From the sequence record LC473039.1: a DNA stretch of 64,000 nucleotides, one strand, 5' to 3'. The stretch is from Escherichia phage L27. The position numbers were made by a program, and so were the translations under genes. The notes beneath the pieces were generated by a model. The model did not search any database. It saw only the letters and a list, made by a program, of their open reading frames with translations, and was not told where the DNA came from. Shown one piece after another: positions 1-64,000 of this stretch. How positions within the stretch are numbered: the first letter of the stretch is position 1; each line of letters begins with the position of its first letter.

Positions 1-30
1 AATAAAATCCTTAAACTAGGAGATTCAAAA

Positions 31-303
31 ATGTACACTACTAACAACGGTCGCACCTTAAACGTAACCCTACGCCACTATGTAAACGGTGTAATGCACT
101 TCGAGGATTTACAAGCTGAACAGCACATTTTGGATTGGCAACTTGCAGGATTCCAAAAAACTGCTACCGGATACGGGAAAAAGATTCCAACTAGCTGGAA
201 AGTATACTACGAAGGCCGTTTGCGTAGAATTTATCAAGATGTATACAGCAATAGCGCAACAAGTTACATCATGGTAAAAGGTAAAAAATTACACTTAGTA
301 TAA
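31..303 (+). CDS. hypothetical early protein (90 aa)
   Basis: ORF with AGGAGA RBS 8 nt upstream of ATG; first of a same-strand array of small genes. Confidence 0.6.
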   Translation: MYTTNNGRTLNVTLRHYVNGVMHFEDLQAEQHILDWQLAGFQKTATGYGKKIPTSWKVYYEGRLRRIYQDVYSNSATSYIMVKGKKLHLV

Positions 304-389
304 AGTACTTTACAAGGGGCTTATAGTTCGATAAAGTAAGCCCCAGATAAAGAGCTTTACCACTAAATCCTAAATTGGAGAACTTAAAA
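304..389 (+). promoter_or_regulatory. intergenic cassette type 1: hairpin (ggggctta...taagcccc) plus conserved leader/RBS
   Basis: near-identical copy at 1101-1185; shares 3' leader 'actaaatcctaaa(c/t)tggaga..aaaaatg' with the type 2 cassettes. Confidence 0.5.
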
Positions 390-794
390 ATGGCTATTAA
401 TAACCGTGAATTATCAATCTTAAAAGCACGTTTGACCGTTAACCGGATTAATGTTATTACGTCATCAGCACCCGATGAAACATTGCACAACATTATTGGG
501 AAGATTCAAAGTATTATCTTAGACGTTGAAAATGTAAAAAGCTCATTGGCTGACGTTGCAGCAGGTATCACGCTAGACGGCGCACAATATGAAATGTCAG
601 ACATGTTAGGCAAATCTAAGGTAATGAATAAAGAGTTAGATTTGAAAATATTCCGATTTGCTGTTAAAGTGTGGCTATCTGTCGAGTATGATGCTAACTT
701 TGCAATCGCTGACTTTTTCGCCACTTGGTTGCAGCGTAATTTGACTAATCATGACTTCCGTGATATCTGTGATGCAATTTATGCAGAACTCTAA
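390..794 (+). CDS. hypothetical early protein (134 aa)
   Basis: ATG at 390 after GGAGA RBS; track ORF 375 begins at an upstream TTG. Confidence 0.6.
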   Translation: MAINNRELSILKARLTVNRINVITSSAPDETLHNIIGKIQSIILDVENVKSSLADVAAGITLDGAQYEMSDMLGKSKVMNKELDLKIFRFAVKVWLSVEYDANFAIADFFATWLQRNLTNHDFRDICDAIYAEL

Positions 795-803
795 AAAATT
801 TTG

Positions 804-896
804 TTGACACTGGTTTTTTAGATAGATTAAATTACACATCAACGGGGAGGGAATGACCTTCCCCACTAAATAAAGTCCTAAACTGGAGATTCAAAA
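804..896 (+). promoter_or_regulatory. sigma70-like promoter (TTGACA-17-TTAAAT) followed by 5' stem-loop (ggggaggg..ccttcccc) and conserved RBS leader (type 2 cassette)
   Basis: TTGACA at 804-809; hairpin and leader repeated at 2062-2137, 2625-2700, 3222-3297, 3553-3627. Confidence 0.55.
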
Positions 897-1100
897 ATGG
901 CTATTATTAATGGTTTAACCATTGAAACTACACACATCAAAGATATCAAAGTTGGCGATATAGTCCTTTCCCACGGCGTAGAAAAAACTGTCACTGCAAA
1001 AGATATCAAAGAGGATTCTTTCATGGGTAGGACTCTCTTCGGTGATTCTTATTGCTTAGGCTATCTTGCAGTTTTAAAAGTTGTCAAAAATAACAAATAA
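897..1100 (+). CDS. hypothetical early protein (67 aa)
   Basis: ORF directly after conserved cassette. Confidence 0.55.
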   Translation: MAIINGLTIETTHIKDIKVGDIVLSHGVEKTVTAKDIKEDSFMGRTLFGDSYCLGYLAVLKVVKNNK

Positions 1101-1185
1101 AGTACTTTACAATGGGCTTACAGTTCGATAAAGTAAGCCCCAGATAAAGAGCTTTACCACTAAATCCTAAACTGGAGATTCAAAA
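1101..1185 (+). promoter_or_regulatory. intergenic cassette type 1 (second copy)
   Basis: about 90% identical to 304-389. Confidence 0.5.
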
Positions 1186-1749
1186 ATGAAATGCTATCAC
1201 GGAACTACCCTCAAAAACTTTGTAAACCTGCTGAATGGTGGCGACAAGCCGGAAGGAATCTGGAACTGCTCCTACATGGACGATTGTTTCTACGTTTACC
1301 CAATGAACAAGGTTATCAAAACGGAATGTCTGGAAGATGAGGAAGATTCTTACATCCGTGAACGCTGCATTCAAAGCGCTTTAGAGTCTGGGCTTATCAC
1401 GGCAGCTTTCCAAATGGAGACGCAGGAAGTGATTGTTATTGAAATGGATATCCCAGAGGAAGAGCTAGAGGATGATTATTCTTGTGACAACATGAGCGAA
1501 ATTGCCAGCTTTACCGGATACTTTGATAAAAATTGGATTGTTAGCATACACTCAACGAAATTTAGTGCGATGTATGCACCTTTCTTTGTACCAGATGCAA
1601 CTAACCGCAATTTAGGCTATGTTGACGATGATTTGTTAAGTATGGCGAAAATTGTACAGAATAGCGGTGATAGTTCCGTGTTTTGTGACTTGCTGGATAA
1701 AATCACGGCAAACATCACAGAACGCAATCTAAGCGACTTTTTAGGTTAA
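1186..1749 (+). CDS. hypothetical early protein (187 aa), acidic
   Basis: ORF after cassette; no recognisable motifs. Confidence 0.6.
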   Translation: MKCYHGTTLKNFVNLLNGGDKPEGIWNCSYMDDCFYVYPMNKVIKTECLEDEEDSYIRERCIQSALESGLITAAFQMETQEVIVIEMDIPEEELEDDYSCDNMSEIASFTGYFDKNWIVSIHSTKFSAMYAPFFVPDATNRNLGYVDDDLLSMAKIVQNSGDSSVFCDLLDKITANITERNLSDFLG

Positions 1750-1812
1750 TCAATACAAAGACACCAACTTCCAACTTAAGGCCCATACAGGGCCATTTAG
1801 AGGGCTTAAACC

Positions 1813-2046
1813 ATGCTTACAACCATTTATCTCATCCTTTCCATTTGTAACGGCCATTCATGCGATTTTAAAGGGCTTGAAGAGTTCACAGGAAGTAAAG
1901 AAAATGCTATTCAAGTTTGCCAGATAGCAAGACAAGACTACCCCGCCAGTGATGACATACAATGCTACTTTAAGACAGAAGATGAAGACGGCGTCTATTT
2001 TGATAGTGTCGATGGTCAGTATGAAATTATCATTGAAAAAGACTAG
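1813..2046 (+). CDS. hypothetical protein (77 aa) with hydrophobic N-terminus
   Basis: ORF; N-terminal MLTTIYLILSICNG looks like a signal or membrane segment. Confidence 0.5.
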   Translation: MLTTIYLILSICNGHSCDFKGLEEFTGSKENAIQVCQIARQDYPASDDIQCYFKTEDEDGVYFDSVDGQYEIIIEKD

Positions 2047-2061
2047 ACAAGCCTGATAAAA

Positions 2062-2137
2062 GTCTGTAAATTATCAATCAACGGGGAGGGAATGACCTTC
2101 CCCACTAAATAAAATCCTTAAACTAGGAGATTCTAAA
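2062..2137 (+). promoter_or_regulatory. type 2 cassette copy (-10-like gtaaatt, 5' hairpin, RBS)
   Basis: repeat of 827-896. Confidence 0.5.
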
Positions 2138-2479
2138 ATGGCTTATGTAACTGTAATTACCAATAAAGAAGATTCATCTTGGTCAACTCAGGTCAGCGAT
2201 AAGATGTCACCTATGCAGTGCCTAAAATACTTTGAGCAGTGGAACAAAGGCGAGGATGTAAGCCCCTTTCAAGTGATGCAAATCATCCATACGGATAACG
2301 AAGGGAATAAAACGACACTGAATAGCGAGTACTACGCAAATCGTTTTGAGAGTCGAGTTGAAACGATGAAGGGGCTGCGTGAGGCCGGATATGGGCACAT
2401 TGCCGCCTTGTTATGGGATAGCCTACTAAAAAATCAGCGTATCAGCTATGTAAAACCTGAAAAAATATTCATCAGTTAA
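2138..2479 (+). CDS. hypothetical early protein (113 aa)
   Basis: ORF after cassette. Confidence 0.6.
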   Translation: MAYVTVITNKEDSSWSTQVSDKMSPMQCLKYFEQWNKGEDVSPFQVMQIIHTDNEGNKTTLNSEYYANRFESRVETMKGLREAGYGHIAALLWDSLLKNQRISYVKPEKIFIS

Positions 2480-2506
2480 TCAATAACTTACAAAAAACTT
2501 TAAAAA

Positions 2507-2700
2507 AGTGTTGACAACTCCCCTTGACATTGGTAACTTTGTTCGAGGGGGTTTATCTAAAAGGGATTAACTTAAAAGATTCTTTATAGATAAACTTAAA
2601 AAATTGCTTGCAATCAGCTATCAAAACAAGTAAATTACTCATCAACGGGGAGGCAATAACCTCCCTACTAAATAAAGTCCTTAAACTAGGAGATTCAAAA
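2507..2700 (+). promoter_or_regulatory. tandem TTGACA promoter-like motifs plus type 2 cassette copy
   Basis: 'gttgacaactccccttgacattgg' then conserved hairpin ggggaggcaataacctccc and RBS. Confidence 0.5.
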
Positions 2701-3231
2701 ATGAACAAGTTTAAAGCTATCAACTATATTCGTTCAAATAGTGTCATGTCTAAGCCTGTTAAAGATACCTATGAATTCCGTTGCAATGGTGTACACTTTG
2801 CAACCATCACTAAATCAGAAAACGGGGCTTATTACGTTCATCGTCGTAATGTTTCGACCGTTGTAGTCTCTCACTTTATGCAAGCTGTAGCAGAATTATT
2901 ACCGTTATTCTTAGAGATTTATCTAGATGAGTGTAAAAACGTTCACAACCACGTTAAAAACCTTTTAAACGGTTATAAAATGGCTTATGAACGTTCTATC
3001 AAGTCCTTAAACAAGTTCTATAAAGCCCCTGAAAATACTGTATCAATAGCTTATGATGTAAGCGGTGAAATGGTCAGCCTCTCTAATGTAGAACAAATTA
3101 GCCTTTATGATTTACGTCCTAGCGGTTACTCTAAGACTCTTGGTGAAGGCTTATCCTTCAATATCAAGAACTTAGAAAAAACTTTAAAAGATATTGAAAA
3201 AGATATTGACGAGACAATCAAAAGTCTGTAA
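2701..3231 (+). CDS. hypothetical early protein (176 aa)
   Basis: ATG at 2701 directly after conserved RBS leader; track ORF 2608 starts upstream inside the cassette. Confidence 0.6.
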   Translation: MNKFKAINYIRSNSVMSKPVKDTYEFRCNGVHFATITKSENGAYYVHRRNVSTVVVSHFMQAVAELLPLFLEIYLDECKNVHNHVKNLLNGYKMAYERSIKSLNKFYKAPENTVSIAYDVSGEMVSLSNVEQISLYDLRPSGYSKTLGEGLSFNIKNLEKTLKDIEKDIDETIKSL

Positions 3232-3297
3232 ATTGTCAATCAACGGGGAGGCAATAACCTCCCTACTAAATAAAGTCCTTAAACTAGGAGATTCAAA
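3222..3297 (+). promoter_or_regulatory. type 2 cassette copy
   Basis: repeat. Confidence 0.5.
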
Positions 3298-3561
3298 ATG
3301 GAACACGTCGAACTGACCACAATTTTACAAATTGCAACCGACAAAGAGGATGTAGCATTATTCCACCGCATCGAAAGTGATTTGTTCAATGGTGAAATCG
3401 TTAAAGAATCTTACGAAGTTGTCGGATTCAAAGATGGTAAATCATTTGGATTCTTTGACCTCGACAAAGGCAAAGCGGTTACAAAATATGATGTTTTATC
3501 TTGTGAGATTCTGACAAAATACAACGAAAAAAGGCTTGCAACATACGCCAATATGCAGTAA
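3298..3561 (+). CDS. hypothetical early protein (87 aa)
   Basis: ORF after cassette. Confidence 0.6.
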   Translation: MEHVELTTILQIATDKEDVALFHRIESDLFNGEIVKESYEVVGFKDGKSFGFFDLDKGKAVTKYDVLSCEILTKYNEKRLATYANMQ

Positions 3562-3627
3562 ATTACTAATCAACGGGAGGCGATAACCTCCCCACTAAAT
3601 AAAACCCTTAAACTAGGAGATTCAAAA
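3553..3627 (+). promoter_or_regulatory. type 2 cassette copy
   Basis: repeat. Confidence 0.5.
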
Positions 3628-3876
3628 ATGGCAACTATCCGCGCTACTGTTAACGAGTTCGGTTTTTCCTCTCTGGATGTTAAATTTGACATTGCATGCA
3701 CTGATAACGCCTTTGAAATGGTGAAAGGTCTTATCAGTCAGACCATCAAAGATTATAATCCTTCGGATGAGTTCTGGGAGGAAACAAAACAAGAAGTTCT
3801 CAAGGATGGTTATACTTATCACTATTGGGGAGAAAAAATCGTCTCCCTGTACTACAACAAACAAGATTATAACTAA
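3628..3876 (+). CDS. hypothetical early protein (82 aa)
   Basis: ORF after cassette. Confidence 0.6.
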   Translation: MATIRATVNEFGFSSLDVKFDIACTDNAFEMVKGLISQTIKDYNPSDEFWEETKQEVLKDGYTYHYWGEKIVSLYYNKQDYN

Positions 3877-3915
3877 TCGACGCAGCGGGGCTATTTAGCC
3901 CCAGATACCTTCAAA

Positions 3916-3940
3916 GCCCCTTTTCATAGGGGCTTTTTTA
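3916..3940 (+). terminator. rho-independent terminator
   Basis: stem agcccct/aggggct followed by TTTTTT; an additional hairpin ggggctatttagcccc lies just upstream. Confidence 0.7.
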
Positions 3941-3944
3941 CGTC

Positions 3945-5610
3945 TTATCGAATCTCTATACAATCCTTTCCCTTTCCTTTCCAGAATCTTCCCACTGATT
4001 CAATAGAATCTATCTCATACCTTAAAAAGTAATAACTCTATAGCTTACTCTATAGCCCCTTATCAAATCAACTTAAATATAAGCCCATAACCCGAAAGGG
4101 AAGGGCAACCATTTAATTGGTATTGTTACCAATCCCTAAACGCTCTATAAAGCTCTATAACAGCCTTATCAACCTAACTTAAGGGATTGCATTAACTCAC
4201 CCTTAAAAGCTCTTTACAGGGCTTTATAGAGGCTTAAAAGAATCTTATAAGGGTGTAAGCTTTACCATATCGTTAGTTCCTTGTGAATATCTATAAATGG
4301 CTATGAGATAGGACTCTATCGAATCCTCTTGTTAGTGTCTTAAAAGTATGTTATAGGGACTTAAAAGTTACTTCAAAGTTACGTGAAAGAGGCTATAAAG
4401 TTACGTAAATGCTAGCCCCCTTAACATTTTCTTAACAATTTCTTAACAATCCCTACATAGTTATACTTGTTAGCCCCTTGTTAAATCTCTGTTAAGACCA
4501 TGTAAAAGCCTTGTAAGAACCTTTGACATAGCCTTAAAAGCTCCTGTAAAGCCCTATAAAGAGCTATCCATACAGTTGAGGGGTAAATACTAGGGAGAGA
4601 CTAAAAAGAACCTATAAAGAGCCTATAGAGAGCTTTTAAAAGGTATGTTTAAGGAATCACTAAGAAAGGGAAGGGAACGATAAGAAAAGAGTAGTGACCA
4701 TGTTAACAGCTTGTTAAAAAGATTAAACACTTGTTAGGAACTTGTTAATTATCTTAACAAAATAACCCTTAAAAATTAACTTCTTAGACCTTGTTAGATA
4801 TCTGTTAAGCATCTGTAAAGACTATTCAGCAACTGTTAAGAAACTGTTACACCCCTGTTAGTTCTGTTAAGAATCTGTTAAGACCTTTGAAGAGTTGTTA
4901 AAAAGGTGTTAGAACTGTTAAGAGATTGTTAATGATATTTTAAGATTTTGCAAAGTACTTGTAAGGGAGCTGTTAAGGGCTACCAAGCAGATATACATCC
5001 TAATCAGATATTTTTCAGTTCCTTCAAAGACCCTAAAAAATGACTTGATAGTCCTATTTTATAAAAATTTTAAAATTCTGAATAATTACCTATACAGTCT
5101 TTCTAAAATACAGGTAGAAACAGGCTTATAAGATACCTTGTTAGTGCCGTGTTAGACCTTGTGAGATAAGGTCTGTAAAGATATTCCTGTTAAGTTTGTT
5201 AAAACAGTCTATATAGAGGCTTAGTATTTCCTAGTGAACACCTATAGAGGGTATCATAGCTGACATAATGGGTTACTGTTAAGTAACACAGATAACCTAG
5301 AGATTAAGAGGTGTATAGGAGCTTCTAAGAGGGTATAGAGAGATGGTTAAGGTGATTGTATAGGTTGTTAAGAAGGCTTGTTAGAAGAATGTTTAGAAGG
5401 CTTATTAAAGGGCTAGTTAGAAGGGTTATACAGGGGGCTATTAAGACCACTAGATAATTACTAAGATACTATATAGTACTATATAACTGTATATATATAG
5501 AGAGTAAGATTAAGAAGGTTGTTAAGAAGGATAGATATTTTATTCACATATGATGGTGACCCAGAGGTTGGGACAACCGATAAAATTTTATAAAAAATAT
5601 AAATTTCGTA
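3945..5610. repeat. ORF-free AT-rich region dense in short degenerate words ((c/t)tgtta(a/g), ctataaag, gttagaagg)
   Basis: no ORF of 60 aa or more in any frame over about 1.7 kb; lies between convergent transcription units. Confidence 0.5.
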
Positions 5611-5620
5611 AATTTTACTC

Positions 5621-5646
5621 AATAAAAAGCCCCCAATTAAGGAGGC
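5621..5646 (-). terminator. rho-independent terminator (minus strand)
   Basis: minus-strand hairpin gcctcc/gggggc followed by TTTTTATT. Confidence 0.6.
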
Positions 5647-5658
5647 TCTTAAGATATT

Positions 5659-6207
5659 TTAAATCAGGTTTTCTAAAACTGTTTTTAGTGATGACTTGGT
5701 TGTCTGATAAAAATGAGTAAACCTATTGTTGTTATCGAATATCTGCATCATAACAGCATCTCCCTTGATTGGGTACACTCGGATATCATAGTGAAACCCA
5801 TTAAAGACAGCAGAACCATTACAGAACACACTGAAATCATCCACTGAGATATACTCTTCATGCCCTGTGATTTTTATACAGACACCTTTACTCGGTCTCT
5901 TAGGGTTGGTATCTTCCATCACAGACATGCTCTGTCCACCAAGAGATACCATCGTGACCACTTTACGGTTCTTCTGTTTAAAGTACATTTTAACTTTCTG
6001 TAAAGTGTCTTCATAGAACGGATAAGACCTCTCTACAAAGATTCCTTCTAATGGCTCTTTACCATTTTCAACTTCTCTGTTATGTCGTACTGCAAAGATA
6101 ATTTGTTCGAACCAGTCAAGATTTTCTTCGGAGAGTGCTTCTCGAATATCACTCCAGTCAAGGACTAGGTAGTTACCTTCAACTTCTTTTAAGTTATCTT
6201 TTTCCAT
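5659..6207 (-). CDS. hypothetical protein (about 183 aa)
   Basis: ORF; ATG at 6207 chosen because the track start at 6252 is a TTG that overlaps the upstream gene. Confidence 0.5.
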   Translation of the reverse strand: MEKDNLKEVEGNYLVLDWSDIREALSEENLDWFEQIIFAVRHNREVENGKEPLEGIFVERSYPFYEDTLQKVKMYFKQKNRKVVTMVSLGGQSMSVMEDTNPKRPSKGVCIKITGHEEYISVDDFSVFCNGSAVFNGFHYDIRVYPIKGDAVMMQIFDNNNRFTHFYQTTKSSLKTVLENLI

Positions 6208-6220
6208 AGCTATCACACCA

Positions 6221-6685
6221 TTATCGTAAAACTTGATAATCTGGTACTGCAAACTTGTTGTTATTGTTTTTAATGAGGTCTTCTTCTGTTACTAAGAATG
6301 TAAGACCACACAAGTGTGTATAGTGGCTATCATACTCAAATATTTTAAGTAGGTATTTACCATCATGATAAACAAACTCTACAACACCTTTTGCAACAAT
6401 CTTTCCAGTCTTGAAGTCTTTAAGGTGGTATACATTACCAACTTTAGGGACTGTTTTCACTTCAGGTTCTTTTAGTTTCTCACCAACTTCTACATCACCT
6501 AGTAAGTGAGAACTTTCAAACGCTACATATTGCATATAAGCTTCTGAGCATTCCCAGATAAAACAATGTACAAGAACCTTAGCAGCATGTCTTGAGCAAT
6601 TCAACTTATCACAAATATCTTTGTACATTTCATCTTTAGTTGAGTTGTCAAGCATTGCTTTTTGGACTACTTCTTTAATTTTCAT
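6221..6685 (-). CDS. hypothetical protein (154 aa)
   Basis: ORF in co-directional array. Confidence 0.55.
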   Translation of the reverse strand: MKIKEVVQKAMLDNSTKDEMYKDICDKLNCSRHAAKVLVHCFIWECSEAYMQYVAFESSHLLGDVEVGEKLKEPEVKTVPKVGNVYHLKDFKTGKIVAKGVVEFVYHDGKYLLKIFEYDSHYTHLCGLTFLVTEEDLIKNNNNKFAVPDYQVLR

Positions 6686-6737
6686 TTCGCTACCTTCTAA
6701 GTTTCTACAAAGGGGCTATCAAGTAACCCCTAAGTTA

Positions 6738-6962
6738 TTACTCAGACTTTTCAGTCTTCTTATCGGATTTCTTACTAGTCTTCTTCTCAGCTTTCTGCTC
6801 AGGTTCCTTCTCAGAAGTTGCCTTGATAACCATATCAAGAAGCTCTGATAAGTCGCTCTTCAGCAGAGTAACAGGCTGCTCATTGTAGAAGTTTTTGTCA
6901 AGATAAACTTTAAACTCTTCAATAGAAGGGAATCCAAAAATTGGTACAGGTGTCTTAATCAT
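6738..6962 (-). CDS. hypothetical protein (74 aa), Lys/Glu-rich C-terminus
   Basis: ORF. Confidence 0.45.
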   Translation of the reverse strand: MIKTPVPIFGFPSIEEFKVYLDKNFYNEQPVTLLKSDLSELLDMVIKATSEKEPEQKAEKKTSKKSDKKTEKSE

Positions 6963-7038
6963 TACTTAGTTTCTCCATAGGCATCTTTTAAGATTGCCTT
7001 GTTAATCATTTCAGCGATTGCAAAACGAACACATACAG

Positions 7039-7572
7039 CTATAATTGTAGGTTGCATTCTTTACTTACCTCTTCAAGTTTAACCTCAGAATCCTTAAGAC
7101 GTTTCTTATGAACTCTGAATCTCATTAGTGCGATGATGATACCAACTAAAGGGACAGCATACAAGTACCAAACATCATATACCTTTGCAGTAATCTGTGT
7201 AATGGTTAAGTCTTGAGCTATGGAACTGATTGCTGATACTGCCAGTAACATTACTAAGAAGAACGCCAATACTATAACAATACTTAGGCAGCCTCTGGCA
7301 TGGTGTTCATGCTTAATACACTTGTTCTTTTCGTCAACAACCCTGTTGTAGTCGTTTGTAAAGTCTCTGTAGAAAGCTTTCAAGTATTCTTTATTGTAGC
7401 CTTCAAAGCAACCTGTACCGTACCAATAATCACCACCAAAATGTGCTATGATACCGGTATCTCCGTTTGGTTTGGTTACTCTCAAAGAAGTATGATGACG
7501 AGTATCCTGATAATCTATCTTATATCTTTCTTCGTAAATCATTTTCCAACCCCTCTCAATCGTTTGTTCCAC
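7039..7572 (-). CDS. hypothetical membrane protein (177 aa)
   Basis: long hydrophobic stretch (LSIVIVLAFFLVMLLAVSAI...). Confidence 0.55.
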   Translation of the reverse strand: MEQTIERGWKMIYEERYKIDYQDTRHHTSLRVTKPNGDTGIIAHFGGDYWYGTGCFEGYNKEYLKAFYRDFTNDYNRVVDEKNKCIKHEHHARGCLSIVIVLAFFLVMLLAVSAISSIAQDLTITQITAKVYDVWYLYAVPLVGIIIALMRFRVHKKRLKDSEVKLEEVSKECNLQL

Positions 7573-7757
7573 TCAAGGTCAACAAGCCTTTGCAGGACTT
7601 TCCCTCTAGGTGTTACACCTTTTAAATCTGCATCATAGCAACGGTAAAAGTCACCTTCAGCGTGTTTACCATAGCATTTTCTGATATTCTGGCTTCTACG
7701 GTATTGTTCTAATAGAGACAGTCTGTAGTAATCTTCAACTGTAGTTAGTTTTTTCAT
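7539..7757 (-). CDS. hypothetical protein (72 aa)
   Basis: ORF. Confidence 0.45.
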   Translation of the reverse strand: MKKLTTVEDYYRLSLLEQYRRSQNIRKCYGKHAEGDFYRCYDADLKGVTPRGKVLQRLVDLEWNKRLRGVGK

Positions 7758-7840
7758 TCTTTCACCATGTCTCTTATCTATAAACTAAAAAGGGAACTAC
7801 CTCTCGATAGCTCCCATCATAATCAGTGTTGTATACTTGG

Positions 7841-8422
7841 TCAAGAGTGTTTTTTAGGCAGTAATGCACTGCGCTTGTTGCTCTCTTCACTCAACAGTGC
7901 AATGAAATCGTCACCTTTGCCTTTCCACGGGCTGAATGAAGGGATATGTTCACGGATAGCCTCAATCACTGTTTTAAGTGCTGTGTTCTTCATCCACCAA
8001 TCAGAATCTGCTGATGCTACCACGTAGTATCCACCGTCATCAGTTAAAATTGGCTCTGAAATACATGGTGAAATCAAAGTGGTGATGATTGAACCGTTGT
8101 TCATGTAGTATGTGCGTTTCATAACCTTTTCAAGAAGTTTGTGAAGGTCACCAAACAGTGTTACAAGTTCTTTGTGGTCAATGTCTTTTTCGAGGTTTGC
8201 TCGATACTTCAATAGAGCAGCATCAACCTCTCTGTCATTGAACTTGAAATATTGAACTTCTTCAACAAGGCAAACACTGATGTTGTTAACATTCATAGTC
8301 AACTTACAAACTTTTGCAGGAGAGTTGATACTTGGTTGAAAAAGTGCAACACACCCTTCAATGTTTCCAAAATGCTGCACTAATGTCACTTGTGGAGTGA
8401 TATTCTGTTGCTCTTCTGACAT
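7841..8422 (-). CDS. hypothetical protein (193 aa)
   Basis: ORF. Confidence 0.55.
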   Translation of the reverse strand: MSEEQQNITPQVTLVQHFGNIEGCVALFQPSINSPAKVCKLTMNVNNISVCLVEEVQYFKFNDREVDAALLKYRANLEKDIDHKELVTLFGDLHKLLEKVMKRTYYMNNGSIITTLISPCISEPILTDDGGYYVVASADSDWWMKNTALKTVIEAIREHIPSFSPWKGKGDDFIALLSEESNKRSALLPKKHS

Positions 8423-8766
8423 TACAGTTTCCTCATTAAATATTTTTTAAGTTGTGTGTTAGGTTTCTCAAAAACTTCTATAGAAGATATCTTAACAGAT
8501 TCACCACGCATACCAGTATGTTTGAATATGTAATACTCTAACATCCCTATGGACTTTGCTGGTAAGTCATACTTGACATATACCGTCACAGAATCTTCAA
8601 ACTCAACAACCTTTGTACCATCTTTGTAGTTAAACTCTTTAGGATGGTTGTAGTTGTCTATATCATACATTAAAAAGAGTCTTTTACGTTGTAAGTCAAG
8701 CTTATTTGTTAAAGACTCTTTGACATCTGAGAAGTTTTTGTACACTGTGACATGGAGCTTACTCAT
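8422..8766 (-). CDS. hypothetical protein (114 aa)
   Basis: ORF, start overlaps stop of next gene. Confidence 0.55.
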   Translation of the reverse strand: MSKLHVTVYKNFSDVKESLTNKLDLQRKRLFLMYDIDNYNHPKEFNYKDGTKVVEFEDSVTVYVKYDLPAKSIGMLEYYIFKHTGMRGESVKISSIEVFEKPNTQLKKYLMRKL

Positions 8767-9052
8767 CGTTAAACTCTCTGACGAAGAAATAGTTGACTTT
8801 GTTATTGCCTACCATAAGGTCAAAGCAGGTATTCTCAAAAGGCTTGTTGTAGGCATCATATGAAACATATGGGTCAGCTACTTGCTTAGTGCTTAACTTC
8901 TTACTTGATGGTTTTAAGAGGCCACCATACAGCTTCTTGATAGCCTCTTCTACAACAGACCAGATAATTTCGTCAGTAATTTCTTCGTACAGGTCAAGTT
9001 CACGCTCTAGTGAGAAGTCACAAATAGGGAAAACAACCTGTACTTTACTCAT
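8759..9052 (-). CDS. hypothetical protein (97 aa)
   Basis: ORF. Confidence 0.5.
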   Translation of the reverse strand: MSKVQVVFPICDFSLERELDLYEEITDEIIWSVVEEAIKKLYGGLLKPSSKKLSTKQVADPYVSYDAYNKPFENTCFDLMVGNNKVNYFFVREFNDE

Positions 9053-9447
9053 TAACGAATAACCTGTGTGACTTGAATTGCTTCGGTTACTGACAAGTCA
9101 CCCACTTTCTCTTCTTTGATAAAAGTGAAGGTGAGTTCAACAGGTTCTTGCTCTTCTTGCTCAACTGGAACACCATTAAGCTCATCAAAGATTGACTGAG
9201 TTGTCCAGTCTTCTCCACCATCTGGATAGTGGATTGCATAAAGAGGAAACTCTAAATTATACCAAGCAAAAACAGGACAACCGTCGGCATCATCTCGGCA
9301 TCTGTGGAGATATGTGTTTGTACCTTCAAAATGTAAATGAAGATTACCATTCTTCTCAAATAGAAGAGCATCTTGCAGGTCTAGCTCCTCATTTTCGCTG
9401 TAACGACTAACATCAACTTTAACGTGGATATGACTGTTATTATTCAT
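9052..9447 (-). CDS. hypothetical protein (131 aa)
   Basis: ORF. Confidence 0.55.
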   Translation of the reverse strand: MNNNSHIHVKVDVSRYSENEELDLQDALLFEKNGNLHLHFEGTNTYLHRCRDDADGCPVFAWYNLEFPLYAIHYPDGGEDWTTQSIFDELNGVPVEQEEQEPVELTFTFIKEEKVGDLSVTEAIQVTQVIR

Positions 9448-9838
9448 AAAAACCTCTCTCTGCTTGTTCGATTTTTGCTCTTAAAACTTCGCATCGTTCT
9501 ATGTGGTATCTGGCCTCATGCTCATGTGTTGCCAAAGTCCTTTCAAGAACTGTTTTATAGTAACTCGCAAGCTGCCCTCTTGTCAATGGGTGTTCTGAAA
9601 TAATATCAAGGCCACTTTCCCCTAGAGTATTAAACTGCCCGTGTTCATTTACATGGTAAGTCTCAAACTTGAACAGGCCGTTGTTAGCAGATTCAATAGG
9701 TGAGAGTTCAGCCAACTCAACAGTGAACATTGTGTGCACTCTATCACCAATTGTAACAATGTTGCTCCCAATGATTCTCACCATTGAGCCATTGCGAGTG
9801 TACTTAAAAGTCCCAAAGTCACTAGCCCAAAGTTTCAT
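9440..9838 (-). CDS. hypothetical protein (132 aa)
   Basis: ORF. Confidence 0.55.
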   Translation of the reverse strand: MKLWASDFGTFKYTRNGSMVRIIGSNIVTIGDRVHTMFTVELAELSPIESANNGLFKFETYHVNEHGQFNTLGESGLDIISEHPLTRGQLASYYKTVLERTLATHEHEARYHIERCEVLRAKIEQAERGFYE

Positions 9839-9852
9839 AGTTTTCTCCTTAG

Positions 9853-9879
9853 AAAATAAAAAAGGCTCCCGAAGGAGCC
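9853..9879 (-). terminator. rho-independent terminator (minus strand)
   Basis: perfect hairpin ggctcc-cgaa-ggagcc with T-run on minus strand, downstream of the lysozyme gene. Confidence 0.8.
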
Positions 9880-9889
9880 TATGAAGATA

Positions 9890-10354
9890 TTACTTTGGAT
9901 ATACGCTGTCAAGATAAATGTCAGCTTCCATTCTACGTCTGTTTTTCAGGCCGTTTGAAGTGACCTTCTTACCTTTGACTGTAACCTTGTTCCACCACTG
10001 CATAGCTTCTGCACAACCGACCTTATTACCATCGTTGTGGCGCTTGATAAATGTAGAGTCCTGCATAGCTGTGATGCCAATGTTGTATGTTTCACTTACC
10101 AGTGCATCAAACTCATTCTGAGAAGTTGGAACCTTGACGGCTTTGTTCACTGCTGCAACGAACTTCTCAACATCTGCGAGAAGATACTGTTCAGCTTGTT
10201 CAGCGGTAATCTTCATACCCATCTTAACAGGCTTCCCACCAATACGAATTGTCCCATACCCAATTGTGGGGATTCCAGCAGAATCTTCGTAAGCCTCTAG
10301 CTTAAGACCTTCAAAGAACTTAATAGCTTCTAAACCTTTTCTTGAGAGTTGCAT
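9890..10354 (-). CDS. endolysin, lysozyme (GH24, P22 gp19/T4 e-like)
   Basis: 154 aa; N-terminal motif EGLKLEAYEDSAGIPTIGYG matches the lysozyme catalytic Glu/Asp/Thr region as recalled. Confidence 0.85.
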   Translation of the reverse strand: MQLSRKGLEAIKFFEGLKLEAYEDSAGIPTIGYGTIRIGGKPVKMGMKITAEQAEQYLLADVEKFVAAVNKAVKVPTSQNEFDALVSETYNIGITAMQDSTFIKRHNDGNKVGCAEAMQWWNKVTVKGKKVTSNGLKNRRRMEADIYLDSVYPK

Positions 10355-10986
10355 TAGCCCTCCCCTGCTGGGTTAACTGTAACTGTTGCTGCATTAGATG
10401 TTACAGAACCACCTACACCAGTAACTACACAAGTGTAGCTTCCTGCATCTGCTTGTAGAGCACCAGACTTGCTATAGGTAGCATTTGTAGCTGAAGGGAT
10501 GTCAGAGCCATCTTTCTTCCACTGATAACCTGTTGCACCTGTTGCAATAACGCTTAGGGTAAGTGTGCCACCTTCATTTACTGTTTGATTGGTTGGTTGC
10601 TGGGTGATTACTGGTGGCTTGATAGCATCCTTCAACTTAGCATTCAACATTGAGAATGGTTTAACTCTTGCCAGCCATTCACAATAAACTGTATCAACGT
10701 CTTTACCATTGATAATTGCATATTGTAAGTCCATGAAGAAGTCAGACGTTCTCATTTGAGCACCAACGCTGTAAAGCAACTCATCACTAAATGGAACTTT
10801 GTAGTCTGGTTTGTAGTCAAACTTCTTAACTTCTGCAATATCAGCTTCAGGCCAATACGAACTATAGGTAAGTGGTAAAATAGCCTCTTGATATGTTCTA
10901 AAATCATATCTCTTACCAGCCTTTACATTCGCAACGAAGCCCTTCACAAACTCTTTGAAGTCTGGGTAAGTCTTTGCTTTAATCAT
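10354..10986 (-). CDS. hypothetical protein with C-terminal Ig-like domain (210 aa)
   Basis: C-terminal about 90 aa has Ig-like pattern (TLTLSV...YQWKKDG...SYTCVVTG...TVTV); N-terminal domain is paralogous to 10983-11354. Confidence 0.6.
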   Translation of the reverse strand: MIKAKTYPDFKEFVKGFVANVKAGKRYDFRTYQEAILPLTYSSYWPEADIAEVKKFDYKPDYKVPFSDELLYSVGAQMRTSDFFMDLQYAIINGKDVDTVYCEWLARVKPFSMLNAKLKDAIKPPVITQQPTNQTVNEGGTLTLSVIATGATGYQWKKDGSDIPSATNATYSKSGALQADAGSYTCVVTGVGGSVTSNAATVTVNPAGEG

Positions 10987-11354
10987 TTCTTTTTAGCCTC
11001 TAAATGTGCGTTTAGTCTAAAATAACCTTTGTGATGCGGAGATACATCACCAACAACAATACCTTTAACCTTATAACCTTTACCAATTACATACTGGATA
11101 TCCATAAGGAATCTTCCAAGACCAACAATATGGAACATTGGGTATAATAGATTCTCAGAATCTGGAATATTGATTTCAGGTTTGTAGGTACACTGTTCGC
11201 TTGTTGGTGTAATATCTTCTTCAGGCCATTTGCTGAGTCTCCATGTCAAAGGTGTTGGGATAACATCATTAAGGTTGTACCTTTCACCATTTTTCACGGA
11301 ATTGATATAGGATTGTAGGAAGCAATAAAAGTCTTTTGCACTCTTAGCTTTCAT
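10983..11354 (-). CDS. hypothetical protein (123 aa), paralog of N-domain of preceding gene
   Basis: shared motifs (DF..F...VK.G.RY, WPE.DI, YKP, LLY, F.MD.QY.I..G). Confidence 0.55.
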   Translation of the reverse strand: MKAKSAKDFYCFLQSYINSVKNGERYNLNDVIPTPLTWRLSKWPEEDITPTSEQCTYKPEINIPDSENLLYPMFHIVGLGRFLMDIQYVIGKGYKVKGIVVGDVSPHHKGYFRLNAHLEAKKK

Positions 11355-11401
11355 TAAATATCCTTATAAATAGTTAAAGGGGCTGATGCCCCTATCCACA
11401 C

Positions 11402-11992
11402 TTAAGCTTTGGTCTTAAGTAGGTTCTTAAGTTTTTTAAGATTCATACTCTCATCAAACTTAAAACCAAATCCATTGACATAATCAATGAAATCGGATTT
11501 CTTACTGAGTGACAATGCGTAACTCATATCAAAGTTCTTACTTGTTTCTGCGTCTGGACTAGAGTTCACATCAAATGAAATTACTGTAGGCTCTTGCTTA
11601 CTTTTTCTCATATTATCAACCAACAAACATGTATAGTTTGCTGGATAGAAATTTACACTACCGTCAACGTAGCTGTACTTATTATTATGGATAAGATTGG
11701 AAAATACCTTAAGGAATGTTTCTGAGTCGTGGCAAACAAGTTTGAATTGGCTGCTCTCTCCAAGCGCAACTAATGAGTACGGACTTTCACTATCGAAGTC
11801 ATAGTTTGGATTCGATGTCGTCACTGTTACACGCATCAAGTTATTAGCAATAGTCTTCTGTTTAAAGGAATTTGGAACATAGTGAAGACCTCTATCACAC
11901 TGATTAACTAATTCTTTCAATAGGTCATTTGCATATGGTGAGTTAATTGATACAGAGCCATCACTATTGTAATTAAAACTTACTGTTAACAT
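11402..11992 (-). CDS. hypothetical protein (196 aa)
   Basis: ORF. Confidence 0.55.
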   Translation of the reverse strand: MLTVSFNYNSDGSVSINSPYANDLLKELVNQCDRGLHYVPNSFKQKTIANNLMRVTVTTSNPNYDFDSESPYSLVALGESSQFKLVCHDSETFLKVFSNLIHNNKYSYVDGSVNFYPANYTCLLVDNMRKSKQEPTVISFDVNSSPDAETSKNFDMSYALSLSKKSDFIDYVNGFGFKFDESMNLKKLKNLLKTKA

Positions 11993-12219
11993 TTTTCAGT
12001 TCTCCTGCGGTTTATAATTTTGCTGCAATAGAGAAACGAAGTAAACTCACTGGAAGAAACCATTAAGTGTTGTTCACTAGATTGAGCCATTGCCCTGAAA
12101 TACATTCCAGTCAAAGCATCATAGTGACTATTCTTTCCAATTGAGGTTATATAGCCATGACTCTTTGCAGTTTGATATAAATCTATAATATCTGCGATTT
12201 CTAATTGGGAACTACACAT
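11986..12219 (-). CDS. hypothetical protein (77 aa)
   Basis: ORF. Confidence 0.45.
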   Translation of the reverse strand: MCSSQLEIADIIDLYQTAKSHGYITSIGKNSHYDALTGMYFRAMAQSSEQHLMVSSSEFTSFLYCSKIINRRRTEKC

Positions 12220-12383
12220 AGATAATCCTCTTGTCTTCTGTAATTTTGAAAGAACAGGTACAGACCAATTTCAGAGGACGAATAGTAGATTAATTCTACC
12301 CTTTTTGATTCCTTACAGTGATTGGTATTCTTACCTTTCTTCGGTTTATTTGATTTTCTCATTAAGTCTCCTTTGTAGAACAA
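12201..12383 (-). CDS. hypothetical basic protein (60 aa)
   Basis: short ORF at head of minus-strand block. Confidence 0.35.
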   Translation of the reverse strand: MFYKGDLMRKSNKPKKGKNTNHCKESKRVELIYYSSSEIGLYLFFQNYRRQEDYLCVVPN

Positions 12384-12458
12384 GGCAGACCTACAGCTTT
12401 AAGTAAGATGGTACAGTAATCCATACAACAAGTCAAGAACTATTGCAAGTTAAAAAAG

Positions 12459-12502
12459 TTGTTGACAAAGCACTTGACAAGGTATAGGCTTATAAATACT
12501 TA
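12459..12502 (+). promoter_or_regulatory. divergent-region promoter motif with tandem TTGACA ('gttgacaaagcacttgacaaggtatagg')
   Basis: similar motif at 54403-54433 in the other divergent region; exact -10 uncertain. Confidence 0.4.
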
Positions 12503-12611
12503 GAAGATAACTTAAAAGGTTCCTCTAAAAAGGCTATTTAAACAGATATCTTTCTGGATATCTATCTTTTATCTTAAAAGCCTTTTAAGAGGTCTTATAA
12601 GAGGCATACCA

Positions 12612-12983
12612 ATGAAAAACAGAACAAACAAAGGCCAGTTTAAAAAAGGCCAGTCTGGAAACCCATCTGGAAGACCAAAAGGCTCTCGTAACAAAAGCTC
12701 ACTCGTAAAAGCTCAACTGACCATTGATAATTCTGCTGAGTTCGCTGCAAAGCTGTTTGAGGCGATTGTTACAAGGGACGCTGCTAAGCTTGCAGAGTTC
12801 GGTTTGACGACTGACGATGTAAACCTGAAGTCGATGATGGAAGCTGGTAAAACTATCATGACCCACTCAGCAGGTGAGATGAAAGCGATTGCAGCAGACA
12901 CTAAGAAGACCCCTGATAATGGTGGTCAACAACAGACAGATAACAAACCAACGTTCTCTGCTGTAGCGACTCTCAAAAAATAA
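12612..12983 (+). CDS. hypothetical basic protein (123 aa) with N-terminal KKGQSGNPSGRPKG motif
   Basis: ORF with RBS; first gene of operon with the vWA protein. Confidence 0.6.
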   Translation: MKNRTNKGQFKKGQSGNPSGRPKGSRNKSSLVKAQLTIDNSAEFAAKLFEAIVTRDAAKLAEFGLTTDDVNLKSMMEAGKTIMTHSAGEMKAIAADTKKTPDNGGQQQTDNKPTFSAVATLKK

Positions 12984-13063
12984 TTTTAAAAGGTGTTGAC
13001 AGACTCTACAAAGTTGCTCTAAAGTCTGTCACATCAAACAACAATGAGAGAAGAGAGTAAAAT

Positions 13064-14479
13064 ATGAGCGAGTTATTTAAACATGCGCACCTTCATGCAG
13101 GTCGAACTGAAAATGGTGCTGTAAACCATACTTCATCAATGTCTGCTCTGGTAGACTTCTACAAAGCCGCTGGCTCAAGCCGTAGCAATGTAGAAATCTT
13201 ACCAGACCTGTTCTACAAAGCTTTGCGTGAGGATGTTGATGTTGCAGTTCGTATTTTACTGCATATGCGAGATGTACGAGAAGGTATGGGTGAGCGTAAA
13301 GCTTTCCGAACTGTTTTACTTCAAGCGATTGAAGATAAGGTTTTAGAACCTACACAGGTTCTTCGCATTATGGATAAGATTGCAGAACTTGGTCGTTTTG
13401 ATGACTTCAAAATCTTCGTAGGTACTCGTTTCGAGACAGATGCCTTCAAACATTTAGAAGCAGCATTACTAGACCCTGCAACAGCAGGTTTAGCAGCTAA
13501 GTGGTTGCCACGAGTAAAACCACGCCACAAACAGTTTGTAAAACGTTTCTGTAAGTTTGCAAACTTAAGCGAGAAGGAGTATCGCACACTGCTATCTGCA
13601 CTGTCTGATACGGTTGAGCAAAAAATCTCTGCTAATGAGTTTGGTAAGATTGACTACAGCAAGATTCCTTCACTCGCTGCTGCACGTTACCAAAAGCTCT
13701 TTAACCGTAAAGATGGAGAGCGTTACAAAGCTTACATCGAATCATTATCAAAGGGTGAGGTTAAGATTAATGCTGGTGCTGTTTACCCATATGATGTGAT
13801 TAAATCTATTAAGTATGGTAATGCAGATGTTGCTAATGAGCAGTGGAAAGCACTTCCAAACTGGATGGCAGAAGGTGAAAACATCTTGTGTATGACTGAT
13901 GTTTCAAGCTCAATGTCTTGGGTGAATCTTGGTTCAATCACTGCCCTTGATATTGGTGTATCACTTGCCTTGTATGTAGCAGAACGCAATACAGGTTGCT
14001 TTAAAGATGAGTTAATGGTCTATTCAACAAACCCTCATTTCATTGAACTGAGTGGTGATTTACGAAACCGTCATCGTCAGGTAATGCGTCATGTTGAATA
14101 TGGTTCAACTAACTTACAAGCAGCTTTTGACCGTATTCTTGAGGTAGGTAAGAGAAACAACTTGACTCAGAAAGATATGCCAAGTAAGCTTATTATCTTC
14201 TCTGATATGGAGTTTAATCAGGTTGATGGTGCAAATGGTCGTACAAACTTTGAAGCAATTCAGAGTAAGTACAAAAAAGCTGGATACGAAATGCCACAAC
14301 TAGTATTCTGGTACTTAGCAAACCGTAATGGTACTTGCGAAGTATCTGTTAAGGATAATGGTGTAGCAATGGTATCAGGGTTCTCTCCAGCCACTTTAAA
14401 AGCTCTGCTTGGTGGTGAGAAGTTTGACCCAATCAGTGTAATGCTCAAAGCGGTAATGATTGACCGTTATATCTGGTAA
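13064..14479 (+). CDS. vWA-domain protein with MIDAS-like motif; candidate Ro60/TROVE-like (or DUF2828-like) RNA-binding protein (471 aa)
   Basis: DxSxS motif (DVSSSMS) about residue 280 followed by vWA-like pattern (IIFSDMEFN, VSGFSP); overall architecture resembles Ro60/Rsr as recalled, not searched. Confidence 0.5.
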   Translation: MSELFKHAHLHAGRTENGAVNHTSSMSALVDFYKAAGSSRSNVEILPDLFYKALREDVDVAVRILLHMRDVREGMGERKAFRTVLLQAIEDKVLEPTQVLRIMDKIAELGRFDDFKIFVGTRFETDAFKHLEAALLDPATAGLAAKWLPRVKPRHKQFVKRFCKFANLSEKEYRTLLSALSDTVEQKISANEFGKIDYSKIPSLAAARYQKLFNRKDGERYKAYIESLSKGEVKINAGAVYPYDVIKSIKYGNADVANEQWKALPNWMAEGENILCMTDVSSSMSWVNLGSITALDIGVSLALYVAERNTGCFKDELMVYSTNPHFIELSGDLRNRHRQVMRHVEYGSTNLQAAFDRILEVGKRNNLTQKDMPSKLIIFSDMEFNQVDGANGRTNFEAIQSKYKKAGYEMPQLVFWYLANRNGTCEVSVKDNGVAMVSGFSPATLKALLGGEKFDPISVMLKAVMIDRYIW

Positions 14480-14497
14480 AAAGTTTTAAAAAGGGTA

Positions 14498-14526
14498 TTG
14501 ACAATGTGTTTGATACCCTTTAATAT
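14498..14526 (+). promoter_or_regulatory. strong sigma70-like promoter (TTGACA-17-TAATAT) upstream of tRNA cluster
   Basis: consensus -35, 17-nt spacer, near-consensus -10. Confidence 0.7.
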
Positions 14527-14644
14527 GTTCTACATAGAAACGAAACGAGAGCTTTTCTAAGATACTGAAAAATATTTTAAAAAAGTTCTTGACAATCACT
14601 AAAAAATAATGTTAAAGTGGTTACATAGAGTTTGAAAAGTTTAT

Positions 14645-14721
14645 CTCTGTTTAGCTCAGCTTGGTAGAGCGTTCCGTTTGGGGCGGTAAGGCCGGAGGTT
14701 CAAGTCCTCCAACAGAGACCA
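14645..14721 (+). tRNA. tRNA-Pro (anticodon TGG)
   Basis: hand-folded cloverleaf; 7-bp acceptor ctctgtt/aacagag, T-loop ttcaagt, CCA encoded. Confidence 0.7.
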
Positions 14722-14728
14722 AATTAAT

Positions 14729-14806
14729 GTTCCAGTAGACAAAATGGTATAGTCACCACTCTTTCAAAGTGGATATTTGAGGGTTCAAATCCCTTCTGGA
14801 ACGCCA
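14729..14806 (+). tRNA. tRNA-Glu (anticodon TTC)
   Basis: acceptor gttccag/ctggaac, anticodon loop ctttcaa, CCA encoded. Confidence 0.7.
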
Positions 14807-14810
14807 GTTT

Positions 14811-14889
14811 TGACAGAAGACCAATTACAGCAAACTTAATCTTATTCATCTGAAGGTAAATCGGACAAAGAAGAGACTTGGTCTGGTCA
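14811..14889 (+). ncRNA. structured RNA-like element A (Y-RNA-like family)
   Basis: terminal helix tgac/gtca + AGAA/UG internal loop + GACCAA/TTGGTC helix; conserved 'tacagcaa' box. Confidence 0.5.
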
Positions 14890-14898
14890 TTAAGAATT

Positions 14899-14975
14899 GC
14901 GGGTATAGAGAAAGGGCGTCTCACATGTCTCATTAGCATGGTATCGGCAGGTTCGACTCCTGCACCCGCCTCCAA
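14899..14975 (+). tRNA. tRNA-Met-like (anticodon CAT), 1:72 unpaired
   Basis: anticodon loop ctcatta, T-arm gcagg/ttcgact/cctgc, CCA encoded; first acceptor pair mismatched. Confidence 0.6.
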
Positions 14976-14978
14976 ATT

Positions 14979-15049
14979 TACAGAAGACCGTTTACAGCAA
15001 AATTGAATGAAATTTTTAGCGGAAAAATTGAAAGATACGGTCTGGTAAT
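14979..15049 (+). ncRNA. structured RNA-like element B (Y-RNA-like family)
   Basis: terminal helix ttac/gtaa + AGAA/UG loop + GACCGT/ACGGTC helix. Confidence 0.5.
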
Positions 15050-15058
15050 ACTAAACAT

Positions 15059-15132
15059 GGTTAGGAAGCACATAAGGTATGTGCGGTCGCCTGTTAAGCG
15101 AATGGCACAGGGTTCGAATCCCTGACTAACCG
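15059..15132 (+). tRNA. tRNA-Asn (anticodon GTT)
   Basis: T-arm caggg/ttcgaat/ccctg, anticodon loop ctgttaa; CCA not encoded. Confidence 0.65.
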
Positions 15133-15144
15133 CAAAATTTAAAT

Positions 15145-15232
15145 GTGTCGTTATCCCGTAGATGGTAGCGGTGGGGACTGTAAATCCCTTGTCATTGAGA
15201 CTCGGTAGGTTCGACTCCTACACGGCACACCA
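15145..15232 (+). tRNA. tRNA-Tyr (anticodon GTA), long variable arm
   Basis: anticodon stem-loop gggga/ctgtaaa/tccct, T-arm gtagg/ttcgact/cctac, acceptor gtgtcgt/acggcac. Confidence 0.65.
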
Positions 15233-15254
15233 ACACTTAGCGAGATACTTAGTT

Positions 15255-15683
15255 ATGAGAGATGAAGTATACAAATCACAACTTGGTATGAGTTTGGGAA
15301 CTGCACAAAACAGACTAGTAAAAGATTTGCTATTCGATTTTATATGTAAGACAAATCAAAATAGATGTTTTCAGTGCGGAAAAGAAATGACTAGGGATGA
15401 TTTCTCTATCGAGCATAAGATTCCGTGGAGACATAGTGAGAATGCAAAAGAGCTTTTCTTTTCACTAGATAATATTTCTTATAGTCATCTTAAATGTAAC
15501 ATGAAAGCAGCAAGACCAGCACAGATAAGTGAAAGAAAACATAAAACAATTAAACACGGAACTGCGTATAGTTATTTTAAAGGCTGTAGATGCGATGAGT
15601 GTAGGTTGGCTAAGAATGCTGAGAGTAGAAGAAACTATAGTCCAGAAAGACGTAGGAAGAAGTATCTAAGAAATGGCACATGA
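15255..15683 (+). CDS. HNH homing endonuclease (142 aa)
   Basis: CFQCG...SIEHKIPW...N...H..CN HNH motif; basic C-terminus; embedded in tRNA cluster. Confidence 0.75.
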   Translation: MRDEVYKSQLGMSLGTAQNRLVKDLLFDFICKTNQNRCFQCGKEMTRDDFSIEHKIPWRHSENAKELFFSLDNISYSHLKCNMKAARPAQISERKHKTIKHGTAYSYFKGCRCDECRLAKNAESRRNYSPERRRKKYLRNGT

Positions 15684-15687
15684 ATTT

Positions 15688-15763
15688 GGGGTATTAGTTT
15701 AGACGGGTAAAATACGGGATTGTCTCTCCTGAGCCGCGAGTTCGATTCTCGCATACCTCGCCA
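15688..15763 (+). tRNA. tRNA-Asp (anticodon GTC)
   Basis: acceptor ggggtat/atacctc, anticodon loop ttgtctc, CCA encoded. Confidence 0.75.
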
Positions 15764-15821
15764 ATTTTGAGAGGGCTATTTAGCCCCTCCCTTAAAGGGT
15801 TCTTACGAGTATCTTTTAAAG

Positions 15822-15903
15822 GAGCAGAAGACCAAATACAGCAAGAACGTATGAAAATTTCAAGCCAATTTAATTTTGAAAAATTTAAAACTTGGTCTGG
15901 CTC
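15822..15903 (+). ncRNA. structured RNA-like element C (Y-RNA-like family)
   Basis: terminal helix gagc/gctc + AGAA/UG loop + GACCAA/TTGGTC helix. Confidence 0.5.
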
Positions 15904-15910
15904 AACAAAT

Positions 15911-16047
15911 TTACAGAAGACCGTTTACAGCAAAACTTAAACAATCTATTTCTCGGTAAAGAAAAGGCGAAGGTTCGATTCCTTCACTCGGCAGATGTCG
16001 AGTTGGTGTAATGGTAGCACTTAAGATGATAAACAACGGTCTGGTAA
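15911..16047 (+). ncRNA. structured RNA-like element D with circularly permuted tRNA-like module (candidate YrlA-type Y RNA)
   Basis: same terminal helices as A-C; interior has T-arm gaagg/ttcgatt/ccttc, then acceptor-3' actcggc, 4-nt linker, acceptor-5' gtcgagt (7-bp complement) and D-arm gtgt/aatggta/gcac. Confidence 0.5.
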
Positions 16048-16189
16048 TTATCTTTGTAGATAAGTTATTAAGCTTACCTGTGAGTATGCGACCACAAAGG
16101 GTGAAAGGGTAAATTCTAGATTTAAACCCAACAAGGCACATCGCTACAGACCTTAAGCAAGTCTGGGTAGCTTATCTACAAAGATAATT
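16046..16189 (+). ncRNA. structured element F bounded by a 19-bp perfect inverted repeat
   Basis: aattatctttgtagataag (16046-16064) is the exact reverse complement of 16171-16189; about 106-nt interior with internal hairpins. Confidence 0.45.
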
Positions 16190-16193
16190 TAAT

Positions 16194-16269
16194 GGAAGTG
16201 TAGCAGAATGGTGATGCGGTAGACTTTTAATCTGACAGGCGATGGGTTCGAATCCCTCCACTTCTACCA
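16194..16269 (+). tRNA. tRNA-Lys (anticodon TTT), atypical T-stem
   Basis: acceptor ggaagtg/cacttct, anticodon loop cttttaa; T-stem has A.C and U.U mismatches. Confidence 0.55.
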
Positions 16270-16273
16270 AAAT

Positions 16274-16350
16274 GGTTCAGTCGCAGATAAGGTAATGCAA
16301 GGGTCTCATAAGCCCTATGAATGTGGGTTCGATTCCCATCTGAACCTCCA
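16274..16350 (+). tRNA. tRNA-Met or Ile2 (anticodon CAT)
   Basis: acceptor ggttcag/ctgaacc perfect, anticodon loop ctcataa, CCA encoded. Confidence 0.7.
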
Positions 16351-16367
16351 ATTTATAGGTGATACTT

Positions 16368-16853
16368 ATGATTTGTGCCAACAAAGATTGCAGAAATGAA
16401 GCCGTTAAAGGTGGAAAATTTTGCTCACGCTCTTGTTCTGCAAAAGTGAACAACAAGAAACACCCAAAGAGAAGTCAGGAAGGCTCTTGCCATTCATGCG
16501 GAAAGGTAACGCCAAAAGCGAGAAAATACTGTGACGAATGTATTGCAGGTGGAGTCATGAAAAAACATAAGACCCATCATGAAAAAAGCAAAGCCAAATC
16601 ACTGCACGTTAAAAAGTCTCGTGACAGACTGAAGAAGGCTTTAGTTGATTACAAGGGTGGTTGTTGTTCAATTTGTGGTTACAATAGGTGCATAAAGGCT
16701 CTAGAGTTTCACCACTTAGACCCTAAGACAAAAGACTTCACAGTAAGTAAAAAACACTACTCACTGGCTACAATGCAGTCTGAAGTTGATAAGTGTGTCT
16801 TGCTTTGTGCAAATTGCCACAGAGAAGTACACGAAGGGGTAACAATGCTGTGA
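16368..16853 (+). CDS. HNH homing endonuclease (161 aa), Cys-rich N-terminus
   Basis: CSICGYN...LEFHHLDP...CANCHREVH HNH motif; stop codon lies inside the first bases of tRNA-Ile. Confidence 0.75.
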   Translation: MICANKDCRNEAVKGGKFCSRSCSAKVNNKKHPKRSQEGSCHSCGKVTPKARKYCDECIAGGVMKKHKTHHEKSKAKSLHVKKSRDRLKKALVDYKGGCCSICGYNRCIKALEFHHLDPKTKDFTVSKKHYSLATMQSEVDKCVLLCANCHREVHEGVTML

Positions 16854-16922
16854 AAGCACATATGGATGTGCATTCGGCTGATAACCGAAAGGCAGAAGGT
16901 TCAAATCCTTCTCACAGTACCA
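16847..16922 (+). tRNA. tRNA-Ile (anticodon GAT)
   Basis: clean cloverleaf: D-stem gcac/gtgc, anticodon stem ttcgg/ccgaa, T-stem gaagg/ccttc, CCA encoded. Confidence 0.8.
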
Positions 16923-16937
16923 ATTTCAATAAAGTTG

Positions 16938-16966
16938 TTGACATTGAGATGTGACTACTTTATAGT
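16938..16966 (+). promoter_or_regulatory. sigma70-like promoter (TTGACA-17-TATAGT) inside tRNA cluster
   Basis: consensus -35 and good -10 with 17-nt spacer. Confidence 0.65.
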
Positions 16967-17170
16967 AACCTTAGTTTTCGTTGCGTAGCGTCTATTTTGC
17001 AAATTTAAAATAAATGCAAACGACAATGTTTTTCTGGCAGTAGCTTGATAGGCTAAACACCAGTGAGGTCTTCCAATCCCTCATCAAAGAATTTGGCGTA
17101 CTCGCCCACGGTATGATTAATAAGGTGGGCATCTTTAAGGGCTTTCTAAGAGAGTCTTTAAAGATAATTA

Positions 17171-17252
17171 CGGGGCGTATCTCAGCGGTCTTCTAAACCG
17201 CCGTTAACCGAGTAAGTGGAGTATGCGGGTTCGAGTCCTGCCGCCTCGACCA
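17171..17252 (+). tRNA. aberrant tRNA-like gene (possible anticodon TCT), D-arm missing or unrecognisable
   Basis: good T-arm and 7-bp acceptor (cggggcg/cgcctcg) with CCA; stem-loop gcggt/cttctaa/accgc; only about 7 nt where the D-arm should be. Confidence 0.4.
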
Positions 17253-17395
17253 ATTTAGTTAGCAGATTACTTAGACGACCTAAGCGGGTCTTCCTGTAGG
17301 GAGGTGGTCTGTATCTCATGTTTTCCAGAACATGTAAATAATCTGAGAAGGGGCTTTACAGTGTTGAGATAATACGGTAAGCTTCGAATTATAGT

Positions 17396-17478
17396 ATGGG
17401 ACGATGTTAAGACTCTAAGGCATGAGCAACGGCTTCCAACACCGTTTCAAAGGGGTTCAACTCCTCCGTCCCATGCCA
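17396..17478 (+). tRNA. tRNA-Trp-like (anticodon CCA) with about 8-nt insertion before D-stem
   Basis: perfect 7-bp acceptor atgggac/gtcccat, anticodon loop ttccaac, T-loop ttcaact, CCA encoded; expanded D region. Confidence 0.45.
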
Positions 17479-17491
17479 AAGTCTTATTAGG

Positions 17492-17581
17492 GGTAGGTAG
17501 CGGCTAATGGTAGCCAAACAGTCTTGAAAACTGTTGCCACTGTAGAGATACGGTGAGGGTTCGACTCCTTTACTTACCGCC
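17492..17581 (+). tRNA. tRNA-Ser (anticodon TGA), long variable arm
   Basis: anticodon stem acagt/actgt perfect, loop cttgaaa, 20-nt variable arm. Confidence 0.75.
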
Positions 17582-17735
17582 TAATAAGATTTTACACCGT
17601 CCATGCTTGCTCGCATTTTCGGTTTATCCCTCGTGTATTGTCGTACACTGATAAAGCACCTAGTAGGTGTCACGGAGAAGAGATAATATCAAGCTCTCCA
17701 AAGGTTCTAGTCACCGGATTAAACAAGACTATGCA

Positions 17736-17758
17736 AAGACCAAATTAGGTCTTTTTAG
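17736..17758 (+). terminator. terminator-like hairpin with T-run inside tRNA cluster
   Basis: aagacc-aaatta-ggtctt followed by TTTTT. Confidence 0.45.
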
Positions 17759-17835
17759 AGGGCTTCTAAGGTTATTACAGCTTGTTGTGGAACCTTGTTG
17801 CTTAGGTTCTTAGAAGTTCTCTAAAAAGATTTAAT

Positions 17836-17913
17836 GGGAGATTGACGGTAATTGGTAAACCTATCTCGCTTAGAACGAGATGTTTGAGGGTTCGAATCCC
17901 TTGTCTCCTACCA
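17836..17913 (+). tRNA. tRNA with Leu-type anticodon TAG but short variable arm
   Basis: anticodon stem tctcg/cgaga, loop cttagaa, T-arm gaggg/ttcgaat/ccctt, CCA encoded. Confidence 0.55.
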
Positions 17914-17920
17914 AATTAAT

Positions 17921-17996
17921 GCAGGTGTAGCAAAATGGTTATGCGGCTGACTCTTAATCAGTAAGACGATGGGTTCAATTCCCTCCACCTGTACCA
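17921..17996 (+). tRNA. tRNA-Lys (anticodon CTT), atypical T-stem
   Basis: anticodon stem gctga/tcagt, loop ctcttaa; same unusual T-stem as the TTT Lys tRNA. Confidence 0.55.
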
Positions 17997-18002
17997 GACA
18001 TT

Positions 18003-18078
18003 GGGGATGTAGTTTACATGGTTAAAACATAAGTTTTGCAAACTTAAGTACAGGGTTCAATTCCCTGCTTCTCCACCA
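18003..18078 (+). tRNA. tRNA-Ala (anticodon TGC)
   Basis: G3.U70 wobble pair present; D-stem gttt/aaac, anticodon stem taagt/actta perfect. Confidence 0.8.
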
Positions 18079-18084
18079 ATTAGT

Positions 18085-18159
18085 GCATCCATAGTTTAAA
18101 CGGGAAAATTGCAGTCTTCCAAACTGAGGTTGAGGGTTCGATTCCCTCTGGATGCTCCA
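18085..18159 (+). tRNA. tRNA-Gly (anticodon TCC)
   Basis: perfect acceptor gcatcca/tggatgc, T-arm gaggg/ttcgatt/ccctc. Confidence 0.75.
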
Positions 18160-18165
18160 AATAAA

Positions 18166-18242
18166 GCTGCTTTCGTATAATTGGCTATTACACATCCCTT
18201 GTAAGGATGGAAATGCAGGTTCGAGTCCTGTGAGCAGCACCA
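18166..18242 (+). tRNA. tRNA-Thr (anticodon TGT)
   Basis: anticodon stem catcc/ggatg perfect, loop cttgtaa, CCA encoded. Confidence 0.75.
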
Positions 18243-18245
18243 ATT

Positions 18246-18333
18246 CAGAGGTCAAGTGAAAGACCGCTGGTGTCAACTGAAGACCGTAACAAATTCCACG
18301 GAGTTGAGTTAGCGGCACAACTTCAGACCTCTT
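18246..18333 (+). ncRNA. structured RNA-like element E (truncated family member with nested helices)
   Basis: outer helix agaggtc/gacctct; inner mini-element 18275-18307 has caac/gttg + ccgt/acgg helices and 'gaagaccgt' box. Confidence 0.4.
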
Positions 18334-18337
18334 TCAC

Positions 18338-18412
18338 ACTCGCTTAGTTTATATGGTAAAACATCACCCTTACAAGATGAAGAAAAAGGTTCAAGTCCTT
18401 TAGTGAGTACCA
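18338..18412 (+). tRNA. tRNA-Val (anticodon TAC)
   Basis: D-stem gttt/aaac, anticodon loop cttacaa, T-arm aaagg/ttcaagt/ccttt. Confidence 0.7.
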
Positions 18413-18413
18413 T

Positions 18414-18491
18414 GTTCCAGTATCCCAATTGGCAGAGGATGCAAGCTCAAACCTTGTATTAGTGACGGTTCGAATCCGTCTTGGAACACCA
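18414..18491 (+). tRNA. tRNA with Leu-type anticodon CAA but short variable arm
   Basis: anticodon stem gcaag/cttgt, loop ctcaaac, T-arm gacgg/ttcgaat/ccgtc perfect. Confidence 0.55.
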
Positions 18492-18510
18492 ATTTTAAGA
18501 GGCTATTTAG

Positions 18511-19068
18511 ATGAGATATTTGAAGTATGCTTCATGGATTTTCCTAGCTTTACTAGAGCCATTTGCAGCAACCCTAGCAGTCATCTTAGCACCTTTCGTA
18601 GTCCCATTCTACAGTGAGAAGAAAGGGCATCTACCTTTTGGATTCAGATGGATGGAGACCTATGACAACCCGATTGATGGTGATGAAGGCCACGTTAAAA
18701 GATGGGCTAAGATTAGAAAGATTGGTAAGCTGGGTGTCTACATGCAGAGAGTTGGGTGGCTCTGGAGAAACAAAGCTTATAACTTCTCTTACCATGTATT
18801 AGGAAGAGATGTAAAAGATGTTACTAAGTGGAAAGGTAATATCAACGTAAGTTCTAACCCTGAAGATAATCAAACAGGTTATCTCCTAATGTGGAACAGA
18901 AATGCTTGGGGTTTATTTGCTTTTATCCCATCAATTAAAGTCTTTGGTAAACAGTTTTACTGGAGAATTTATATTGGATGGAAACTAAAAAGTGTTGTCC
19001 CAGAAGAAAGAGCATTCTCAAGGGAAAGAGTTATGTTGGCATTCTTTATTCATCCACTGAGAAAGTAA
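18511..19068 (+). CDS. hypothetical membrane protein (185 aa) inside tRNA cluster
   Basis: N-terminal hydrophobic segment (WIFLALLEPFAATLAVILAPFVVPF); ORF between tRNA genes. Confidence 0.55.
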   Translation: MRYLKYASWIFLALLEPFAATLAVILAPFVVPFYSEKKGHLPFGFRWMETYDNPIDGDEGHVKRWAKIRKIGKLGVYMQRVGWLWRNKAYNFSYHVLGRDVKDVTKWKGNINVSSNPEDNQTGYLLMWNRNAWGLFAFIPSIKVFGKQFYWRIYIGWKLKSVVPEERAFSRERVMLAFFIHPLRK

Positions 19069-19076
19069 AGATTTAA

Positions 19077-19152
19077 AGGGGATTAGTTTACAAGGTTAAA
19101 ACCTCGGTCTTTGAAATCGAAGAAGTTGGTTCAATTCCAACATCCCCCGCCA
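19077..19152 (+). tRNA. tRNA-Gln (anticodon TTG), A1.C72 mismatch
   Basis: anticodon loop ctttgaa, T-arm gttgg/ttcaatt/ccaac perfect. Confidence 0.65.
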
Positions 19153-19154
19153 AT

Positions 19155-19233
19155 GCTCCATTACTCCAATTGGCAGAGAGGCCAGACTTAAAATCTGTGT
19201 TATGTATCGGTTCGAATCCGATATGGAGTACCA
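19155..19233 (+). tRNA. tRNA with Leu-type anticodon TAA but short variable arm
   Basis: anticodon loop cttaaaa, T-arm atcgg/ttcgaat/ccgat perfect. Confidence 0.55.
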
Positions 19234-19238
19234 AATTT

Positions 19239-19314
19239 AGCGGTATAGCATAACTGGCAATGCAGCAGTCTCTGAAGCTGTCCTATTAAGGTTCAAATCC
19301 TTATGCCGCTGCCA
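19239..19314 (+). tRNA. tRNA-Gln (anticodon CTG)
   Basis: anticodon stem gcagt/gctgt (two G.U), loop ctctgaa, T-arm taagg/ttcaaat/cctta. Confidence 0.7.
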
Positions 19315-19345
19315 CTTCTAAGGGTTCTTACGAGAGTCCTTAAAT

Positions 19346-19421
19346 GTGGCCTTATCATAAATGGTAATGACCCATGCTGTGAACATGGTCTATACGGGTT
19401 CAAATCCCGTAGGTCACCCCA
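19346..19421 (+). tRNA. tRNA-His (anticodon GTG)
   Basis: D-stem tcat/atga, anticodon stem ccatg/catgg perfect, T-arm acggg/ttcaaat/cccgt perfect. Confidence 0.8.
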
Positions 19422-19426
19422 ATTTA

Positions 19427-19502
19427 TAGTCCAAGTAGCTTATATGGTAAAGCGCGTGTCTGAAAAACATGAGAAGAGGGTTCAAATCCCACTGGACTAC
19501 CA
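19427..19502 (+). tRNA. tRNA-Phe (anticodon GAA), boundaries approximate
   Basis: D-stem gctt/aagc, anticodon loop ctgaaaa; acceptor tagtcca/tggacta. Confidence 0.6.
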
Positions 19503-19518
19503 ATTTCAAAGGTGCTTA

Positions 19519-20253
19519 ATGAAAGAGATGACAGAACAAGGTAAGGAGATTTTTAATCTCTTAAAAACCGGTAAAGGGTTTTCTAACCCACTTATTACTG
19601 GTGCAGCAGTTCTCGGTGGAACCGTAGCTGCCTCTACATCACTTGTAAACTCTATTAGTTCTGTAACAGACCCTACAATGAAGGATAAACTTGTTGCTGC
19701 TGGACTTACAACAGTCCTTCTAAACAGCTTTACAACAAGCCTTACAAGCACTACAGCAACTACTAAGACCCTAACAGACTACGGTCAAAAGTCTATTGAT
19801 GAGTTTTCATCACGTATGCAGGTAGCAAAGGGATACTCCAATGTTATGGGTGCAGCAGGAGAACAAGTTGGTTGTACACCATTCAGTGGTATTATGGGTG
19901 TTGCTACAGAGTATGGTCAAAAAGCTATTGACACGATTAACAGTACACTGGATAGTGTTAATGATGTGTTAAGTGACTTACAAGATGCTATTGATAAGGG
20001 TCTTGATACTGTTTCTGATTTAGCTAACCAAGCTGTAAGTAAAATTAATGAAGGTATTTCAAAGATTACAGCTTATGCAGATGAAGTTGTGCAGATGATT
20101 GAAGAAGAAGCTGCACTTATTGCAGAGTACCTTAAAACGAATATCAATGGGTTCTTAGCAGGTATCTTACCAGACTGGTTTGATGATGCTTGCAAAACTG
20201 GTGTAATTGACACTATTGCAACACCAGAAATGAAGAACGCATTACAGAAATAA
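19519..20253 (+). CDS. hypothetical Ser/Thr-rich protein (about 245 aa) inside tRNA cluster
   Basis: ORF from ATG at 19519; the upstream part of the track ORF overlaps tRNA genes and is discounted. Confidence 0.5.
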   Translation: MKEMTEQGKEIFNLLKTGKGFSNPLITGAAVLGGTVAASTSLVNSISSVTDPTMKDKLVAAGLTTVLLNSFTTSLTSTTATTKTLTDYGQKSIDEFSSRMQVAKGYSNVMGAAGEQVGCTPFSGIMGVATEYGQKAIDTINSTLDSVNDVLSDLQDAIDKGLDTVSDLANQAVSKINEGISKITAYADEVVQMIEEEAALIAEYLKTNINGFLAGILPDWFDDACKTGVIDTIATPEMKNALQK

Positions 20254-20254
20254 T

Positions 20255-20347
20255 GGAAGATTAACCCTAAAAGGTAAGGGAGCAGTTTGCTAAACTGCCA
20301 GTAGCTGAGAAATCGGTGTACCAGTTCAAGTCTGGTATCTTCCTCCA
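20255..20347 (+). tRNA. tRNA-Ser (anticodon GCT), long variable arm
   Basis: perfect acceptor ggaagat/atcttcc, anticodon stem gcagt/actgc, 21-nt variable arm. Confidence 0.8.
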
Positions 20348-20351
20348 ATTT

Positions 20352-20427
20352 GAATCCGTGACAGAAATGGCTATGTGCCTGTCTGCAAAACAGGTTTATA
20401 AGGGTTCGAGTCCCTTCGGATTCTCCA
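20352..20427 (+). tRNA. tRNA-Cys (anticodon GCA)
   Basis: perfect acceptor gaatccg/cggattc, anticodon stem cctgt/acagg. Confidence 0.8.
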
Positions 20428-20465
20428 AGTTATTTTACTCTCTCTCAATTAAAAATAATAATAAT

Positions 20466-20526
20466 GCCCTGCTATCAGTATTCTTCCTTTCGCTACCGAA
20501 GAGTATTTTTAGACAGGGCTTTTTTA
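20466..20526 (+). terminator. rho-independent terminator at end of tRNA operon
   Basis: long hairpin gccctg...cagggc followed by TTTTTTT. Confidence 0.7.
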
Positions 20527-20590
20527 CAGAGTTATACTTTATAAGAAGCCTTATACAGTATGTCTCTGACGTACATTGTGGTTTCTCCTT

Positions 20591-20614
20591 GACGGTCTCT
20601 GTACCGTCTTTTTT
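20591..20614 (+). terminator. rho-independent terminator
   Basis: gacggt-ctctgt-accgtc followed by TTTTTT. Confidence 0.7.
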
Positions 20615-20650
20615 AAGGGGAAACATGATTAACTATTTGGAGAAAACATA

Positions 20651-20851
20651 ATGAGCGAGACCGTTTATAAAGAACTTTATGAAGCTAATAAGAAGCTAGA
20701 ATTTATGCAGAATACTATCATGGCAATTGCAGACAGATTGTCTGTAGCAACAGGTATTGATATTAAAGAAGCATCTATGGATGCACTTCTTGATGCTGTT
20801 GATGCAAAGTTCGAAGTTAAGAAAGAAGAGACTGCTACAGACTCTGAATAA
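20651..20851 (+). CDS. hypothetical protein (66 aa); possible small terminase subunit by position only
   Basis: small ORF immediately upstream of large terminase. Confidence 0.4.
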   Translation: MSETVYKELYEANKKLEFMQNTIMAIADRLSVATGIDIKEASMDALLDAVDAKFEVKKEETATDSE

Positions 20852-20872
20852 TTCTATTTGCGGAGGCGCTTA

Positions 20873-22474
20873 ATGGACTTAAATGCTGTTAAGCAGAAGC
20901 GAGTGGAAGATGTTAGGAAAGTCCTAGCTGGAGAGTTGGGGCTTTCTGATGAAGTAAAAGAAATTATCAAATCATTCGGTAAAGACCCCTCTAAATTCCT
21001 TCCAACTCAAATTCTGACTTTATTAAGATACACACCAGACCAAGTTAGACTTATCTTCAAATTGATGACTGATAAGAACTATGTAGCCCCTCAGCCGGGT
21101 TCTCAAGAGGTCTTTTTAAATACTAATGCTGACTTGGTTCTCTATGGTGGTGCTGCTGGTGCTGGTAAAACTGCTGCATTGTTAATGGACTCTTTAAGAT
21201 TTATTGAAGACCCTAACTATAATGCTGTATATTTCCGTCGAAATACAACACAGTTACAAGGTGGTTTATGGCCTGCTGCAAAGAAACTGTTTGGTAAGTT
21301 TGGTGGGATTCCTCACGAGCAGAAAATGACTATCACATTCCCTTCTGGGGCAACTATCAAGTTTACCTACCTAGAACTTGAAAAGCACGCTGAAGGTCAT
21401 CAGGGTATTGAATACTCAGCTATTTACTTTGACGAAGGTACACACTTCTCTGCTTCACAGATTTCATACCTACAGACTCGTCTGCGTTCTGGTGCTGAAG
21501 GCGACTCATACATGAAGATTTCCATGAACCCAGACAGAGACCACTTTATTTATGATTGGGTAGAGCCATTCTTAGATGAAGAAGGTTACCCAGACCCTGA
21601 GAAGTGTGGTCGTATCCGTTGGTATGTTATGAATGATGGTGTGATGGTTTCTGATTGGGAGAGAGACAAGATTCTTGAAATGTTCCCTCTTGAGATTCCT
21701 CAAACATACACCTTCATCTCTGGTACGATTGATGATAACCCAATTCTTGACTTCTTAGAGCCAAAGTATCGCGGTAAGCTTGAAAACAACACTCCTGTAA
21801 ACGTTGCAAGACTTCGTTTCGGTAACTGGAAGGCTCGTGCAGAAGGTTCAAACTACTGGCAAAGACAATGGTGTGAGATTGTTGATTCACTCCCAGAAGA
21901 TGTATTCGATGTTAGAGCATGGGACTTAGCAGCAACTTTACCATCTGAGATTAACCCTAATCCAGACTGGACAGCAGGTGTTAAGATGGGTAAATCTAAA
22001 AAAGACGGTTGCTATTATATCATTGATGTAGTAAGATTTAGAGATAGACCCTCTGGAGTCGAAACACAAATTAATTTGACTGCTGAAAGTGACGGTAAGC
22101 GAACTGGTATTTTTATCCCTCAAGACCCAGGCGCTGCTGGTAAATCCTACGCAACATCCCTCATCAGGAAACTTGCCGAGAAAGGTTATCGCGCAAGAGC
22201 TAAACCAACAAATAAAGATAAAGTTACCCGCTTTGCGGGATTTTCTGCTGCTTCTGAAGCTGGACTTGTAAAAGTCTTGAGAGGTAGTTGGAATGAAGCT
22301 TACTTCCAAGAGCTTGAAGGCTTTTGTGGTGATGGCAAAACTAAAGATGACCAAGTGGATGCTACCAGTGATGCTTTCAACAGTCTTAACGAAGTTAAAT
22401 TATTCAAGCCACCATCAATGGGTGCTCACACAGACTTAGTGAGAGGAAACCCATATGAGGGGCTTAGACGTTGA
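20873..22474 (+). CDS. terminase large subunit
   Basis: Walker A (GGAAGAGKT) near N-terminus, C-terminal nuclease-like region; ATG at 20873 after GGAGG RBS. Confidence 0.85.
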   Translation: MDLNAVKQKRVEDVRKVLAGELGLSDEVKEIIKSFGKDPSKFLPTQILTLLRYTPDQVRLIFKLMTDKNYVAPQPGSQEVFLNTNADLVLYGGAAGAGKTAALLMDSLRFIEDPNYNAVYFRRNTTQLQGGLWPAAKKLFGKFGGIPHEQKMTITFPSGATIKFTYLELEKHAEGHQGIEYSAIYFDEGTHFSASQISYLQTRLRSGAEGDSYMKISMNPDRDHFIYDWVEPFLDEEGYPDPEKCGRIRWYVMNDGVMVSDWERDKILEMFPLEIPQTYTFISGTIDDNPILDFLEPKYRGKLENNTPVNVARLRFGNWKARAEGSNYWQRQWCEIVDSLPEDVFDVRAWDLAATLPSEINPNPDWTAGVKMGKSKKDGCYYIIDVVRFRDRPSGVETQINLTAESDGKRTGIFIPQDPGAAGKSYATSLIRKLAEKGYRARAKPTNKDKVTRFAGFSAASEAGLVKVLRGSWNEAYFQELEGFCGDGKTKDDQVDATSDAFNSLNEVKLFKPPSMGAHTDLVRGNPYEGLRR

Positions 22475-22490
22475 TAGCTAGGTGAGAAGA

Positions 22491-23957
22491 ATGGCAGATA
22501 TTACAGAAACACAAGAAAGCTTACCACCATTTAGAATGGGTGAAGTAGGCTCTTTGGGTCTGAAGGTTAAGAATGGAAGAATCTATGAAGAACCTCGTCA
22601 GGCACTAAGGTTCCCTGAAAGTATTAAAACTTTCCAATTAATGATGCGTGACCCTGCTGTAGCAGCATCTGTAAATATTATTAAGATGTTTGTCAGAAAA
22701 GTCAACTGGAGATTCGTACCTCCAAAGGGAAAAGAGCAAGACCCTAAAATGCTTGAAAGAGCAGACTTCTTTAATTCTTTAATGGATGACATGGAGCATG
22801 ATTGGGCAGATTTTATTAATTCTGTAATGTCATTCTGCACTTATGGGTTCTGTGTTAATGAGAAGGTTTATAAGAAACGTCAGGGTAAAAAAGGAAAGTA
22901 CCAGTCAAAATTTGATGATGGTCTAATTGGATGGGCTAAGTTACCAATCAGAAACCAATCAACACTTGATAAGTGGTATTTTGACGAAGACTTTAGAAAA
23001 GTTACTGGTGTCAGACAGAATCTGAGAAATGTTTCACATATTGCTGGAGCAATTAATCTTGGAGAAAGACCACTAACAAGAAAACTTCCACGAGCTAAAT
23101 TCATGCTGTTTAAGTATGATGATGAATATGGAAACCCAGAAGGTCGTTCACCATTACTCAATGCTTATGTACCGTGGAAGTATAAAGTTCAGATTGAAGA
23201 GTACGAAGCTGTTGGTGTCTCAAGAGACTTGGTAGGTATGCCAAAGATTGGTTTACCACCAGATTATCTGGATGAAAATGCAGAACCTGAAAAGAAAGCT
23301 TTCGTACAATACTGCAAAACTGTTGTTAATGATATGATTGCTAACGACAGAGCAGGTTTAATCTGGCCTAGATATATCGACCCAGATACTAAAGAGGATA
23401 TCTTTGAGTTCTCATTAGTTTCTAGACAGGGTGCTAAAGCATATGATACAGGTTCTATTATTGACAGATATTCTAAGCAGATTATGATGGCATTTATGTC
23501 AGATGTTCTTGCTATGGGTCAGTCAAAATATGGTTCATTCTCTCTTGCAGATTCTAAGACAAGCTTATTAGCAATGTCAGTAGATATTCTGCTGAAGCAA
23601 ATTAAGAACGTAATTAACCGTGACTTAGTTGCACAGACTTATGCTCTTAATATGTGGGATGATGAAGAACATGTGCAAATCACATATGATGATATCGAAA
23701 CCCCAGACCTTGAAGTAATTGGTTCTTATATCCAGAAGACTGTTGCAGTAGGTGCTTTGGAAGTTGACAAAGAGCTATCTAACAAGCTTAGAGAGCATAT
23801 TGGTCTTCCTCCTGCTGATGAGTCTCAGCCAGTATCTGAAAAGCTTTCTCCAAATAGCCAAAGCCGCTCAGGAGATGGTTATAAGACCGCTGGAGAAGGT
23901 ACTGCAAAGACACCTTCAGCGAAAGACCCAAGCACAGCAAATAAGGCAAATAAATAA
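22491..23957 (+). CDS. portal protein
   Basis: 488-aa ORF directly after terminase; acidic/Ser-rich C-terminus; by position and size. Confidence 0.7.
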   Translation: MADITETQESLPPFRMGEVGSLGLKVKNGRIYEEPRQALRFPESIKTFQLMMRDPAVAASVNIIKMFVRKVNWRFVPPKGKEQDPKMLERADFFNSLMDDMEHDWADFINSVMSFCTYGFCVNEKVYKKRQGKKGKYQSKFDDGLIGWAKLPIRNQSTLDKWYFDEDFRKVTGVRQNLRNVSHIAGAINLGERPLTRKLPRAKFMLFKYDDEYGNPEGRSPLLNAYVPWKYKVQIEEYEAVGVSRDLVGMPKIGLPPDYLDENAEPEKKAFVQYCKTVVNDMIANDRAGLIWPRYIDPDTKEDIFEFSLVSRQGAKAYDTGSIIDRYSKQIMMAFMSDVLAMGQSKYGSFSLADSKTSLLAMSVDILLKQIKNVINRDLVAQTYALNMWDDEEHVQITYDDIETPDLEVIGSYIQKTVAVGALEVDKELSNKLREHIGLPPADESQPVSEKLSPNSQSRSGDGYKTAGEGTAKTPSAKDPSTANKANK

Positions 23958-24457
23958 TGGCTGAAGTTATCTCTATTTCAAATGCTACACGAGTGCATTC
24001 GTATAGGGGTGTCCTTATCATTACTGATAAGTTATCTGTAGAGGCTGGCTCAAGGGTCAGCCTTTCAGGTTATGTTAGTGATGGTGGAATCTCTGACGTT
24101 TTCACTATTTGCAGGTTACTTGATGCACCAATGAGTGGAAAACCGTTTATTTCAGGAAATTGTAGTGAAATTGTTAAAATTCCATTTGACAGTTCATGCC
24201 TTTTGGGTGTAAAGTTATATAACTGCGAGAATAAACGTGTCAATGTTAATAGCATTGAAGCCGCTTTCATTACCCTCGATACTGCATTTCAATCTCCAAT
24301 GACAGTTAATAAAGAAACAAACAGACTTGAATACATTTTTTCACAAAATGATTACAAAGTACTTGTCAAAGGTAAAGTATATGATATGATTGTAAATGTG
24401 GTAGATGAATCTGGTAACCATTCAACAGTCCTTAAACAAAAAGTAAGGTTTAATTAA
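23957..24457 (+). CDS. hypothetical head-module protein (166 aa)
   Basis: ORF, translationally coupled. Confidence 0.5.
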   Translation: MAEVISISNATRVHSYRGVLIITDKLSVEAGSRVSLSGYVSDGGISDVFTICRLLDAPMSGKPFISGNCSEIVKIPFDSSCLLGVKLYNCENKRVNVNSIEAAFITLDTAFQSPMTVNKETNRLEYIFSQNDYKVLVKGKVYDMIVNVVDESGNHSTVLKQKVRFN

Positions 24458-24789
24458 TGGGAACATTAACTATTGATGGTAAGAATAAAATCCTCGCCAC
24501 GCTAACCCCAACGACTATTATTTTACACAATGTAGACCCAACGGCAGACCCTACAGCAAATAAGGTTACTCAGCCAGTGGCTATTTATTTTTCTGAACCG
24601 GATAATGGCTTAATTGCCTCAGAAGACACAGTTAATATTACTGTTCCAGCTTCTGCAACGGTCTCACACTATAGCTTGTGGGATGCTAACGATAAATGCG
24701 TGGCAACTGGTGCTCTTAGCAAACCTCAATTCTTTGCTGAAGAAGGTATCTATGTTATCTCTTCAGTCTCTGTAGATTTAAACAAATAG
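24457..24789 (+). CDS. hypothetical head-module protein (110 aa)
   Basis: ORF. Confidence 0.5.
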   Translation: MGTLTIDGKNKILATLTPTTIILHNVDPTADPTANKVTQPVAIYFSEPDNGLIASEDTVNITVPASATVSHYSLWDANDKCVATGALSKPQFFAEEGIYVISSVSVDLNK

Positions 24790-24800
24790 GGTGAGTAAAA

Positions 24801-26147
24801 ATGAGTTCGAATATCTTCAGACTTGCTGATAGATTATTCAACCAACCTTTACTAGCCACTGAATCATTAGCTCACTCAGCAGCAACTTATGTGAATAACA
24901 GATTGCTGGGTGATGTCCAAGCAGCAGTAAACTTTGATAAACCCAAAGGTGAAGCAAGAAGTCTTTTAAAAGTAAAAGATGATATTGCTATTATCCCTAT
25001 TATGGGTGGTTTAACCCATCGTATGACATTCATTGATGCAATGTGTACTGGTGGTTTAAGCTCTTATGAAGGTTTACGTAGAGGCTTTGACGAAGCTTTA
25101 GCAGATGAGTCAATCAAGACTATTGTTCTGCATATTGATTCTGGTGGTGGTGAAGCTTCAGGTTGCTTTGAATTAGCACGTCACATTATGGCTTCAAGAG
25201 GCCAAAAGAAAATTATTGCTTATGTAGATGAGTTCGCTTGTTCCGCTGCATATGCTCTTGCATCTTCTGCTGAAGAAATTATTGCATCACCAGATGCAGA
25301 TGTTGGTTCTATCGGTGTAATCATGGTTCATCAGGAATTAACTAAGGCATTTGAAAAGAATGGCGTGACAATTAACGTCATCAAAGCTGGTGAGTTTAAA
25401 GGTATGGGTTCACCATTCCAAGCACTTTCAGAAGAAAGCAAAGAAAGACTTCAAAAGAGAATTAATGATACCTACGCAACCTTTACAGGTTTTGTAGCTG
25501 AATCTCGTAATCTCTCTGAAGAAGCTGTAAAGAATACTGAGGCGAATGTTTATTCTGCTCAGGAAGCTCTTGAACTTGGTTTAATTAACTCAATCATGTC
25601 TCAAGATGATTTCTTAAATTACTTACAAGGTTCTGAAGAGGCTCCTGTAAGTTTAAACGTTAACAATTCAGGTGAAGAAATGACTGAACAAGAAAAGCAA
25701 GAACTAGAAGCTTTGCGTCTTCAGGTTGCTCAAATGAAAGCTAAAGAACAGGAAGCTGCTTTGTCAGATTTGACTAATAAGATTTCTGCTTCTGCTGAAG
25801 CTTTTGGATTTGATGCAAAAGAAGCTGCAACGACTATTTTAGGTGCTGGTCTTGATAACCCTCTGAGTGTTCTGTTTATGAATGCTATGGAAGGTGCTAA
25901 CCAGAAACTTAATGAAACTATCGCGTCCCACGCTTCTGCAATGGAAGAAAAAGAATCAGAAATTACCAAGCTGAAAGAAACTGCTGGTGCTGTTCTTGAA
26001 CATTCCAACGCTATGGAAGAAATGGGTAATGACGGCGAAGCTGATTTGGTTGAAGAAGAAAAAGAACCAGCTAAGAATGCTTCCGAAGACACCGCTGAAC
26101 AACGCAAACTGGCTCTCCAGAATGCTCTAAAATCTCTTATCAAATAA
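24801..26147 (+). CDS. prohead protease (S49/SppA-like) fused to scaffold-like coiled-coil region
   Basis: N-terminal S49-type peptidase pattern; C-terminal Glu/Ala/Lys-rich helical region. Confidence 0.75.
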   Translation: MSSNIFRLADRLFNQPLLATESLAHSAATYVNNRLLGDVQAAVNFDKPKGEARSLLKVKDDIAIIPIMGGLTHRMTFIDAMCTGGLSSYEGLRRGFDEALADESIKTIVLHIDSGGGEASGCFELARHIMASRGQKKIIAYVDEFACSAAYALASSAEEIIASPDADVGSIGVIMVHQELTKAFEKNGVTINVIKAGEFKGMGSPFQALSEESKERLQKRINDTYATFTGFVAESRNLSEEAVKNTEANVYSAQEALELGLINSIMSQDDFLNYLQGSEEAPVSLNVNNSGEEMTEQEKQELEALRLQVAQMKAKEQEAALSDLTNKISASAEAFGFDAKEAATTILGAGLDNPLSVLFMNAMEGANQKLNETIASHASAMEEKESEITKLKETAGAVLEHSNAMEEMGNDGEADLVEEEKEPAKNASEDTAEQRKLALQNALKSLIK

Positions 26148-26158
26148 GGAACACAATA

Positions 26159-26536
26159 ATGGCATATCAAGGTTTTACTAAGTTAGGTAAAAGAGAACCT
26201 CTGAATGATATCATTCTTTGGGAACAGGTTACCCCAACAGGCCACTCTCGTAAAGAGTACACTCCACAGGCATCTACAGAATATCGTGTAGGTGAAGTTC
26301 TGAAAGCAGATGGTACTAAAGTTGCAGCAGGGGAAGAAGCTCAGGCTGATTCTGTATGTATCGTTAACTTCTATGCAGACCTACAACTGTCTTACCACGG
26401 TCAGTTGAAAGTTGTTGGTATTTACCGTGATGCAGAACTAAAAGACCTGCTTACTCTTGAGTCAGGTGTTGATGCTGCCGCAGTCAAGAAAGCTCTGGCT
26501 GCTAAAGGCATTGATTTCGTACCAACTGGCCTGTAA
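26159..26536 (+). CDS. putative head decoration protein (125 aa)
   Basis: small ORF between protease/scaffold and major capsid genes; by position only. Confidence 0.45.
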   Translation: MAYQGFTKLGKREPLNDIILWEQVTPTGHSRKEYTPQASTEYRVGEVLKADGTKVAAGEEAQADSVCIVNFYADLQLSYHGQLKVVGIYRDAELKDLLTLESGVDAAAVKKALAAKGIDFVPTGL

Positions 26537-26569
26537 TAACAATAATAAGACATTCTGGAGAATTTTACA

Positions 26570-27673
26570 ATGTTGACTAATTCTGAAAAAAGCAGATTTT
26601 TCCTTGCTGACCTGACTGGTGAAGTCCAGTCTATCCCAAATACTTATGGGTATATTTCCAACTTAGGTCTGTTCCGTTCAGCACCAATCACCCAAACTAC
26701 TTTCCTTATGGACTTGACTGATTGGGATGTTAGCTTGCTTGATGCGGTAGACCGTGATAGCCGTAAAGCAGAGACTAGCGCACCTGAGCGTGTTCGTCAA
26801 ATCAGCTTCCCAATGATGTACTTCAAAGAAGTTGAAAGCATCACTCCTGATGAAATTCAGGGTGTACGTCAGCCAGGCACTGCAAACGAACTGACTACTG
26901 AAGCAGTAGTACGTGCTAAGAAGCTGATGAAGATTCGTACCAAGTTCGATATTACTCGTGAGTTCCTGTTTATGCAAGCTCTGAAGGGTAAAGTTGTTGA
27001 TGCTCGTGGTACTCTGTACGCTGACCTGTACAAGCAGTTCGACGTTGAGAAGAAGACTGTTTACTTCGACCTTGACAACCCTAACGCTGACATCGACGCT
27101 TCTATTGAAGAACTGCGTATGCACATGGAAGACGAAGCTAAGACTGGCACTGTAATCAACGGTGAAGAAATTCACGTAGTTGTTGACCGTGTGTTCTTCA
27201 GCAAACTGGTTAAGCATCCTAAGATTCGTGACGCTTATCTTGCACAGCAGACTCCGCTGGCTTGGCAACAGATTACTGGTTCTCTGAGAACTGGTGGTAC
27301 TGACGGTGTTCAGGCTCACATGAACACTTTCTACTACGGTGGTGTTAAGTTTGTCCAGTACAACGGTAAGTTCAAAGACAAGCGTGGTAAGGTTCACACT
27401 CTGGTGAGCATTGACAGCGTAGCAGACACTGTTGGTGTTGGTCATGCTTTCCCTAACGTTTCTATGCTGGGTGAAGCAAACAACATCTTCGAAGTTGCAT
27501 ATGGTCCATGTCCTAAGATGGGTTATGCAAATACACTTGGTCAGGAACTGTACGTATTCGAATACGAAAAAGACCGTGACGAAGGTATTGACTTTGAAGC
27601 TCACTCTTACATGCTGCCATACTGTACTCGTCCTCAGTTGCTGGTAGATGTTCGTGCTGACGCCAAAGACTAA
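26570..27673 (+). CDS. major capsid protein
   Basis: 367-aa ORF with strong RBS and high-expression codon usage, downstream of protease. Confidence 0.7.
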   Translation: MLTNSEKSRFFLADLTGEVQSIPNTYGYISNLGLFRSAPITQTTFLMDLTDWDVSLLDAVDRDSRKAETSAPERVRQISFPMMYFKEVESITPDEIQGVRQPGTANELTTEAVVRAKKLMKIRTKFDITREFLFMQALKGKVVDARGTLYADLYKQFDVEKKTVYFDLDNPNADIDASIEELRMHMEDEAKTGTVINGEEIHVVVDRVFFSKLVKHPKIRDAYLAQQTPLAWQQITGSLRTGGTDGVQAHMNTFYYGGVKFVQYNGKFKDKRGKVHTLVSIDSVADTVGVGHAFPNVSMLGEANNIFEVAYGPCPKMGYANTLGQELYVFEYEKDRDEGIDFEAHSYMLPYCTRPQLLVDVRADAKD

Positions 27674-27694
27674 TATTCTTAAGGAGGGTTATTA

Positions 27695-28144
27695 ATGTGT
27701 TATACAGGCGACCCAGCCAATAACCCTCTTGATAGAGTAAGAATCCTCTGCACAGACACTAATAATGATGAAATTCTTATTGAACAGTCTGTGCTAGAGT
27801 GGTTCTATCTAGAATCTGGAAAGGATGAAAAGAAAGCAGCCATCAAAGCTCTTAAATATTTACTCTTTCAAGTAGCCAAGATGGGAGATGAGAAGGTTGG
27901 TGGTGTTTATTTACGTAACTCTTCCAGATTCAAATCTCTGAAAGCTGTTTATGACGACCTTGTTAAAAGCTCTGTTTCAGGACTACCCTATGCAGGTGGT
28001 ATTAATCAGTGCGACATTGATATGCGTCGTCAGAATCCTTGCTCTGTCAAGAAATACACAGAATATGGTGATGCTGCCAGATACGAAGGCAGAGATTACT
28101 GCAACCGTGTTAATGGCGTATTTATTATCGAGCGAGATGAATAA
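27695..28144 (+). CDS. hypothetical head-completion or connector protein (149 aa)
   Basis: ORF in head-tail joining region. Confidence 0.45.
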   Translation: MCYTGDPANNPLDRVRILCTDTNNDEILIEQSVLEWFYLESGKDEKKAAIKALKYLLFQVAKMGDEKVGGVYLRNSSRFKSLKAVYDDLVKSSVSGLPYAGGINQCDIDMRRQNPCSVKKYTEYGDAARYEGRDYCNRVNGVFIIERDE

Positions 28145-28626
28145 TGGTTAAAAGGGTTATTCACCCCGCTAGAGCAAAATTAGTCGGGGCTATGAAGAAC
28201 TTGCAAACGGCTAATGCTCAAGTTGGGTATTTTCAAGAACAAGGTCAACATAGCTCTGGTTTTTCTTATCCTGCTTTAATGTATTTACAAGAAGTTATTG
28301 GGGTTCCTTCAGCTTCTGGTAAAGTATATCGTAGGTTGTTTGAAATCACTATGATGCTAAACAAACAGACCTTGTTAGAGCAGACTAAGAAGAATCTATA
28401 TAAGCAACTTAGCAGTCTCAACACAGACCCTTCAAATACCTTAGAAGCATTTGCAAAGAATACTCAAAAGGTAATTAAAAGAGGTTTTGGTAATTCTGCT
28501 ATTCTCCCTCCTAACGCACCTTCCACAGTCAAGAAAAAAGGCTTTAACGCACCTCTTGTTGAGACAGGTGACTTAAGGGATAACCTTGCTTATAAAATTT
28601 CTACTAAGAAGGGTATTAAGAAATGA
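28144..28626 (+). CDS. hypothetical structural protein (160 aa)
   Basis: ORF. Confidence 0.45.
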   Translation: MVKRVIHPARAKLVGAMKNLQTANAQVGYFQEQGQHSSGFSYPALMYLQEVIGVPSASGKVYRRLFEITMMLNKQTLLEQTKKNLYKQLSSLNTDPSNTLEAFAKNTQKVIKRGFGNSAILPPNAPSTVKKKGFNAPLVETGDLRDNLAYKISTKKGIKK

Positions 28627-29024
28627 GACTCTTAAACAGACACAGCTTTGTAGTAAAGCGTAAAGTCTCTGAAGACGGTTATTATAACGATGATGGTGAT
28701 TGGGTAGCTTCACAAGATATTGTAGAGGTTAACTGTAAAGGTAATATTCAGCCATATATCAAAGGTTCTGTAAAGAATGGTACACAGATTGCTTTACCGG
28801 AAGGTATCAGGCTTACCGATACAAGAATCCTGTATACCACATATAAACTTAGAACTTCAGATGATGTAGAGTGGAATGAGTCTGACATTGTTATGATTGA
28901 TGGTCATGAGTATGAAGTATTTATGACTATGGATTGGTCACAGCAATTAGCCCATACGTCCCATTATGAATATATCATTATTAGAAGGGATAAAATGAAT
29001 GCAGTTAGAAACAGCAGAACTTGA
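28623..29024 (+). CDS. hypothetical structural protein (133 aa)
   Basis: ORF. Confidence 0.45.
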   Translation: MRLLNRHSFVVKRKVSEDGYYNDDGDWVASQDIVEVNCKGNIQPYIKGSVKNGTQIALPEGIRLTDTRILYTTYKLRTSDDVEWNESDIVMIDGHEYEVFMTMDWSQQLAHTSHYEYIIIRRDKMNAVRNSRT

Positions 29025-29598
29025 AAAAGGTCTAGTTAGAGCCTTAGTGGATGTTATTGGTCACAGACTAGCTCGTGATAAGAATAATAGACCAAATGTA
29101 ATTAGAGCTTACCCTTCTGATAACTCAAATGACAAAGGTTTAAAACCTGACCAACCATTTATCACTGTATATTGTCAAGATGCCGCAACACCTTATGGTT
29201 GGGTTCTTGATAAGTTTGTTGAGGATGATGTAGTTTGCTACAGAATTGCTTTTCAGATTCCTGTATTGATTACGGTAAATGGTAAAGGTGCTCACAGTAT
29301 TATGCTTGAGCTTAAACAACGATTAGAGATGAGTTCAGTCAGAGATTTAATCCTTGAAGAAACAGGAGCTACAGTACTAGACACTGGAGCAATCCCAAAT
29401 GATTACACTTATCTCAATACAGATTTCGAAAATTCTGCGCCTCTTGTTGTAACTCTTGTAAAAAATTCAGTCCTGAAAGATGAACGTGGAAGTATTATTG
29501 AGCGTGTCATTGTTGATGGCGAGTTGGTTTATGAAGAAGGACAAGAGCCACCAGAATATACTATCCATCTAGATGTAGACTCCAAAGGGGTAAAATAA
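28999..29598 (+). CDS. hypothetical tail-completion protein (199 aa)
   Basis: ORF directly upstream of sheath gene. Confidence 0.45.
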   Translation: MQLETAELEKGLVRALVDVIGHRLARDKNNRPNVIRAYPSDNSNDKGLKPDQPFITVYCQDAATPYGWVLDKFVEDDVVCYRIAFQIPVLITVNGKGAHSIMLELKQRLEMSSVRDLILEETGATVLDTGAIPNDYTYLNTDFENSAPLVVTLVKNSVLKDERGSIIERVIVDGELVYEEGQEPPEYTIHLDVDSKGVK

Positions 29599-30951
29599 AT
29601 GTGGAATCCAATTGTTAATGTAGATATTACATTGAACACCGCAGGAACTACAAGAGAAGGTTTTGGTTTGCCACTATTCTTAGCTTCAACAGATAACTTT
29701 GAAGAAAGAGTACGTGGCTACACTTCCTTAACTGAAGTTGCTGAAGATTTCGATGAGAGGTCTGCTGCATATAAGGCTGCTAAACAACTTTGGAGTCAGA
29801 CTCCTAAAGTAACTCAGCTTTATATTGGTAGACGTACTATGCAGTACACTGTATCAATTCCTAATACTGTTACCGAAAGTACAGACTACTCAATTACTGT
29901 AGCTGTTGGTGGTGGAATTTCTCAACCATATCAGTACACATCAAAAAGCTCAGATACTGCTGAGAAAGTTTTGCAACAGCTTAAAACACAGATTGAAGCT
30001 GACCCAACAATCAAAGATAAGGTTTCTGTGAACGTAACTGGTAGTGGTGCTTCTGCCACAATGATTATTACCAAAGCTGGTGATAATGACTTTGTGAAAG
30101 TAACAACCACAGCACAGACTGTATATATTGCAAGTACAACTGCCGATACAGCAGCAACTGCTCTGGCAGCTATCGAAGCTTACTCTACTGACTGGTATTT
30201 CATTGCAGCAGAAGACAGAACTCAACAGTTTGTCTTAGCAATGGCTTCTGAGATTCAGGCTCGCAAGAAAATCTTCTTTACAGCTAACTCCGATGTATCA
30301 GCACTACAAGGTACAGAATTAAACAGTGCAAACGATGTTCCAGCACAGCTTGCTAAGAGTATGTATACTCGTACAGTTTGCTTGTGGCATCACGCAGCAG
30401 CAGAAGACTATCCAGAGATGGCATACATTGCTTATGGCGCTCCATATGATGCAGGGTCAATTGCTTGGGGTAATGCTCAGTTGACTGGTGTAGCTGCTTC
30501 TCTACAGCCAGCTAATAAGAGACCTCTGACAAGTATTCAGAAGTCTGCTTTAGATGCACGTCACTGTAACTTTATTGACCTTGATGGTGGTGTTCCAGTG
30601 GTTCGTAGAGGGATTACTTCTGGTGGGGAATGGATTGATATCATCCGTGGTGTTGACTGGTTAGAATCAGACCTGAAAACTTCTCTGAGAGACTTGCTAA
30701 TTAACCAGAAGGGTGGTAAGATTACTTATGATGATACTGGTATTACCCGTATTCGTCAAGTCATTGAAACCTCTCTGCAAAGAGCAGTCAACAGAAACTT
30801 CCTGTCATCTTACACAGTTAATGTTCCTAAAGCCTCTCAAGTTGCTTTGGCAGACAAGAAAGCTCGTATCCTGAAAGATGTTACCTTCGCAGGTATCTTA
30901 GCAGGGGCTATCTTGGATGTTGACTTGAAAGGTACAGTGGCTTACGAATAA
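29599..30951 (+). CDS. tail sheath protein
   Basis: 450 aa, position before tube and tape measure; C-terminal region resembles sheath proteins as recalled. Confidence 0.65.
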   Translation: MWNPIVNVDITLNTAGTTREGFGLPLFLASTDNFEERVRGYTSLTEVAEDFDERSAAYKAAKQLWSQTPKVTQLYIGRRTMQYTVSIPNTVTESTDYSITVAVGGGISQPYQYTSKSSDTAEKVLQQLKTQIEADPTIKDKVSVNVTGSGASATMIITKAGDNDFVKVTTTAQTVYIASTTADTAATALAAIEAYSTDWYFIAAEDRTQQFVLAMASEIQARKKIFFTANSDVSALQGTELNSANDVPAQLAKSMYTRTVCLWHHAAAEDYPEMAYIAYGAPYDAGSIAWGNAQLTGVAASLQPANKRPLTSIQKSALDARHCNFIDLDGGVPVVRRGITSGGEWIDIIRGVDWLESDLKTSLRDLLINQKGGKITYDDTGITRIRQVIETSLQRAVNRNFLSSYTVNVPKASQVALADKKARILKDVTFAGILAGAILDVDLKGTVAYE

Positions 30952-30966
30952 TAGAGGTAAATTGGA

Positions 30967-31413
30967 ATGGCTATGTATCAGCAATATTCCCCTAAAGACG
31001 TTGTGTGTAGCTGGAACGGCATTGCTATTGAAGGCTTTGCTCCAGATTCATTCTTACGTCTACAGAGAACATCACCACTTATTACACCAGTTGTAGGTGC
31101 AGGTGGTCAGGTTGCTCTGACAAGAAATGCAGACAAGACAGGTACTATTGAGATTGAGCTAATGCAGACTTCTCTCTCTAATCAGATGCTTTCTGCAATT
31201 CAAGCTAAACAAGACAATATGGAACTTGAAGAAGATATCTCTTCTAACTTCGTAATCTACGACCCATCAGGCTCTGTTCTGGCAACTGGTATTAATGCTT
31301 GGTTGCAGGAATTACCACAGATTGAACTTGGTCGTGACCAGAACTCTAAAACTTGGATTTTTGGTTGTGAGAAGCTAGACTACACTTCTACAATTCCAGC
31401 GTCAAGTGTTTAA
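30967..31413 (+). CDS. tail tube protein
   Basis: 148-aa ORF directly after sheath. Confidence 0.6.
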   Translation: MAMYQQYSPKDVVCSWNGIAIEGFAPDSFLRLQRTSPLITPVVGAGGQVALTRNADKTGTIEIELMQTSLSNQMLSAIQAKQDNMELEEDISSNFVIYDPSGSVLATGINAWLQELPQIELGRDQNSKTWIFGCEKLDYTSTIPASSV

Positions 31414-31425
31414 TAAATCCTATAA

Positions 31426-31457
31426 GGGGGAGACTTTAAAAGGTCTTCCCCTTTTTT
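31426..31457 (+). terminator. rho-independent terminator or attenuator after tube gene
   Basis: ggggagac...gtcttcccc hairpin followed by TTTTTT. Confidence 0.65.
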
Positions 31458-31486
31458 GTTTCTTTTAAAAGTATTAAGGAATCACA

Positions 31487-31885
31487 ATGAAAACAGAATC
31501 TAGAGTAATTAATGGCAAGAAAGTAAATATCGTTCTGCTTGGGGCAAGAGATGGTATTAAGATGTCTATGAAGTTGGGTAAGATTGTTGTTCCAACTTTT
31601 GCACAGATGCTGTCAAGTCTGACTGACAAGGGTAAGAAAGAAGCTCCAACGGTTCCATTTAAAGAACTTGTTGAAGCTTGTTTTGACAGAATTGAAGAAA
31701 TTAACCTTGAAGAAATGGCTACCCTGTTATTTCAAGGGGCAACTGTTGATGACTTCCCACTTAATATTGATACGTACTTCCAAGCAAACTATGGTGAATT
31801 TATTGATTACTTAGCATTTGCGCTGGAGGCAAACTTCGGAAGTTTTTTCGAAGCAAGCATTTTCAAAAGCCTAACTTCTCAGTAA
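31487..31885 (+). CDS. putative tail assembly chaperone (132 aa)
   Basis: position immediately upstream of tape measure. Confidence 0.5.
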   Translation: MKTESRVINGKKVNIVLLGARDGIKMSMKLGKIVVPTFAQMLSSLTDKGKKEAPTVPFKELVEACFDRIEEINLEEMATLLFQGATVDDFPLNIDTYFQANYGEFIDYLAFALEANFGSFFEASIFKSLTSQ

Positions 31886-31887
31886 AC

Positions 31888-32126
31888 ATGGGTAACACTC
31901 TACAGACACCACTAACTGATGCTGCTGTAGAGGCAACCTATGAAGAAGCAGACGAGATGAAATTTGTGCTTGCTATTTATGGTATGGAAGGGTGTAAAGA
32001 AACACTTGACCAACTCTTTGCTATGACATTCTCTGATTTATTATCATTGAGACAATTTCTTGAGATTCAGAGGTCGTATAAAGAGGAAATCGCTTACAAC
32101 GAACTTAGAAGAGCAGGAAAAATGTA

Positions 32127-32127
<1 letters not shown>
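31888..32127 (+). CDS. putative tail assembly chaperone (79 aa)
   Basis: position upstream of tape measure. Confidence 0.45.
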
Positions 32128-40122
<7,995 letters not shown>

Positions 40123-40124
40123 TA

Positions 40125-41312
40125 ATGGCGGTAGGTGAAATTCAAATTAGTGCCTTGCCTCAAGCAGCCTTACCAATTGACCTTAGTGATATCTTCCATC
40201 TTAAGCAGGGTATTGAGGATAAGAGATGTACTCTTGAGCAATTACTTGCTCCACACTCAAGCCTAAGAAATAACCCTCATGGTGTTACTAAAACACAAAT
40301 TGGTTTAGATAACGTCATCAATGCTCTTCAGTTAGTTGCTGCAAATAACTTATCAGACGTTACTAATGTAGCTCAGGCAAGAGCAAATCTACAGATTATG
40401 TCTTCAGAAGAGGTTAATAATCTTGTTCAACAGCATATTCAGGACAAGAGCAACCCACACAATACAACTAAGGCACAGGTAGGGTTGAGCAATGTCCAGA
40501 ACTGGACAACATCGAACCTTTATAACGAAGATGCAGACAAGTACGCTACAGCAAGAGCAGTAAATAACTTGTACAAGGCTGTTCAGGCTTCCTATCCAGT
40601 AGGTACTATCCATCTTTCCATGAACTCTGCAAACCCTTCTACGTATTTAATTTGTGGAGGAACTTGGGAGTTAGTTTCAAAAGGTAGGGCATTGGTTGGT
40701 TATGACTCTGACACAAGACCAGCAGGCTCTGTATTTGGTGCTTCAACTGTCACTTTGTCAGTTAATAACATGCCACAACACTCACACTCTGTGTCTCTTA
40801 GTGGTGGTGGTCATGCTCATAATGCAACTGTGTCAATTTCAGCTTTTGACTATGGAACTAAGACTACCAACTCTTTTGACTATGGAACTAAGACCACTAA
40901 CACAACTGGTAACCATAACCATGTTGGTAGTGGGTCAACAAGTTCTGCTGGTGCTCATAACCACAGATTGACCTATGAATCAGGTGGTGGTTTATCGGAA
41001 AGACCTGCAATGGTTTGGTCTTCAAGGAATGACCAATCATGGTACTCAGCAGATGCTGTCTGTGAAGTAGCTGGTGCACACACTCACTCTTTCAGTGTTA
41101 CCACTAACACAACTGGTAACCACAACCATACGGTTGGTATTGGTGCTCACAGCCACACAGTTGGTATTGGTTCACATACACACAATGGTACTGTAACAGT
41201 TTCTTCTTCTGAGCATACGCATAGCGGGAACACTAATAGTGTTGGTGGTGGACAAGCTTTCAACATTGAGCAGCCATCCTTTGTACTGTATGTATGGCAG
41301 AGAACAGCTTAA
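40125..41312 (+). CDS. tail fiber protein with His-x-His repeat tip
   Basis: tail-fiber repeats (NPHGVTKTQIGLDNV / NPHNTTKAQVGLSNV), Gly/Ser/Thr-rich HxH repeats, in-frame 27-bp tandem duplication (40846-40899). Confidence 0.75.
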   Translation: MAVGEIQISALPQAALPIDLSDIFHLKQGIEDKRCTLEQLLAPHSSLRNNPHGVTKTQIGLDNVINALQLVAANNLSDVTNVAQARANLQIMSSEEVNNLVQQHIQDKSNPHNTTKAQVGLSNVQNWTTSNLYNEDADKYATARAVNNLYKAVQASYPVGTIHLSMNSANPSTYLICGGTWELVSKGRALVGYDSDTRPAGSVFGASTVTLSVNNMPQHSHSVSLSGGGHAHNATVSISAFDYGTKTTNSFDYGTKTTNTTGNHNHVGSGSTSSAGAHNHRLTYESGGGLSERPAMVWSSRNDQSWYSADAVCEVAGAHTHSFSVTTNTTGNHNHTVGIGAHSHTVGIGSHTHNGTVTVSSSEHTHSGNTNSVGGGQAFNIEQPSFVLYVWQRTA

Positions 41313-41358
41313 TTTCTTTACAGGGGCTTTGTAGCCCCTTTTAAGAGGAAAATTTATA

Positions 41359-43719
41359 ATGGTAGATTACAAGTTGAGTGAATTAAACTCGATTGACACA
41401 ATTCGTTCAGATGACCTTCTCCATGTCAGAGTTAAAAAGAGACCTGAGATGTTGGGTGATGAAGACCGTCGAATGACCTATCAAGACTTCTTAGCATCTT
41501 TTAAACTTGAAAGATTTGTTCAGATTGCTGGTAGTACTATGACGGGTGACTTAGGGATTGTTAAGTTACTTTATGGTGGTAAGGCAGTCTTTGACCCAAC
41601 AGGCTCTTCTGAGATTACTGTTGGGGATGTTTTAAAGACTTTTAAAATTAACGCAAATGGCCTTAAACTAACTATTGCAGATGCTTCAAGGTCGGCAACT
41701 GTTTATCATACTCTGAATAAGCCAAGCCCTAATGAACTTGGGATGAGAACTAATGAAGAGAATGATGCAAGATACGCAAGGCTTGCTGTTACAAATAACT
41801 TCAGCCTTAGGCAAGCAATTGTAACTGATGGTGAGCAGTTAACCCTTAAGAAAACAACCAATGCAGGTGCTTCATATATTCAAGGTAGGGATGCTAATAA
41901 CCAGCAAACTTGGTATGTTGGACAAGGAAATGCAAGCAATACTAATGTTTATTTGTACAATCATGCTACTGGCTCAATGTTGACACTTGATGCAACAGCG
42001 TCATTTAACAAGACACTAAGAATTATGGGTCAAGTTCAACCATCTGACTTCTCTAACTTAGATGCTAGGTACTTCACCCAGACAGTAGCTAACCAGAGAT
42101 TTGCACAGTTAGCTGCTAATAACACTTTTAGTGGTGCAAACACATTCACTAATTCCGTCAGTGTGAACTCTGATGCTGCTGCTATCATTCTCAAAAATAA
42201 AACTGTTAATGATAATTTGTTCATCCTAGCAAGAGACAGTGAAAACAATAATTTGTGGTATATTGGTAAAGGTGATACAAACTCTAATGTCACATTATAT
42301 GATTATAAGGGTGGTACTGCTATTAAATTAGACTCATCTGGTGTAACATTCAATAAGGTTGTAAAAATCATTGGTCAAGTTCAACCTTCTGATTGGGCTA
42401 ACATTGACTCTAGATACATTCCAGCAGCTACTTTGAATAATCTTGCTAAACTTAATGTGGCAAACACTTTCGTGAATGTGCAGACTATCGTATCAAATAA
42501 CGAAGGTTTAGTATTAAGAAACTTGACACAGGGGCAACCACTATATATCCGTGGTGTGGATACCGCGAACGTATCGAGGTGGTGGTTAGGTGTAGGTGGT
42601 GCAAACTCTAATGTGGTAACCTTAAACAATAGTTACTCTGGTACTCAAATTGCCCTTGAACCATCAGTAATTGTTGCGAATAAGAATTTAGCCATTACTG
42701 GCCAAGTTCAACCATCTGATTGGTCTAACTTAGATGCCAGATATTACACGCAATCTACCGCAAACTCTAGGTATATGCTCGCTAATTCCTCTGGAGGTGG
42801 TACAGAGGTGGGTGATGGTGATGGTATTGCTTGGAATGCTAAAACTGGTCTGTATAATGTATATACTAAATCTGGTGGTTCAACACAACTAGTTTATCAG
42901 ATGTTTGTTGGTGGTGGCTCAACACCAACTGCACAGTTGAAGTTTAGCTACAGGAATGGTGGTTTTTGGTATAGGTCAGCAAGAGATGGGTATGGATTTG
43001 AGAAGGCTTGGGCTAAAATCTATACAGACCAAGATAAACCAACCCCTTCAGAGATTGGTGCATACACTAAAGCAGAAACTGACCAGAAAATTGCAACAGC
43101 AATTAGTGACTCCACAGACCTTAATAAAATCTATCCAGTAGGTATTGTAACGTGGTTTAACAGTAATGTTAACCCTAATACAGCACTTCCTGGGTTAACT
43201 TGGACGTACCTGAACAATGGTGTCGGTAGGACTATCAGAATCGCAGCAGCAAACGGTTCAGATGTTGCTACAACTGGTGGTTCAGATTCTGTGACGTTAG
43301 CTGTTGGTAACTTACCATCACACACTCATAGTTTCTCTGCTACCACTTCATCTTTTGATTATGGTACGAAGGGCACTAATAGTACTGGTGGTCACACACA
43401 CTCTGGTAGTGGTTCTACCAGCACAAATGGTGAGCACAGCCACTACATCGAGGCATGGAATGGTACTGGTGCAGGTGGTAATAGGACATCATCATATGCC
43501 GTAGCATATAGGGTGGGTGGGAGTAACACTAATGCGGCAGGGAACCACAGTCATACTTTCTCTTTTGGGACTAGCGGTGCTGGTGACCATTCCCACTCTG
43601 TAGGCATTGGTGCTCACAGCCACACAGTTAGTGGTAACACTGGTGGTACAGGTTCTGGTTCAGCATTTAGTGTTACTAACCAGTTCTACAAGTTAATGGC
43701 TTGGGTGAGAACTGCTTAA
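41359..43719 (+). CDS. long tail fiber protein with three internal repeats and His-x-His repeat tip
   Basis: three copies of '(I/T)GQVQPSD(F/W)(S/A)N(L/I)D(A/S)RY'; C-terminal HxH repeats and C-terminal motif shared with 40125-41312. Confidence 0.75.
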
Positions 43720-43798
43720 TCCCTTGTTGACTGATTGTTAAGATGGTGTTAATATTCTTTATGGGTATTCTCACCATCTTGGCTGATGAGGTGATTAA

Positions 43799-43996
43799 AT
43801 GCCTACAATCCTAGCAATTCTTATAAAAAATCTAGGTAGCTTCTTCTGGAAACTCATTTTATCCCTTCTAAGTGAATACATGATTGAGAAAGTGTTCTTT
43901 AGGCTTGCAAGATACCTTGCGAGTAAAACAGACACACCTATTGATGATGAGTTCGTAGATAACTTAGAAAAAGCTTTTAAGGGGGAGAATAAATGA
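43799..43996 (+). CDS. hypothetical small membrane protein (65 aa)
   Basis: hydrophobic N-terminus; ORF after fiber. Confidence 0.45.
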   Translation: MPTILAILIKNLGSFFWKLILSLLSEYMIEKVFFRLARYLASKTDTPIDDEFVDNLEKAFKGENK

Positions 43997-44364
43997 AGTG
44001 GCTAGAGGAAGCTTTTAAAAATAATATTGGTGCAATTGTAGTTGGTATTTTTAGTGTTATTGGGATGTATACCACTATGCAAGTTTCAAGTGGTAAGCAA
44101 GAAGTGTCTATCACAACAAAGCTACAGCAGTTAGATAATTATTCCAAAAGTAATTATTCAGCTATTCGTGATTTACAGTCTGATATGAGGCTACTTCAGT
44201 TAGGGATGGAGAACCAGAAAGTCCAGTTAGAGAATGTTAAGGGTGAGAACGCAAAACTTACTAAGACCCTTGATAAATTCTCTGATAGCGTGAACAATCT
44301 GGCTCAATCAGTATCAGCCCTCCAAGCTATTACTGAGAAGAACACAAAGAATACTGAAAAGTAA
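43993..44364 (+). CDS. hypothetical membrane/coiled-coil protein (123 aa)
   Basis: N-terminal TM-like segment then heptad-like region. Confidence 0.45.
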   Translation: MKWLEEAFKNNIGAIVVGIFSVIGMYTTMQVSSGKQEVSITTKLQQLDNYSKSNYSAIRDLQSDMRLLQLGMENQKVQLENVKGENAKLTKTLDKFSDSVNNLAQSVSALQAITEKNTKNTEK

Positions 44365-44371
44365 AGTTTAA

Positions 44372-44398
44372 GGCTCCCGTAAAAAAGGAGCCTTTTTT
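44372..44398. terminator. bidirectional rho-independent terminator between convergent blocks
   Basis: perfect hairpin ggctcc...ggagcc flanked by A-run and T-run. Confidence 0.8.
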
Positions 44399-44401
44399 GT
44401 T

Positions 44402-45301
44402 TTATTTACCTACTGACAAAGGTGCTTCAATCTTTCCTGCATGTTGGTAATTGTTAATACCACCAATAAAGTCACTTGCAGTGAGATGTTTTAAGTCACT
44501 TAAAGTGTTAAGTGGTACACCAATCTCAAAAGTAGGTGCATGGAACTCTTCATTGTTCATCAGTTCATAAACCTGCTTCATGTGGTTCTGATAAATCTGA
44601 GTATCTCCAAAGACACCTATCAAGTATCGTGGAGTATATCCAGTCATCTTACAAAGAACTTCCAGAATAAAACCATAAGATGCAATGTTAAACGGAAGCC
44701 CTAAAAAGGTGTCTACAGAACGCTGATACCATTGTAAGTCAACTTCACCCTCGTTAGTGATATAAATCTGAAACAGAACATGACAAGGTGCTAAAGCCAT
44801 TGAGTTTGCTGCAATATCTGCTGCATTCCAAGCATTAACAAGCATGTAACGGTCTGTGATATCACCTTTCATCTTCGTTACTAAGGTCTCTAACTGGTCT
44901 ACAACACAACCATTATGACCCTCAAAGTTTCTCCACTGAACCCCGTAGATTCTCCCACCTGCATCTTCTAACCAGTCTTGTTCAGAAGAATAATTAGAAC
45001 TCAACCAGCGTTTAAAATCATCTGACCAGATAGTCCAGCGTTCCCCATCATTTTCACCCCAAGTTCGATAACGAAGTTCACCAAGTTTATTCTCACCATT
45101 CAGGAACCATAAAGCTTCCCCAATAACTTGCCGTGTAAACACCTGTTTAGATGTTAAGAGTGGGAAACCAGTACGCATATCAAAACGAAACTGAGGTGGA
45201 GCAAATGCAGAGATAACATCTCCAGTTCGTGTAGTACGCAGTTCACCAACGGATAAAACATGGTTCAGGATATTTTTGTAACTCAAATCAGCTTGTGACA
45301 T
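44402..45301 (-). CDS. thyA: thymidylate synthase
   Basis: active-site motif 'LAPCHVLFQ' and 'DRYMLVNAWN' ThyA signature. Confidence 0.9.
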   Translation of the reverse strand: MSQADLSYKNILNHVLSVGELRTTRTGDVISAFAPPQFRFDMRTGFPLLTSKQVFTRQVIGEALWFLNGENKLGELRYRTWGENDGERWTIWSDDFKRWLSSNYSSEQDWLEDAGGRIYGVQWRNFEGHNGCVVDQLETLVTKMKGDITDRYMLVNAWNAADIAANSMALAPCHVLFQIYITNEGEVDLQWYQRSVDTFLGLPFNIASYGFILEVLCKMTGYTPRYLIGVFGDTQIYQNHMKQVYELMNNEEFHAPTFEIGVPLNTLSDLKHLTASDFIGGINNYQHAGKIEAPLSVGK

Positions 45302-45302
45302 A

Positions 45303-45848
45303 TCAAAAGTGTCCTTTTACTTGTGGAACATAAATCTCAAAGGTTGCTTTACCATCATCTGAGGGTCTTGACTGCACCTTTGCAAATATACGGCTATCAT
45401 ACAACTTATCGAAGAAGTTTTCAAAAGGTAAATACACAGTGGCCTCTTCAGTAACTTTATGGAAAACTGTATGGAAAACTACACCAGCATACGGCAAAGC
45501 ATCGACAAGAACACCTGCACCACCAATTACAAAGACATCTTCATCAATAGAGCTATCAAGATATTTCAAAAATGCTCCAAAGGTTTCTTTACTAGCCTTA
45601 GCATACATTACATCGTCTTTGTCAAAGTCTATACCCAAATATGGAACAGAGTTCGTTAAGACGAGGTTTGTACGTTCTGGTAAAGGTTTACTGCCCAGAG
45701 TCTTAAAAGTCTCATTACCCATGACTACTAAGTTGTCTTTAGTGAGTCTCTTAAACTCTTGCATATCTTGCTTATGTCGAGGCCACGGCATACCAGTTGG
45801 AGTACCAAACTCCCCATTTTCACCACTTGCAAAGATTAATTTAATCAT
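45303..45848 (-). CDS. folA: dihydrofolate reductase
   Basis: 'LVVMGNETFKTLGSKPLPERTNLVLT' matches DHFR signature; adjacent to thyA. Confidence 0.8.
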   Translation of the reverse strand: MIKLIFASGENGEFGTPTGMPWPRHKQDMQEFKRLTKDNLVVMGNETFKTLGSKPLPERTNLVLTNSVPYLGIDFDKDDVMYAKASKETFGAFLKYLDSSIDEDVFVIGGAGVLVDALPYAGVVFHTVFHKVTEEATVYLPFENFFDKLYDSRIFAKVQSRPSDDGKATFEIYVPQVKGHF

Positions 45849-46105
45849 TTTGTAAACCCTTTCTTAATGAACCAGTTGATAACATTCTTCACAGATTTAT
45901 TGCTGTGGTAGATTAAGTGTGGTGTGGGTTGGTATAAACCATAAGCCCAGAAAGCAATGATTTCATTACACCCTGTACACCTTGTACTCTCTTCAGCAAT
46001 ATGACCGTTGACTATTTCACTTACCTCACCTTGTAAGTCTGTACACCCGCAATGTGGACATCGGATAGGTGTTCCATCAGACTCATAGCAGTGTTCAATT
46101 TTCAT
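45845..46105 (-). CDS. hypothetical Zn-ribbon protein (86 aa)
   Basis: CPHCGC...CTGC paired Cys motifs. Confidence 0.5.
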   Translation of the reverse strand: MKIEHCYESDGTPIRCPHCGCTDLQGEVSEIVNGHIAEESTRCTGCNEIIAFWAYGLYQPTPHLIYHSNKSVKNVINWFIKKGFTK

Positions 46106-46621
46106 TTATTTAACCTCAAAAACTGGCTCAAGAACCAATATAAAGTCTACACAGTCATCCTCTTCATCCAGAATACCATCAAAGTTCTTAGGAACGAAGT
46201 CGAAGAGGCTCATAACAAAACAGTCAGAAGTGACCTTGATAGTTCCTCCCATGTTCTCTACAGTTAACACTGTACGACTTTCTTTTACCTCCCTCAGAAG
46301 ATTACCCACAAAGTCATCTAAGAAGTACTTCATCAGTGACTTAAAACCTTTAGGGTAATCTGTACCAGAGTATGTTTCAATCTGAGGCACAAGCTTAACA
46401 TTTATACTAGTCTTTGTTAAGAACGTTTTAGAGAACATACTATCAGGTAGCTTACAAACAGTCTTTCCAGTACCTTCATGTTCAATCTCAACAAAACCAG
46501 CTTCATCGCCACATGTAACTATTTTAAAAGATGCTTCATTAACATACTGTGAAGCCATAAACTTCTTAAGCATCTCTTTAAGGAAATCTGCATGAGCATC
46601 TTGTAAGTAGATATCAATCAT
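46106..46621 (-). CDS. hypothetical protein (171 aa)
   Basis: ORF. Confidence 0.55.
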   Translation of the reverse strand: MIDIYLQDAHADFLKEMLKKFMASQYVNEASFKIVTCGDEAGFVEIEHEGTGKTVCKLPDSMFSKTFLTKTSINVKLVPQIETYSGTDYPKGFKSLMKYFLDDFVGNLLREVKESRTVLTVENMGGTIKVTSDCFVMSLFDFVPKNFDGILDEEDDCVDFILVLEPVFEVK

Positions 46622-46634
46622 AGTTAATCACCTA

Positions 46635-46994
46635 TTATGGGAACAGACATTTGATGTCATCGTTTTTGAAAACAAAACTTGTGTAGTTGTGACCATCAAC
46701 ATCCAACCAAACAGCCTGAACATCTACACCATCAAGATTCTGGTAAAGCTCTTTGATGAAGTGGTCTTTTACAATCTGACTGCTAGTGGTTTCCAGCTTA
46801 ATGTTCGAGATTGCTGAGCCTACAGCCATATAGCCCATGACACGTTTCTTCTCAGTATGCTTAATCTTACCATCTTTGTAAGCCATAATGAGATTGGAGA
46901 GAATCTTTACACCATAATACTTTTCAAGGTGAGTAGGGACACCATAAAAGCCTAATGCGAAGTTTTCAGAGTGGATAATGTTTTCACGTTTCAT
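46635..46994 (-). CDS. hypothetical protein (119 aa)
   Basis: ORF. Confidence 0.5.
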   Translation of the reverse strand: MKRENIIHSENFALGFYGVPTHLEKYYGVKILSNLIMAYKDGKIKHTEKKRVMGYMAVGSAISNIKLETTSSQIVKDHFIKELYQNLDGVDVQAVWLDVDGHNYTSFVFKNDDIKCLFP

Positions 46995-46995
46995 A

Positions 46996-47325
46996 TTAAT
47001 CTGCCAACCTTAAATTGAAATTAACACCAAATTTTTCACATACTTCCAACATATACTCAAGGGAAACATTCCCGGTGAGGTGGATTATGTTGGATACACG
47101 AGCCTGAGAGATACCACAAATTTTAGCAACTTGCTCTTGAGAAAGACCTCTGGATTTAATCTCTCTCTTAAAACGATGTGCAACGAAGTCTCTCATTTCG
47201 TCTACATCCATTGGACAAATATAACTCTCCATTTCAGCCTCTCTATCAGCCTCCCAATCATCTTGTGGGGCATAAGGGTCAAAAACCTCATTCATCTTTC
47301 TTCTTCCGTTTGCGTGAAGTGTCAA
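46996..47325 (-). CDS. putative HTH DNA-binding protein (109 aa)
   Basis: 'EQVAKICGISQARVSNIIH' helix-turn-helix-like segment. Confidence 0.5.
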   Translation of the reverse strand: MTLHANGRRKMNEVFDPYAPQDDWEADREAEMESYICPMDVDEMRDFVAHRFKREIKSRGLSQEQVAKICGISQARVSNIIHLTGNVSLEYMLEVCEKFGVNFNLRLAD

Positions 47326-47500
47326 TCAGTGAATCTATGTTTGTAGCCCTAACCTTTTCACGTTCATCGTTAAGATAATCATCAAGAGCCTTTTCAATCT
47401 GTGAATCATCTTGACAGATAACTGTAAAGACTGTAAAGCCGTCTGTATCGTCAATTATCTTACCATAACCGCTTCTGGGATGTAACTTTTTAAGAGCCAT
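47288..47500 (-). CDS. hypothetical protein (70 aa)
   Basis: ORF. Confidence 0.4.
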   Translation of the reverse strand: MALKKLHPRSGYGKIIDDTDGFTVFTVICQDDSQIEKALDDYLNDEREKVRATNIDSLIDTSRKRKKKDE

Positions 47501-47501
47501 A

Positions 47502-47885
47502 TCAAATACCTGTGCAGCTTCTGTTTTCTAAGAAATATTCAACACCGTACATAGCTTTTTGCATCAAATCTTCTTTAAACTGGATACGATGGTTAAGCAT
47601 AGCCTGTACATCAATATCATCATGGTGCTTCTCTTTAATATTTGCAGATTGCAGGAAATACTCTGCAAGAACGCGATATTGATAGTCAGTCACCTTATCA
47701 GTCATCTCTGTCAAAGACTCTTCAGAGATTGGTTTAAGTAACTCACCATTAGCCAGAGCAACACCTTTAACAATCTGGCAAGTGTCTTCTGGAACACCTG
47801 ATAAGTCCACATTTGGAAGTTCTGTTGCATTGACTGGTAAATTCATTGCCATAACCATTGCAGCAGCTAATAAAATCTTTTTCAT
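47502..47885 (-). CDS. hypothetical secreted/periplasmic protein (127 aa)
   Basis: N-terminal signal-peptide-like segment MKKILLAAAMVMAMNLPVNA. Confidence 0.55.
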   Translation of the reverse strand: MKKILLAAAMVMAMNLPVNATELPNVDLSGVPEDTCQIVKGVALANGELLKPISEESLTEMTDKVTDYQYRVLAEYFLQSANIKEKHHDDIDVQAMLNHRIQFKEDLMQKAMYGVEYFLENRSCTGI

Positions 47886-48004
47886 AATGACCTCAAAGTT
47901 ATATTAAATTTTGTATTACGTTGAGTATAAAAATAAGCTATAACACCTGAATTGTCAACAGATTTTATAGCTTATTTGGCAGATTTTTTATAAGGCTACT
48001 GCCA

Positions 48005-48075
48005 TCCTTCCATACCAAACCACACCACACCAAACCCTGCCAAACCAGAGCCTACTAGACCATACCAAACCAAAC
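48005..48075. repeat. low-complexity C/A-rich tract (CCAAACC-type repeats)
   Basis: 'ccataccaaaccacaccacaccaaaccctgccaaaccagagcc...ccataccaaaccaaac' in a 440-bp intergenic gap. Confidence 0.6.
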
Positions 48076-48168
48076 ATCACTTAAAAACCCTTTTAAAAGA
48101 CTCTTAAGTGATGCTGGTGAGTACCCGTTGGTTTATGCTGCTCAGTATACTCACCAAATTTTCTATGT

Positions 48169-48324
48169 CAACAACTTTTATATAAAAGCCCTGATAACTA
48201 AATGTGTTACAAAACAGAAGATTGTGAACAAGAAACCCATTGCAAAGGGTGTGTTCAAAAGCTTACTTGTGATGTAAGACAATACAAAGACGACTAATAC
48301 AAATAGGATGATTGTGCTTAACAT
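48169..48324 (-). CDS. possible small hydrophobic protein (51 aa)
   Basis: ATG 3 nt after ligase stop; highly hydrophobic; below track threshold; no clear RBS. Confidence 0.3.
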
Positions 48325-48327
48325 AGT

Positions 48328-49428
48328 TTACTCATAATCCCTAATAACTAGCCCAACAGGGAACTGTAAAGACCCTTTACGAGTCATCTTCTGGAACTGA
48401 ACCGTTAAAGGTTTCCCGATAAACTCTTCAGGATGCTCAGCAAGATACTGTTTCTTCTCATGAGTAGTCTTCCATGAGACATCTACAAAGACATTAGGAA
48501 GAGTCTCTACAACGAACTTGCCATGACCACGTTTATCGGTCTTTACACCAGTCACTTTAAACTCTTCAGTGTGCATCTTCTTGTGCTTAATCAAGAAGTA
48601 TGAACGGTGACAACACTCGTAGAAAGATTCTTCAGAGATTGAGCGGTACATTGCACCTTCAAACTTAGCTTCAACCCACTTATCATGAGCTTCATCAAAC
48701 TCTTCCCAAGAGTTAACACGACGAGACTTGACAGGAACAACTTTACATCCGTCTCTAAAGTCATTCAATGGTGAAGTCTCAATAATATCTCTACGCTCAG
48801 GCCACGTCTTAGTGCTGTCACAGATATCGTACCAGTAGAACTGGAGTAGATGTCGGTCTGGATTGTCAGCATTCTTAATCATAGATACAATATCTTCTAA
48901 GTCCCAACCATGAGCATAAATCTCTCCATCAAAGTCTTCAACTTGTGGATGTAATTTAAGCAACAAAAGTAAGTCTGGGATTAGTTCTGCTGGAACGTTG
49001 TAAACAGTATTCTCACGAGAATAAGCTGTGAAACTGACTGAATCAGCATCTCTTGAAATTCTACAACGTACACCATCAAGTTTTGGTTGAGCATCAGCAG
49101 GGAATATCAAATACTTTGCATGACTAACCTTTGCAGCATCATGAGCAAGCTGTACACCTACCTTCTCAGTATTCTGTGCAGACTCTTTCGTGTAAGCATA
49201 GCCTTTACGGTCAACTTGCTTCTTGTACTTAGCAGCAACTTCAAAGAGAGCTTGCTGTTCAGCATTACGCTCATTCTTTTTGCCGATGTTTTTAGGTTCT
49301 GCTGTATACTCTTCAAACATCATCTTGCCATTTTCTTTACCATAGGTTGTAATAACTTTGTCACCTACAGCAGTACATGACCAGACGTTAAAAGAGCCAT
49401 CTTTATTTTGTTTGTATAGAATTGTCAT
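48328..49428 (-). CDS. ATP-dependent DNA ligase
   Basis: adenylation motif I 'PKLDGVRC' (KxDG). Confidence 0.85.
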   Translation of the reverse strand: MTILYKQNKDGSFNVWSCTAVGDKVITTYGKENGKMMFEEYTAEPKNIGKKNERNAEQQALFEVAAKYKKQVDRKGYAYTKESAQNTEKVGVQLAHDAAKVSHAKYLIFPADAQPKLDGVRCRISRDADSVSFTAYSRENTVYNVPAELIPDLLLLLKLHPQVEDFDGEIYAHGWDLEDIVSMIKNADNPDRHLLQFYWYDICDSTKTWPERRDIIETSPLNDFRDGCKVVPVKSRRVNSWEEFDEAHDKWVEAKFEGAMYRSISEESFYECCHRSYFLIKHKKMHTEEFKVTGVKTDKRGHGKFVVETLPNVFVDVSWKTTHEKKQYLAEHPEEFIGKPLTVQFQKMTRKGSLQFPVGLVIRDYE

Positions 49429-49507
49429 TTATTTCTAGCCTCACAAGCTATGCAGCCTTTTGAATAGAATGAGTGCCAAGCGCACCCACCAAAATCTTCT
49501 TCAATGA

Positions 49508-49756
49508 TTAAATTGAATTTATTGCTTTCATGTATCTTTCGTAATAGTCTAAACATTTTTTATCCATATCAGCTATATACTGTTCATAGTCATCCTCTAT
49601 CCGTGGTTTCACAAAGGATGCTTTTGCCTTGTAATAGTACTCCACGTATGAGTAATTATTCATCCAAGATTTGAATAATAATATATTTTCAGGACGCCTC
49701 GGAGGAATCTTCAAACTGTTTTCATATAGGGTTTTCATCTCTTTAGTTATCTTCAT
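49508..49756 (-). CDS. hypothetical protein (82 aa)
   Basis: ORF. Confidence 0.45.
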   Translation of the reverse strand: MKITKEMKTLYENSLKIPPRRPENILLFKSWMNNYSYVEYYYKAKASFVKPRIEDDYEQYIADMDKKCLDYYERYMKAINSI

Positions 49757-49959
49757 TTTCTCTTACCACCAATCTCTACGTCAATAACTTGAACATCGCC
49801 AGCAACATCAAACTTATGAATGATGCTTTCCACAGTGTAAGTCCAACCATCAATGCGAACCAACTCACCTTCTCGTGGGACGATTGGATTACGTTGAGCT
49901 ATGGTTGTAGTGGAGTGAACAACATCATAACGATAGATATAGTTTACTAATACTTCCAT
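49753..49959 (-). CDS. hypothetical protein (68 aa)
   Basis: ATG at 49959 with GAGG RBS; longer track ORF would overlap the upstream gene. Confidence 0.45.
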   Translation of the reverse strand: MEVLVNYIYRYDVVHSTTTIAQRNPIVPREGELVRIDGWTYTVESIIHKFDVAGDVQVIDVEIGGKRK

Positions 49960-49969
49960 CGTGAAAACC

Positions 49970-50227
49970 TCACTCAATAACCGTGGTATGTGATTGACCA
50001 TTTTTGCCATAGCTATAAGATGTTGTTGTTTGAGAGTTGGGGCATCTGACAACAACAATATCCCTGCTTATAGCGTCACCATTGAGTTTGTAGATTTTGC
50101 AGTCTTGCATCTCTGGAGGGAGGCTGTAAGAAGCATCTTTGTTTTCATAAGAAGGGTTGCAGCCAGCCAGAAAAATTACTCCAAGTGCAACCATTGCTTT
50201 CACACAACTCTTAACCTTATTGTTCAC
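49970..50227 (-). CDS. putative lipoprotein (85 aa)
   Basis: signal peptide with lipobox-like LAGC; GTG start with GAGAGG RBS. Confidence 0.55.
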   Translation of the reverse strand: MNNKVKSCVKAMVALGVIFLAGCNPSYENKDASYSLPPEMQDCKIYKLNGDAISRDIVVVRCPNSQTTTSYSYGKNGQSHTTVIE

Positions 50228-50359
50228 GATAGTCTACCTCTCTGTATGTTTTTAAATAGTGAGTGATGAGTTCTGGTAATTCACTACGTTTAACGTTTGA
50301 ACGAAGAAGTGTCCAGTCAAAACCTTTACCAACCCTTCCCCAGAGACTGTACATTTTCT

Positions 50360-50593
50360 TCATAGCAACTCCAGAATATCAATACGTTCACCCTTAAGGA
50401 CTCCGGTGCGGTCTCTTGCAATCTTACCGTCAACGATAAGGATATGCGCGACCTTTAAAGCCTCACGATTAAAACCTTTTAAGAACTTACTAGGCATCAC
50501 CACAATAAGCATCTCTTGAATCAACTCTGGAGTATAGCAATTGTCGTGAAGTTGCTGAATAACGTCTGCAAGTGTCATTTTTGATGTCTCCAA
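50360..50593 (-). CDS. hypothetical protein (77 aa)
   Basis: ORF. Confidence 0.45.
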   Translation of the reverse strand: METSKMTLADVIQQLHDNCYTPELIQEMLIVVMPSKFLKGFNREALKVAHILIVDGKIARDRTGVLKGERIDILELL

Positions 50594-50784
50594 TACTCAA
50601 TATCAATAAGTTCTTGTGCAATGCTTTTCAGATTACCTTTCAAGAAAACCTTCTCAGAACCTGAAAGAGATGAATTATCGATTAGCCTGTTCATTCTCTC
50701 AAACAACTTCTGCTTACGGTTCTTGATAGTTTCCTTTGAAGCACCTTTCATCATCGCTGCATGGGTTCTTCCACGGTGGCTCAT
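50575..50784 (-). CDS. hypothetical basic protein (69 aa)
   Basis: ORF. Confidence 0.4.
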   Translation of the reverse strand: MSHRGRTHAAMMKGASKETIKNRKQKLFERMNRLIDNSSLSGSEKVFLKGNLKSIAQELIDIEYWRHQK

Positions 50785-50835
50785 AAGTCCTCCTATACAA
50801 GATATAGTATAAGGTACTCTTCCCTGAGCACCTTG

Positions 50836-51369
50836 TCAACTTAGTTTTGCAAACTCTCCGTGGAGTTTAATAGCAGCTTCACAGTAAGCTTTATGGGCTT
50901 CTTCAGGTGTGTCATGGTGACCTAAAAACATCTTCTTACCTTTATAACTTATCTGTGCGACCCACTTACCAGACTTCTTCTTAAGACTTACACCCTTGTA
51001 CCCAGATTTATTGGTGACTGGTTTACCTTTATTCCAAGCACTTTGAAAATCATCTGCTTCCCTTAAGTTTACAATCCTGTTGTCAAGTGAGTCTCCGTTG
51101 ATATGGTCAATGATACCTTTTGGCATCTTGCCATACACGTAAAGCCATGCGAGTCTGTGTGCTTTATGTGCTTTCTTGTCAAAATAGATACTAATCTGTT
51201 TATGACCACTTGAATCAGTCTGGATATTACCTGCCACCTTTCCTGCATAATTACTGTTAAAAACACTAACAGCTCTTGATTTACCTTCTCTACGAAGCCA
51301 AGTAAAGACCCCTGTTTCGGGGTCATAGTGCAGCAGCTCCTTTAAACGTTTTTGTAAAATTAAATCCAT
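50836..51369 (-). CDS. HNH homing endonuclease with AP2-like DNA-binding domain
   Basis: 'IDHINGDSLDNRIVNL' HNH_3-type motif and 'YKGVS...KWVAQISYKGKKMFLGHH' AP2-like region; immediately downstream of intron-containing polymerase gene. Confidence 0.75.
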   Translation of the reverse strand: MDLILQKRLKELLHYDPETGVFTWLRREGKSRAVSVFNSNYAGKVAGNIQTDSSGHKQISIYFDKKAHKAHRLAWLYVYGKMPKGIIDHINGDSLDNRIVNLREADDFQSAWNKGKPVTNKSGYKGVSLKKKSGKWVAQISYKGKKMFLGHHDTPEEAHKAYCEAAIKLHGEFAKLS

Positions 51370-51372
51370 TAA

Positions 51373-51929
51373 TCAATGTACCTCATACCAGCTCTTACCA
51401 ACCTTTGCTGTACCAGTTACAAGTGTTTCTTTCCTCAAACCTAAGTTTTTTGAAGCTTGTCCATACATCCAGTCAGCAATTGCTTTCATATCCTGTGTCA
51501 TACCCTCTGGACATTCCCAACTATTTTCATCGTGATATGCCAGAAGTAACCTTGCTCCGATAGCTGGTTTTCGAGCATTCAGTTTTGTCAGGCCATCTTC
51601 ACAGGCTTTTCTTGCTGCTAGGTTGATGGCCTCATTCTGAATCTGTGCTTCCGAACTCATCAGGAGGTAGTTCAGTAGTTTATGTGGAGATTTGCACCAT
51701 ATCCATGCTCCAGCGACCCTGATATAACCACCTTTAGCAATTGAAGAATTCTTCCCAAAAACCTCTTCCAGAGCCTTTTTAGACGCCTTAAAATCGGCTT
51801 CTAAGCTATCAAGTAACTTCTTAATCTTTGGAAGACGCATATAGTAAGTTTGTTTAGTCAATGCACCTTCTTCCGTAGATGATGCTTTGATAGTTTTTGC
51901 AAACTTCTCGTCACCTGCACCGAACAATA
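51373..51929 (-). CDS. DNA polymerase (family A, T7-like), exon 2
   Basis: contains motif B continuation 'FGAGDEK' and motif C 'YHDENSWECPEG'; joins in frame to exon 1 after removal of intron. Confidence 0.8.
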
Positions 51930-52197
51930 CATCTGGTCAATACACTCGCAAGGTGTACCAGTTCTCTTATGAACTTCTCCGCATTTCTACGGAGTGTCGG
52001 ACTATATCACGTAGTAGTAATACTACCGTTGCACTTGGGAATGGTCATTAGCTTACCACCCTACTCTACTCAGTTCATACATTAAGTACGCTTTTCGATA
52101 GTCTCTGAACGTTCCTCTTAAGAGGCTTCGCTGCTGATTACCATATCTTTACAGACTTAGGCTTCCAGCAATTCACAACGTTTTACATGCGCCACTG
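51930..52197 (-). mobile_element. group I intron (268 nt, ORF-less) in DNA polymerase gene
   Basis: conserved P (tgctggaagc), Q (aatcagcag), R (gttcagagactatc), S (gatatagtcc) elements in correct order; P1 with U.G at 5' splice site; terminal G before exon 2. Confidence 0.8.
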
Positions 52198-54340
52198 ACG
52201 CATAGATACCATTCTTAGCCTTCTTACGACCTTTTGTAATCTCGTGAAGAAGTTCCTCATCCTGTGTCTCCCTACAACGAACAATATCTTCTTCCTTGTT
52301 CAGACCAAAGTAAATACTGTTCAGTGTATGTGCATCAGTCCCTGTGTAGACTTCATAGAGGTCGTTCTCAGCATCATAACGAAGATACTTGTCAGTTTCT
52401 GGATTAAGATACTTATCGAGATGCTTGCAATAGTATCTGCCATCCTCTTGCTTAGTGAACTCTACTGACTCTTTACCCTCAGTTACTGCTTTGGTGAAGT
52501 CTTCATCACCCATAAAGTTACAAAGAAGAACAAGCTGTGCAGAGTTCTGGTCAACTGAAACGATGTTAGTCCCCTCCTCACAAATCCACACCTCCCTCAT
52601 AGGTGCTCCATAGACAGCAGCACCAGACGGTACGTTTACAATACCATACTGTGTCATACGTCCAGTTGAAGTACCGAACACCATCGCACCAGCACTAAGG
52701 CGACCATCAGGACGAATCTGGTTCAACCAACCTTTTTCATCATCCTTTGAGTTCTCAATAGTTCTGCGTCGGTGCATCAAAGTGTAGTACTTAGCAATCT
52801 TCTGTCCAAGCTCACCTTCAATCGTATCATAAGATGATTCAGTAAGTTTTGGTGAAGTACGGATTAAGCAAGGCTCAAGCAAATCTGTGTACTTCTTCAC
52901 AGACCAGTTATGCTCAATGTACTGTACACCTTCATGTTCAACATAACTCAAACCACACCGCTCAACCATTTCCTGCCACTTAGGATGCTTTGTAATCATC
53001 TTTTTATTGTCTTTGAAACGACAAACTTTGACAGGGCGACCATCTGAGTCTTTCTTGTAGTTCCAGTCATCTGGAATCCAACCAACTGATTTCAAGTAGT
53101 CTTTAACAACTGCTACCTGAGTCATACGAGAAACTTCGAACTCAATTGGTGTATATGGTGCATCAATCAAACCTGTGTAGCGACTTGACTCAAGTTCAAA
53201 GTGGTTAACAACGTGACTGTTATAGTACTTCACAGTTTTGACTGTTTTTACTGGTTTCCAGTCTTTGCATTTCTTACCAATCTTTGCGTTCAACTCATTG
53301 CAAATTGCACGAGCATCCTTCATTGCTACAAAACCCTCCTTGTACTCTTCACCAGTTACAGAGTTGGTTGGCGTATAGCAATTTCTCTTTTCAATGTTAA
53401 AAATCTTTGTAGTTGGCTTACCAAATGGCTTGATTTCGTATGTCTGCATCTCACCGTTACGCACCTGCTGACGATACTTTGTCTTAGGATACTTGGTAAT
53501 TCTCTTCAGTCCATCTACATGACCAAATGTTTCAACATACTCATTCCAAGCTTTTGCAAACTCTTCTCCAGTAACTTTACCTTTGGTCTTAATAGTTGGA
53601 GGTAGATGTGGTTCAACCTCTGAAGCAAGCTCATTAGTCAACTTGTCAAGTTCCTTCACATGGAACTCCATAAGCTCCTTATCAGCTTTCCAACCATTAA
53701 TAGCTTGTTGACTCATCCAGAAAGATGTTTCTTTAGCTCGCATGTAGGTTTCATAAGTGTCTATGCCACACTTCTTAAGCTTGAGATACTCATTATCAAG
53801 TGCCCGTTTAGTTTTGGCGTTAATACGGATATCTTCTACAACACGAGTGAAGATTTCTGCATTCCACACACCCCAATACTCAATCTCTGGCTTACGAACA
53901 CCAACACGAGCACCCCATGCAGCCAAACCATGAGCACCTTTATAACCTTTTGGAGTTGGTCTATCCATCCACTGAACACGAGACTGGATAAGAGAATCCT
54001 GAAAGAAATTACTCCACGGTTTACACTTTGGATTATCAAAGTTCCATAAATCCGGTGCAATGTGATTGAAAACCCACCAGTCATAACCGAGACCGTTATG
54101 GATGCAAAGACGTTTTGCCTTTAACGCAAACTCAACACCTTCACGCAAACCCCCCTTAATGTACTTGGTATACTTGTGACCGAGGATAGGCTCATCTGTA
54201 AAGACCCATACAGGTGGCTCTTCATCGTCAGATTTATAGTCTGCGAAAGCCATTACGTGCACTTTAGTGAACTCAAGGAGTAAACCATCAGTTTCTGTAT
54301 CACCAACCAAATGTAAGTTTTTAAAATCTACGTTTTCCAT
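52198..54340 (-). CDS. DNA polymerase (family A, T7-like), exon 1
   Basis: 3'-5' exo motif 'DTETDGL', T7 gene 5-like segments, motif B start 'KKAKNGIYA'; track ORF continues 13 codons into the intron to an in-frame stop. Confidence 0.8.
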
Positions 54341-54402
54341 TTTTTACTCCCTCTAAAACCATTAACCTCATACATTACTGCAAAAAATTATAAAAAGCAA
54401 GT

Positions 54403-54433
54403 TGACAATGTACTTGACAAGGTGTTAATCTTT
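54403..54433 (+). promoter_or_regulatory. divergent-region promoter motif with tandem TTGACA
   Basis: 'gttgacaatgtacttgacaaggtgttaatc' resembles 12459-12490. Confidence 0.4.
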
Positions 54434-54598
54434 GCGAAGTGGGTTTTTACTTAAAAGGTTACTTAACAGTTTAACTATACAGATACTTTAAAACTCTTAA
54501 AAGATTATTTAATAGCTTTTAAAAAGCTTTAAAGTATAACGTATAGAATACGTTAAGATAAAAGATTAAAACTTAATAGTTACTTAAAAGAGGCTTAC

Positions 54599-55021
54599 AT
54601 GCAGAAAATGTTTGTTCACCCAGACATAGCTGACTTTGTTAGAGCTTTGCAGAAGTTGGAAGAACTTGACATTGCTGCTCAACGGGAATATGCTCACCAT
54701 CACAGGAGAATGGTTGATATACAACATGAAATAGAGTTGTCTGAAAACTATGAAGATGACTTAAAATGCTCTGTATTTGAGCATATGAAAGATGTTGCTA
54801 CAGCTAGACGTAAAGCCAAAGACACAGTTGCTTTACTAGATTCTCTTAAAAAGAGGTTGCAAAGTGGTACAGACCTGTGTAATCTAGCGTCACTGATTAA
54901 CGATGTTGAAACTTCTTGGGATAGGCACTATTATCCACGTTCTGAAAAGACACTTGACTTTTCTTCATCAGAAAACTTAAAATGTTCTAGAAAGAAACTT
55001 AACCAACTGAGAGAGAAATAA
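54599..55021 (+). CDS. hypothetical protein (140 aa)
   Basis: ORF. Confidence 0.55.
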   Translation: MQKMFVHPDIADFVRALQKLEELDIAAQREYAHHHRRMVDIQHEIELSENYEDDLKCSVFEHMKDVATARRKAKDTVALLDSLKKRLQSGTDLCNLASLINDVETSWDRHYYPRSEKTLDFSSSENLKCSRKKLNQLREK

Positions 55022-55022
55022 T

Positions 55023-55823
55023 ATGAATATTGATGTAGAAAAGATGCTTGAAGAAAAAGGTATTGACGAAGCGTTCTTAATCAATGCCGTAGAAAGCATG
55101 GCTATGATTCTTCGTGGGAACAACTACACAGAACAGTTTATGCCTGCAAGTTATAACCTACCTGAAGACAAGTCTGATAACGGTGCTTTTGCAGAACAGG
55201 TTAACATGATGCTTTGCGACAAAACACTTGCTCTGGCATCTATTGCGGTTGGTGTTGATGCTCTTGCAGAGTTCATTTTTTATGAGATGCAGAGAAATGA
55301 CTATATCAGGATGTCAGACGAAGATAAGGAACTGTTGCTGACTAAGGACACTGATTTCATTATTGATACACTTATCTCATCAACAAGTGCTGTTATGGCT
55401 GTTCTTGAGAAGCGTATGGAAGAGAAACTTTCACGATATGAAAAACTTGAATGGGGCGTAGAAGAATTAAGCCCACGAATCAAAGAAATTATCCAGCAAA
55501 CTAAAGAGTCTTTGGAAGAAGCTGTTGAAAATGACTCTGTAGCTGATATAGAACCTCTTCAGGTGAAAGTTGCACTGATGATTCCAGCTATCTCTACGAT
55601 GATGAATATTGTTGCACTAATCCAACTTTCACAGATGATGGGTGTGAGTATTGAGTTCATTGAAGAGATGACTGGTGGCGTCAGTATGCAAGCAATCAAT
55701 GATGTTTTGGTGAACATTGGTGCTTCAATCATTGAAGAGAAACTACGCATTAACTTCGGTGATGATTTTGTGAAGCAAATCTCAGCTATGGCTGAAAAAG
55801 AGTCTGCTGAGCAACTGCACTAA
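55023..55823 (+). CDS. hypothetical protein (266 aa)
   Basis: ORF. Confidence 0.55.
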   Translation: MNIDVEKMLEEKGIDEAFLINAVESMAMILRGNNYTEQFMPASYNLPEDKSDNGAFAEQVNMMLCDKTLALASIAVGVDALAEFIFYEMQRNDYIRMSDEDKELLLTKDTDFIIDTLISSTSAVMAVLEKRMEEKLSRYEKLEWGVEELSPRIKEIIQQTKESLEEAVENDSVADIEPLQVKVALMIPAISTMMNIVALIQLSQMMGVSIEFIEEMTGGVSMQAINDVLVNIGASIIEEKLRINFGDDFVKQISAMAEKESAEQLH

Positions 55824-55842
55824 GTCTTTATAAATCTTACAA

Positions 55843-55865
55843 GCCTCCTTAGTTGGGGGCTTTTT
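55843..55865 (+). terminator. rho-independent terminator
   Basis: gcctcc...gggggc hairpin followed by TTTTT; near-identical hairpin occurs inverted at 5629-5646. Confidence 0.65.
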
Positions 55866-55884
55866 AGTAATTAAGGGAGATAAA

Positions 55885-56628
55885 ATGAGTAATATTATTG
55901 CATTCACTGGAAAGGCACGTTCTGGAAAAGACACCTCGTGTTCTATTGTGAAGAACATCTTAGAGGATGAGTATGGCTACAATGTTGTAGTAATGGCCTA
56001 TGCAGACAACCTTAAGCTATCTGCATCAAAGATATTTGACCTGACTTGGAATGACCTGTATGGTGAAACTAAAGAGACTCCACAGGTTTTTGATTTATCA
56101 TATCCTGAACTGATGTTCAAAGTTACAGAAGCTATGGAGTTTACCTTCAAAGACGAACGTTACCATATGGATTTTAAGCTTATGTCAGAATTGACAGGAC
56201 GCTTAATCATGGAGCTTAAGAAGGTTGCTAAACCGACTCTATTAACACGTCTGGGATTTAGTAAAAAGTATAAATTCTCATCAAGGCAAATTCAACAGAT
56301 TTGGGGTACTGAAGTTATCCGTAAAGTTATGGGTGACAAATTCTGGGCTAAAGACCTCGAAAAACGAATGGCAAATTTCTTTGACGTTTGCTCACTTAGA
56401 AATCAAGAAGGTGTTGTTTTAATCAGTGACTTAAGGTTTGACTCTGAAGCTGAGTGGTTGAGCAGATTTGCACACCAAATTGTTGAAGTAAAAAGAGACA
56501 ATGTGGATAAGGTTTCATCACATGTTTCAGAAAATGGGATTTCTACCAAATATGCGCGTGACATTATCCATAATAATGGTACTCTTGCAGACCTTGAAAG
56601 CAAGTTAAGAGCTATCCTGAAAATTTAA
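55885..56628 (+). CDS. deoxynucleoside monophosphate kinase
   Basis: N-terminal P-loop 'IIAFTGKARSGKDT' resembles T4 gp1 as recalled. Confidence 0.7.
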   Translation: MSNIIAFTGKARSGKDTSCSIVKNILEDEYGYNVVVMAYADNLKLSASKIFDLTWNDLYGETKETPQVFDLSYPELMFKVTEAMEFTFKDERYHMDFKLMSELTGRLIMELKKVAKPTLLTRLGFSKKYKFSSRQIQQIWGTEVIRKVMGDKFWAKDLEKRMANFFDVCSLRNQEGVVLISDLRFDSEAEWLSRFAHQIVEVKRDNVDKVSSHVSENGISTKYARDIIHNNGTLADLESKLRAILKI

Positions 56629-56636
56629 AAGAGAGA

Positions 56637-56837
56637 ATGAAGATGAGAGTAAAAGATAATTTTAAAGTTATTGACCATCGTTTAGTGGAACTCTCATCTC
56701 TTTCCGATGAGGTAATGATTGAACGTCTTAAGAGAGTTGAATCACGAAGGAAAGAGATTGCAGATGAAATTCATGAACTGGACAAGATTGAAAACGGATT
56801 GAAGGCAGAACTACAACGAAGAGGTGCTAATGTCTAA
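56637..56837 (+). CDS. hypothetical protein (66 aa)
   Basis: ORF, stop overlaps primase start (ATG...TAA). Confidence 0.45.
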   Translation: MKMRVKDNFKVIDHRLVELSSLSDEVMIERLKRVESRRKEIADEIHELDKIENGLKAELQRRGANV

Positions 56838-58815
56838 AGGTCGTAAATTGAAAGAAGCTGGTCAGTTTATTGGTCATTGTGCATGTCCACGTTGTGGTTC
56901 ATCAGATGCTGGTTCAATCTACCACCATGACGATGATTCTTATTCGATGACTTGCTTTAGCTGTAACAAAGGTTTCCCAGAGTGGGATTTTGATAAAGGA
57001 CAAATCGTGAGCACTTATTCTACTGGTTCAGATAATAAAAACCGTACTTTCCGTGGAATGGATTTAGATGATGTAAAAGAAAACCTAGAAGCAATGGACT
57101 TGAAAGACAGGAAAATTCCTGCAAAAGTCCTTGAACGCTTAGGCATTAAGGTTGACATTGATAGTGATGGTGAAATTGATGCACATTTCTATCCAACTTA
57201 CAAACGTAATGAAGATGGCAAGCTAGAACATGTTGGCTACCGTGTTCGTCACCGTTACCCAGAAGACCACCCAAAAGAACACCTACGTGGTAAGCTAAAA
57301 GACTTTTCAGGTGGTGTTGGAGATATTAAAGGTGAACTGGCAATGTTCGGTTCATGGATTGCTCCAGAAGGTGGTAACCGTTTATTCATCTGGGAAGGTG
57401 AGATGGAATGTGCTACAGCAATCTACATGACTTCTCTGGCAATTAAAGATAAGTCTCGTCGCAAGAATTACTGTCACGTATCTGTTCCATCAGGTGCAAA
57501 CATTAAGTCTATCAAAGACAACTATCAGTACATCACATCATTTGATGAGATTTACTTGTGCTTTGATAATGATGAAGCAGGTGCTAAAGCTACCAAAGAG
57601 GCTGCTGGTATCCTACCTATTGAGAAGGTTCGTTTATTCCAGTATCCAGAAGGTGTAAAAGACCTTAATGAATGGTGGACAAAGTTCTATAAAGAGAAAG
57701 ATACAGTTCTGGAAGGATTTAAGCAGCGTATCTACAACGCACCTCGTTACTGCCCTGCTGGTATCAAGAACTTCGCAGATGGTTTTGAGGCAATGAAGAA
57801 TCGTGGTCAGATTCCATTGATTCCTTTCCCAGAATCTTTCGGAGATTTGAACAGGTTGACTTATGGTGGTTATGGTTTAGGTGAGATTACAACTATTGCA
57901 GCACCATCTTCAGTAGGTAAGTCAGCTTACACTCGTGAGATGATTTATTCAGCTTGGAAAGAAACCGATTACAATATTGGTGTAATTCCTGTAGAAGATA
58001 CCTATGAAGAGTTGATGGAGATGCTCTGTGCAATCCACCTGAGCAAACAGATTTCTGAGATTCCTTATGATGAACGCGATTGGGATGAATTGAAGGAAGC
58101 ACATGCAGAACTGTCTAAAGGTCGTCGTATCCACATAGTAGACCATCAAGGGGCAATTGACCAAGATAACCTGCTGGAATTTGTTGACTATCTTGTTAAC
58201 AGCTTGGACTGTAAGATTATAATTCTTGACCCTATTACGTTGGCTCTGTCACGTTCAGATACTGATGAAGAGGAAGTTTTATCTGAGCTATTGCGTCGTT
58301 GTAAACGCTACCAGTATGCACAGGTAAACGTCTGTCACGTTCGTAAAAGTGCAGGTGGTCAGAAGGCTAACTCTGAAGGTGGAGATATCTCTGAAGAGGA
58401 TATTAAAGGTTCTGGTGCGTATTTCCAGATTTCCATGAACAACATTCTGTTAATGCGTAACAAGGTTGACCCAGACCCTGTTAAGAAAAACTTGACAAAA
58501 ATCAAGTTAACTAAATGTCGTCGTCACGGTAAGTCAACGGGTATTGCTGGTCATACTTGGTACAATCCAGATACAGGGCGTCTTATCAAAGCATCTGGTT
58601 GCGGAGTTGACATTGATGGCGCAGCAGAAAATATTCGCCAACAGTTTGGTATTGGTGAAGCTGAAGACCATTACGATGACTCTTTACCACATTATGAGGA
58701 TGAAGTGTTTGACCGTGATACTGGTGAAGTCTATACTGAAGAGCAGCGTCAAAGCTCAACGATTCCACCTGTATTAAGTGAGGATGCAGATGACTGCCCA
58801 TTCGAAACTGAGTGA
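56830..58815 (+). CDS. DNA primase-helicase (T7 gp4-like)
   Basis: N-terminal Cys4 zinc ribbon, TOPRIM-like 'LCFDNDEAG', helicase Walker A 'APSSVGKS' and Walker B 'IIILDP'. Confidence 0.85.
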   Translation: MSKGRKLKEAGQFIGHCACPRCGSSDAGSIYHHDDDSYSMTCFSCNKGFPEWDFDKGQIVSTYSTGSDNKNRTFRGMDLDDVKENLEAMDLKDRKIPAKVLERLGIKVDIDSDGEIDAHFYPTYKRNEDGKLEHVGYRVRHRYPEDHPKEHLRGKLKDFSGGVGDIKGELAMFGSWIAPEGGNRLFIWEGEMECATAIYMTSLAIKDKSRRKNYCHVSVPSGANIKSIKDNYQYITSFDEIYLCFDNDEAGAKATKEAAGILPIEKVRLFQYPEGVKDLNEWWTKFYKEKDTVLEGFKQRIYNAPRYCPAGIKNFADGFEAMKNRGQIPLIPFPESFGDLNRLTYGGYGLGEITTIAAPSSVGKSAYTREMIYSAWKETDYNIGVIPVEDTYEELMEMLCAIHLSKQISEIPYDERDWDELKEAHAELSKGRRIHIVDHQGAIDQDNLLEFVDYLVNSLDCKIIILDPITLALSRSDTDEEEVLSELLRRCKRYQYAQVNVCHVRKSAGGQKANSEGGDISEEDIKGSGAYFQISMNNILLMRNKVDPDPVKKNLTKIKLTKCRRHGKSTGIAGHTWYNPDTGRLIKASGCGVDIDGAAENIRQQFGIGEAEDHYDDSLPHYEDEVFDRDTGEVYTEEQRQSSTIPPVLSEDADDCPFETE

Positions 58816-59071
58816 TAGTTATAAAAGAGAGGGGTTCACACCCTTCTTTGAAGAAAAAAGTTTAAATAAATTTCAGGAAGAGTGTTTGACAAAGATTGAT
58901 AGGTTCTATAGAATGCTCCACATGAAATGCAACGGGGAAGTTGAGATAAAAGAAGATTTCCACCAAAGCATGATTACAGTCATCATTGCGCTGCCTCAGT
59001 ATAATATTAGTTGGCTGTTTATAATTAAAGAAAATGTGTTTGAATATCAAGTATATCGGAGAATATCATGA
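58790..59071 (+). CDS. hypothetical protein (93 aa)
   Basis: ORF overlapping 3' end of helicase in another frame. Confidence 0.35.
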   Translation: MTAHSKLSDSYKREGFTPFFEEKSLNKFQEECLTKIDRFYRMLHMKCNGEVEIKEDFHQSMITVIIALPQYNISWLFIIKENVFEYQVYRRIS

Positions 59072-59217
59072 AACACTCTAAAGCGTTTGAAAAAGTTTTT
59101 GGGGATTCCTTAAAAGCCACTGCTGGAAAACCAGCAAAATACTATGAAGAAAAACGTGTAAGAGCTGGAAAAACTGCACGCAAAGCAGCTTCTAAAGATA
59201 AGCACAACTTCCAGTAA
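59068..59217 (+). CDS. possible small basic protein (49 aa)
   Basis: ATG with GGAGA RBS, ATGA overlap with preceding ORF; below track threshold. Confidence 0.35.
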   Translation: MKHSKAFEKVFGDSLKATAGKPAKYYEEKRVRAGKTARKAASKDKHNFQ

Positions 59218-59289
59218 TTAGTATTTGACAATAGAGTATCAACAAACTAGAATTGGTACTCTTCATAAATTGAGATAGAGGTTTAAATA

Positions 59290-60147
59290 ATGTCTAAAGT
59301 TGTTAAAATGAAAGCTCCGGTAGAGAAGTACAATGGTACTGAACGTCAAACTCTGCGTTACCTGCTGAAAGATGTCTGGTTTTATTACCTGAACACTTCA
59401 CCACGTCCGGGCAAAGGTAAATCTGTTGACAAGAAATTCCCAGGAAAAGATTGTAACTACAGCGTATCAATTCTGGCAGAAGACGGTAACAAGCTCTTTA
59501 AAGAGTTTACTAAGTCTAAGAAAAATCCAGAAGGCTGGGATAAAGTCACTACTGAAGCAGTTGATGCAGACGACTTCGAAGAGAAGTTTGGTTGTAAACC
59601 ACCTTTTGAAGCAGACACTTACTACATCTTGAAAGTAAGTCGTGCAGCAGCTTATAAAGATGGTGCTGTATGGACAGCTAAACAGTCATTCCCTGTTATG
59701 CTTATTGAAGAAGTAAATGGTAAGCGTGTAGCTGTTAAACAGCCAATGAAGAAAATCAAAGCTCAAGCATCTGATAAACATGAAGATGACAAGAACTATG
59801 ATGTAATTCACCCAGATATTGCAGTTGGTAACGGTTCTTTTGGTAGTGTGATTCTTTCTACTCACTTCTACACTTTTGAGAACAATGTTCTGACAAAACC
59901 TATTCAGGAACAGTTTATCATTGATACTCTTGTACCTTACACTGGTGGTAACGGCGCTAATGGTGAACCTGAACTGGATGAAGATGAACTGGCTATGCTT
60001 GGTCTTGATGGTGTTGAAGATAATGGTGAAATCACTGAAGAAGACGCAAAAGACCACAAACCTTCGAATGATTCTGATGATGGTGACGATGAAGACTTGC
60101 CAGACCCAGATGACGAAGAAGATGAAGACTTCGATACAGAAGACTAA
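59290..60147 (+). CDS. single-stranded DNA-binding protein (T7 gp2.5-like)
   Basis: 285 aa with strongly acidic C-terminal tail ending DEDFDTED; position in replication module. Confidence 0.65.
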   Translation: MSKVVKMKAPVEKYNGTERQTLRYLLKDVWFYYLNTSPRPGKGKSVDKKFPGKDCNYSVSILAEDGNKLFKEFTKSKKNPEGWDKVTTEAVDADDFEEKFGCKPPFEADTYYILKVSRAAAYKDGAVWTAKQSFPVMLIEEVNGKRVAVKQPMKKIKAQASDKHEDDKNYDVIHPDIAVGNGSFGSVILSTHFYTFENNVLTKPIQEQFIIDTLVPYTGGNGANGEPELDEDELAMLGLDGVEDNGEITEEDAKDHKPSNDSDDGDDEDLPDPDDEEDEDFDTED

Positions 60148-60209
60148 TCTCTAAAAGTTACTTTAAAGCCCTGTACTTAGTATGGGGCTTTTTCATATGG
60201 AGAGTCACA

Positions 60210-61250
60210 ATGGAGAAGTATACGCTAACAAAACTTCCCGATTCAGTTACACATGTCTTTATTGACTCTGACAGTATTGCCTATAAAGGTGCTTGTGTAG
60301 TTGAGAAAGCAAAGTATAAATATGTCAATAAACTCACAGCAGAAGAATCTGATTCGTTTGATAATGCGAAAGATGCTGCAAGATGGTTAGCAGACCAGAG
60401 AATCCTTGTGGAAGAGCTTGGCCTGACATTTGATGAAGATGAATGGGAAAGACAGACTTGGAAAGAAGCTAAGAGTGAAAAAGAAGCTATCATGGCTACT
60501 CAACAGGTGCTTCAAGAATGGCTTAAGGTTGTTGGTAAAGAAAGAACTTGGGTAGGTTACTTAACAGAGAAGGGTGTACATAAACATAAAGACATTAAAG
60601 GTCTTGAGCACCAATATCAAGGTAACCGTAAAGGTGCTGTCACACCAACACACTTGGTCGCTTGTCGTGAATATCTTCTGTCAAGACCAGAGTTCAAACT
60701 AATTCTTGATGGATTTGAAGCTGACTCTATCGTTATTGCTAAAGCTGAAAAGATGGGAAAAAAGGCTGCCTTAATGAGTATTGATAAAGACCTTCGCCAA
60801 GCTGAAGGGACTTACTGCATTGATATGACCTATGAAAAGTCGCCTTTGATTTTCATTGCTGATAACAACGTTGGTGAAATTTGGGATTGTCCAATAAAAT
60901 CGACACCAAAAGCTAAGAAGACAGTTGGGGTAGGTTTTAAATTTCTTTGTTACCAAGCTGTGGCTGGTGATAATGCGGATAATTATTTCGGTTTAAAGGG
61001 TGTTGGTAAGGTTACTATAATGAAAGCCCTTGAAGGTAAAAATACTTATAAAGAGTGCCTTGATGCTATCTATGAACTTTATGCTAAGAAAGAGTCATAC
61101 ACTTATGTATCATGGGATGGTCAAACAATTACCAGAACACCTTTAGAGTTGATGCAGCAACACTTTTTCTTAGCTTATCAGGAAAGAAACAAGAAAGACG
61201 ATTTCACTTTTAAGAAATATAATTGGGAGCCTTGTATGAATGAAGATTAA
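60210..61250 (+). CDS. 5'-3' exonuclease / flap endonuclease
   Basis: H3TH-like motif 'AVAGDNADNYFGLKGVGKVT'. Confidence 0.75.
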   Translation: MEKYTLTKLPDSVTHVFIDSDSIAYKGACVVEKAKYKYVNKLTAEESDSFDNAKDAARWLADQRILVEELGLTFDEDEWERQTWKEAKSEKEAIMATQQVLQEWLKVVGKERTWVGYLTEKGVHKHKDIKGLEHQYQGNRKGAVTPTHLVACREYLLSRPEFKLILDGFEADSIVIAKAEKMGKKAALMSIDKDLRQAEGTYCIDMTYEKSPLIFIADNNVGEIWDCPIKSTPKAKKTVGVGFKFLCYQAVAGDNADNYFGLKGVGKVTIMKALEGKNTYKECLDAIYELYAKKESYTYVSWDGQTITRTPLELMQQHFFLAYQERNKKDDFTFKKYNWEPCMNED

Positions 61251-61737
61251 AGGATTTGGTAATTGCCCCATCTATGGTCATTGGGTATCTTTATGTGGGG
61301 AAGTTGACCCCACTAAACATTTTGGCTTTGTCTATTTAGTACACTGTAAGAAGACTGGACAATATTATATCGGAAGGAAACAGTTTAATAGCGTGACCAA
61401 AAGAAAAGTTGCTGGCAAGACTCGGAAGAAGGTAGTCACTAAGGAAAGTGATTGGAGGACTTATGAGACTTCTTCTGAGTATATTAAAAAAGATATTGAA
61501 AGCTTTGGAAAGGAGTCTTTTGACTTTTACATTATCCAAACCTACTACACAAAAGGTGGCCTAGTCTATGGTGAAGCAAACCTTCAACATAAATTCGATG
61601 TAATGACAAAAAGGATTGACTCGAAGCTCAGACTCTTCTACAATGCCAATATTGCAGCAATTAAGTTTATTACTAAAGAAACTTATGAAGATGCTGAAAA
61701 AAGAATCCATAAGGTAATGAAAGCAAATTGTGCTTAA
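61240..61737 (+). CDS. putative GIY-YIG endonuclease
   Basis: 'FVYLVHCKKTGQYYIGRK' fits GIY-x10-YIG. Confidence 0.55.
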   Translation: MKIKGFGNCPIYGHWVSLCGEVDPTKHFGFVYLVHCKKTGQYYIGRKQFNSVTKRKVAGKTRKKVVTKESDWRTYETSSEYIKKDIESFGKESFDFYIIQTYYTKGGLVYGEANLQHKFDVMTKRIDSKLRLFYNANIAAIKFITKETYEDAEKRIHKVMKANCA

Positions 61738-61758
61738 CAACTATTGAGAGAGAATAAA

Positions 61759-62007
61759 ATGTTTAACAAAAGCAAAGCTGTGAGCCATGTAGCAAAAGTT
61801 GACAGCAAGATTGAAGAACTTGAGCGCATCCTTGCAAATGCTAGAGAATCAATAATTAAAGAAGTCGAAGCTGTTGAATCACAAATGCAGCACCTAATGC
61901 TTAAACGTCAAGAGCTACGTGAGCATCTAGAATATATTGAAACACGAGAGCTAAAGGTTAACAAATATTTTAAGGAGTCCGAATGTTTAACTCAAGAGAA
62001 TCAGTAA
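61759..62007 (+). CDS. hypothetical coiled-coil protein (82 aa)
   Basis: ATG at 61759 after GAGAGAG RBS. Confidence 0.45.
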   Translation: MFNKSKAVSHVAKVDSKIEELERILANARESIIKEVEAVESQMQHLMLKRQELREHLEYIETRELKVNKYFKESECLTQENQ

Positions 62008-62738
62008 AAAACTGGAACCTTCGTTGTGGAAACACTCAAAAGCAACCTTACAGTGATGAGTATTGGGAATCTTTAAAATCTCAATCTCTGTGTATGCTTG
62101 AAGAAGCAAAAGAGCTTGTAAAAGCAATTGAAGAGAAAGACCCCATTGAGACACTGGATGCTCAGGCAGATTTACAATATGTTCTTGACGGTTTGATTTA
62201 CCTGTCACAACATGACCATAATGGTGCTATGAAAGCTGTTTGCCATAATAATGACCTGAAGTACACAGATGACTATGAAGAAGCTTTAAAACGTCTTGCA
62301 GATATTGAGAAGCGTACTGGTCAAGAGTGTATTATCAGAATGTCAGTAGTTGATGGTAAAGAATGGTATGCCATTGTTCGTGTAGCAGATGGGAAGATTA
62401 TGAAGCAATCGAATCTCCCTAAAGTACAGCTTGGTGAATACATTGTAGAACTTGAAAGCCAAGAACTTTTTGTGGTAGTATCTGAGACATGCGTTATCTG
62501 CAAAGGTATTGTAGGTAGCTTAAAGGATTTGGGTGTAGATGGTTTTGTAGAAGTTAATCCAATTACCTCTAAAGCAGATAAAGACTTCTGTAAAGAGAAT
62601 GGACTATGGATTGCAGATATTGTCTACTATGATGGTGAGCAGTTCCATGTAACCTCATACCCGAAACTGAATTATGATGCTAATAACCTGAAGTGTTGGT
62701 TAAAAGGGGTTGGTTATAATGGATTCACAGAACATTAA
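61983..62738 (+). CDS. hypothetical protein (251 aa) with C-terminal CxxC motif
   Basis: 'SETCVICKG' CxxC, possible redoxin-like fold; N-terminal acidic helical region. Confidence 0.5.
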   Translation: MFNSRESVKNWNLRCGNTQKQPYSDEYWESLKSQSLCMLEEAKELVKAIEEKDPIETLDAQADLQYVLDGLIYLSQHDHNGAMKAVCHNNDLKYTDDYEEALKRLADIEKRTGQECIIRMSVVDGKEWYAIVRVADGKIMKQSNLPKVQLGEYIVELESQELFVVVSETCVICKGIVGSLKDLGVDGFVEVNPITSKADKDFCKENGLWIADIVYYDGEQFHVTSYPKLNYDANNLKCWLKGVGYNGFTEH

Positions 62739-63042
62739 TAAAGAATGTGTGGCTCAGAAGAGCCACTTCTCAAACTACAATATTTCTATGACGGTGTTTA
62801 TGTATGACCCGTTACTTGAGAAGTATGGTGAGACTCCAGATACACTTCTGGATAATGAACAAGTTTTAAAAGCAGTCCTGTACAAATATGGGATTGATGT
62901 CGAGAAAGAGTATTCTTTTGAAATCTGCCAACACAGGAATACTTTCGGTAAAGTCGTGATGGCTCCGCTCTTTATGGGTGTAGAAAGGACTGACTATGGT
63001 TGGCTGTATCTGAAAAGAAACTTGGAGAAATACCGTGTCTAA
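62710..63042 (+). CDS. hypothetical protein (110 aa)
   Basis: ORF. Confidence 0.45.
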   Translation: MVIMDSQNINKECVAQKSHFSNYNISMTVFMYDPLLEKYGETPDTLLDNEQVLKAVLYKYGIDVEKEYSFEICQHRNTFGKVVMAPLFMGVERTDYGWLYLKRNLEKYRV

Positions 63043-63370
63043 AACAAAAAAGCTATCTTATGATGACATTATCTCAGGTGCTAAGTTAGGTGTTGACAGT
63101 ATCGGACAAGATATCAAGCACGGAGACACAGTTATGTACTGTGATGACCGAAGAGGCAGAAGTGCAATATTGTTTGGAAGAATTCTTTGCAAGATACGAG
63201 GTAATTACGTTGTTGCAGACATGGATGAGAGCACTGCACAAGAGCTTGAAGCAATTATGAATGGTAATACACCATCGTGGTTCCTGAACTGTATGCACAC
63301 TTCTTCAGTCACAAAGGTAAGTGATAAGTTTTACGATATGTGGCAGAATGAGCAAATTTTCAAGATTTAA
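63035..63370 (+). CDS. hypothetical protein (111 aa)
   Basis: ORF. Confidence 0.45.
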   Translation: MSKTKKLSYDDIISGAKLGVDSIGQDIKHGDTVMYCDDRRGRSAILFGRILCKIRGNYVVADMDESTAQELEAIMNGNTPSWFLNCMHTSSVTKVSDKFYDMWQNEQIFKI

Positions 63371-63376
63371 ACTACG

Positions 63377-63398
63377 GAGCCTCTTCGGAGGCTCTTTT
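63377..63398 (+). terminator. terminator or attenuator hairpin upstream of nrdA
   Basis: gagcctc-ttcg-gaggctc followed by TTTT. Confidence 0.6.
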
Positions 63399-63416
63399 CA
63401 CCTGTAGGATTCAAAA

Positions 63417-64000
63417 ATGATTAAGACAATTAAAAAATCAAACGGTACAGTAGTAAGCTTTGACCCAGAAAGACTGAATAAATGGGCATCATGGGCAGAT
63501 AAACGTGGAATTATCTGGTCAGAAGTCACTATGGAAGCTATGAAACGTGTTTATGAAGGTTGCACTACAAAAGAGATGCACCAAGCCATGATTGATGTTT
63601 GTGTTGATAAACAAACTCAAGAGTACTCAGATATGGCTGGGCGGCTACTTTTGGGCATTATCTACAAAGAAGCCTTTGGAGGCTTTACTAAGGTTCCTAC
63701 GCTGATTACCTTCGTTAAAAATATGGAGAGAGCAGGACTTTGGGAGAAGATGGATTATTCACAGGAAGAGCTTGAATACCTGCAAGGTTACATCGTGCAC
63801 TCAAAAGATATCTCTTACGGTTATGCAGTATTGAAACAGTTCAGAGACAAGTATGGTATCCGTGATATTAAAACAGGAAGACTTTTTGAGTCACCACAAT
63901 TTATGTTTATGGGTATGGCTATGAAAGCCTTTGAGAAGCAACCAAAGCACCGTAGACTGCAAGATGTTATCAAGCTGTACACTTACCTATCTGACCTGAA
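63417..64000 (+). CDS. nrdA: ribonucleotide reductase large subunit, 5' part (runs off window)
   Basis: N-terminal ATP-cone-like segment 'IKKSNGTVVSFDPERLNKW'; ORF open to window end. Confidence 0.65.
   Translation, partial: MIKTIKKSNGTVVSFDPERLNKWASWADKRGIIWSEVTMEAMKRVYEGCTTKEMHQAMIDVCVDKQTQEYSDMAGRLLLGIIYKEAFGGFTKVPTLITFVKNMERAGLWEKMDYSQEELEYLQGYIVHSKDISYGYAVLKQFRDKYGIRDIKTGRLFESPQFMFMGMAMKAFEKQPKHRRLQDVIKLYTYLSDL

Follow-up and report, generated by a model that had tools for sequence, protein, structure and literature searches.

The gap of about 440 bp that separates the ATP-dependent DNA ligase gene from the next minus-strand gene in Escherichia phage L27 raises a simple question: what is the striking repetitive tract within it, and why does the phage carry it? 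We analyzed a 64,000-nucleotide stretch of this genome (LC473039.1; hereafter the window), which comes from a Felix O1-like phage (Felixounavirus). The gap before the next gene (47885..47502) is as a preliminary description, made from the sequence alone, had placed it. The ligase gene, a 48-aa hydrophobic ORF that follows it, and the 127-aa gene at the far end all lie on the minus strand, with a noncoding stretch of 292 nt between the last two. The features of the locus are as follows, in the order in which the minus strand is read.

49428..48328, minus strand: ATP-dependent DNA ligase gene, 366 aa
48324..48178, minus strand: small ORF, 48 aa plus stop, with two hydrophobic segments (MLSTIILFVLVVFVLSYITSKLLNTPFAMGFLFTIFCFVTHLVIRAFI) and a match to phrog_22006
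48171..48144, minus strand: putative promoter P1 of the sigma-70 type, TTGACA-16 nt-TATACT, 11 of 12 consensus matches
48112..48076, minus strand: leader hairpin, AUCACUUAAG...UUAAGUGAU, with a 16-bp fold, immediately 5' of the repeats
48076..48012, minus strand: repeat region of 13 GGY-NN units (YNNGG in the preprint register), delimited by period-5 scans
48011..47978, minus strand: invariable 3' tail, GGAAGGAUGGCAGUAGCCUUAUAAAAAAUCUGCC, 34 nt, an H-type pseudoknot according to folding and compensatory changes
47977..47924, minus strand: terminator-like A/U-rich hairpin (arms 47977-47965 and 47943-47931), then a U run
-35 at 47958-47953 and -10 at 47935-47930, minus strand: promoter P2 of the next gene, 10 of 12 consensus matches, overlapping the terminator-like hairpin with its -35 box in the loop
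47885..47502, minus strand: 127-aa gene with a signal peptide

The tract consists of 13 head-to-tail pentamers (48076..48012, minus strand: TGTTT GGTTT GGTAT GGTCT AGTAG GCTCT GGTTT GGCAG GGTTT GGTGT GGTGT GGTTT GGTAT), from which the two-letter code TT TT AT CT AG CT TT AG TT GT GT TT AT can be read. It had been characterized as low-complexity DNA of a CCAAACC type; the tract is real, but its actual pattern is a strict 5-nt period, GGY-NN, with three constrained and two free positions. Eleven of the 13 units fit D-G-Y with G at the second position (G2), the exceptions or near-exceptions being unit 5 (AGT) and unit 6 (GCT). In a period-5 scan of both strands over the 64 kb, the tract contains 10 of 12 "GT" in register against a plus-strand maximum of 5, and all of the minus-strand positions listed with scores of at least 6 fall within it. 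With a looser D-G-Y motif, the tract is the sole place in the 64 kb that reaches at least 8 of 10. The pentamer tract is thus far beyond chance and unique within the window, which bears out both the location and the striking character first ascribed to it. Five different NN pairs (TT, AT, CT, AG, and GT) occur among the 13 units, unlike in a microsatellite. A 30-aa Trp-rich ORF at 48080..47988 is simply the array read in one frame. A covariance-model scan of 47000-49000 against Rfam returned chance-level matches only, the best (E value, 6.9) lying within the tract; searches of the literature for Felixounavirus or pentanucleotide repeats were likewise unproductive, and the PhageMaP paper on Bas63 contains no discussion of the locus.

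The region is matched by 257 GenBank phage records, none at more than about 95% identity. Alignment of the gap with these relatives leaves the flanks almost invariant and the tract scrambled save for G-G-T every five bases. Some relatives carry two to six tracts with conserved hairpin modules between them, giving 76 arrays (59 unique) over 27 loci. The length of the array is divisible by 5 in 57 of the 59 unique arrays, which have 9 to 19 units (most often 11); this variation, together with one extra GGTGT unit in the window copy compared with its sisters, agrees with the proposal that the tract is prone to slippage and that its length should be compared among isolates. Position weights over 704 units of relatives are 0.78 for G at the first position (G1), 0.98 for G2, and 0.88 T and 0.12 C for the third (Y3), while N4 and N5 carry about 0.1 bit each and are almost free. 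Identical neighboring units account for 44 of 647 pairs. In many relatives the arrays are separated by two further genes, of 195 aa and 146 aa. The window locus is the minimal form, in which a first-guide promoter and leader, a single repeat region, and a last-guide tail are all that is present.

The elements that flank the repeats are conserved as well. P1 is the best promoter match in 47000-49500, is invariant in alignment A1, and is nearly invariant across all Felix-like loci; its sequence suggests an active promoter, from which the primary transcript is predicted to start near 48139-48136. The leader hairpin is the module that precedes arrays and is conserved in all loci (our search pattern in relatives took in leaders ending TTAAGTAA), and its equivalent is labeled a terminator in the ASO1A record. 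In the tail, stem S1 pairs AAGG (48009-48006) with CCUU (47995-47992), and stem S2, found by folding, pairs GGCAG (48003-47999) with CUGCC (47982-47978). The tail of the window belongs to the commonest class (54 copies among relatives), and the three other classes keep both stems through compensatory changes, as judged from paired positions read by eye. The stem variants over the tail classes are AAGG/CCTT, GTGG/CCAC, and GTAG/CTAC; GGCAG/CTGCC and GGTAG/CTACC; and AGTCTCA/TGAGACT and AATCGGA/TCCGATT. The terminator-like hairpin has a folding energy of -17.8 kcal/mol (z score, -4.45), which none of 200 shuffled sequences equals, and was left uncalled by a simple terminator scan because its stem contains too few G-C pairs. 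P2 is annotated as a promoter in the ASO1A record. The GGY/NN code, the promoter, the pseudoknot tail, the terminator, and the DNA-target code described below are all absent from the preliminary description.

The Vipr protein and its absence from the window

The IMG/VR collection was scanned for (GGTNN)7GGT. Among the matches listed were trivial microsatellites, which look quite unlike the window tract, and dozens of contigs, from unrelated phages, carrying several arrays of heterogeneous units. Clustering of the ORFs around these arrays, again among the matches listed, identified a single family of ~190 aa in 42 of 63 unrelated loci, encoded on the strand of the array in 43 of 44 cases and usually immediately upstream. 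The 195-aa protein of the Felix relatives belongs to this family, which has no Pfam domain and carries solely "hypothetical" names. Its profile matches a single solved structure, PDB 36pp, "SUSP1 Vipr protein" (E value, 1.9e-81), and a Felix-clade member aligns with 36pp at an E value of 1.2e-127 with about five differences over 195 aligned residues (~97% identity). This match settles the identity of the Felix 195-aa protein as Vipr. Alignment A2 shows no change, or at least 90% conservation, at H17, K33, R39, K82, G87, R138, and R179, the residues that the preprints on this protein name as GGY and DNA contacts; a structural model of Vipr has a pLDDT of 93.6. The association between arrays and Vipr was found without prior knowledge of the published system. 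Several other candidates (a TRAP-like ring site, two-tetrad G-quadruplexes, an R-loop replication origin served by the strong promoter, an opposite-strand Rho rut site, primase or Chi-like sites, tRNA 3'-end pairing, and a Trp-rich leader peptide) were dropped after the co-occurrence of arrays and Vipr and the match to SUSP1 Vipr had been seen.

VIPR (Viral Interference Programmable Repeat) is described in two bioRxiv preprints of 2026 (10.64898/2026.04.26.720920, 10.64898/2026.04.26.720927), whose model phage, SUSP1, is itself Felix O1-like. According to their main text, Vipr is a small RAMP protein and its guide, the vrRNA, comprises 9 to 16 YNNGG repeats with conserved GGY, hypervariable NN, and an invariable tail, which in the SUSP1 clade is a pseudoknot seen by cryo-EM. 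One Vipr protomer binds each repeat and sequesters the three GGY bases, the NN pairs read double-stranded DNA with every third target base skipped, and the filament that forms represses transcription. The system is proposed there to be an RNA-guided system older than CRISPR that is used in virus-virus conflicts. Among SUSP1-clade guides with identifiable targets, 18 of 20 match a satellite in E. coli genomes, natural targets being accepted at a threshold of 80% NN match, and no self-targeting matches were reported in the clades that were checked (P. fulva and types III and V).

The pentamer weights, the lengths divisible by 5, and the range of 9 to 19 units match the published vrRNA. Because the repeats, the tail, and the locus fit that description point by point, the tract is almost certainly the vrRNA (guide RNA) of a type II (SUSP1-clade) VIPR system. 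Two of the earlier suggestions were right in general terms: the tract as part of an untranslated RNA, of which it would be the repeat region, and the tract as a protein-binding array, with one Vipr protomer per pentamer as published for SUSP1.

The window itself contains a vrRNA but not a complete VIPR system. Neither vipr nor vap1 is present in its 64 kb, and no Vipr homologue was found there by HMM or tblastn searches; ~23 kb of the genome lies outside. About half of the related Felixounaviruses carry vipr (the 195-aa RAMP protein) and vap1 between guides at the same locus, 118 Felix-like GenBank records having vipr, while the short-form locus occurs in 111 of the 257 matching records. Two complete genomes with exactly one array each, pSJ21 (87,273 bp) and DE7 (86,130 bp), contain no Vipr (best E values, 0.43 and 0.32, respectively), whereas the positive control of the same search gave 3e-50. 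Phages that have guides but lack vipr are not mentioned in the main text of the preprints, whose searches began from Vipr proteins and, for the SUSP1 clade, covered the E. coli pangenome only; guide-only loci would have escaped them for these reasons.

The guide code and its match in vipr

The published pairing rule (NN pairs with one base skipped) was applied to every Felix-clade guide, and all loaded sequence was scanned. In vipr-carrying relatives, the vipr gene itself contains a match to the window guide (nt 362-391, peptide FIYAKSVKIG), with agreement at 19 of the 20 positions of units 1 to 10. Over the whole guide the match is 19 of 26 NN positions (73%), below the 80% threshold of the preprint, and the last three units are unmatched. 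The single mismatch in the matched part is a TC-to-TT change in unit 2, which mismatches all 15 vipr alleles sampled; the sister copies of LNA1 and DE7, which have TC in this unit, match vipr at 20 of 20 positions and at 20 of 24 (83%) overall, and the copies of D1-2 and RPN213 match at 18 of 20. Unit 6 has C at G2, a position that is G in 98% of units elsewhere, yet the change is conserved across this guide family (family A). The register of family A pairs codon positions 2 and 3 and skips codon position 1, not the wobble base.

Two unrelated guides match other sites of the same gene. Family B, found in nine single-array phages (L018, pSJ21, SP22, Ro111lw, Pr103Blw, Meda, S.Kent 1-2-1, finno, and mio), matches vipr nt 469-498 (ITKEELLMVL) at 20 of 20 positions with the wobble bases skipped and at 20 of 22 (91%) overall. 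Family C, from L004, matches the antisense strand near nt 37-62 at 16 of 16 positions and at 16 of 18 (89%) overall. For each of the three families, the observed local-run score was reached by none of 4,000 unit-order shuffles and none of 4,000 random NN draws, and the orphan guide of ASO1A, used as a control, scored at noise level. On the total-match score, the window guide was modestly significant (34 of 3,000 shuffles). Phages within one guide family are not independent samples. When 76 unique guides were compared with all loaded sequence, every score of at least 16 was an anti-vipr match, bar one artifact. That artifact is a match of the L007 guide, which falls on array and tail sequence; a match of the L004 guide outside vipr (16 of 18) was also set aside, as it is not significant on the total score.

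The target searches covered IMG/VR, representative prokaryote genomes, and the loaded sequence. In IMG/VR, 8 of the 9 places where the 10-unit pattern of family A occurs are in vipr, as are all 12 places of the family B pattern. A search of representative prokaryote genomes (596 Gb) with the family A pattern gave 3 matches in unrelated taxa, where by our estimate ~2 would be found by chance. The full 13-unit pattern has no exact match in IMG/VR and no match with up to 3 mismatches within the window. Loci that carry vipr yielded, in our sample, no guide that scores on vipr or vap1, and the orphan guides have no self-targets in the window or in the genomes of DE7 and pSJ21. Single orphan guides of ASO1A, JLBYU28, and FSL SP-010 and all two-array short-form loci have no vipr match.

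Signs of selection are visible on both sides of the match. Two variants of the family B guide are each matched at 20 of 20 positions by particular vipr alleles: CT.CT by those with CTG-type Leu codons and CT.TT by those with TTG Leu codons. Alleles that carry K-to-R changes escape the two variants. Variation among family B guides touches 11 of 33 GGY columns against 2 of 22 NN columns, which is the reverse of the usual NN hypervariability, and the varying GGY columns are mostly G1 and Y3, with bases that the motif allows. Among 15 vipr alleles, codon positions 1 and 2 together have 14 segregating sites; 8 of them are concentrated in the pair of 30-nt windows to which families B and C point, and the gene has no other such cluster. 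Escape of this kind, by nonwobble substitutions clustered at guide targets, is exactly what a guide blind to wobble bases would select for. In the orphan guides, G2 (97 to 98%) and Y3 (100%) are as well kept as elsewhere, while G1 is a base other than G in 39% of the units of single orphan guides against 21% elsewhere; this degeneracy could reflect relaxed constraint.

Explanations for a guide without its protein

The explanation that we favor, with moderate confidence and as the most parsimonious, is a guide-only locus acting in trans against the vipr gene of sister phages. It draws on the anatomy and homology of the locus, the absence of vipr, the match of guide to target with its statistics, and the signs of covariation; from these we infer transcription, loading, and an effect on the rival. 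The transcript would run from P1 through the leader hairpin, the 13 GGY-NN repeats, and the pseudoknot tail to the terminator-like hairpin and, by analogy with SUSP1, would be trimmed to roughly 100 nt. If a sister phage with vipr infected the same cell, its Vipr would load onto the orphan vrRNA, about a dozen protomers to each RNA, and would thereby be both sequestered and directed to the vipr gene of that rival. This gene would be the one sizeable sequence that the supplier of Vipr has and the carrier of the orphan guide lacks; because vipr is always present in the supplier and absent from the carrier, self-targeting would be avoided. For the wider proposition, that Felix O1-like phages whose vipr was lost or was never there carry one promoter-driven guide that borrows the Vipr of a coinfecting sister and is turned on its vipr gene in an arms race between phages, the chances seem to us evenly balanced. 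Such a race would be visible as guide variants matched to target alleles and as nonwobble vipr substitutions clustered exactly at two of the three target sites. The window copy, the weakest member of its guide family, may be drifting.

Several observations weigh against a trans-acting guide. The register of family A does not skip wobble bases and is thus easily escaped, and it is hard to see what silencing a nonessential gene would gain if the filament did the rival no further harm. The natural targets reported for the SUSP1 clade in the main text of the preprints are satellites and not sister phages. In the window copy there are the overall match of 73%, the mismatch in unit 2, the duplicated unit, and the last three units without a match, and elsewhere three single orphan guides and the two-array short forms have no match in vipr.

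The main rival to a trans-acting guide is a relic: vipr, vap1, and all guides but one would have been lost when the repeated leader and tail modules recombined, leaving a partnerless vrRNA to decay, its match to vipr predating the deletion. We regard this as unlikely. In its favor, a first-guide promoter and leader are followed in the window by a tail of the last-guide class, a junction that intermodule deletion would create. The window copy is also blemished (a mismatch, a unit present twice, two noncanonical GGY units, and an overall match of only 73%), and G1 is degenerate more often in single orphan guides. A relic, however, requires an ancestor that targeted itself, and of this there is no trace, as no sampled vipr-carrying locus has a guide on vipr or vap1 and, in the text of the preprint, no self-targeting matches are reported for P. 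fulva and types III and V. Three unrelated guide sequences at three vipr sites, all confined to vipr-less phages, also argue against decay, as do the conservation of NN columns while GGY columns drift within the allowed bases, the guide variants that track target alleles, and the intact promoter, tail, G2, and Y3.

The same intact parts could serve a pure decoy, a sponge for the Vipr protomers of a rival (~12 per RNA) in which the NN code is irrelevant. A strong conserved promoter, a complete Vipr-binding scaffold (G2, Y3, and tail), and three orphan guides with no identifiable match in vipr are all consistent with a decoy. For a sponge the code would not matter, but vipr is matched by three families to a degree far beyond chance and the NN columns are conserved within family B, so that a decoy alone appears improbable.

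It is more improbable still that the array is a VIPR guide of the usual sort, directed in truth at a satellite or at some other element outside the collections searched, with Vipr supplied from elsewhere (an unseen part of the genome or a resident element) and an incidental match to vipr. The satellite matches of 18 of the 20 SUSP1-clade guides with identifiable targets, as given in the preprint, fit an ordinary guide, as do the ~23 kb of the phage genome outside the window and the place of the E. coli pangenome outside our searches. Chance is excluded for the vipr matches, however, the complete genomes of DE7 and pSJ21 lack Vipr, and the guide has no full-length exact match in IMG/VR and only chance-level matches in representative prokaryote genomes.

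That the tract is no guide RNA at all (a slippage microsatellite, a DNA element forming a G-quadruplex or R-loop, a rut site on the opposite strand, or an array for a TRAP-like ring protein) is scarcely credible: a nontemplate strand rich in G behind a strong promoter, a period of 5 nt built on triplets much as in TRAP sites, the C-rich and G-poor opposite strand of rut-site length, and the existence of adjacent identical units (44 of 647) would fit one or another of these, but the units are heterogeneous, the conservation of G2 and Y3 with free NN is the published contact pattern of Vipr, Vipr genes accompany this type of tract in unrelated phages, the tail next to it is structured and shows covariation, and the NN code of the tract matches a specific candidate target.

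Compared with the type II vrRNAs of SUSP1, the window array is from the same genus, occupies the same locus (with the ligase and 127-aa genes on either side), has YNNGG/GGY-NN repeats within the range of 9 to 16 units and a pseudoknot tail, and has a candidate target under the NNx rule; the Vipr of its relatives is about 97% identical to the solved SUSP1 protein. It differs in being a single guide without vipr or vap1 in cis, in matching the vipr gene of sister phages and not a satellite, in the codon position 1 that family A skips, and in the two noncanonical GGY units and three unmatched 3' units of the window copy. Precedents for guides borne by rivals of a Vipr-encoding phage, and for VIPR loci as targets, are the vrRNAs of the satellites that SUSP1-clade VIPR targets and the anti-VIPR guides of the P. 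fulva clade. According to the main text of the preprints, however, satellite guides aim at other satellites, and the P. fulva anti-VIPR guides belong to Vipr-encoding prophages, whereas the window comes from a full-size lytic phage without Vipr in which one guide is aimed at vipr itself. We found no description of a guide-only arrangement aimed at the vipr of sister phages, which is apparently undescribed.

The TRAP-binding leader RNAs of Bacillus resemble the array in having triplets spaced by 2 nt (a period of 5), ~11 units, and one subunit per triplet. They differ in that the triplet is (G/U)AG and not GGY, that the protein is an 11-mer ring and not a helical RAMP filament, and that the spacers of the vrRNA carry information. 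Phage-borne orphan CRISPR arrays, mini-arrays, and solitary repeat units exploit or jam the Cas proteins of the host. There too the RNA part alone is carried and the effector of another is redirected or blocked, although the resemblance is functional only: the protein family and RNA architecture are different, the code of the vrRNA is noncontiguous, and the supplier would be a coinfecting phage and not the host.

If orphan guides act in trans against vipr, roughly half of the Felix O1 relatives, which are well-studied therapeutic and typing phages, would join VIPR conflicts without encoding Vipr, and VIPR would have a natural RNA-only countermeasure. Natural variants would then reveal how far mismatches at the 3' end, noncanonical GGY units, and nonwobble registers are tolerated. 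For annotation, seemingly empty gaps with low-complexity tracts of this kind should be labeled vrRNA genes.

The small ORF upstream of the guide

The ORF that follows the ligase gene was first described as a 51-codon frame at 48169-48324. Its ATG indeed lies 3 nt after the ligase stop codon, but the frame is 48 aa long and ends at 48178. The proposal that it encodes a membrane peptide has held up well: the ORF matches phrog_22006 over its full length (E value, 4.5e-26), has no Pfam match, and is intact at 147 nt in all 14 distinct alleles of relatives. Its variation is of the coding type, with 15, 6, and 20 variable sites at the three codon positions and 699 synonymous against 531 nonsynonymous pairwise codon differences. 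Of the 29 loci scored as lacking it, among them the closest sisters of the window guide, 28 show a clean gap of ~150 bp, and the remaining one (L172) keeps a 157-nt gap without an intact ORF. To judge from its sequence, the small ORF most likely encodes a real but dispensable two-helix membrane peptide, and it is most likely a neighbor of the guide RNA unit and unrelated to it. It is unannotated in most GenBank records.

Variation in vipr at the sites matched by orphan guides

In the vipr gene of relatives, the segregating sites at codon positions 1 and 2 form just two clusters, nt 25-81 and nt 457-504, which together account for 8 of the gene's 14. The first cluster coincides with the site targeted by orphan-guide family C and the second with that of family B; orphan guides are VIPR guide RNAs (vrRNAs) carried by phages without vipr. 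An example copy of the gene lies in one of the compared loci:

L011, 1093-1680: vipr gene

Several guides had no such match. The single orphan guides of ASO1A (L001), JLBYU28 (L170), and FSL SP-010 (L172) found no target in vipr, in the accompanying gene vap1, or in the other sequences compared, and the same search of vipr, vap1, and the other sequences returned a target for 0 guides of the vipr-less loci with two arrays (L002, L003, L012, L016, L021, and L025).

Sequence around the guide and the nearby promoters

The following features of the window lie around the vrRNA:

47924-47977, minus strand: terminator-like hairpin, directly after the vrRNA tail
48178-48324, minus strand: 48-aa ORF, compared at the homologous position in relatives
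46996-47325, minus strand: helix-turn-helix (HTH) protein of 109 aa (Pfam HTH_3, E 6e-10; phrog_1373)

The terminator-like hairpin holds in its loop the -35 box of P2, the promoter of the next minus-strand gene, so that the end of one transcript and the start of the next possibly lie in the same DNA.

On the ligase side, the 48-aa ORF behaves as a clean presence/absence polymorphism, being present in 20 loci and absent from 29, and P1, the promoter of the vrRNA, comes within 6-7 nt of the ligase stop in 28 of the 29 loci that do not have the ORF. A 30-aa Trp-/Gly-rich ORF (47988-48080, minus strand) was rejected as a gene, as it is merely the repeat region in one reading frame; it is not conserved because the arrays vary from phage to phage. 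The HTH gene is the second gene downstream of the guide, and records of relatives label its product a transcriptional regulator.

Large VIPR-like arrays in unrelated viruses

Very large VIPR-like arrays were also seen on unrelated viral contigs among the IMG/VR matches listed. Among these listed matches, one contig (L085) carries 16 tandem arrays, another (L136) carries 19, the longest with 47 units, and a third (L090) carries a single array of 42 units. The arrays on these contigs far exceed the range of 9 to 16 units given for the clades of SUSP1 and P. fulva.

Annotation of the matching records

The vrRNA is unannotated in every GenBank record examined at the locus; the labels "repeat_region" and "terminator" occur in one record each. 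L168, L170, L171, and L003 are among the records with short plus-strand "hypothetical protein" coding sequences over the region of the leader or the small ORF. For window positions 40000-56000, the best long match (93% identity) is MG065664.1, "Campylobacter phage A132," and a "Staphylococcus" phage record is also among the Felix-like GenBank matches; both host labels look wrong for Felixounaviruses.

Follow-up and report, generated by a model that had tools for sequence, protein, structure and literature searches.

A 268-nt group I intron without ORF within motif B of a Felix O1-like phage DNA polymerase gene

In Escherichia phage L27 (LC473039.1), whose genome belongs to the Felixounavirus group (Felix O1-like myoviruses), the reading frame for the family A DNA polymerase breaks within a catalytic motif. 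In the window, i.e., the whole analysed stretch of 64,000 nt, the ORF of the first exon covers 54340..52157 on the minus strand. It encodes ...KKAKNGIYA, continues for 13 codons (SVAHVKRCELLEA) and terminates with UAA at 52159..52157; the next ORF in frame starts 229 nt past this stop, at 51927, with (L)FGAGDEK. [quoted passage not shown] The ORF list and the sequence agree with the break as described. Very probably, an IA-type group I intron of 268 nt without an ORF interrupts the gene at the codon equivalent to T7 F528, is spliced out of the transcript and was acquired laterally. The gene is composed of the following parts:

54340..51373, minus strand: family A DNA polymerase gene, intron included
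52198..54340, minus strand: exon 1, 2143 nt (ORF list and sequence; Pfam DNA_pol_A on the spliced product)
51373..51929, minus strand: exon 2, 557 nt with the stop codon (ORF list, sequence, comparison of the spliced product)
51930..52197, minus strand: group I intron, 268 nt, IA type, no ORF (Rfam RF00028, intron-less relatives, covariation)
52157..52159, minus strand: in-frame UAA at intron nt 39-41, in the internal loop of P5, expected to halt ribosomes reading on from exon 1

The boundaries of the intron were established by comparison with intron-less alleles in the phages bumzen, AN17P8 and Z31 and in several IMG/VR contigs. Exactly 268 nt are absent from these alleles, the exons are 98 % identical, and the encoded peptide is ...NGIYALLFGAGDEK. 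Only the junction of 52198 with 51929 regenerates the peptide ...KNGIYALLFGAGDEK of the intron-less relatives; 39 in-frame combinations offered a U at -1 and a G at the intron end, and this one alone restores ...YALLFGAGDEK. The splice junction had been placed correctly in the earlier note. Exon 1 ends with ...AAU GGU AUC UAU GCG U, the final U (52198) being the 5' splice-site U, and exon 2 starts with UA UUG UUC GGU GCA GGU GAC GAG AAG, which predicts a ligated junction at the DNA level of ...TATGCGT/TATTGTTCGG. Removal of the 268 nt creates a stop-free ORF of 899 aa, the length that had been anticipated. The spliced protein is identical to the uninterrupted polymerase of bumzen in 894 of 899 residues (99 %) without a gap, and scored 52.8 bits with Pfam DNA_pol_A (PF00476; cut-off 34.3). 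The motif B pattern (R..K...Y...[YF]G) is whole once the exons are joined: RKKAKNGIYALLFGAGDEK aligned gap-free to T7 RDNAKTFIYGFLYGAGDEK, residues R518-K536 of T7 DNA polymerase, which form motif B (the O-helix), and the spacing of the motif is thus restored as claimed. The codon split by the intron corresponds to F528 of T7 within this helix, which we take to be about position 764 of Pol I.

The intervening sequence was recognised as a group I intron by the Rfam search that had been suggested for it: Intron_gpI (RF00028) matched 51977..52209 on the minus strand with 64.9 bits (gathering score 50, E 3.5e-14), spanning the full model from 1 to 253. The ORF list holds no minus-strand ORF of at least 40 aa inside the 268 nt, in line with the size and the lack of coding capacity proposed before. 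The core elements P, Q, R and S occur in the order tgctggaagc, aatcagcag, gttcagagactatc and gatatagtcc. Their asserted complementarity is borne out, as P and Q pair as P4 (UGCUGG/UCAGCA) and R and S as P7 (G-GACUA/UAGUC-C with a bulged A), with the 5' strand of P7 located within R and its 3' strand within S. The fold comprises P1 to P10 with P7.1/P7.2 and P9.1/P9.2, while P2 is absent. Intron nucleotide n is window position 52198 - n in the following elements:

52186..52204, minus strand: P1 hairpin, exon nt -7..-1 UAUGCGU (52204..52198) with guide nt 6-12 GCGCAUG (52192..52186)
within 52132..52180, minus strand: P3 5' strand (nt 18-24), J3/4 AAU, P4 (nt 28-33 / 61-66)
within 52132..52180, minus strand, between the P4 strands: AA/AA J4/5 loops, P5 (nt 36-38 / 56-58), P5a (nt 42-45 / 50-53)
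52109..52131, minus strand: P6 (nt 67-69 / 87-89) and P6a (nt 73-76 / 81-84, loop UUAA), both with covarying pairs
within 51999..52105, minus strand: P7 5' strand (nt 93-99), P7.1 (nt 108-122), P7.2 (nt 137-161)
within 51999..52105, minus strand: P3 3' strand (nt 165-171), P8 (nt 172-187), J8/7 GUGAUA, P7 3' strand (nt 194-199)
51930..51994, minus strand: peripheral 3' domain with P9 (nt 204-221, GAAA tetraloop), P9.1 (nt 223-238), P9.2 (nt 239-263) and the terminal A-U-G

Both splice sites have the features of group I introns that the earlier note had pointed out. The end of exon 1 (...AUGCGU) pairs with intron nt 6-11 (GCGCAU), placing the splice-site wobble U52198.G52192 within a P1 of 7 bp, and the last base of the intron, directly before exon 2, is the G at 51930. 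A P10 is possible between nt 1-5 of the P1 loop, CAGUG (52197..52193), and UAUUG of exon 2 (51929..51925). Both exon flanks and the guide were unchanged in all 14 intron copies examined. The flanks TATGCGT and TATTGTT, which are needed for P1 and P10, are common to all intron-containing alleles, but variable in intron-less alleles; those of the L034 type read TATGCGT/TACTGTT at the junction.

Covariation supports the core. The alignment with distant introns was structure-guided; with MAFFT alone, P3 and P8 were misregistered in their 3' strands, and the limits of P8 and P6 were drawn in the light of compensatory changes. Compared to introns in other phage genes, 10 of 20 pairs in P4-P6 had changed on both sides, and the share of paired cells was 91 %, against 25-46 % in the slid controls. 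Related introns in other phage genes revealed for P3-P8 and P7 changes on both sides in 34 of 51 pairs, and 95 % of the cells were paired (29-48 % in slid controls). Alignments by a covariance model are biased towards the modelled structure; P7, which is exempt as it lies outside the model, was still 94 % paired. Among 12 distinct Felixounavirus copies, 24 substitution types were observed, 16 at unpaired positions and eight in helices with the pairing kept; none affected P1/P10, P4 or P7. The peripheral 3' domain had no substitution among 13 comparison copies. P1, P10 and P9-P9.2 are invariant among the Felixounavirus copies and rest therefore on sequence complementarity instead of covariation; the hairpins P9, P9.1 and P9.2 are present in the centroid fold. 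The tetraloop of P5a is GUAA in the window and GAGA or GGAA in relatives, a GNRA loop in every case. The minimum free energy had a z-score of -1.25 against shuffled sequences, hence the stability by itself is not distinctive, while the centroid fold recovers most helices. P7.1 and P7.2, a criterion for subgroup IA2, are present between P7 and the 3' strand of P3 and covary where alignable. In this subgroup a short G-U-A linker joins P7.1 and P7.2 (PMC3428280). The linker as drawn here has 14 nt (AACUGAGUAGAGUA) with GUA immediately before P7.2, and therefore the intron is filed as IA, IA2-like. The linker segment is conserved in the introns of cr3_1, MIF8 and 19-1-2.

Removal of the intron from the transcript is to be expected, because the polymerase is essential and selection preserves the intron structure. 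The intron is probably self-splicing. The folded transcript would present the U.G pair at U52198 in P1, and an exogenous guanosine bound in P7 would attack the 5' splice site. P10 would align exon 2, and the freed 3'-OH of exon 1 would attack after the terminal G at 51930. Ligation of ...UAUGCGU to UAUUGUU... would yield a single mRNA for the 899-aa polymerase. By its UAA after 13 codons, the intron may bar ribosomes from most of the core.

A polymerase made of two separately translated polypeptides, which assemble without RNA splicing, is suggested by most GenBank records, where two CDS are both listed as "DNA polymerase", and the TTG at 51927 is a formal start for exon 2. We consider this highly improbable: the break is located in the middle of the O-helix, neither a Shine-Dalgarno sequence nor an in-frame ATG precedes exon 2, and the product of exon 1 would carry 13 extra unrelated residues. 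Moreover, the intervening 268 nt are a high-scoring group I ribozyme with a structure under purifying selection, and precisely this segment is missing from 99 %-identical uninterrupted homologs. The absence of an internal ORF, and nothing else, would fit a degraded intron within an inactive polymerase gene. This reading has a negligible chance of being correct: of about 260 Felixounavirus records from isolated, viable phages, about 95 contain the intron, the two exons are undamaged and share 99 % identity with functional homologs, and not a single helix-breaking substitution occurred among the 12 distinct copies. A genuine intron may also splice efficiently only together with translation, an RNA chaperone of phage or host, or a maturase-like factor. 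The in vivo splicing of T4 introns depends on translation, the window intron lacks P2, and its stop codon inside the core (nt 39-41) lets ribosomes reach into P3-P5. Such a dependence is nevertheless unlikely, since the comparable P2-less IA2 polymerase introns of Pf-WMP3, PhiI and W31 self-splice in vitro (PMC3428280) and every core element is intact in the window, as are the GNRA tetraloops. An intein was rejected: a stop occurs 13 codons into the insert, and the insert is an RNA ribozyme without an ORF of at least 40 aa. A Pfam search of the spliced polymerase detected no Hint domain.

The intron was present at the same site in about 95 of about 260 Felixounavirus records, roughly a third, and is a mobile element that moves about within this genus. 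In the P6 loop, some copies contain an ORF of 160-161 aa of the Endonuclease_7 family (PF02945), either intact or broken, on an insert of 512-537 nt after nt 77, i.e., between window positions 52121 and 52120. Coexisting at one site are empty alleles, introns with an intact ORF, with a broken ORF (101 + 52 aa) or with a clean ORF deletion (311 nt), and the minimal form of 268 nt. The 311-nt variant obtained 62.3 bits with RF00028. At the gathering threshold, Rfam missed the 805-nt ORF-containing form (GEC_vB_B1, L002), the sole long form scanned, and the cr3_1 intron; our own covariance models were used in its place. The intron in the crAss-like cr3_1 polymerase was rejected as a case of the same insertion site, its exon context being unrelated.

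The exons next to the intron differ in their origin from the remaining gene:

51913..52219, minus strand: intron with co-converted exon flanks (mismatch distribution versus other Felixounavirus loci)

The foreign exon tract has a length of 39-56 nt, comprising at minimum -22..-1 of exon 1 and +1..+17 of exon 2 and at maximum -37..+19. Compared to the intron-less locus L011, 14 mismatches were found in 44 nt of the tract and 18 in 1213 nt outside it (Fisher p = 1.4e-13). Three intron-containing loci (L002, L008, L018) had no mismatch in the tract, but about 16-17 % elsewhere. The flanks thus resemble those of diverged intron-containing phages, not those of the window's own lineage. The patch is the footprint of homing (co-conversion): the window's lineage gained the ORF-less form laterally, together with some 40-55 nt of exon flank. 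Presence/absence polymorphism at one site and co-conversion of the flanks characterise a mobile intron; a homing endonuclease of its own is not encoded by the 268-nt copy.

A candidate for an endonuclease supplied from outside is located next to the polymerase gene:

50836..51369, minus strand: free-standing HNH_3 + AP2 homing-endonuclease-like gene, 177 aa (Pfam HNH_3 54.5 bits, AP2 48.1 bits)

This gene begins 3 nt past the polymerase stop codon, and is a neighbour of the intron, separate from it. In collaborative homing, the HNH-AP2 endonuclease would mobilise the ORF-less intron by cleaving motif B sites that have no intron, and a resident intron would shield its carrier. Similar gene layouts are gene 5.3 of phage T3 with PhiI and F-CphI with psbA in cyanophages. 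The HNH-AP2 gene was downstream in all seven ORF-less intron copies examined, and the window intron came with a tract of a mere 39-56 nt. We regard this mechanism as unlikely. The same HNH-AP2 allele (97-100 % identical) resides beside an intron-less polymerase gene in L003, L004, L006, L011 and L012, other HNH alleles accompany intron-less genes with a junction identical to that in HNH-free genomes, and long-form introns are often without a downstream HNH gene. The HNH-AP2 gene varies between presence, absence and different alleles without regard to the intron. Across 40 loci no clean association was obtained; linkage, itself confounded by common ancestry, blurs the comparison. As the driver of the acquisition, the Endonuclease_7 gene within the long-form intron is the simpler candidate. 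Slightly less doubtful, though still improbable, is that the ORF-less intron continues to move between co-infecting Felixounaviruses by an endonuclease acting in trans, either HNH-AP2 or the Endonuclease_7 of the long form. If true, the genus would offer a natural single-site system for following the proposed route from an ORF-less intron with a free-standing endonuclease towards a composite mobile intron.

The group I intron is real, an ordinary mobile element that was known before from phage Meda, and the results do not alter how group I introns are understood. They add a position in motif B (the O-helix) to the published sites in family A polymerase genes, and present the stages of the homing cycle as a clean natural series in which the co-conversion tract is mapped. 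An annotation issue emerges, as most of the about 95 intron-carrying Felixounavirus records annotate the polymerase as a pair of separate proteins. Correct gene models matter here: Felixounaviruses are widely proposed for the biocontrol of Salmonella and E. coli.

Searches of the literature for introns in Ounavirinae and Felixounavirus yielded only three statements: a sentence on Meda, an unspecific remark on "two introns" in SPJ41 and the absence of introns in Felix O1. The 2019 genome announcement of Salmonella phage Meda (MH586731; Microbiol Resour Announc, PMC6486253) mentions the intron in one sentence, without class, structure, insertion site or splicing test. The Meda intron has 268 nt, is 97.4 % identical to the window intron and occupies the same site; the polymerase CDS is annotated as a two-piece join over 2968 nt (2700 + 268). 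Introns are absent according to the original paper on Felix O1, and the polymerase Gp96 of this phage is uninterrupted. Introns of subgroup IA2 are known from the family A polymerase genes of PhiI/W31 (T7-like), SPO1/SP82/Bastille, Pf-WMP3 and phiL7 (PMC3428280). The window intron resembles them in its IA2-like, probably self-splicing ribozyme, in the essential polA gene as host and in the insertion into a conserved catalytic motif. It shares P7.1 and P7.2 with these introns, and P2 is missing as in Pf-WMP3. The endonuclease ORF, when present, is in P6a, likewise in PhiI, W31 and Pf-WMP3 (PMC3428280). Differences concern the site, which in the known polA introns corresponds to positions 674, 676 and 881 of E. 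coli Pol I (PMC3428280) and here to T7 F528 in motif B, and the ORF type, since the relatives of the window intron encode an Endonuclease_7 (PF02945) and not an HNH enzyme of the I-HmuI/I-TslI type. The polymerase gene of Escherichia phage 19-1-2 (Avunavirus) contains an unannotated group I intron within the same segment of the O-helix (...TRSGGKGITYG/IMYGAQAPK); it is a phase 0 insertion, located 1 nt upstream from where the Felixounavirus intron sits. Its ORF follows the Q element as in the ORF-bearing Felixounavirus copies, and its core is weakly similar to the Felixounavirus intron (27.9 bits, model R1). Measured against the homing cycle of invasion, endonuclease decay and endonuclease loss, the Felixounavirus site is a clear natural example with nothing unusual.

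The family A DNA polymerase gene in the window is interrupted, as the earlier note had proposed. The exon 1 reading frame (54340..52157, minus strand) ends with KKAKNGIYA, 13 unrelated codons and a UAA at 52159..52157; in the minus-strand ORF list the polymerase frame reopens at 51927 with (L)FGAGDEK, 229 nt further on. The four group I core strings were all found in the order claimed, and the Rfam search that had been suggested matched Intron_gpI over the full model length at 51977..52209 (minus strand) with 64.9 bits (gathering score 50) and an E value of 3.5e-14. The interruption is confirmed and is not a product of chance. Two unsupported ORFs opposite the intron are most likely spurious.

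Features of the window
54340..52198, minus strand: exon 1 of the polymerase gene
52197..51930, minus strand: group I intron, 268 nt
51929..51373, minus strand: exon 2
51887..52085, plus strand: ORFs of 54 and 62 aa opposite the intron strand
50836..51369, minus strand: free-standing HNH_3 + AP2 gene (Pfam), starting 3 nt past the polymerase stop
14645..20424, plus strand: 23 clustered tRNA genes, all above the Rfam gathering score

Intron-less relatives (phages bumzen, AN17P8 and Z31 and IMG/VR contigs L011-L016), with exons 94-98% identical to those of the window, hold the same exon sequence in 483 nt versus 751 nt, exactly 268 nt being absent, and encode ...KNGIYALLFGAGDEK... over the gap. 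All in-frame, stop-free pairings of a 5' site after U with a 3' site whose last base is G were enumerated, and the predicted junction 52198|51929 was the sole one among 39 combinations yielding ...NGIYALLFGAGDEK. The spliced coding sequence comprises 2700 nt and 899 aa, the latter anticipated as an approximate length, and its product is assigned to DNA_pol_A by Pfam. It is identical to the uninterrupted bumzen polymerase in 894 of 899 residues without gaps; the annotated start of the latter lies 7 codons farther upstream. The placement in motif B was also right: GRKKAKNGIYALLFGAGDEKF aligns gap-free to residues 517-537 of T7 DNA polymerase, TRDNAKTFIYGFLYGAGDEKI, in solved structures. Therefore the intron interrupts the codon (U|UA) that corresponds to T7 F528 in the O-helix, between Y526 and Y530. 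Every detail of the earlier note that could be checked held, and the intron would presumably be removed by self-splicing.

The intron has an IA-type (IA2-like) architecture. P1 is formed by exon UAUGCGU and intron nt 6-12 and includes the U.G pair predicted for the splice site, while P2 is absent.

Further elements of the intron fold (nt n = window 52198 - n)
P10: exon 2 UAUUG with nt 1-5
P3: nt 18-24 with 165-171
P4: nt 28-33 with 61-66, AA/AA J4/5 loops alongside
P5 and P5a: capped by a GNRA tetraloop
P6 and P6a: nt 67-89
P7: nt 93-99 with 194-199, bulged A
P7.1, P7.2 and P8: P8 at nt 172-187
P9 (GAAA loop), followed by P9.1 and P9.2: intron ends in G at nt 268

Related intron cores were detected by BLAST in unrelated genes of other phages: Erwinia phage MIF8 (RNA polymerase gene), Shewanella phage 1/4 (nrdA), Pseudoalteromonas phage PH357, Acinetobacter phage YMC13/03/R2096, Staphylococcus phage S-CoN_Ph8 (endolysin gene), and Escherichia phage 19-1-2 and crAss-like phage cr3_1 (both DNA polymerase gene). 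Two covariance models built from Felixounavirus sequences were used to realign these introns, with slid pairing partners as controls. In P4-P6 both sides had changed in 10 of 20 pairs, and 91% of the cells were paired versus 25-46% with slid partners. The values for P3-P8 and P7 were 34 of 51 pairs and 95% versus 29-48%, with a covariation score that no shuffle reached; P7 was 94% paired although it had been added as a pseudoknot outside the covariance model. Among 12 distinct Felixounavirus copies, 24 substitution types were seen, 16 of them at unpaired positions and 8 in helices. Pairing was kept in all eight of the latter, e.g., U.A to C.G in P8 and C.G to U.A in P6a, and none of the 24 fell in P1/P10, P4 or P7. 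The P5a tetraloop was GUAA, GAGA or GGAA, in all copies a GNRA loop. These patterns indicate a ribozyme still selected for folding.

Several of the other phages seem to carry introns of their own. The polymerase gene of 19-1-2 (OK181858) seems to contain two unannotated candidate group I introns (~335..1068 and 1435..1655+). The first, with an internal ORF, lies in motif B (...GITYG|IMYGAQAPK) 1 nt upstream of the Felixounavirus site, which makes the O-helix a recurrent intron target; the core of the second closely resembles that of the Felixounavirus intron (85 bits, core model R2). In cr3_1 (MT774381, ~2989..4068) the polymerase is annotated as two CDS about 1 kb apart; the gap holds a 237-aa ORF and a group I core with 75% identity to the window intron over P3-P7.1, a core that Rfam did not report at its gathering threshold. 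YMC13/03/R2096 has two tandem core matches (1439..1644 and 1829..1982 of the locus), with an HNH gene on one side and the gene for the large terminase subunit on the other; the DNA in which they lie is unannotated, and the terminase gene may be split by an intron. The closest core outside the genus, in the schitovirus MIF8 (1497..1689 of the locus, 122 bits with R2), is located just past an 'RNAP2-like protein' CDS, a position suggesting that a phage RNA polymerase gene holds an intron missing from the annotation.

By megablast the polymerase region retrieved 260 phage records (best match 97% identity), nearly all from Felixounavirus, the Felix O1-like myoviruses of Salmonella, Escherichia and Shigella. 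The tRNA cluster of the window fits Felix O1-like genomes, 22 tRNAs being reported for Felix O1. Two GenBank records, MG065664 and MG065668 ('Campylobacter phage A132/A126'), were 96.5% identical to the window across the whole polymerase region and 99.6% in the intron; both belong to Felixounavirus, and their Campylobacter host label therefore probably reflects mislabelling or contamination. An intron occupied the same site in ~95 of ~260 database records and in 6 of 29 Felix-like IMG/VR contigs, always flanked by ...TATGCGT|TATTGTT..., the sequence needed by P1 and P10. Intron-less alleles showed at least four other junction haplotypes, all synonymous; one of them, in L034 (TATGCGT|TACTGTT), is 1 nt away from the flanks of intron-containing genes. 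Variation among the copies was almost confined to the P6 loop.

Forms of the intron
268 nt, minimal form: the window, REP8, L017 and Meda
801-805 nt, long form: insert after nt 77 with an Endonuclease_7 (PF02945) ORF of 160-161 aa, which has a GGAG ribosome-binding site of its own
780 nt: Endonuclease_7 ORF broken into 101 + 52 aa, in VpaE1
311 nt: long form from which the ORF was lost by a clean deletion between CCTAA repeats

The 804-nt copy of L035 has a 179-aa reading frame in place of the 160-161-aa ORF. Together the P6-loop variants show a homing cycle at its different stages, all at a single site. The one 805-nt ORF-containing copy scanned, that of GEC_vB_B1, was not detected by Rfam at the gathering threshold, thus automated ncRNA scans may under-report the long form in Felixounavirus.

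Between the window and its closest intron-less relatives, 14 mismatches fell within -22..+17 of the junction and 18 in the other 1213 nt (Fisher p = 1.4e-13). The same tract had no mismatch to three intron-containing loci (L002, L008, L018), whose polymerase genes are otherwise ~16-17% diverged. The intron therefore arrived in the window's lineage by recombination, along with 39-56 nt of donor exon; the upstream limit of the tract falls between -37 and -22 and the downstream limit between +17 and +19. Co-conversion of this kind is the classical mark of homing. Of the five residues that differ from the bumzen polymerase, one (A versus S) is encoded inside the tract. The HNH_3 + AP2 slot was occupied or empty irrespective of intron status over 40 loci. 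Its alleles in relatives are 47-100% identical (about 50%, 73%, 84% and 97-100%), and that of the window also adjoins intron-less polymerase genes; the slot looks like an independently mobile cassette. In gene layout alone it recalls published collaborative-homing systems, the locus data being neutral on such a role. Also downstream of polymerase, two relatives, GEC_vB_B1 (5954..6805 of its locus) and warpig (4999..5311), have a DNA ligase gene that the annotation divides into two CDS with an overlap, the result of a frameshift or another interruption.

Phage genes for family A polymerases are classic hosts of group I introns, and the intron in the window is a known element type that had been recorded in a sister phage, Salmonella phage Meda (PMC6486253). 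The SPJ41 paper names 'two introns' among the ncRNAs; for Felix O1 introns were reported absent and Gp96 uninterrupted with 906 aa (PMC3185647). A literature search on Felixounavirus introns found no structure, site, variants or splicing test. Added here are the boundary proof, a fold supported by covariation, the motif B site, the series of endonuclease-gene states and a mapped co-conversion tract. By the standard equivalence we take T7 Y526 to be Pol I F762, which places the intron at about site 764. This site is therefore missing from the list of E. coli Pol I positions 674 (SPO1, SP82, Bastille, Pf-WMP3), 676 (phiL7) and 881 (PhiI, W31) (PMC3428280). The polymerase introns of PhiI, W31 and Pf-WMP3 share the general layout of the window intron, and that of Pf-WMP3 likewise lacks P2 (PMC3428280).
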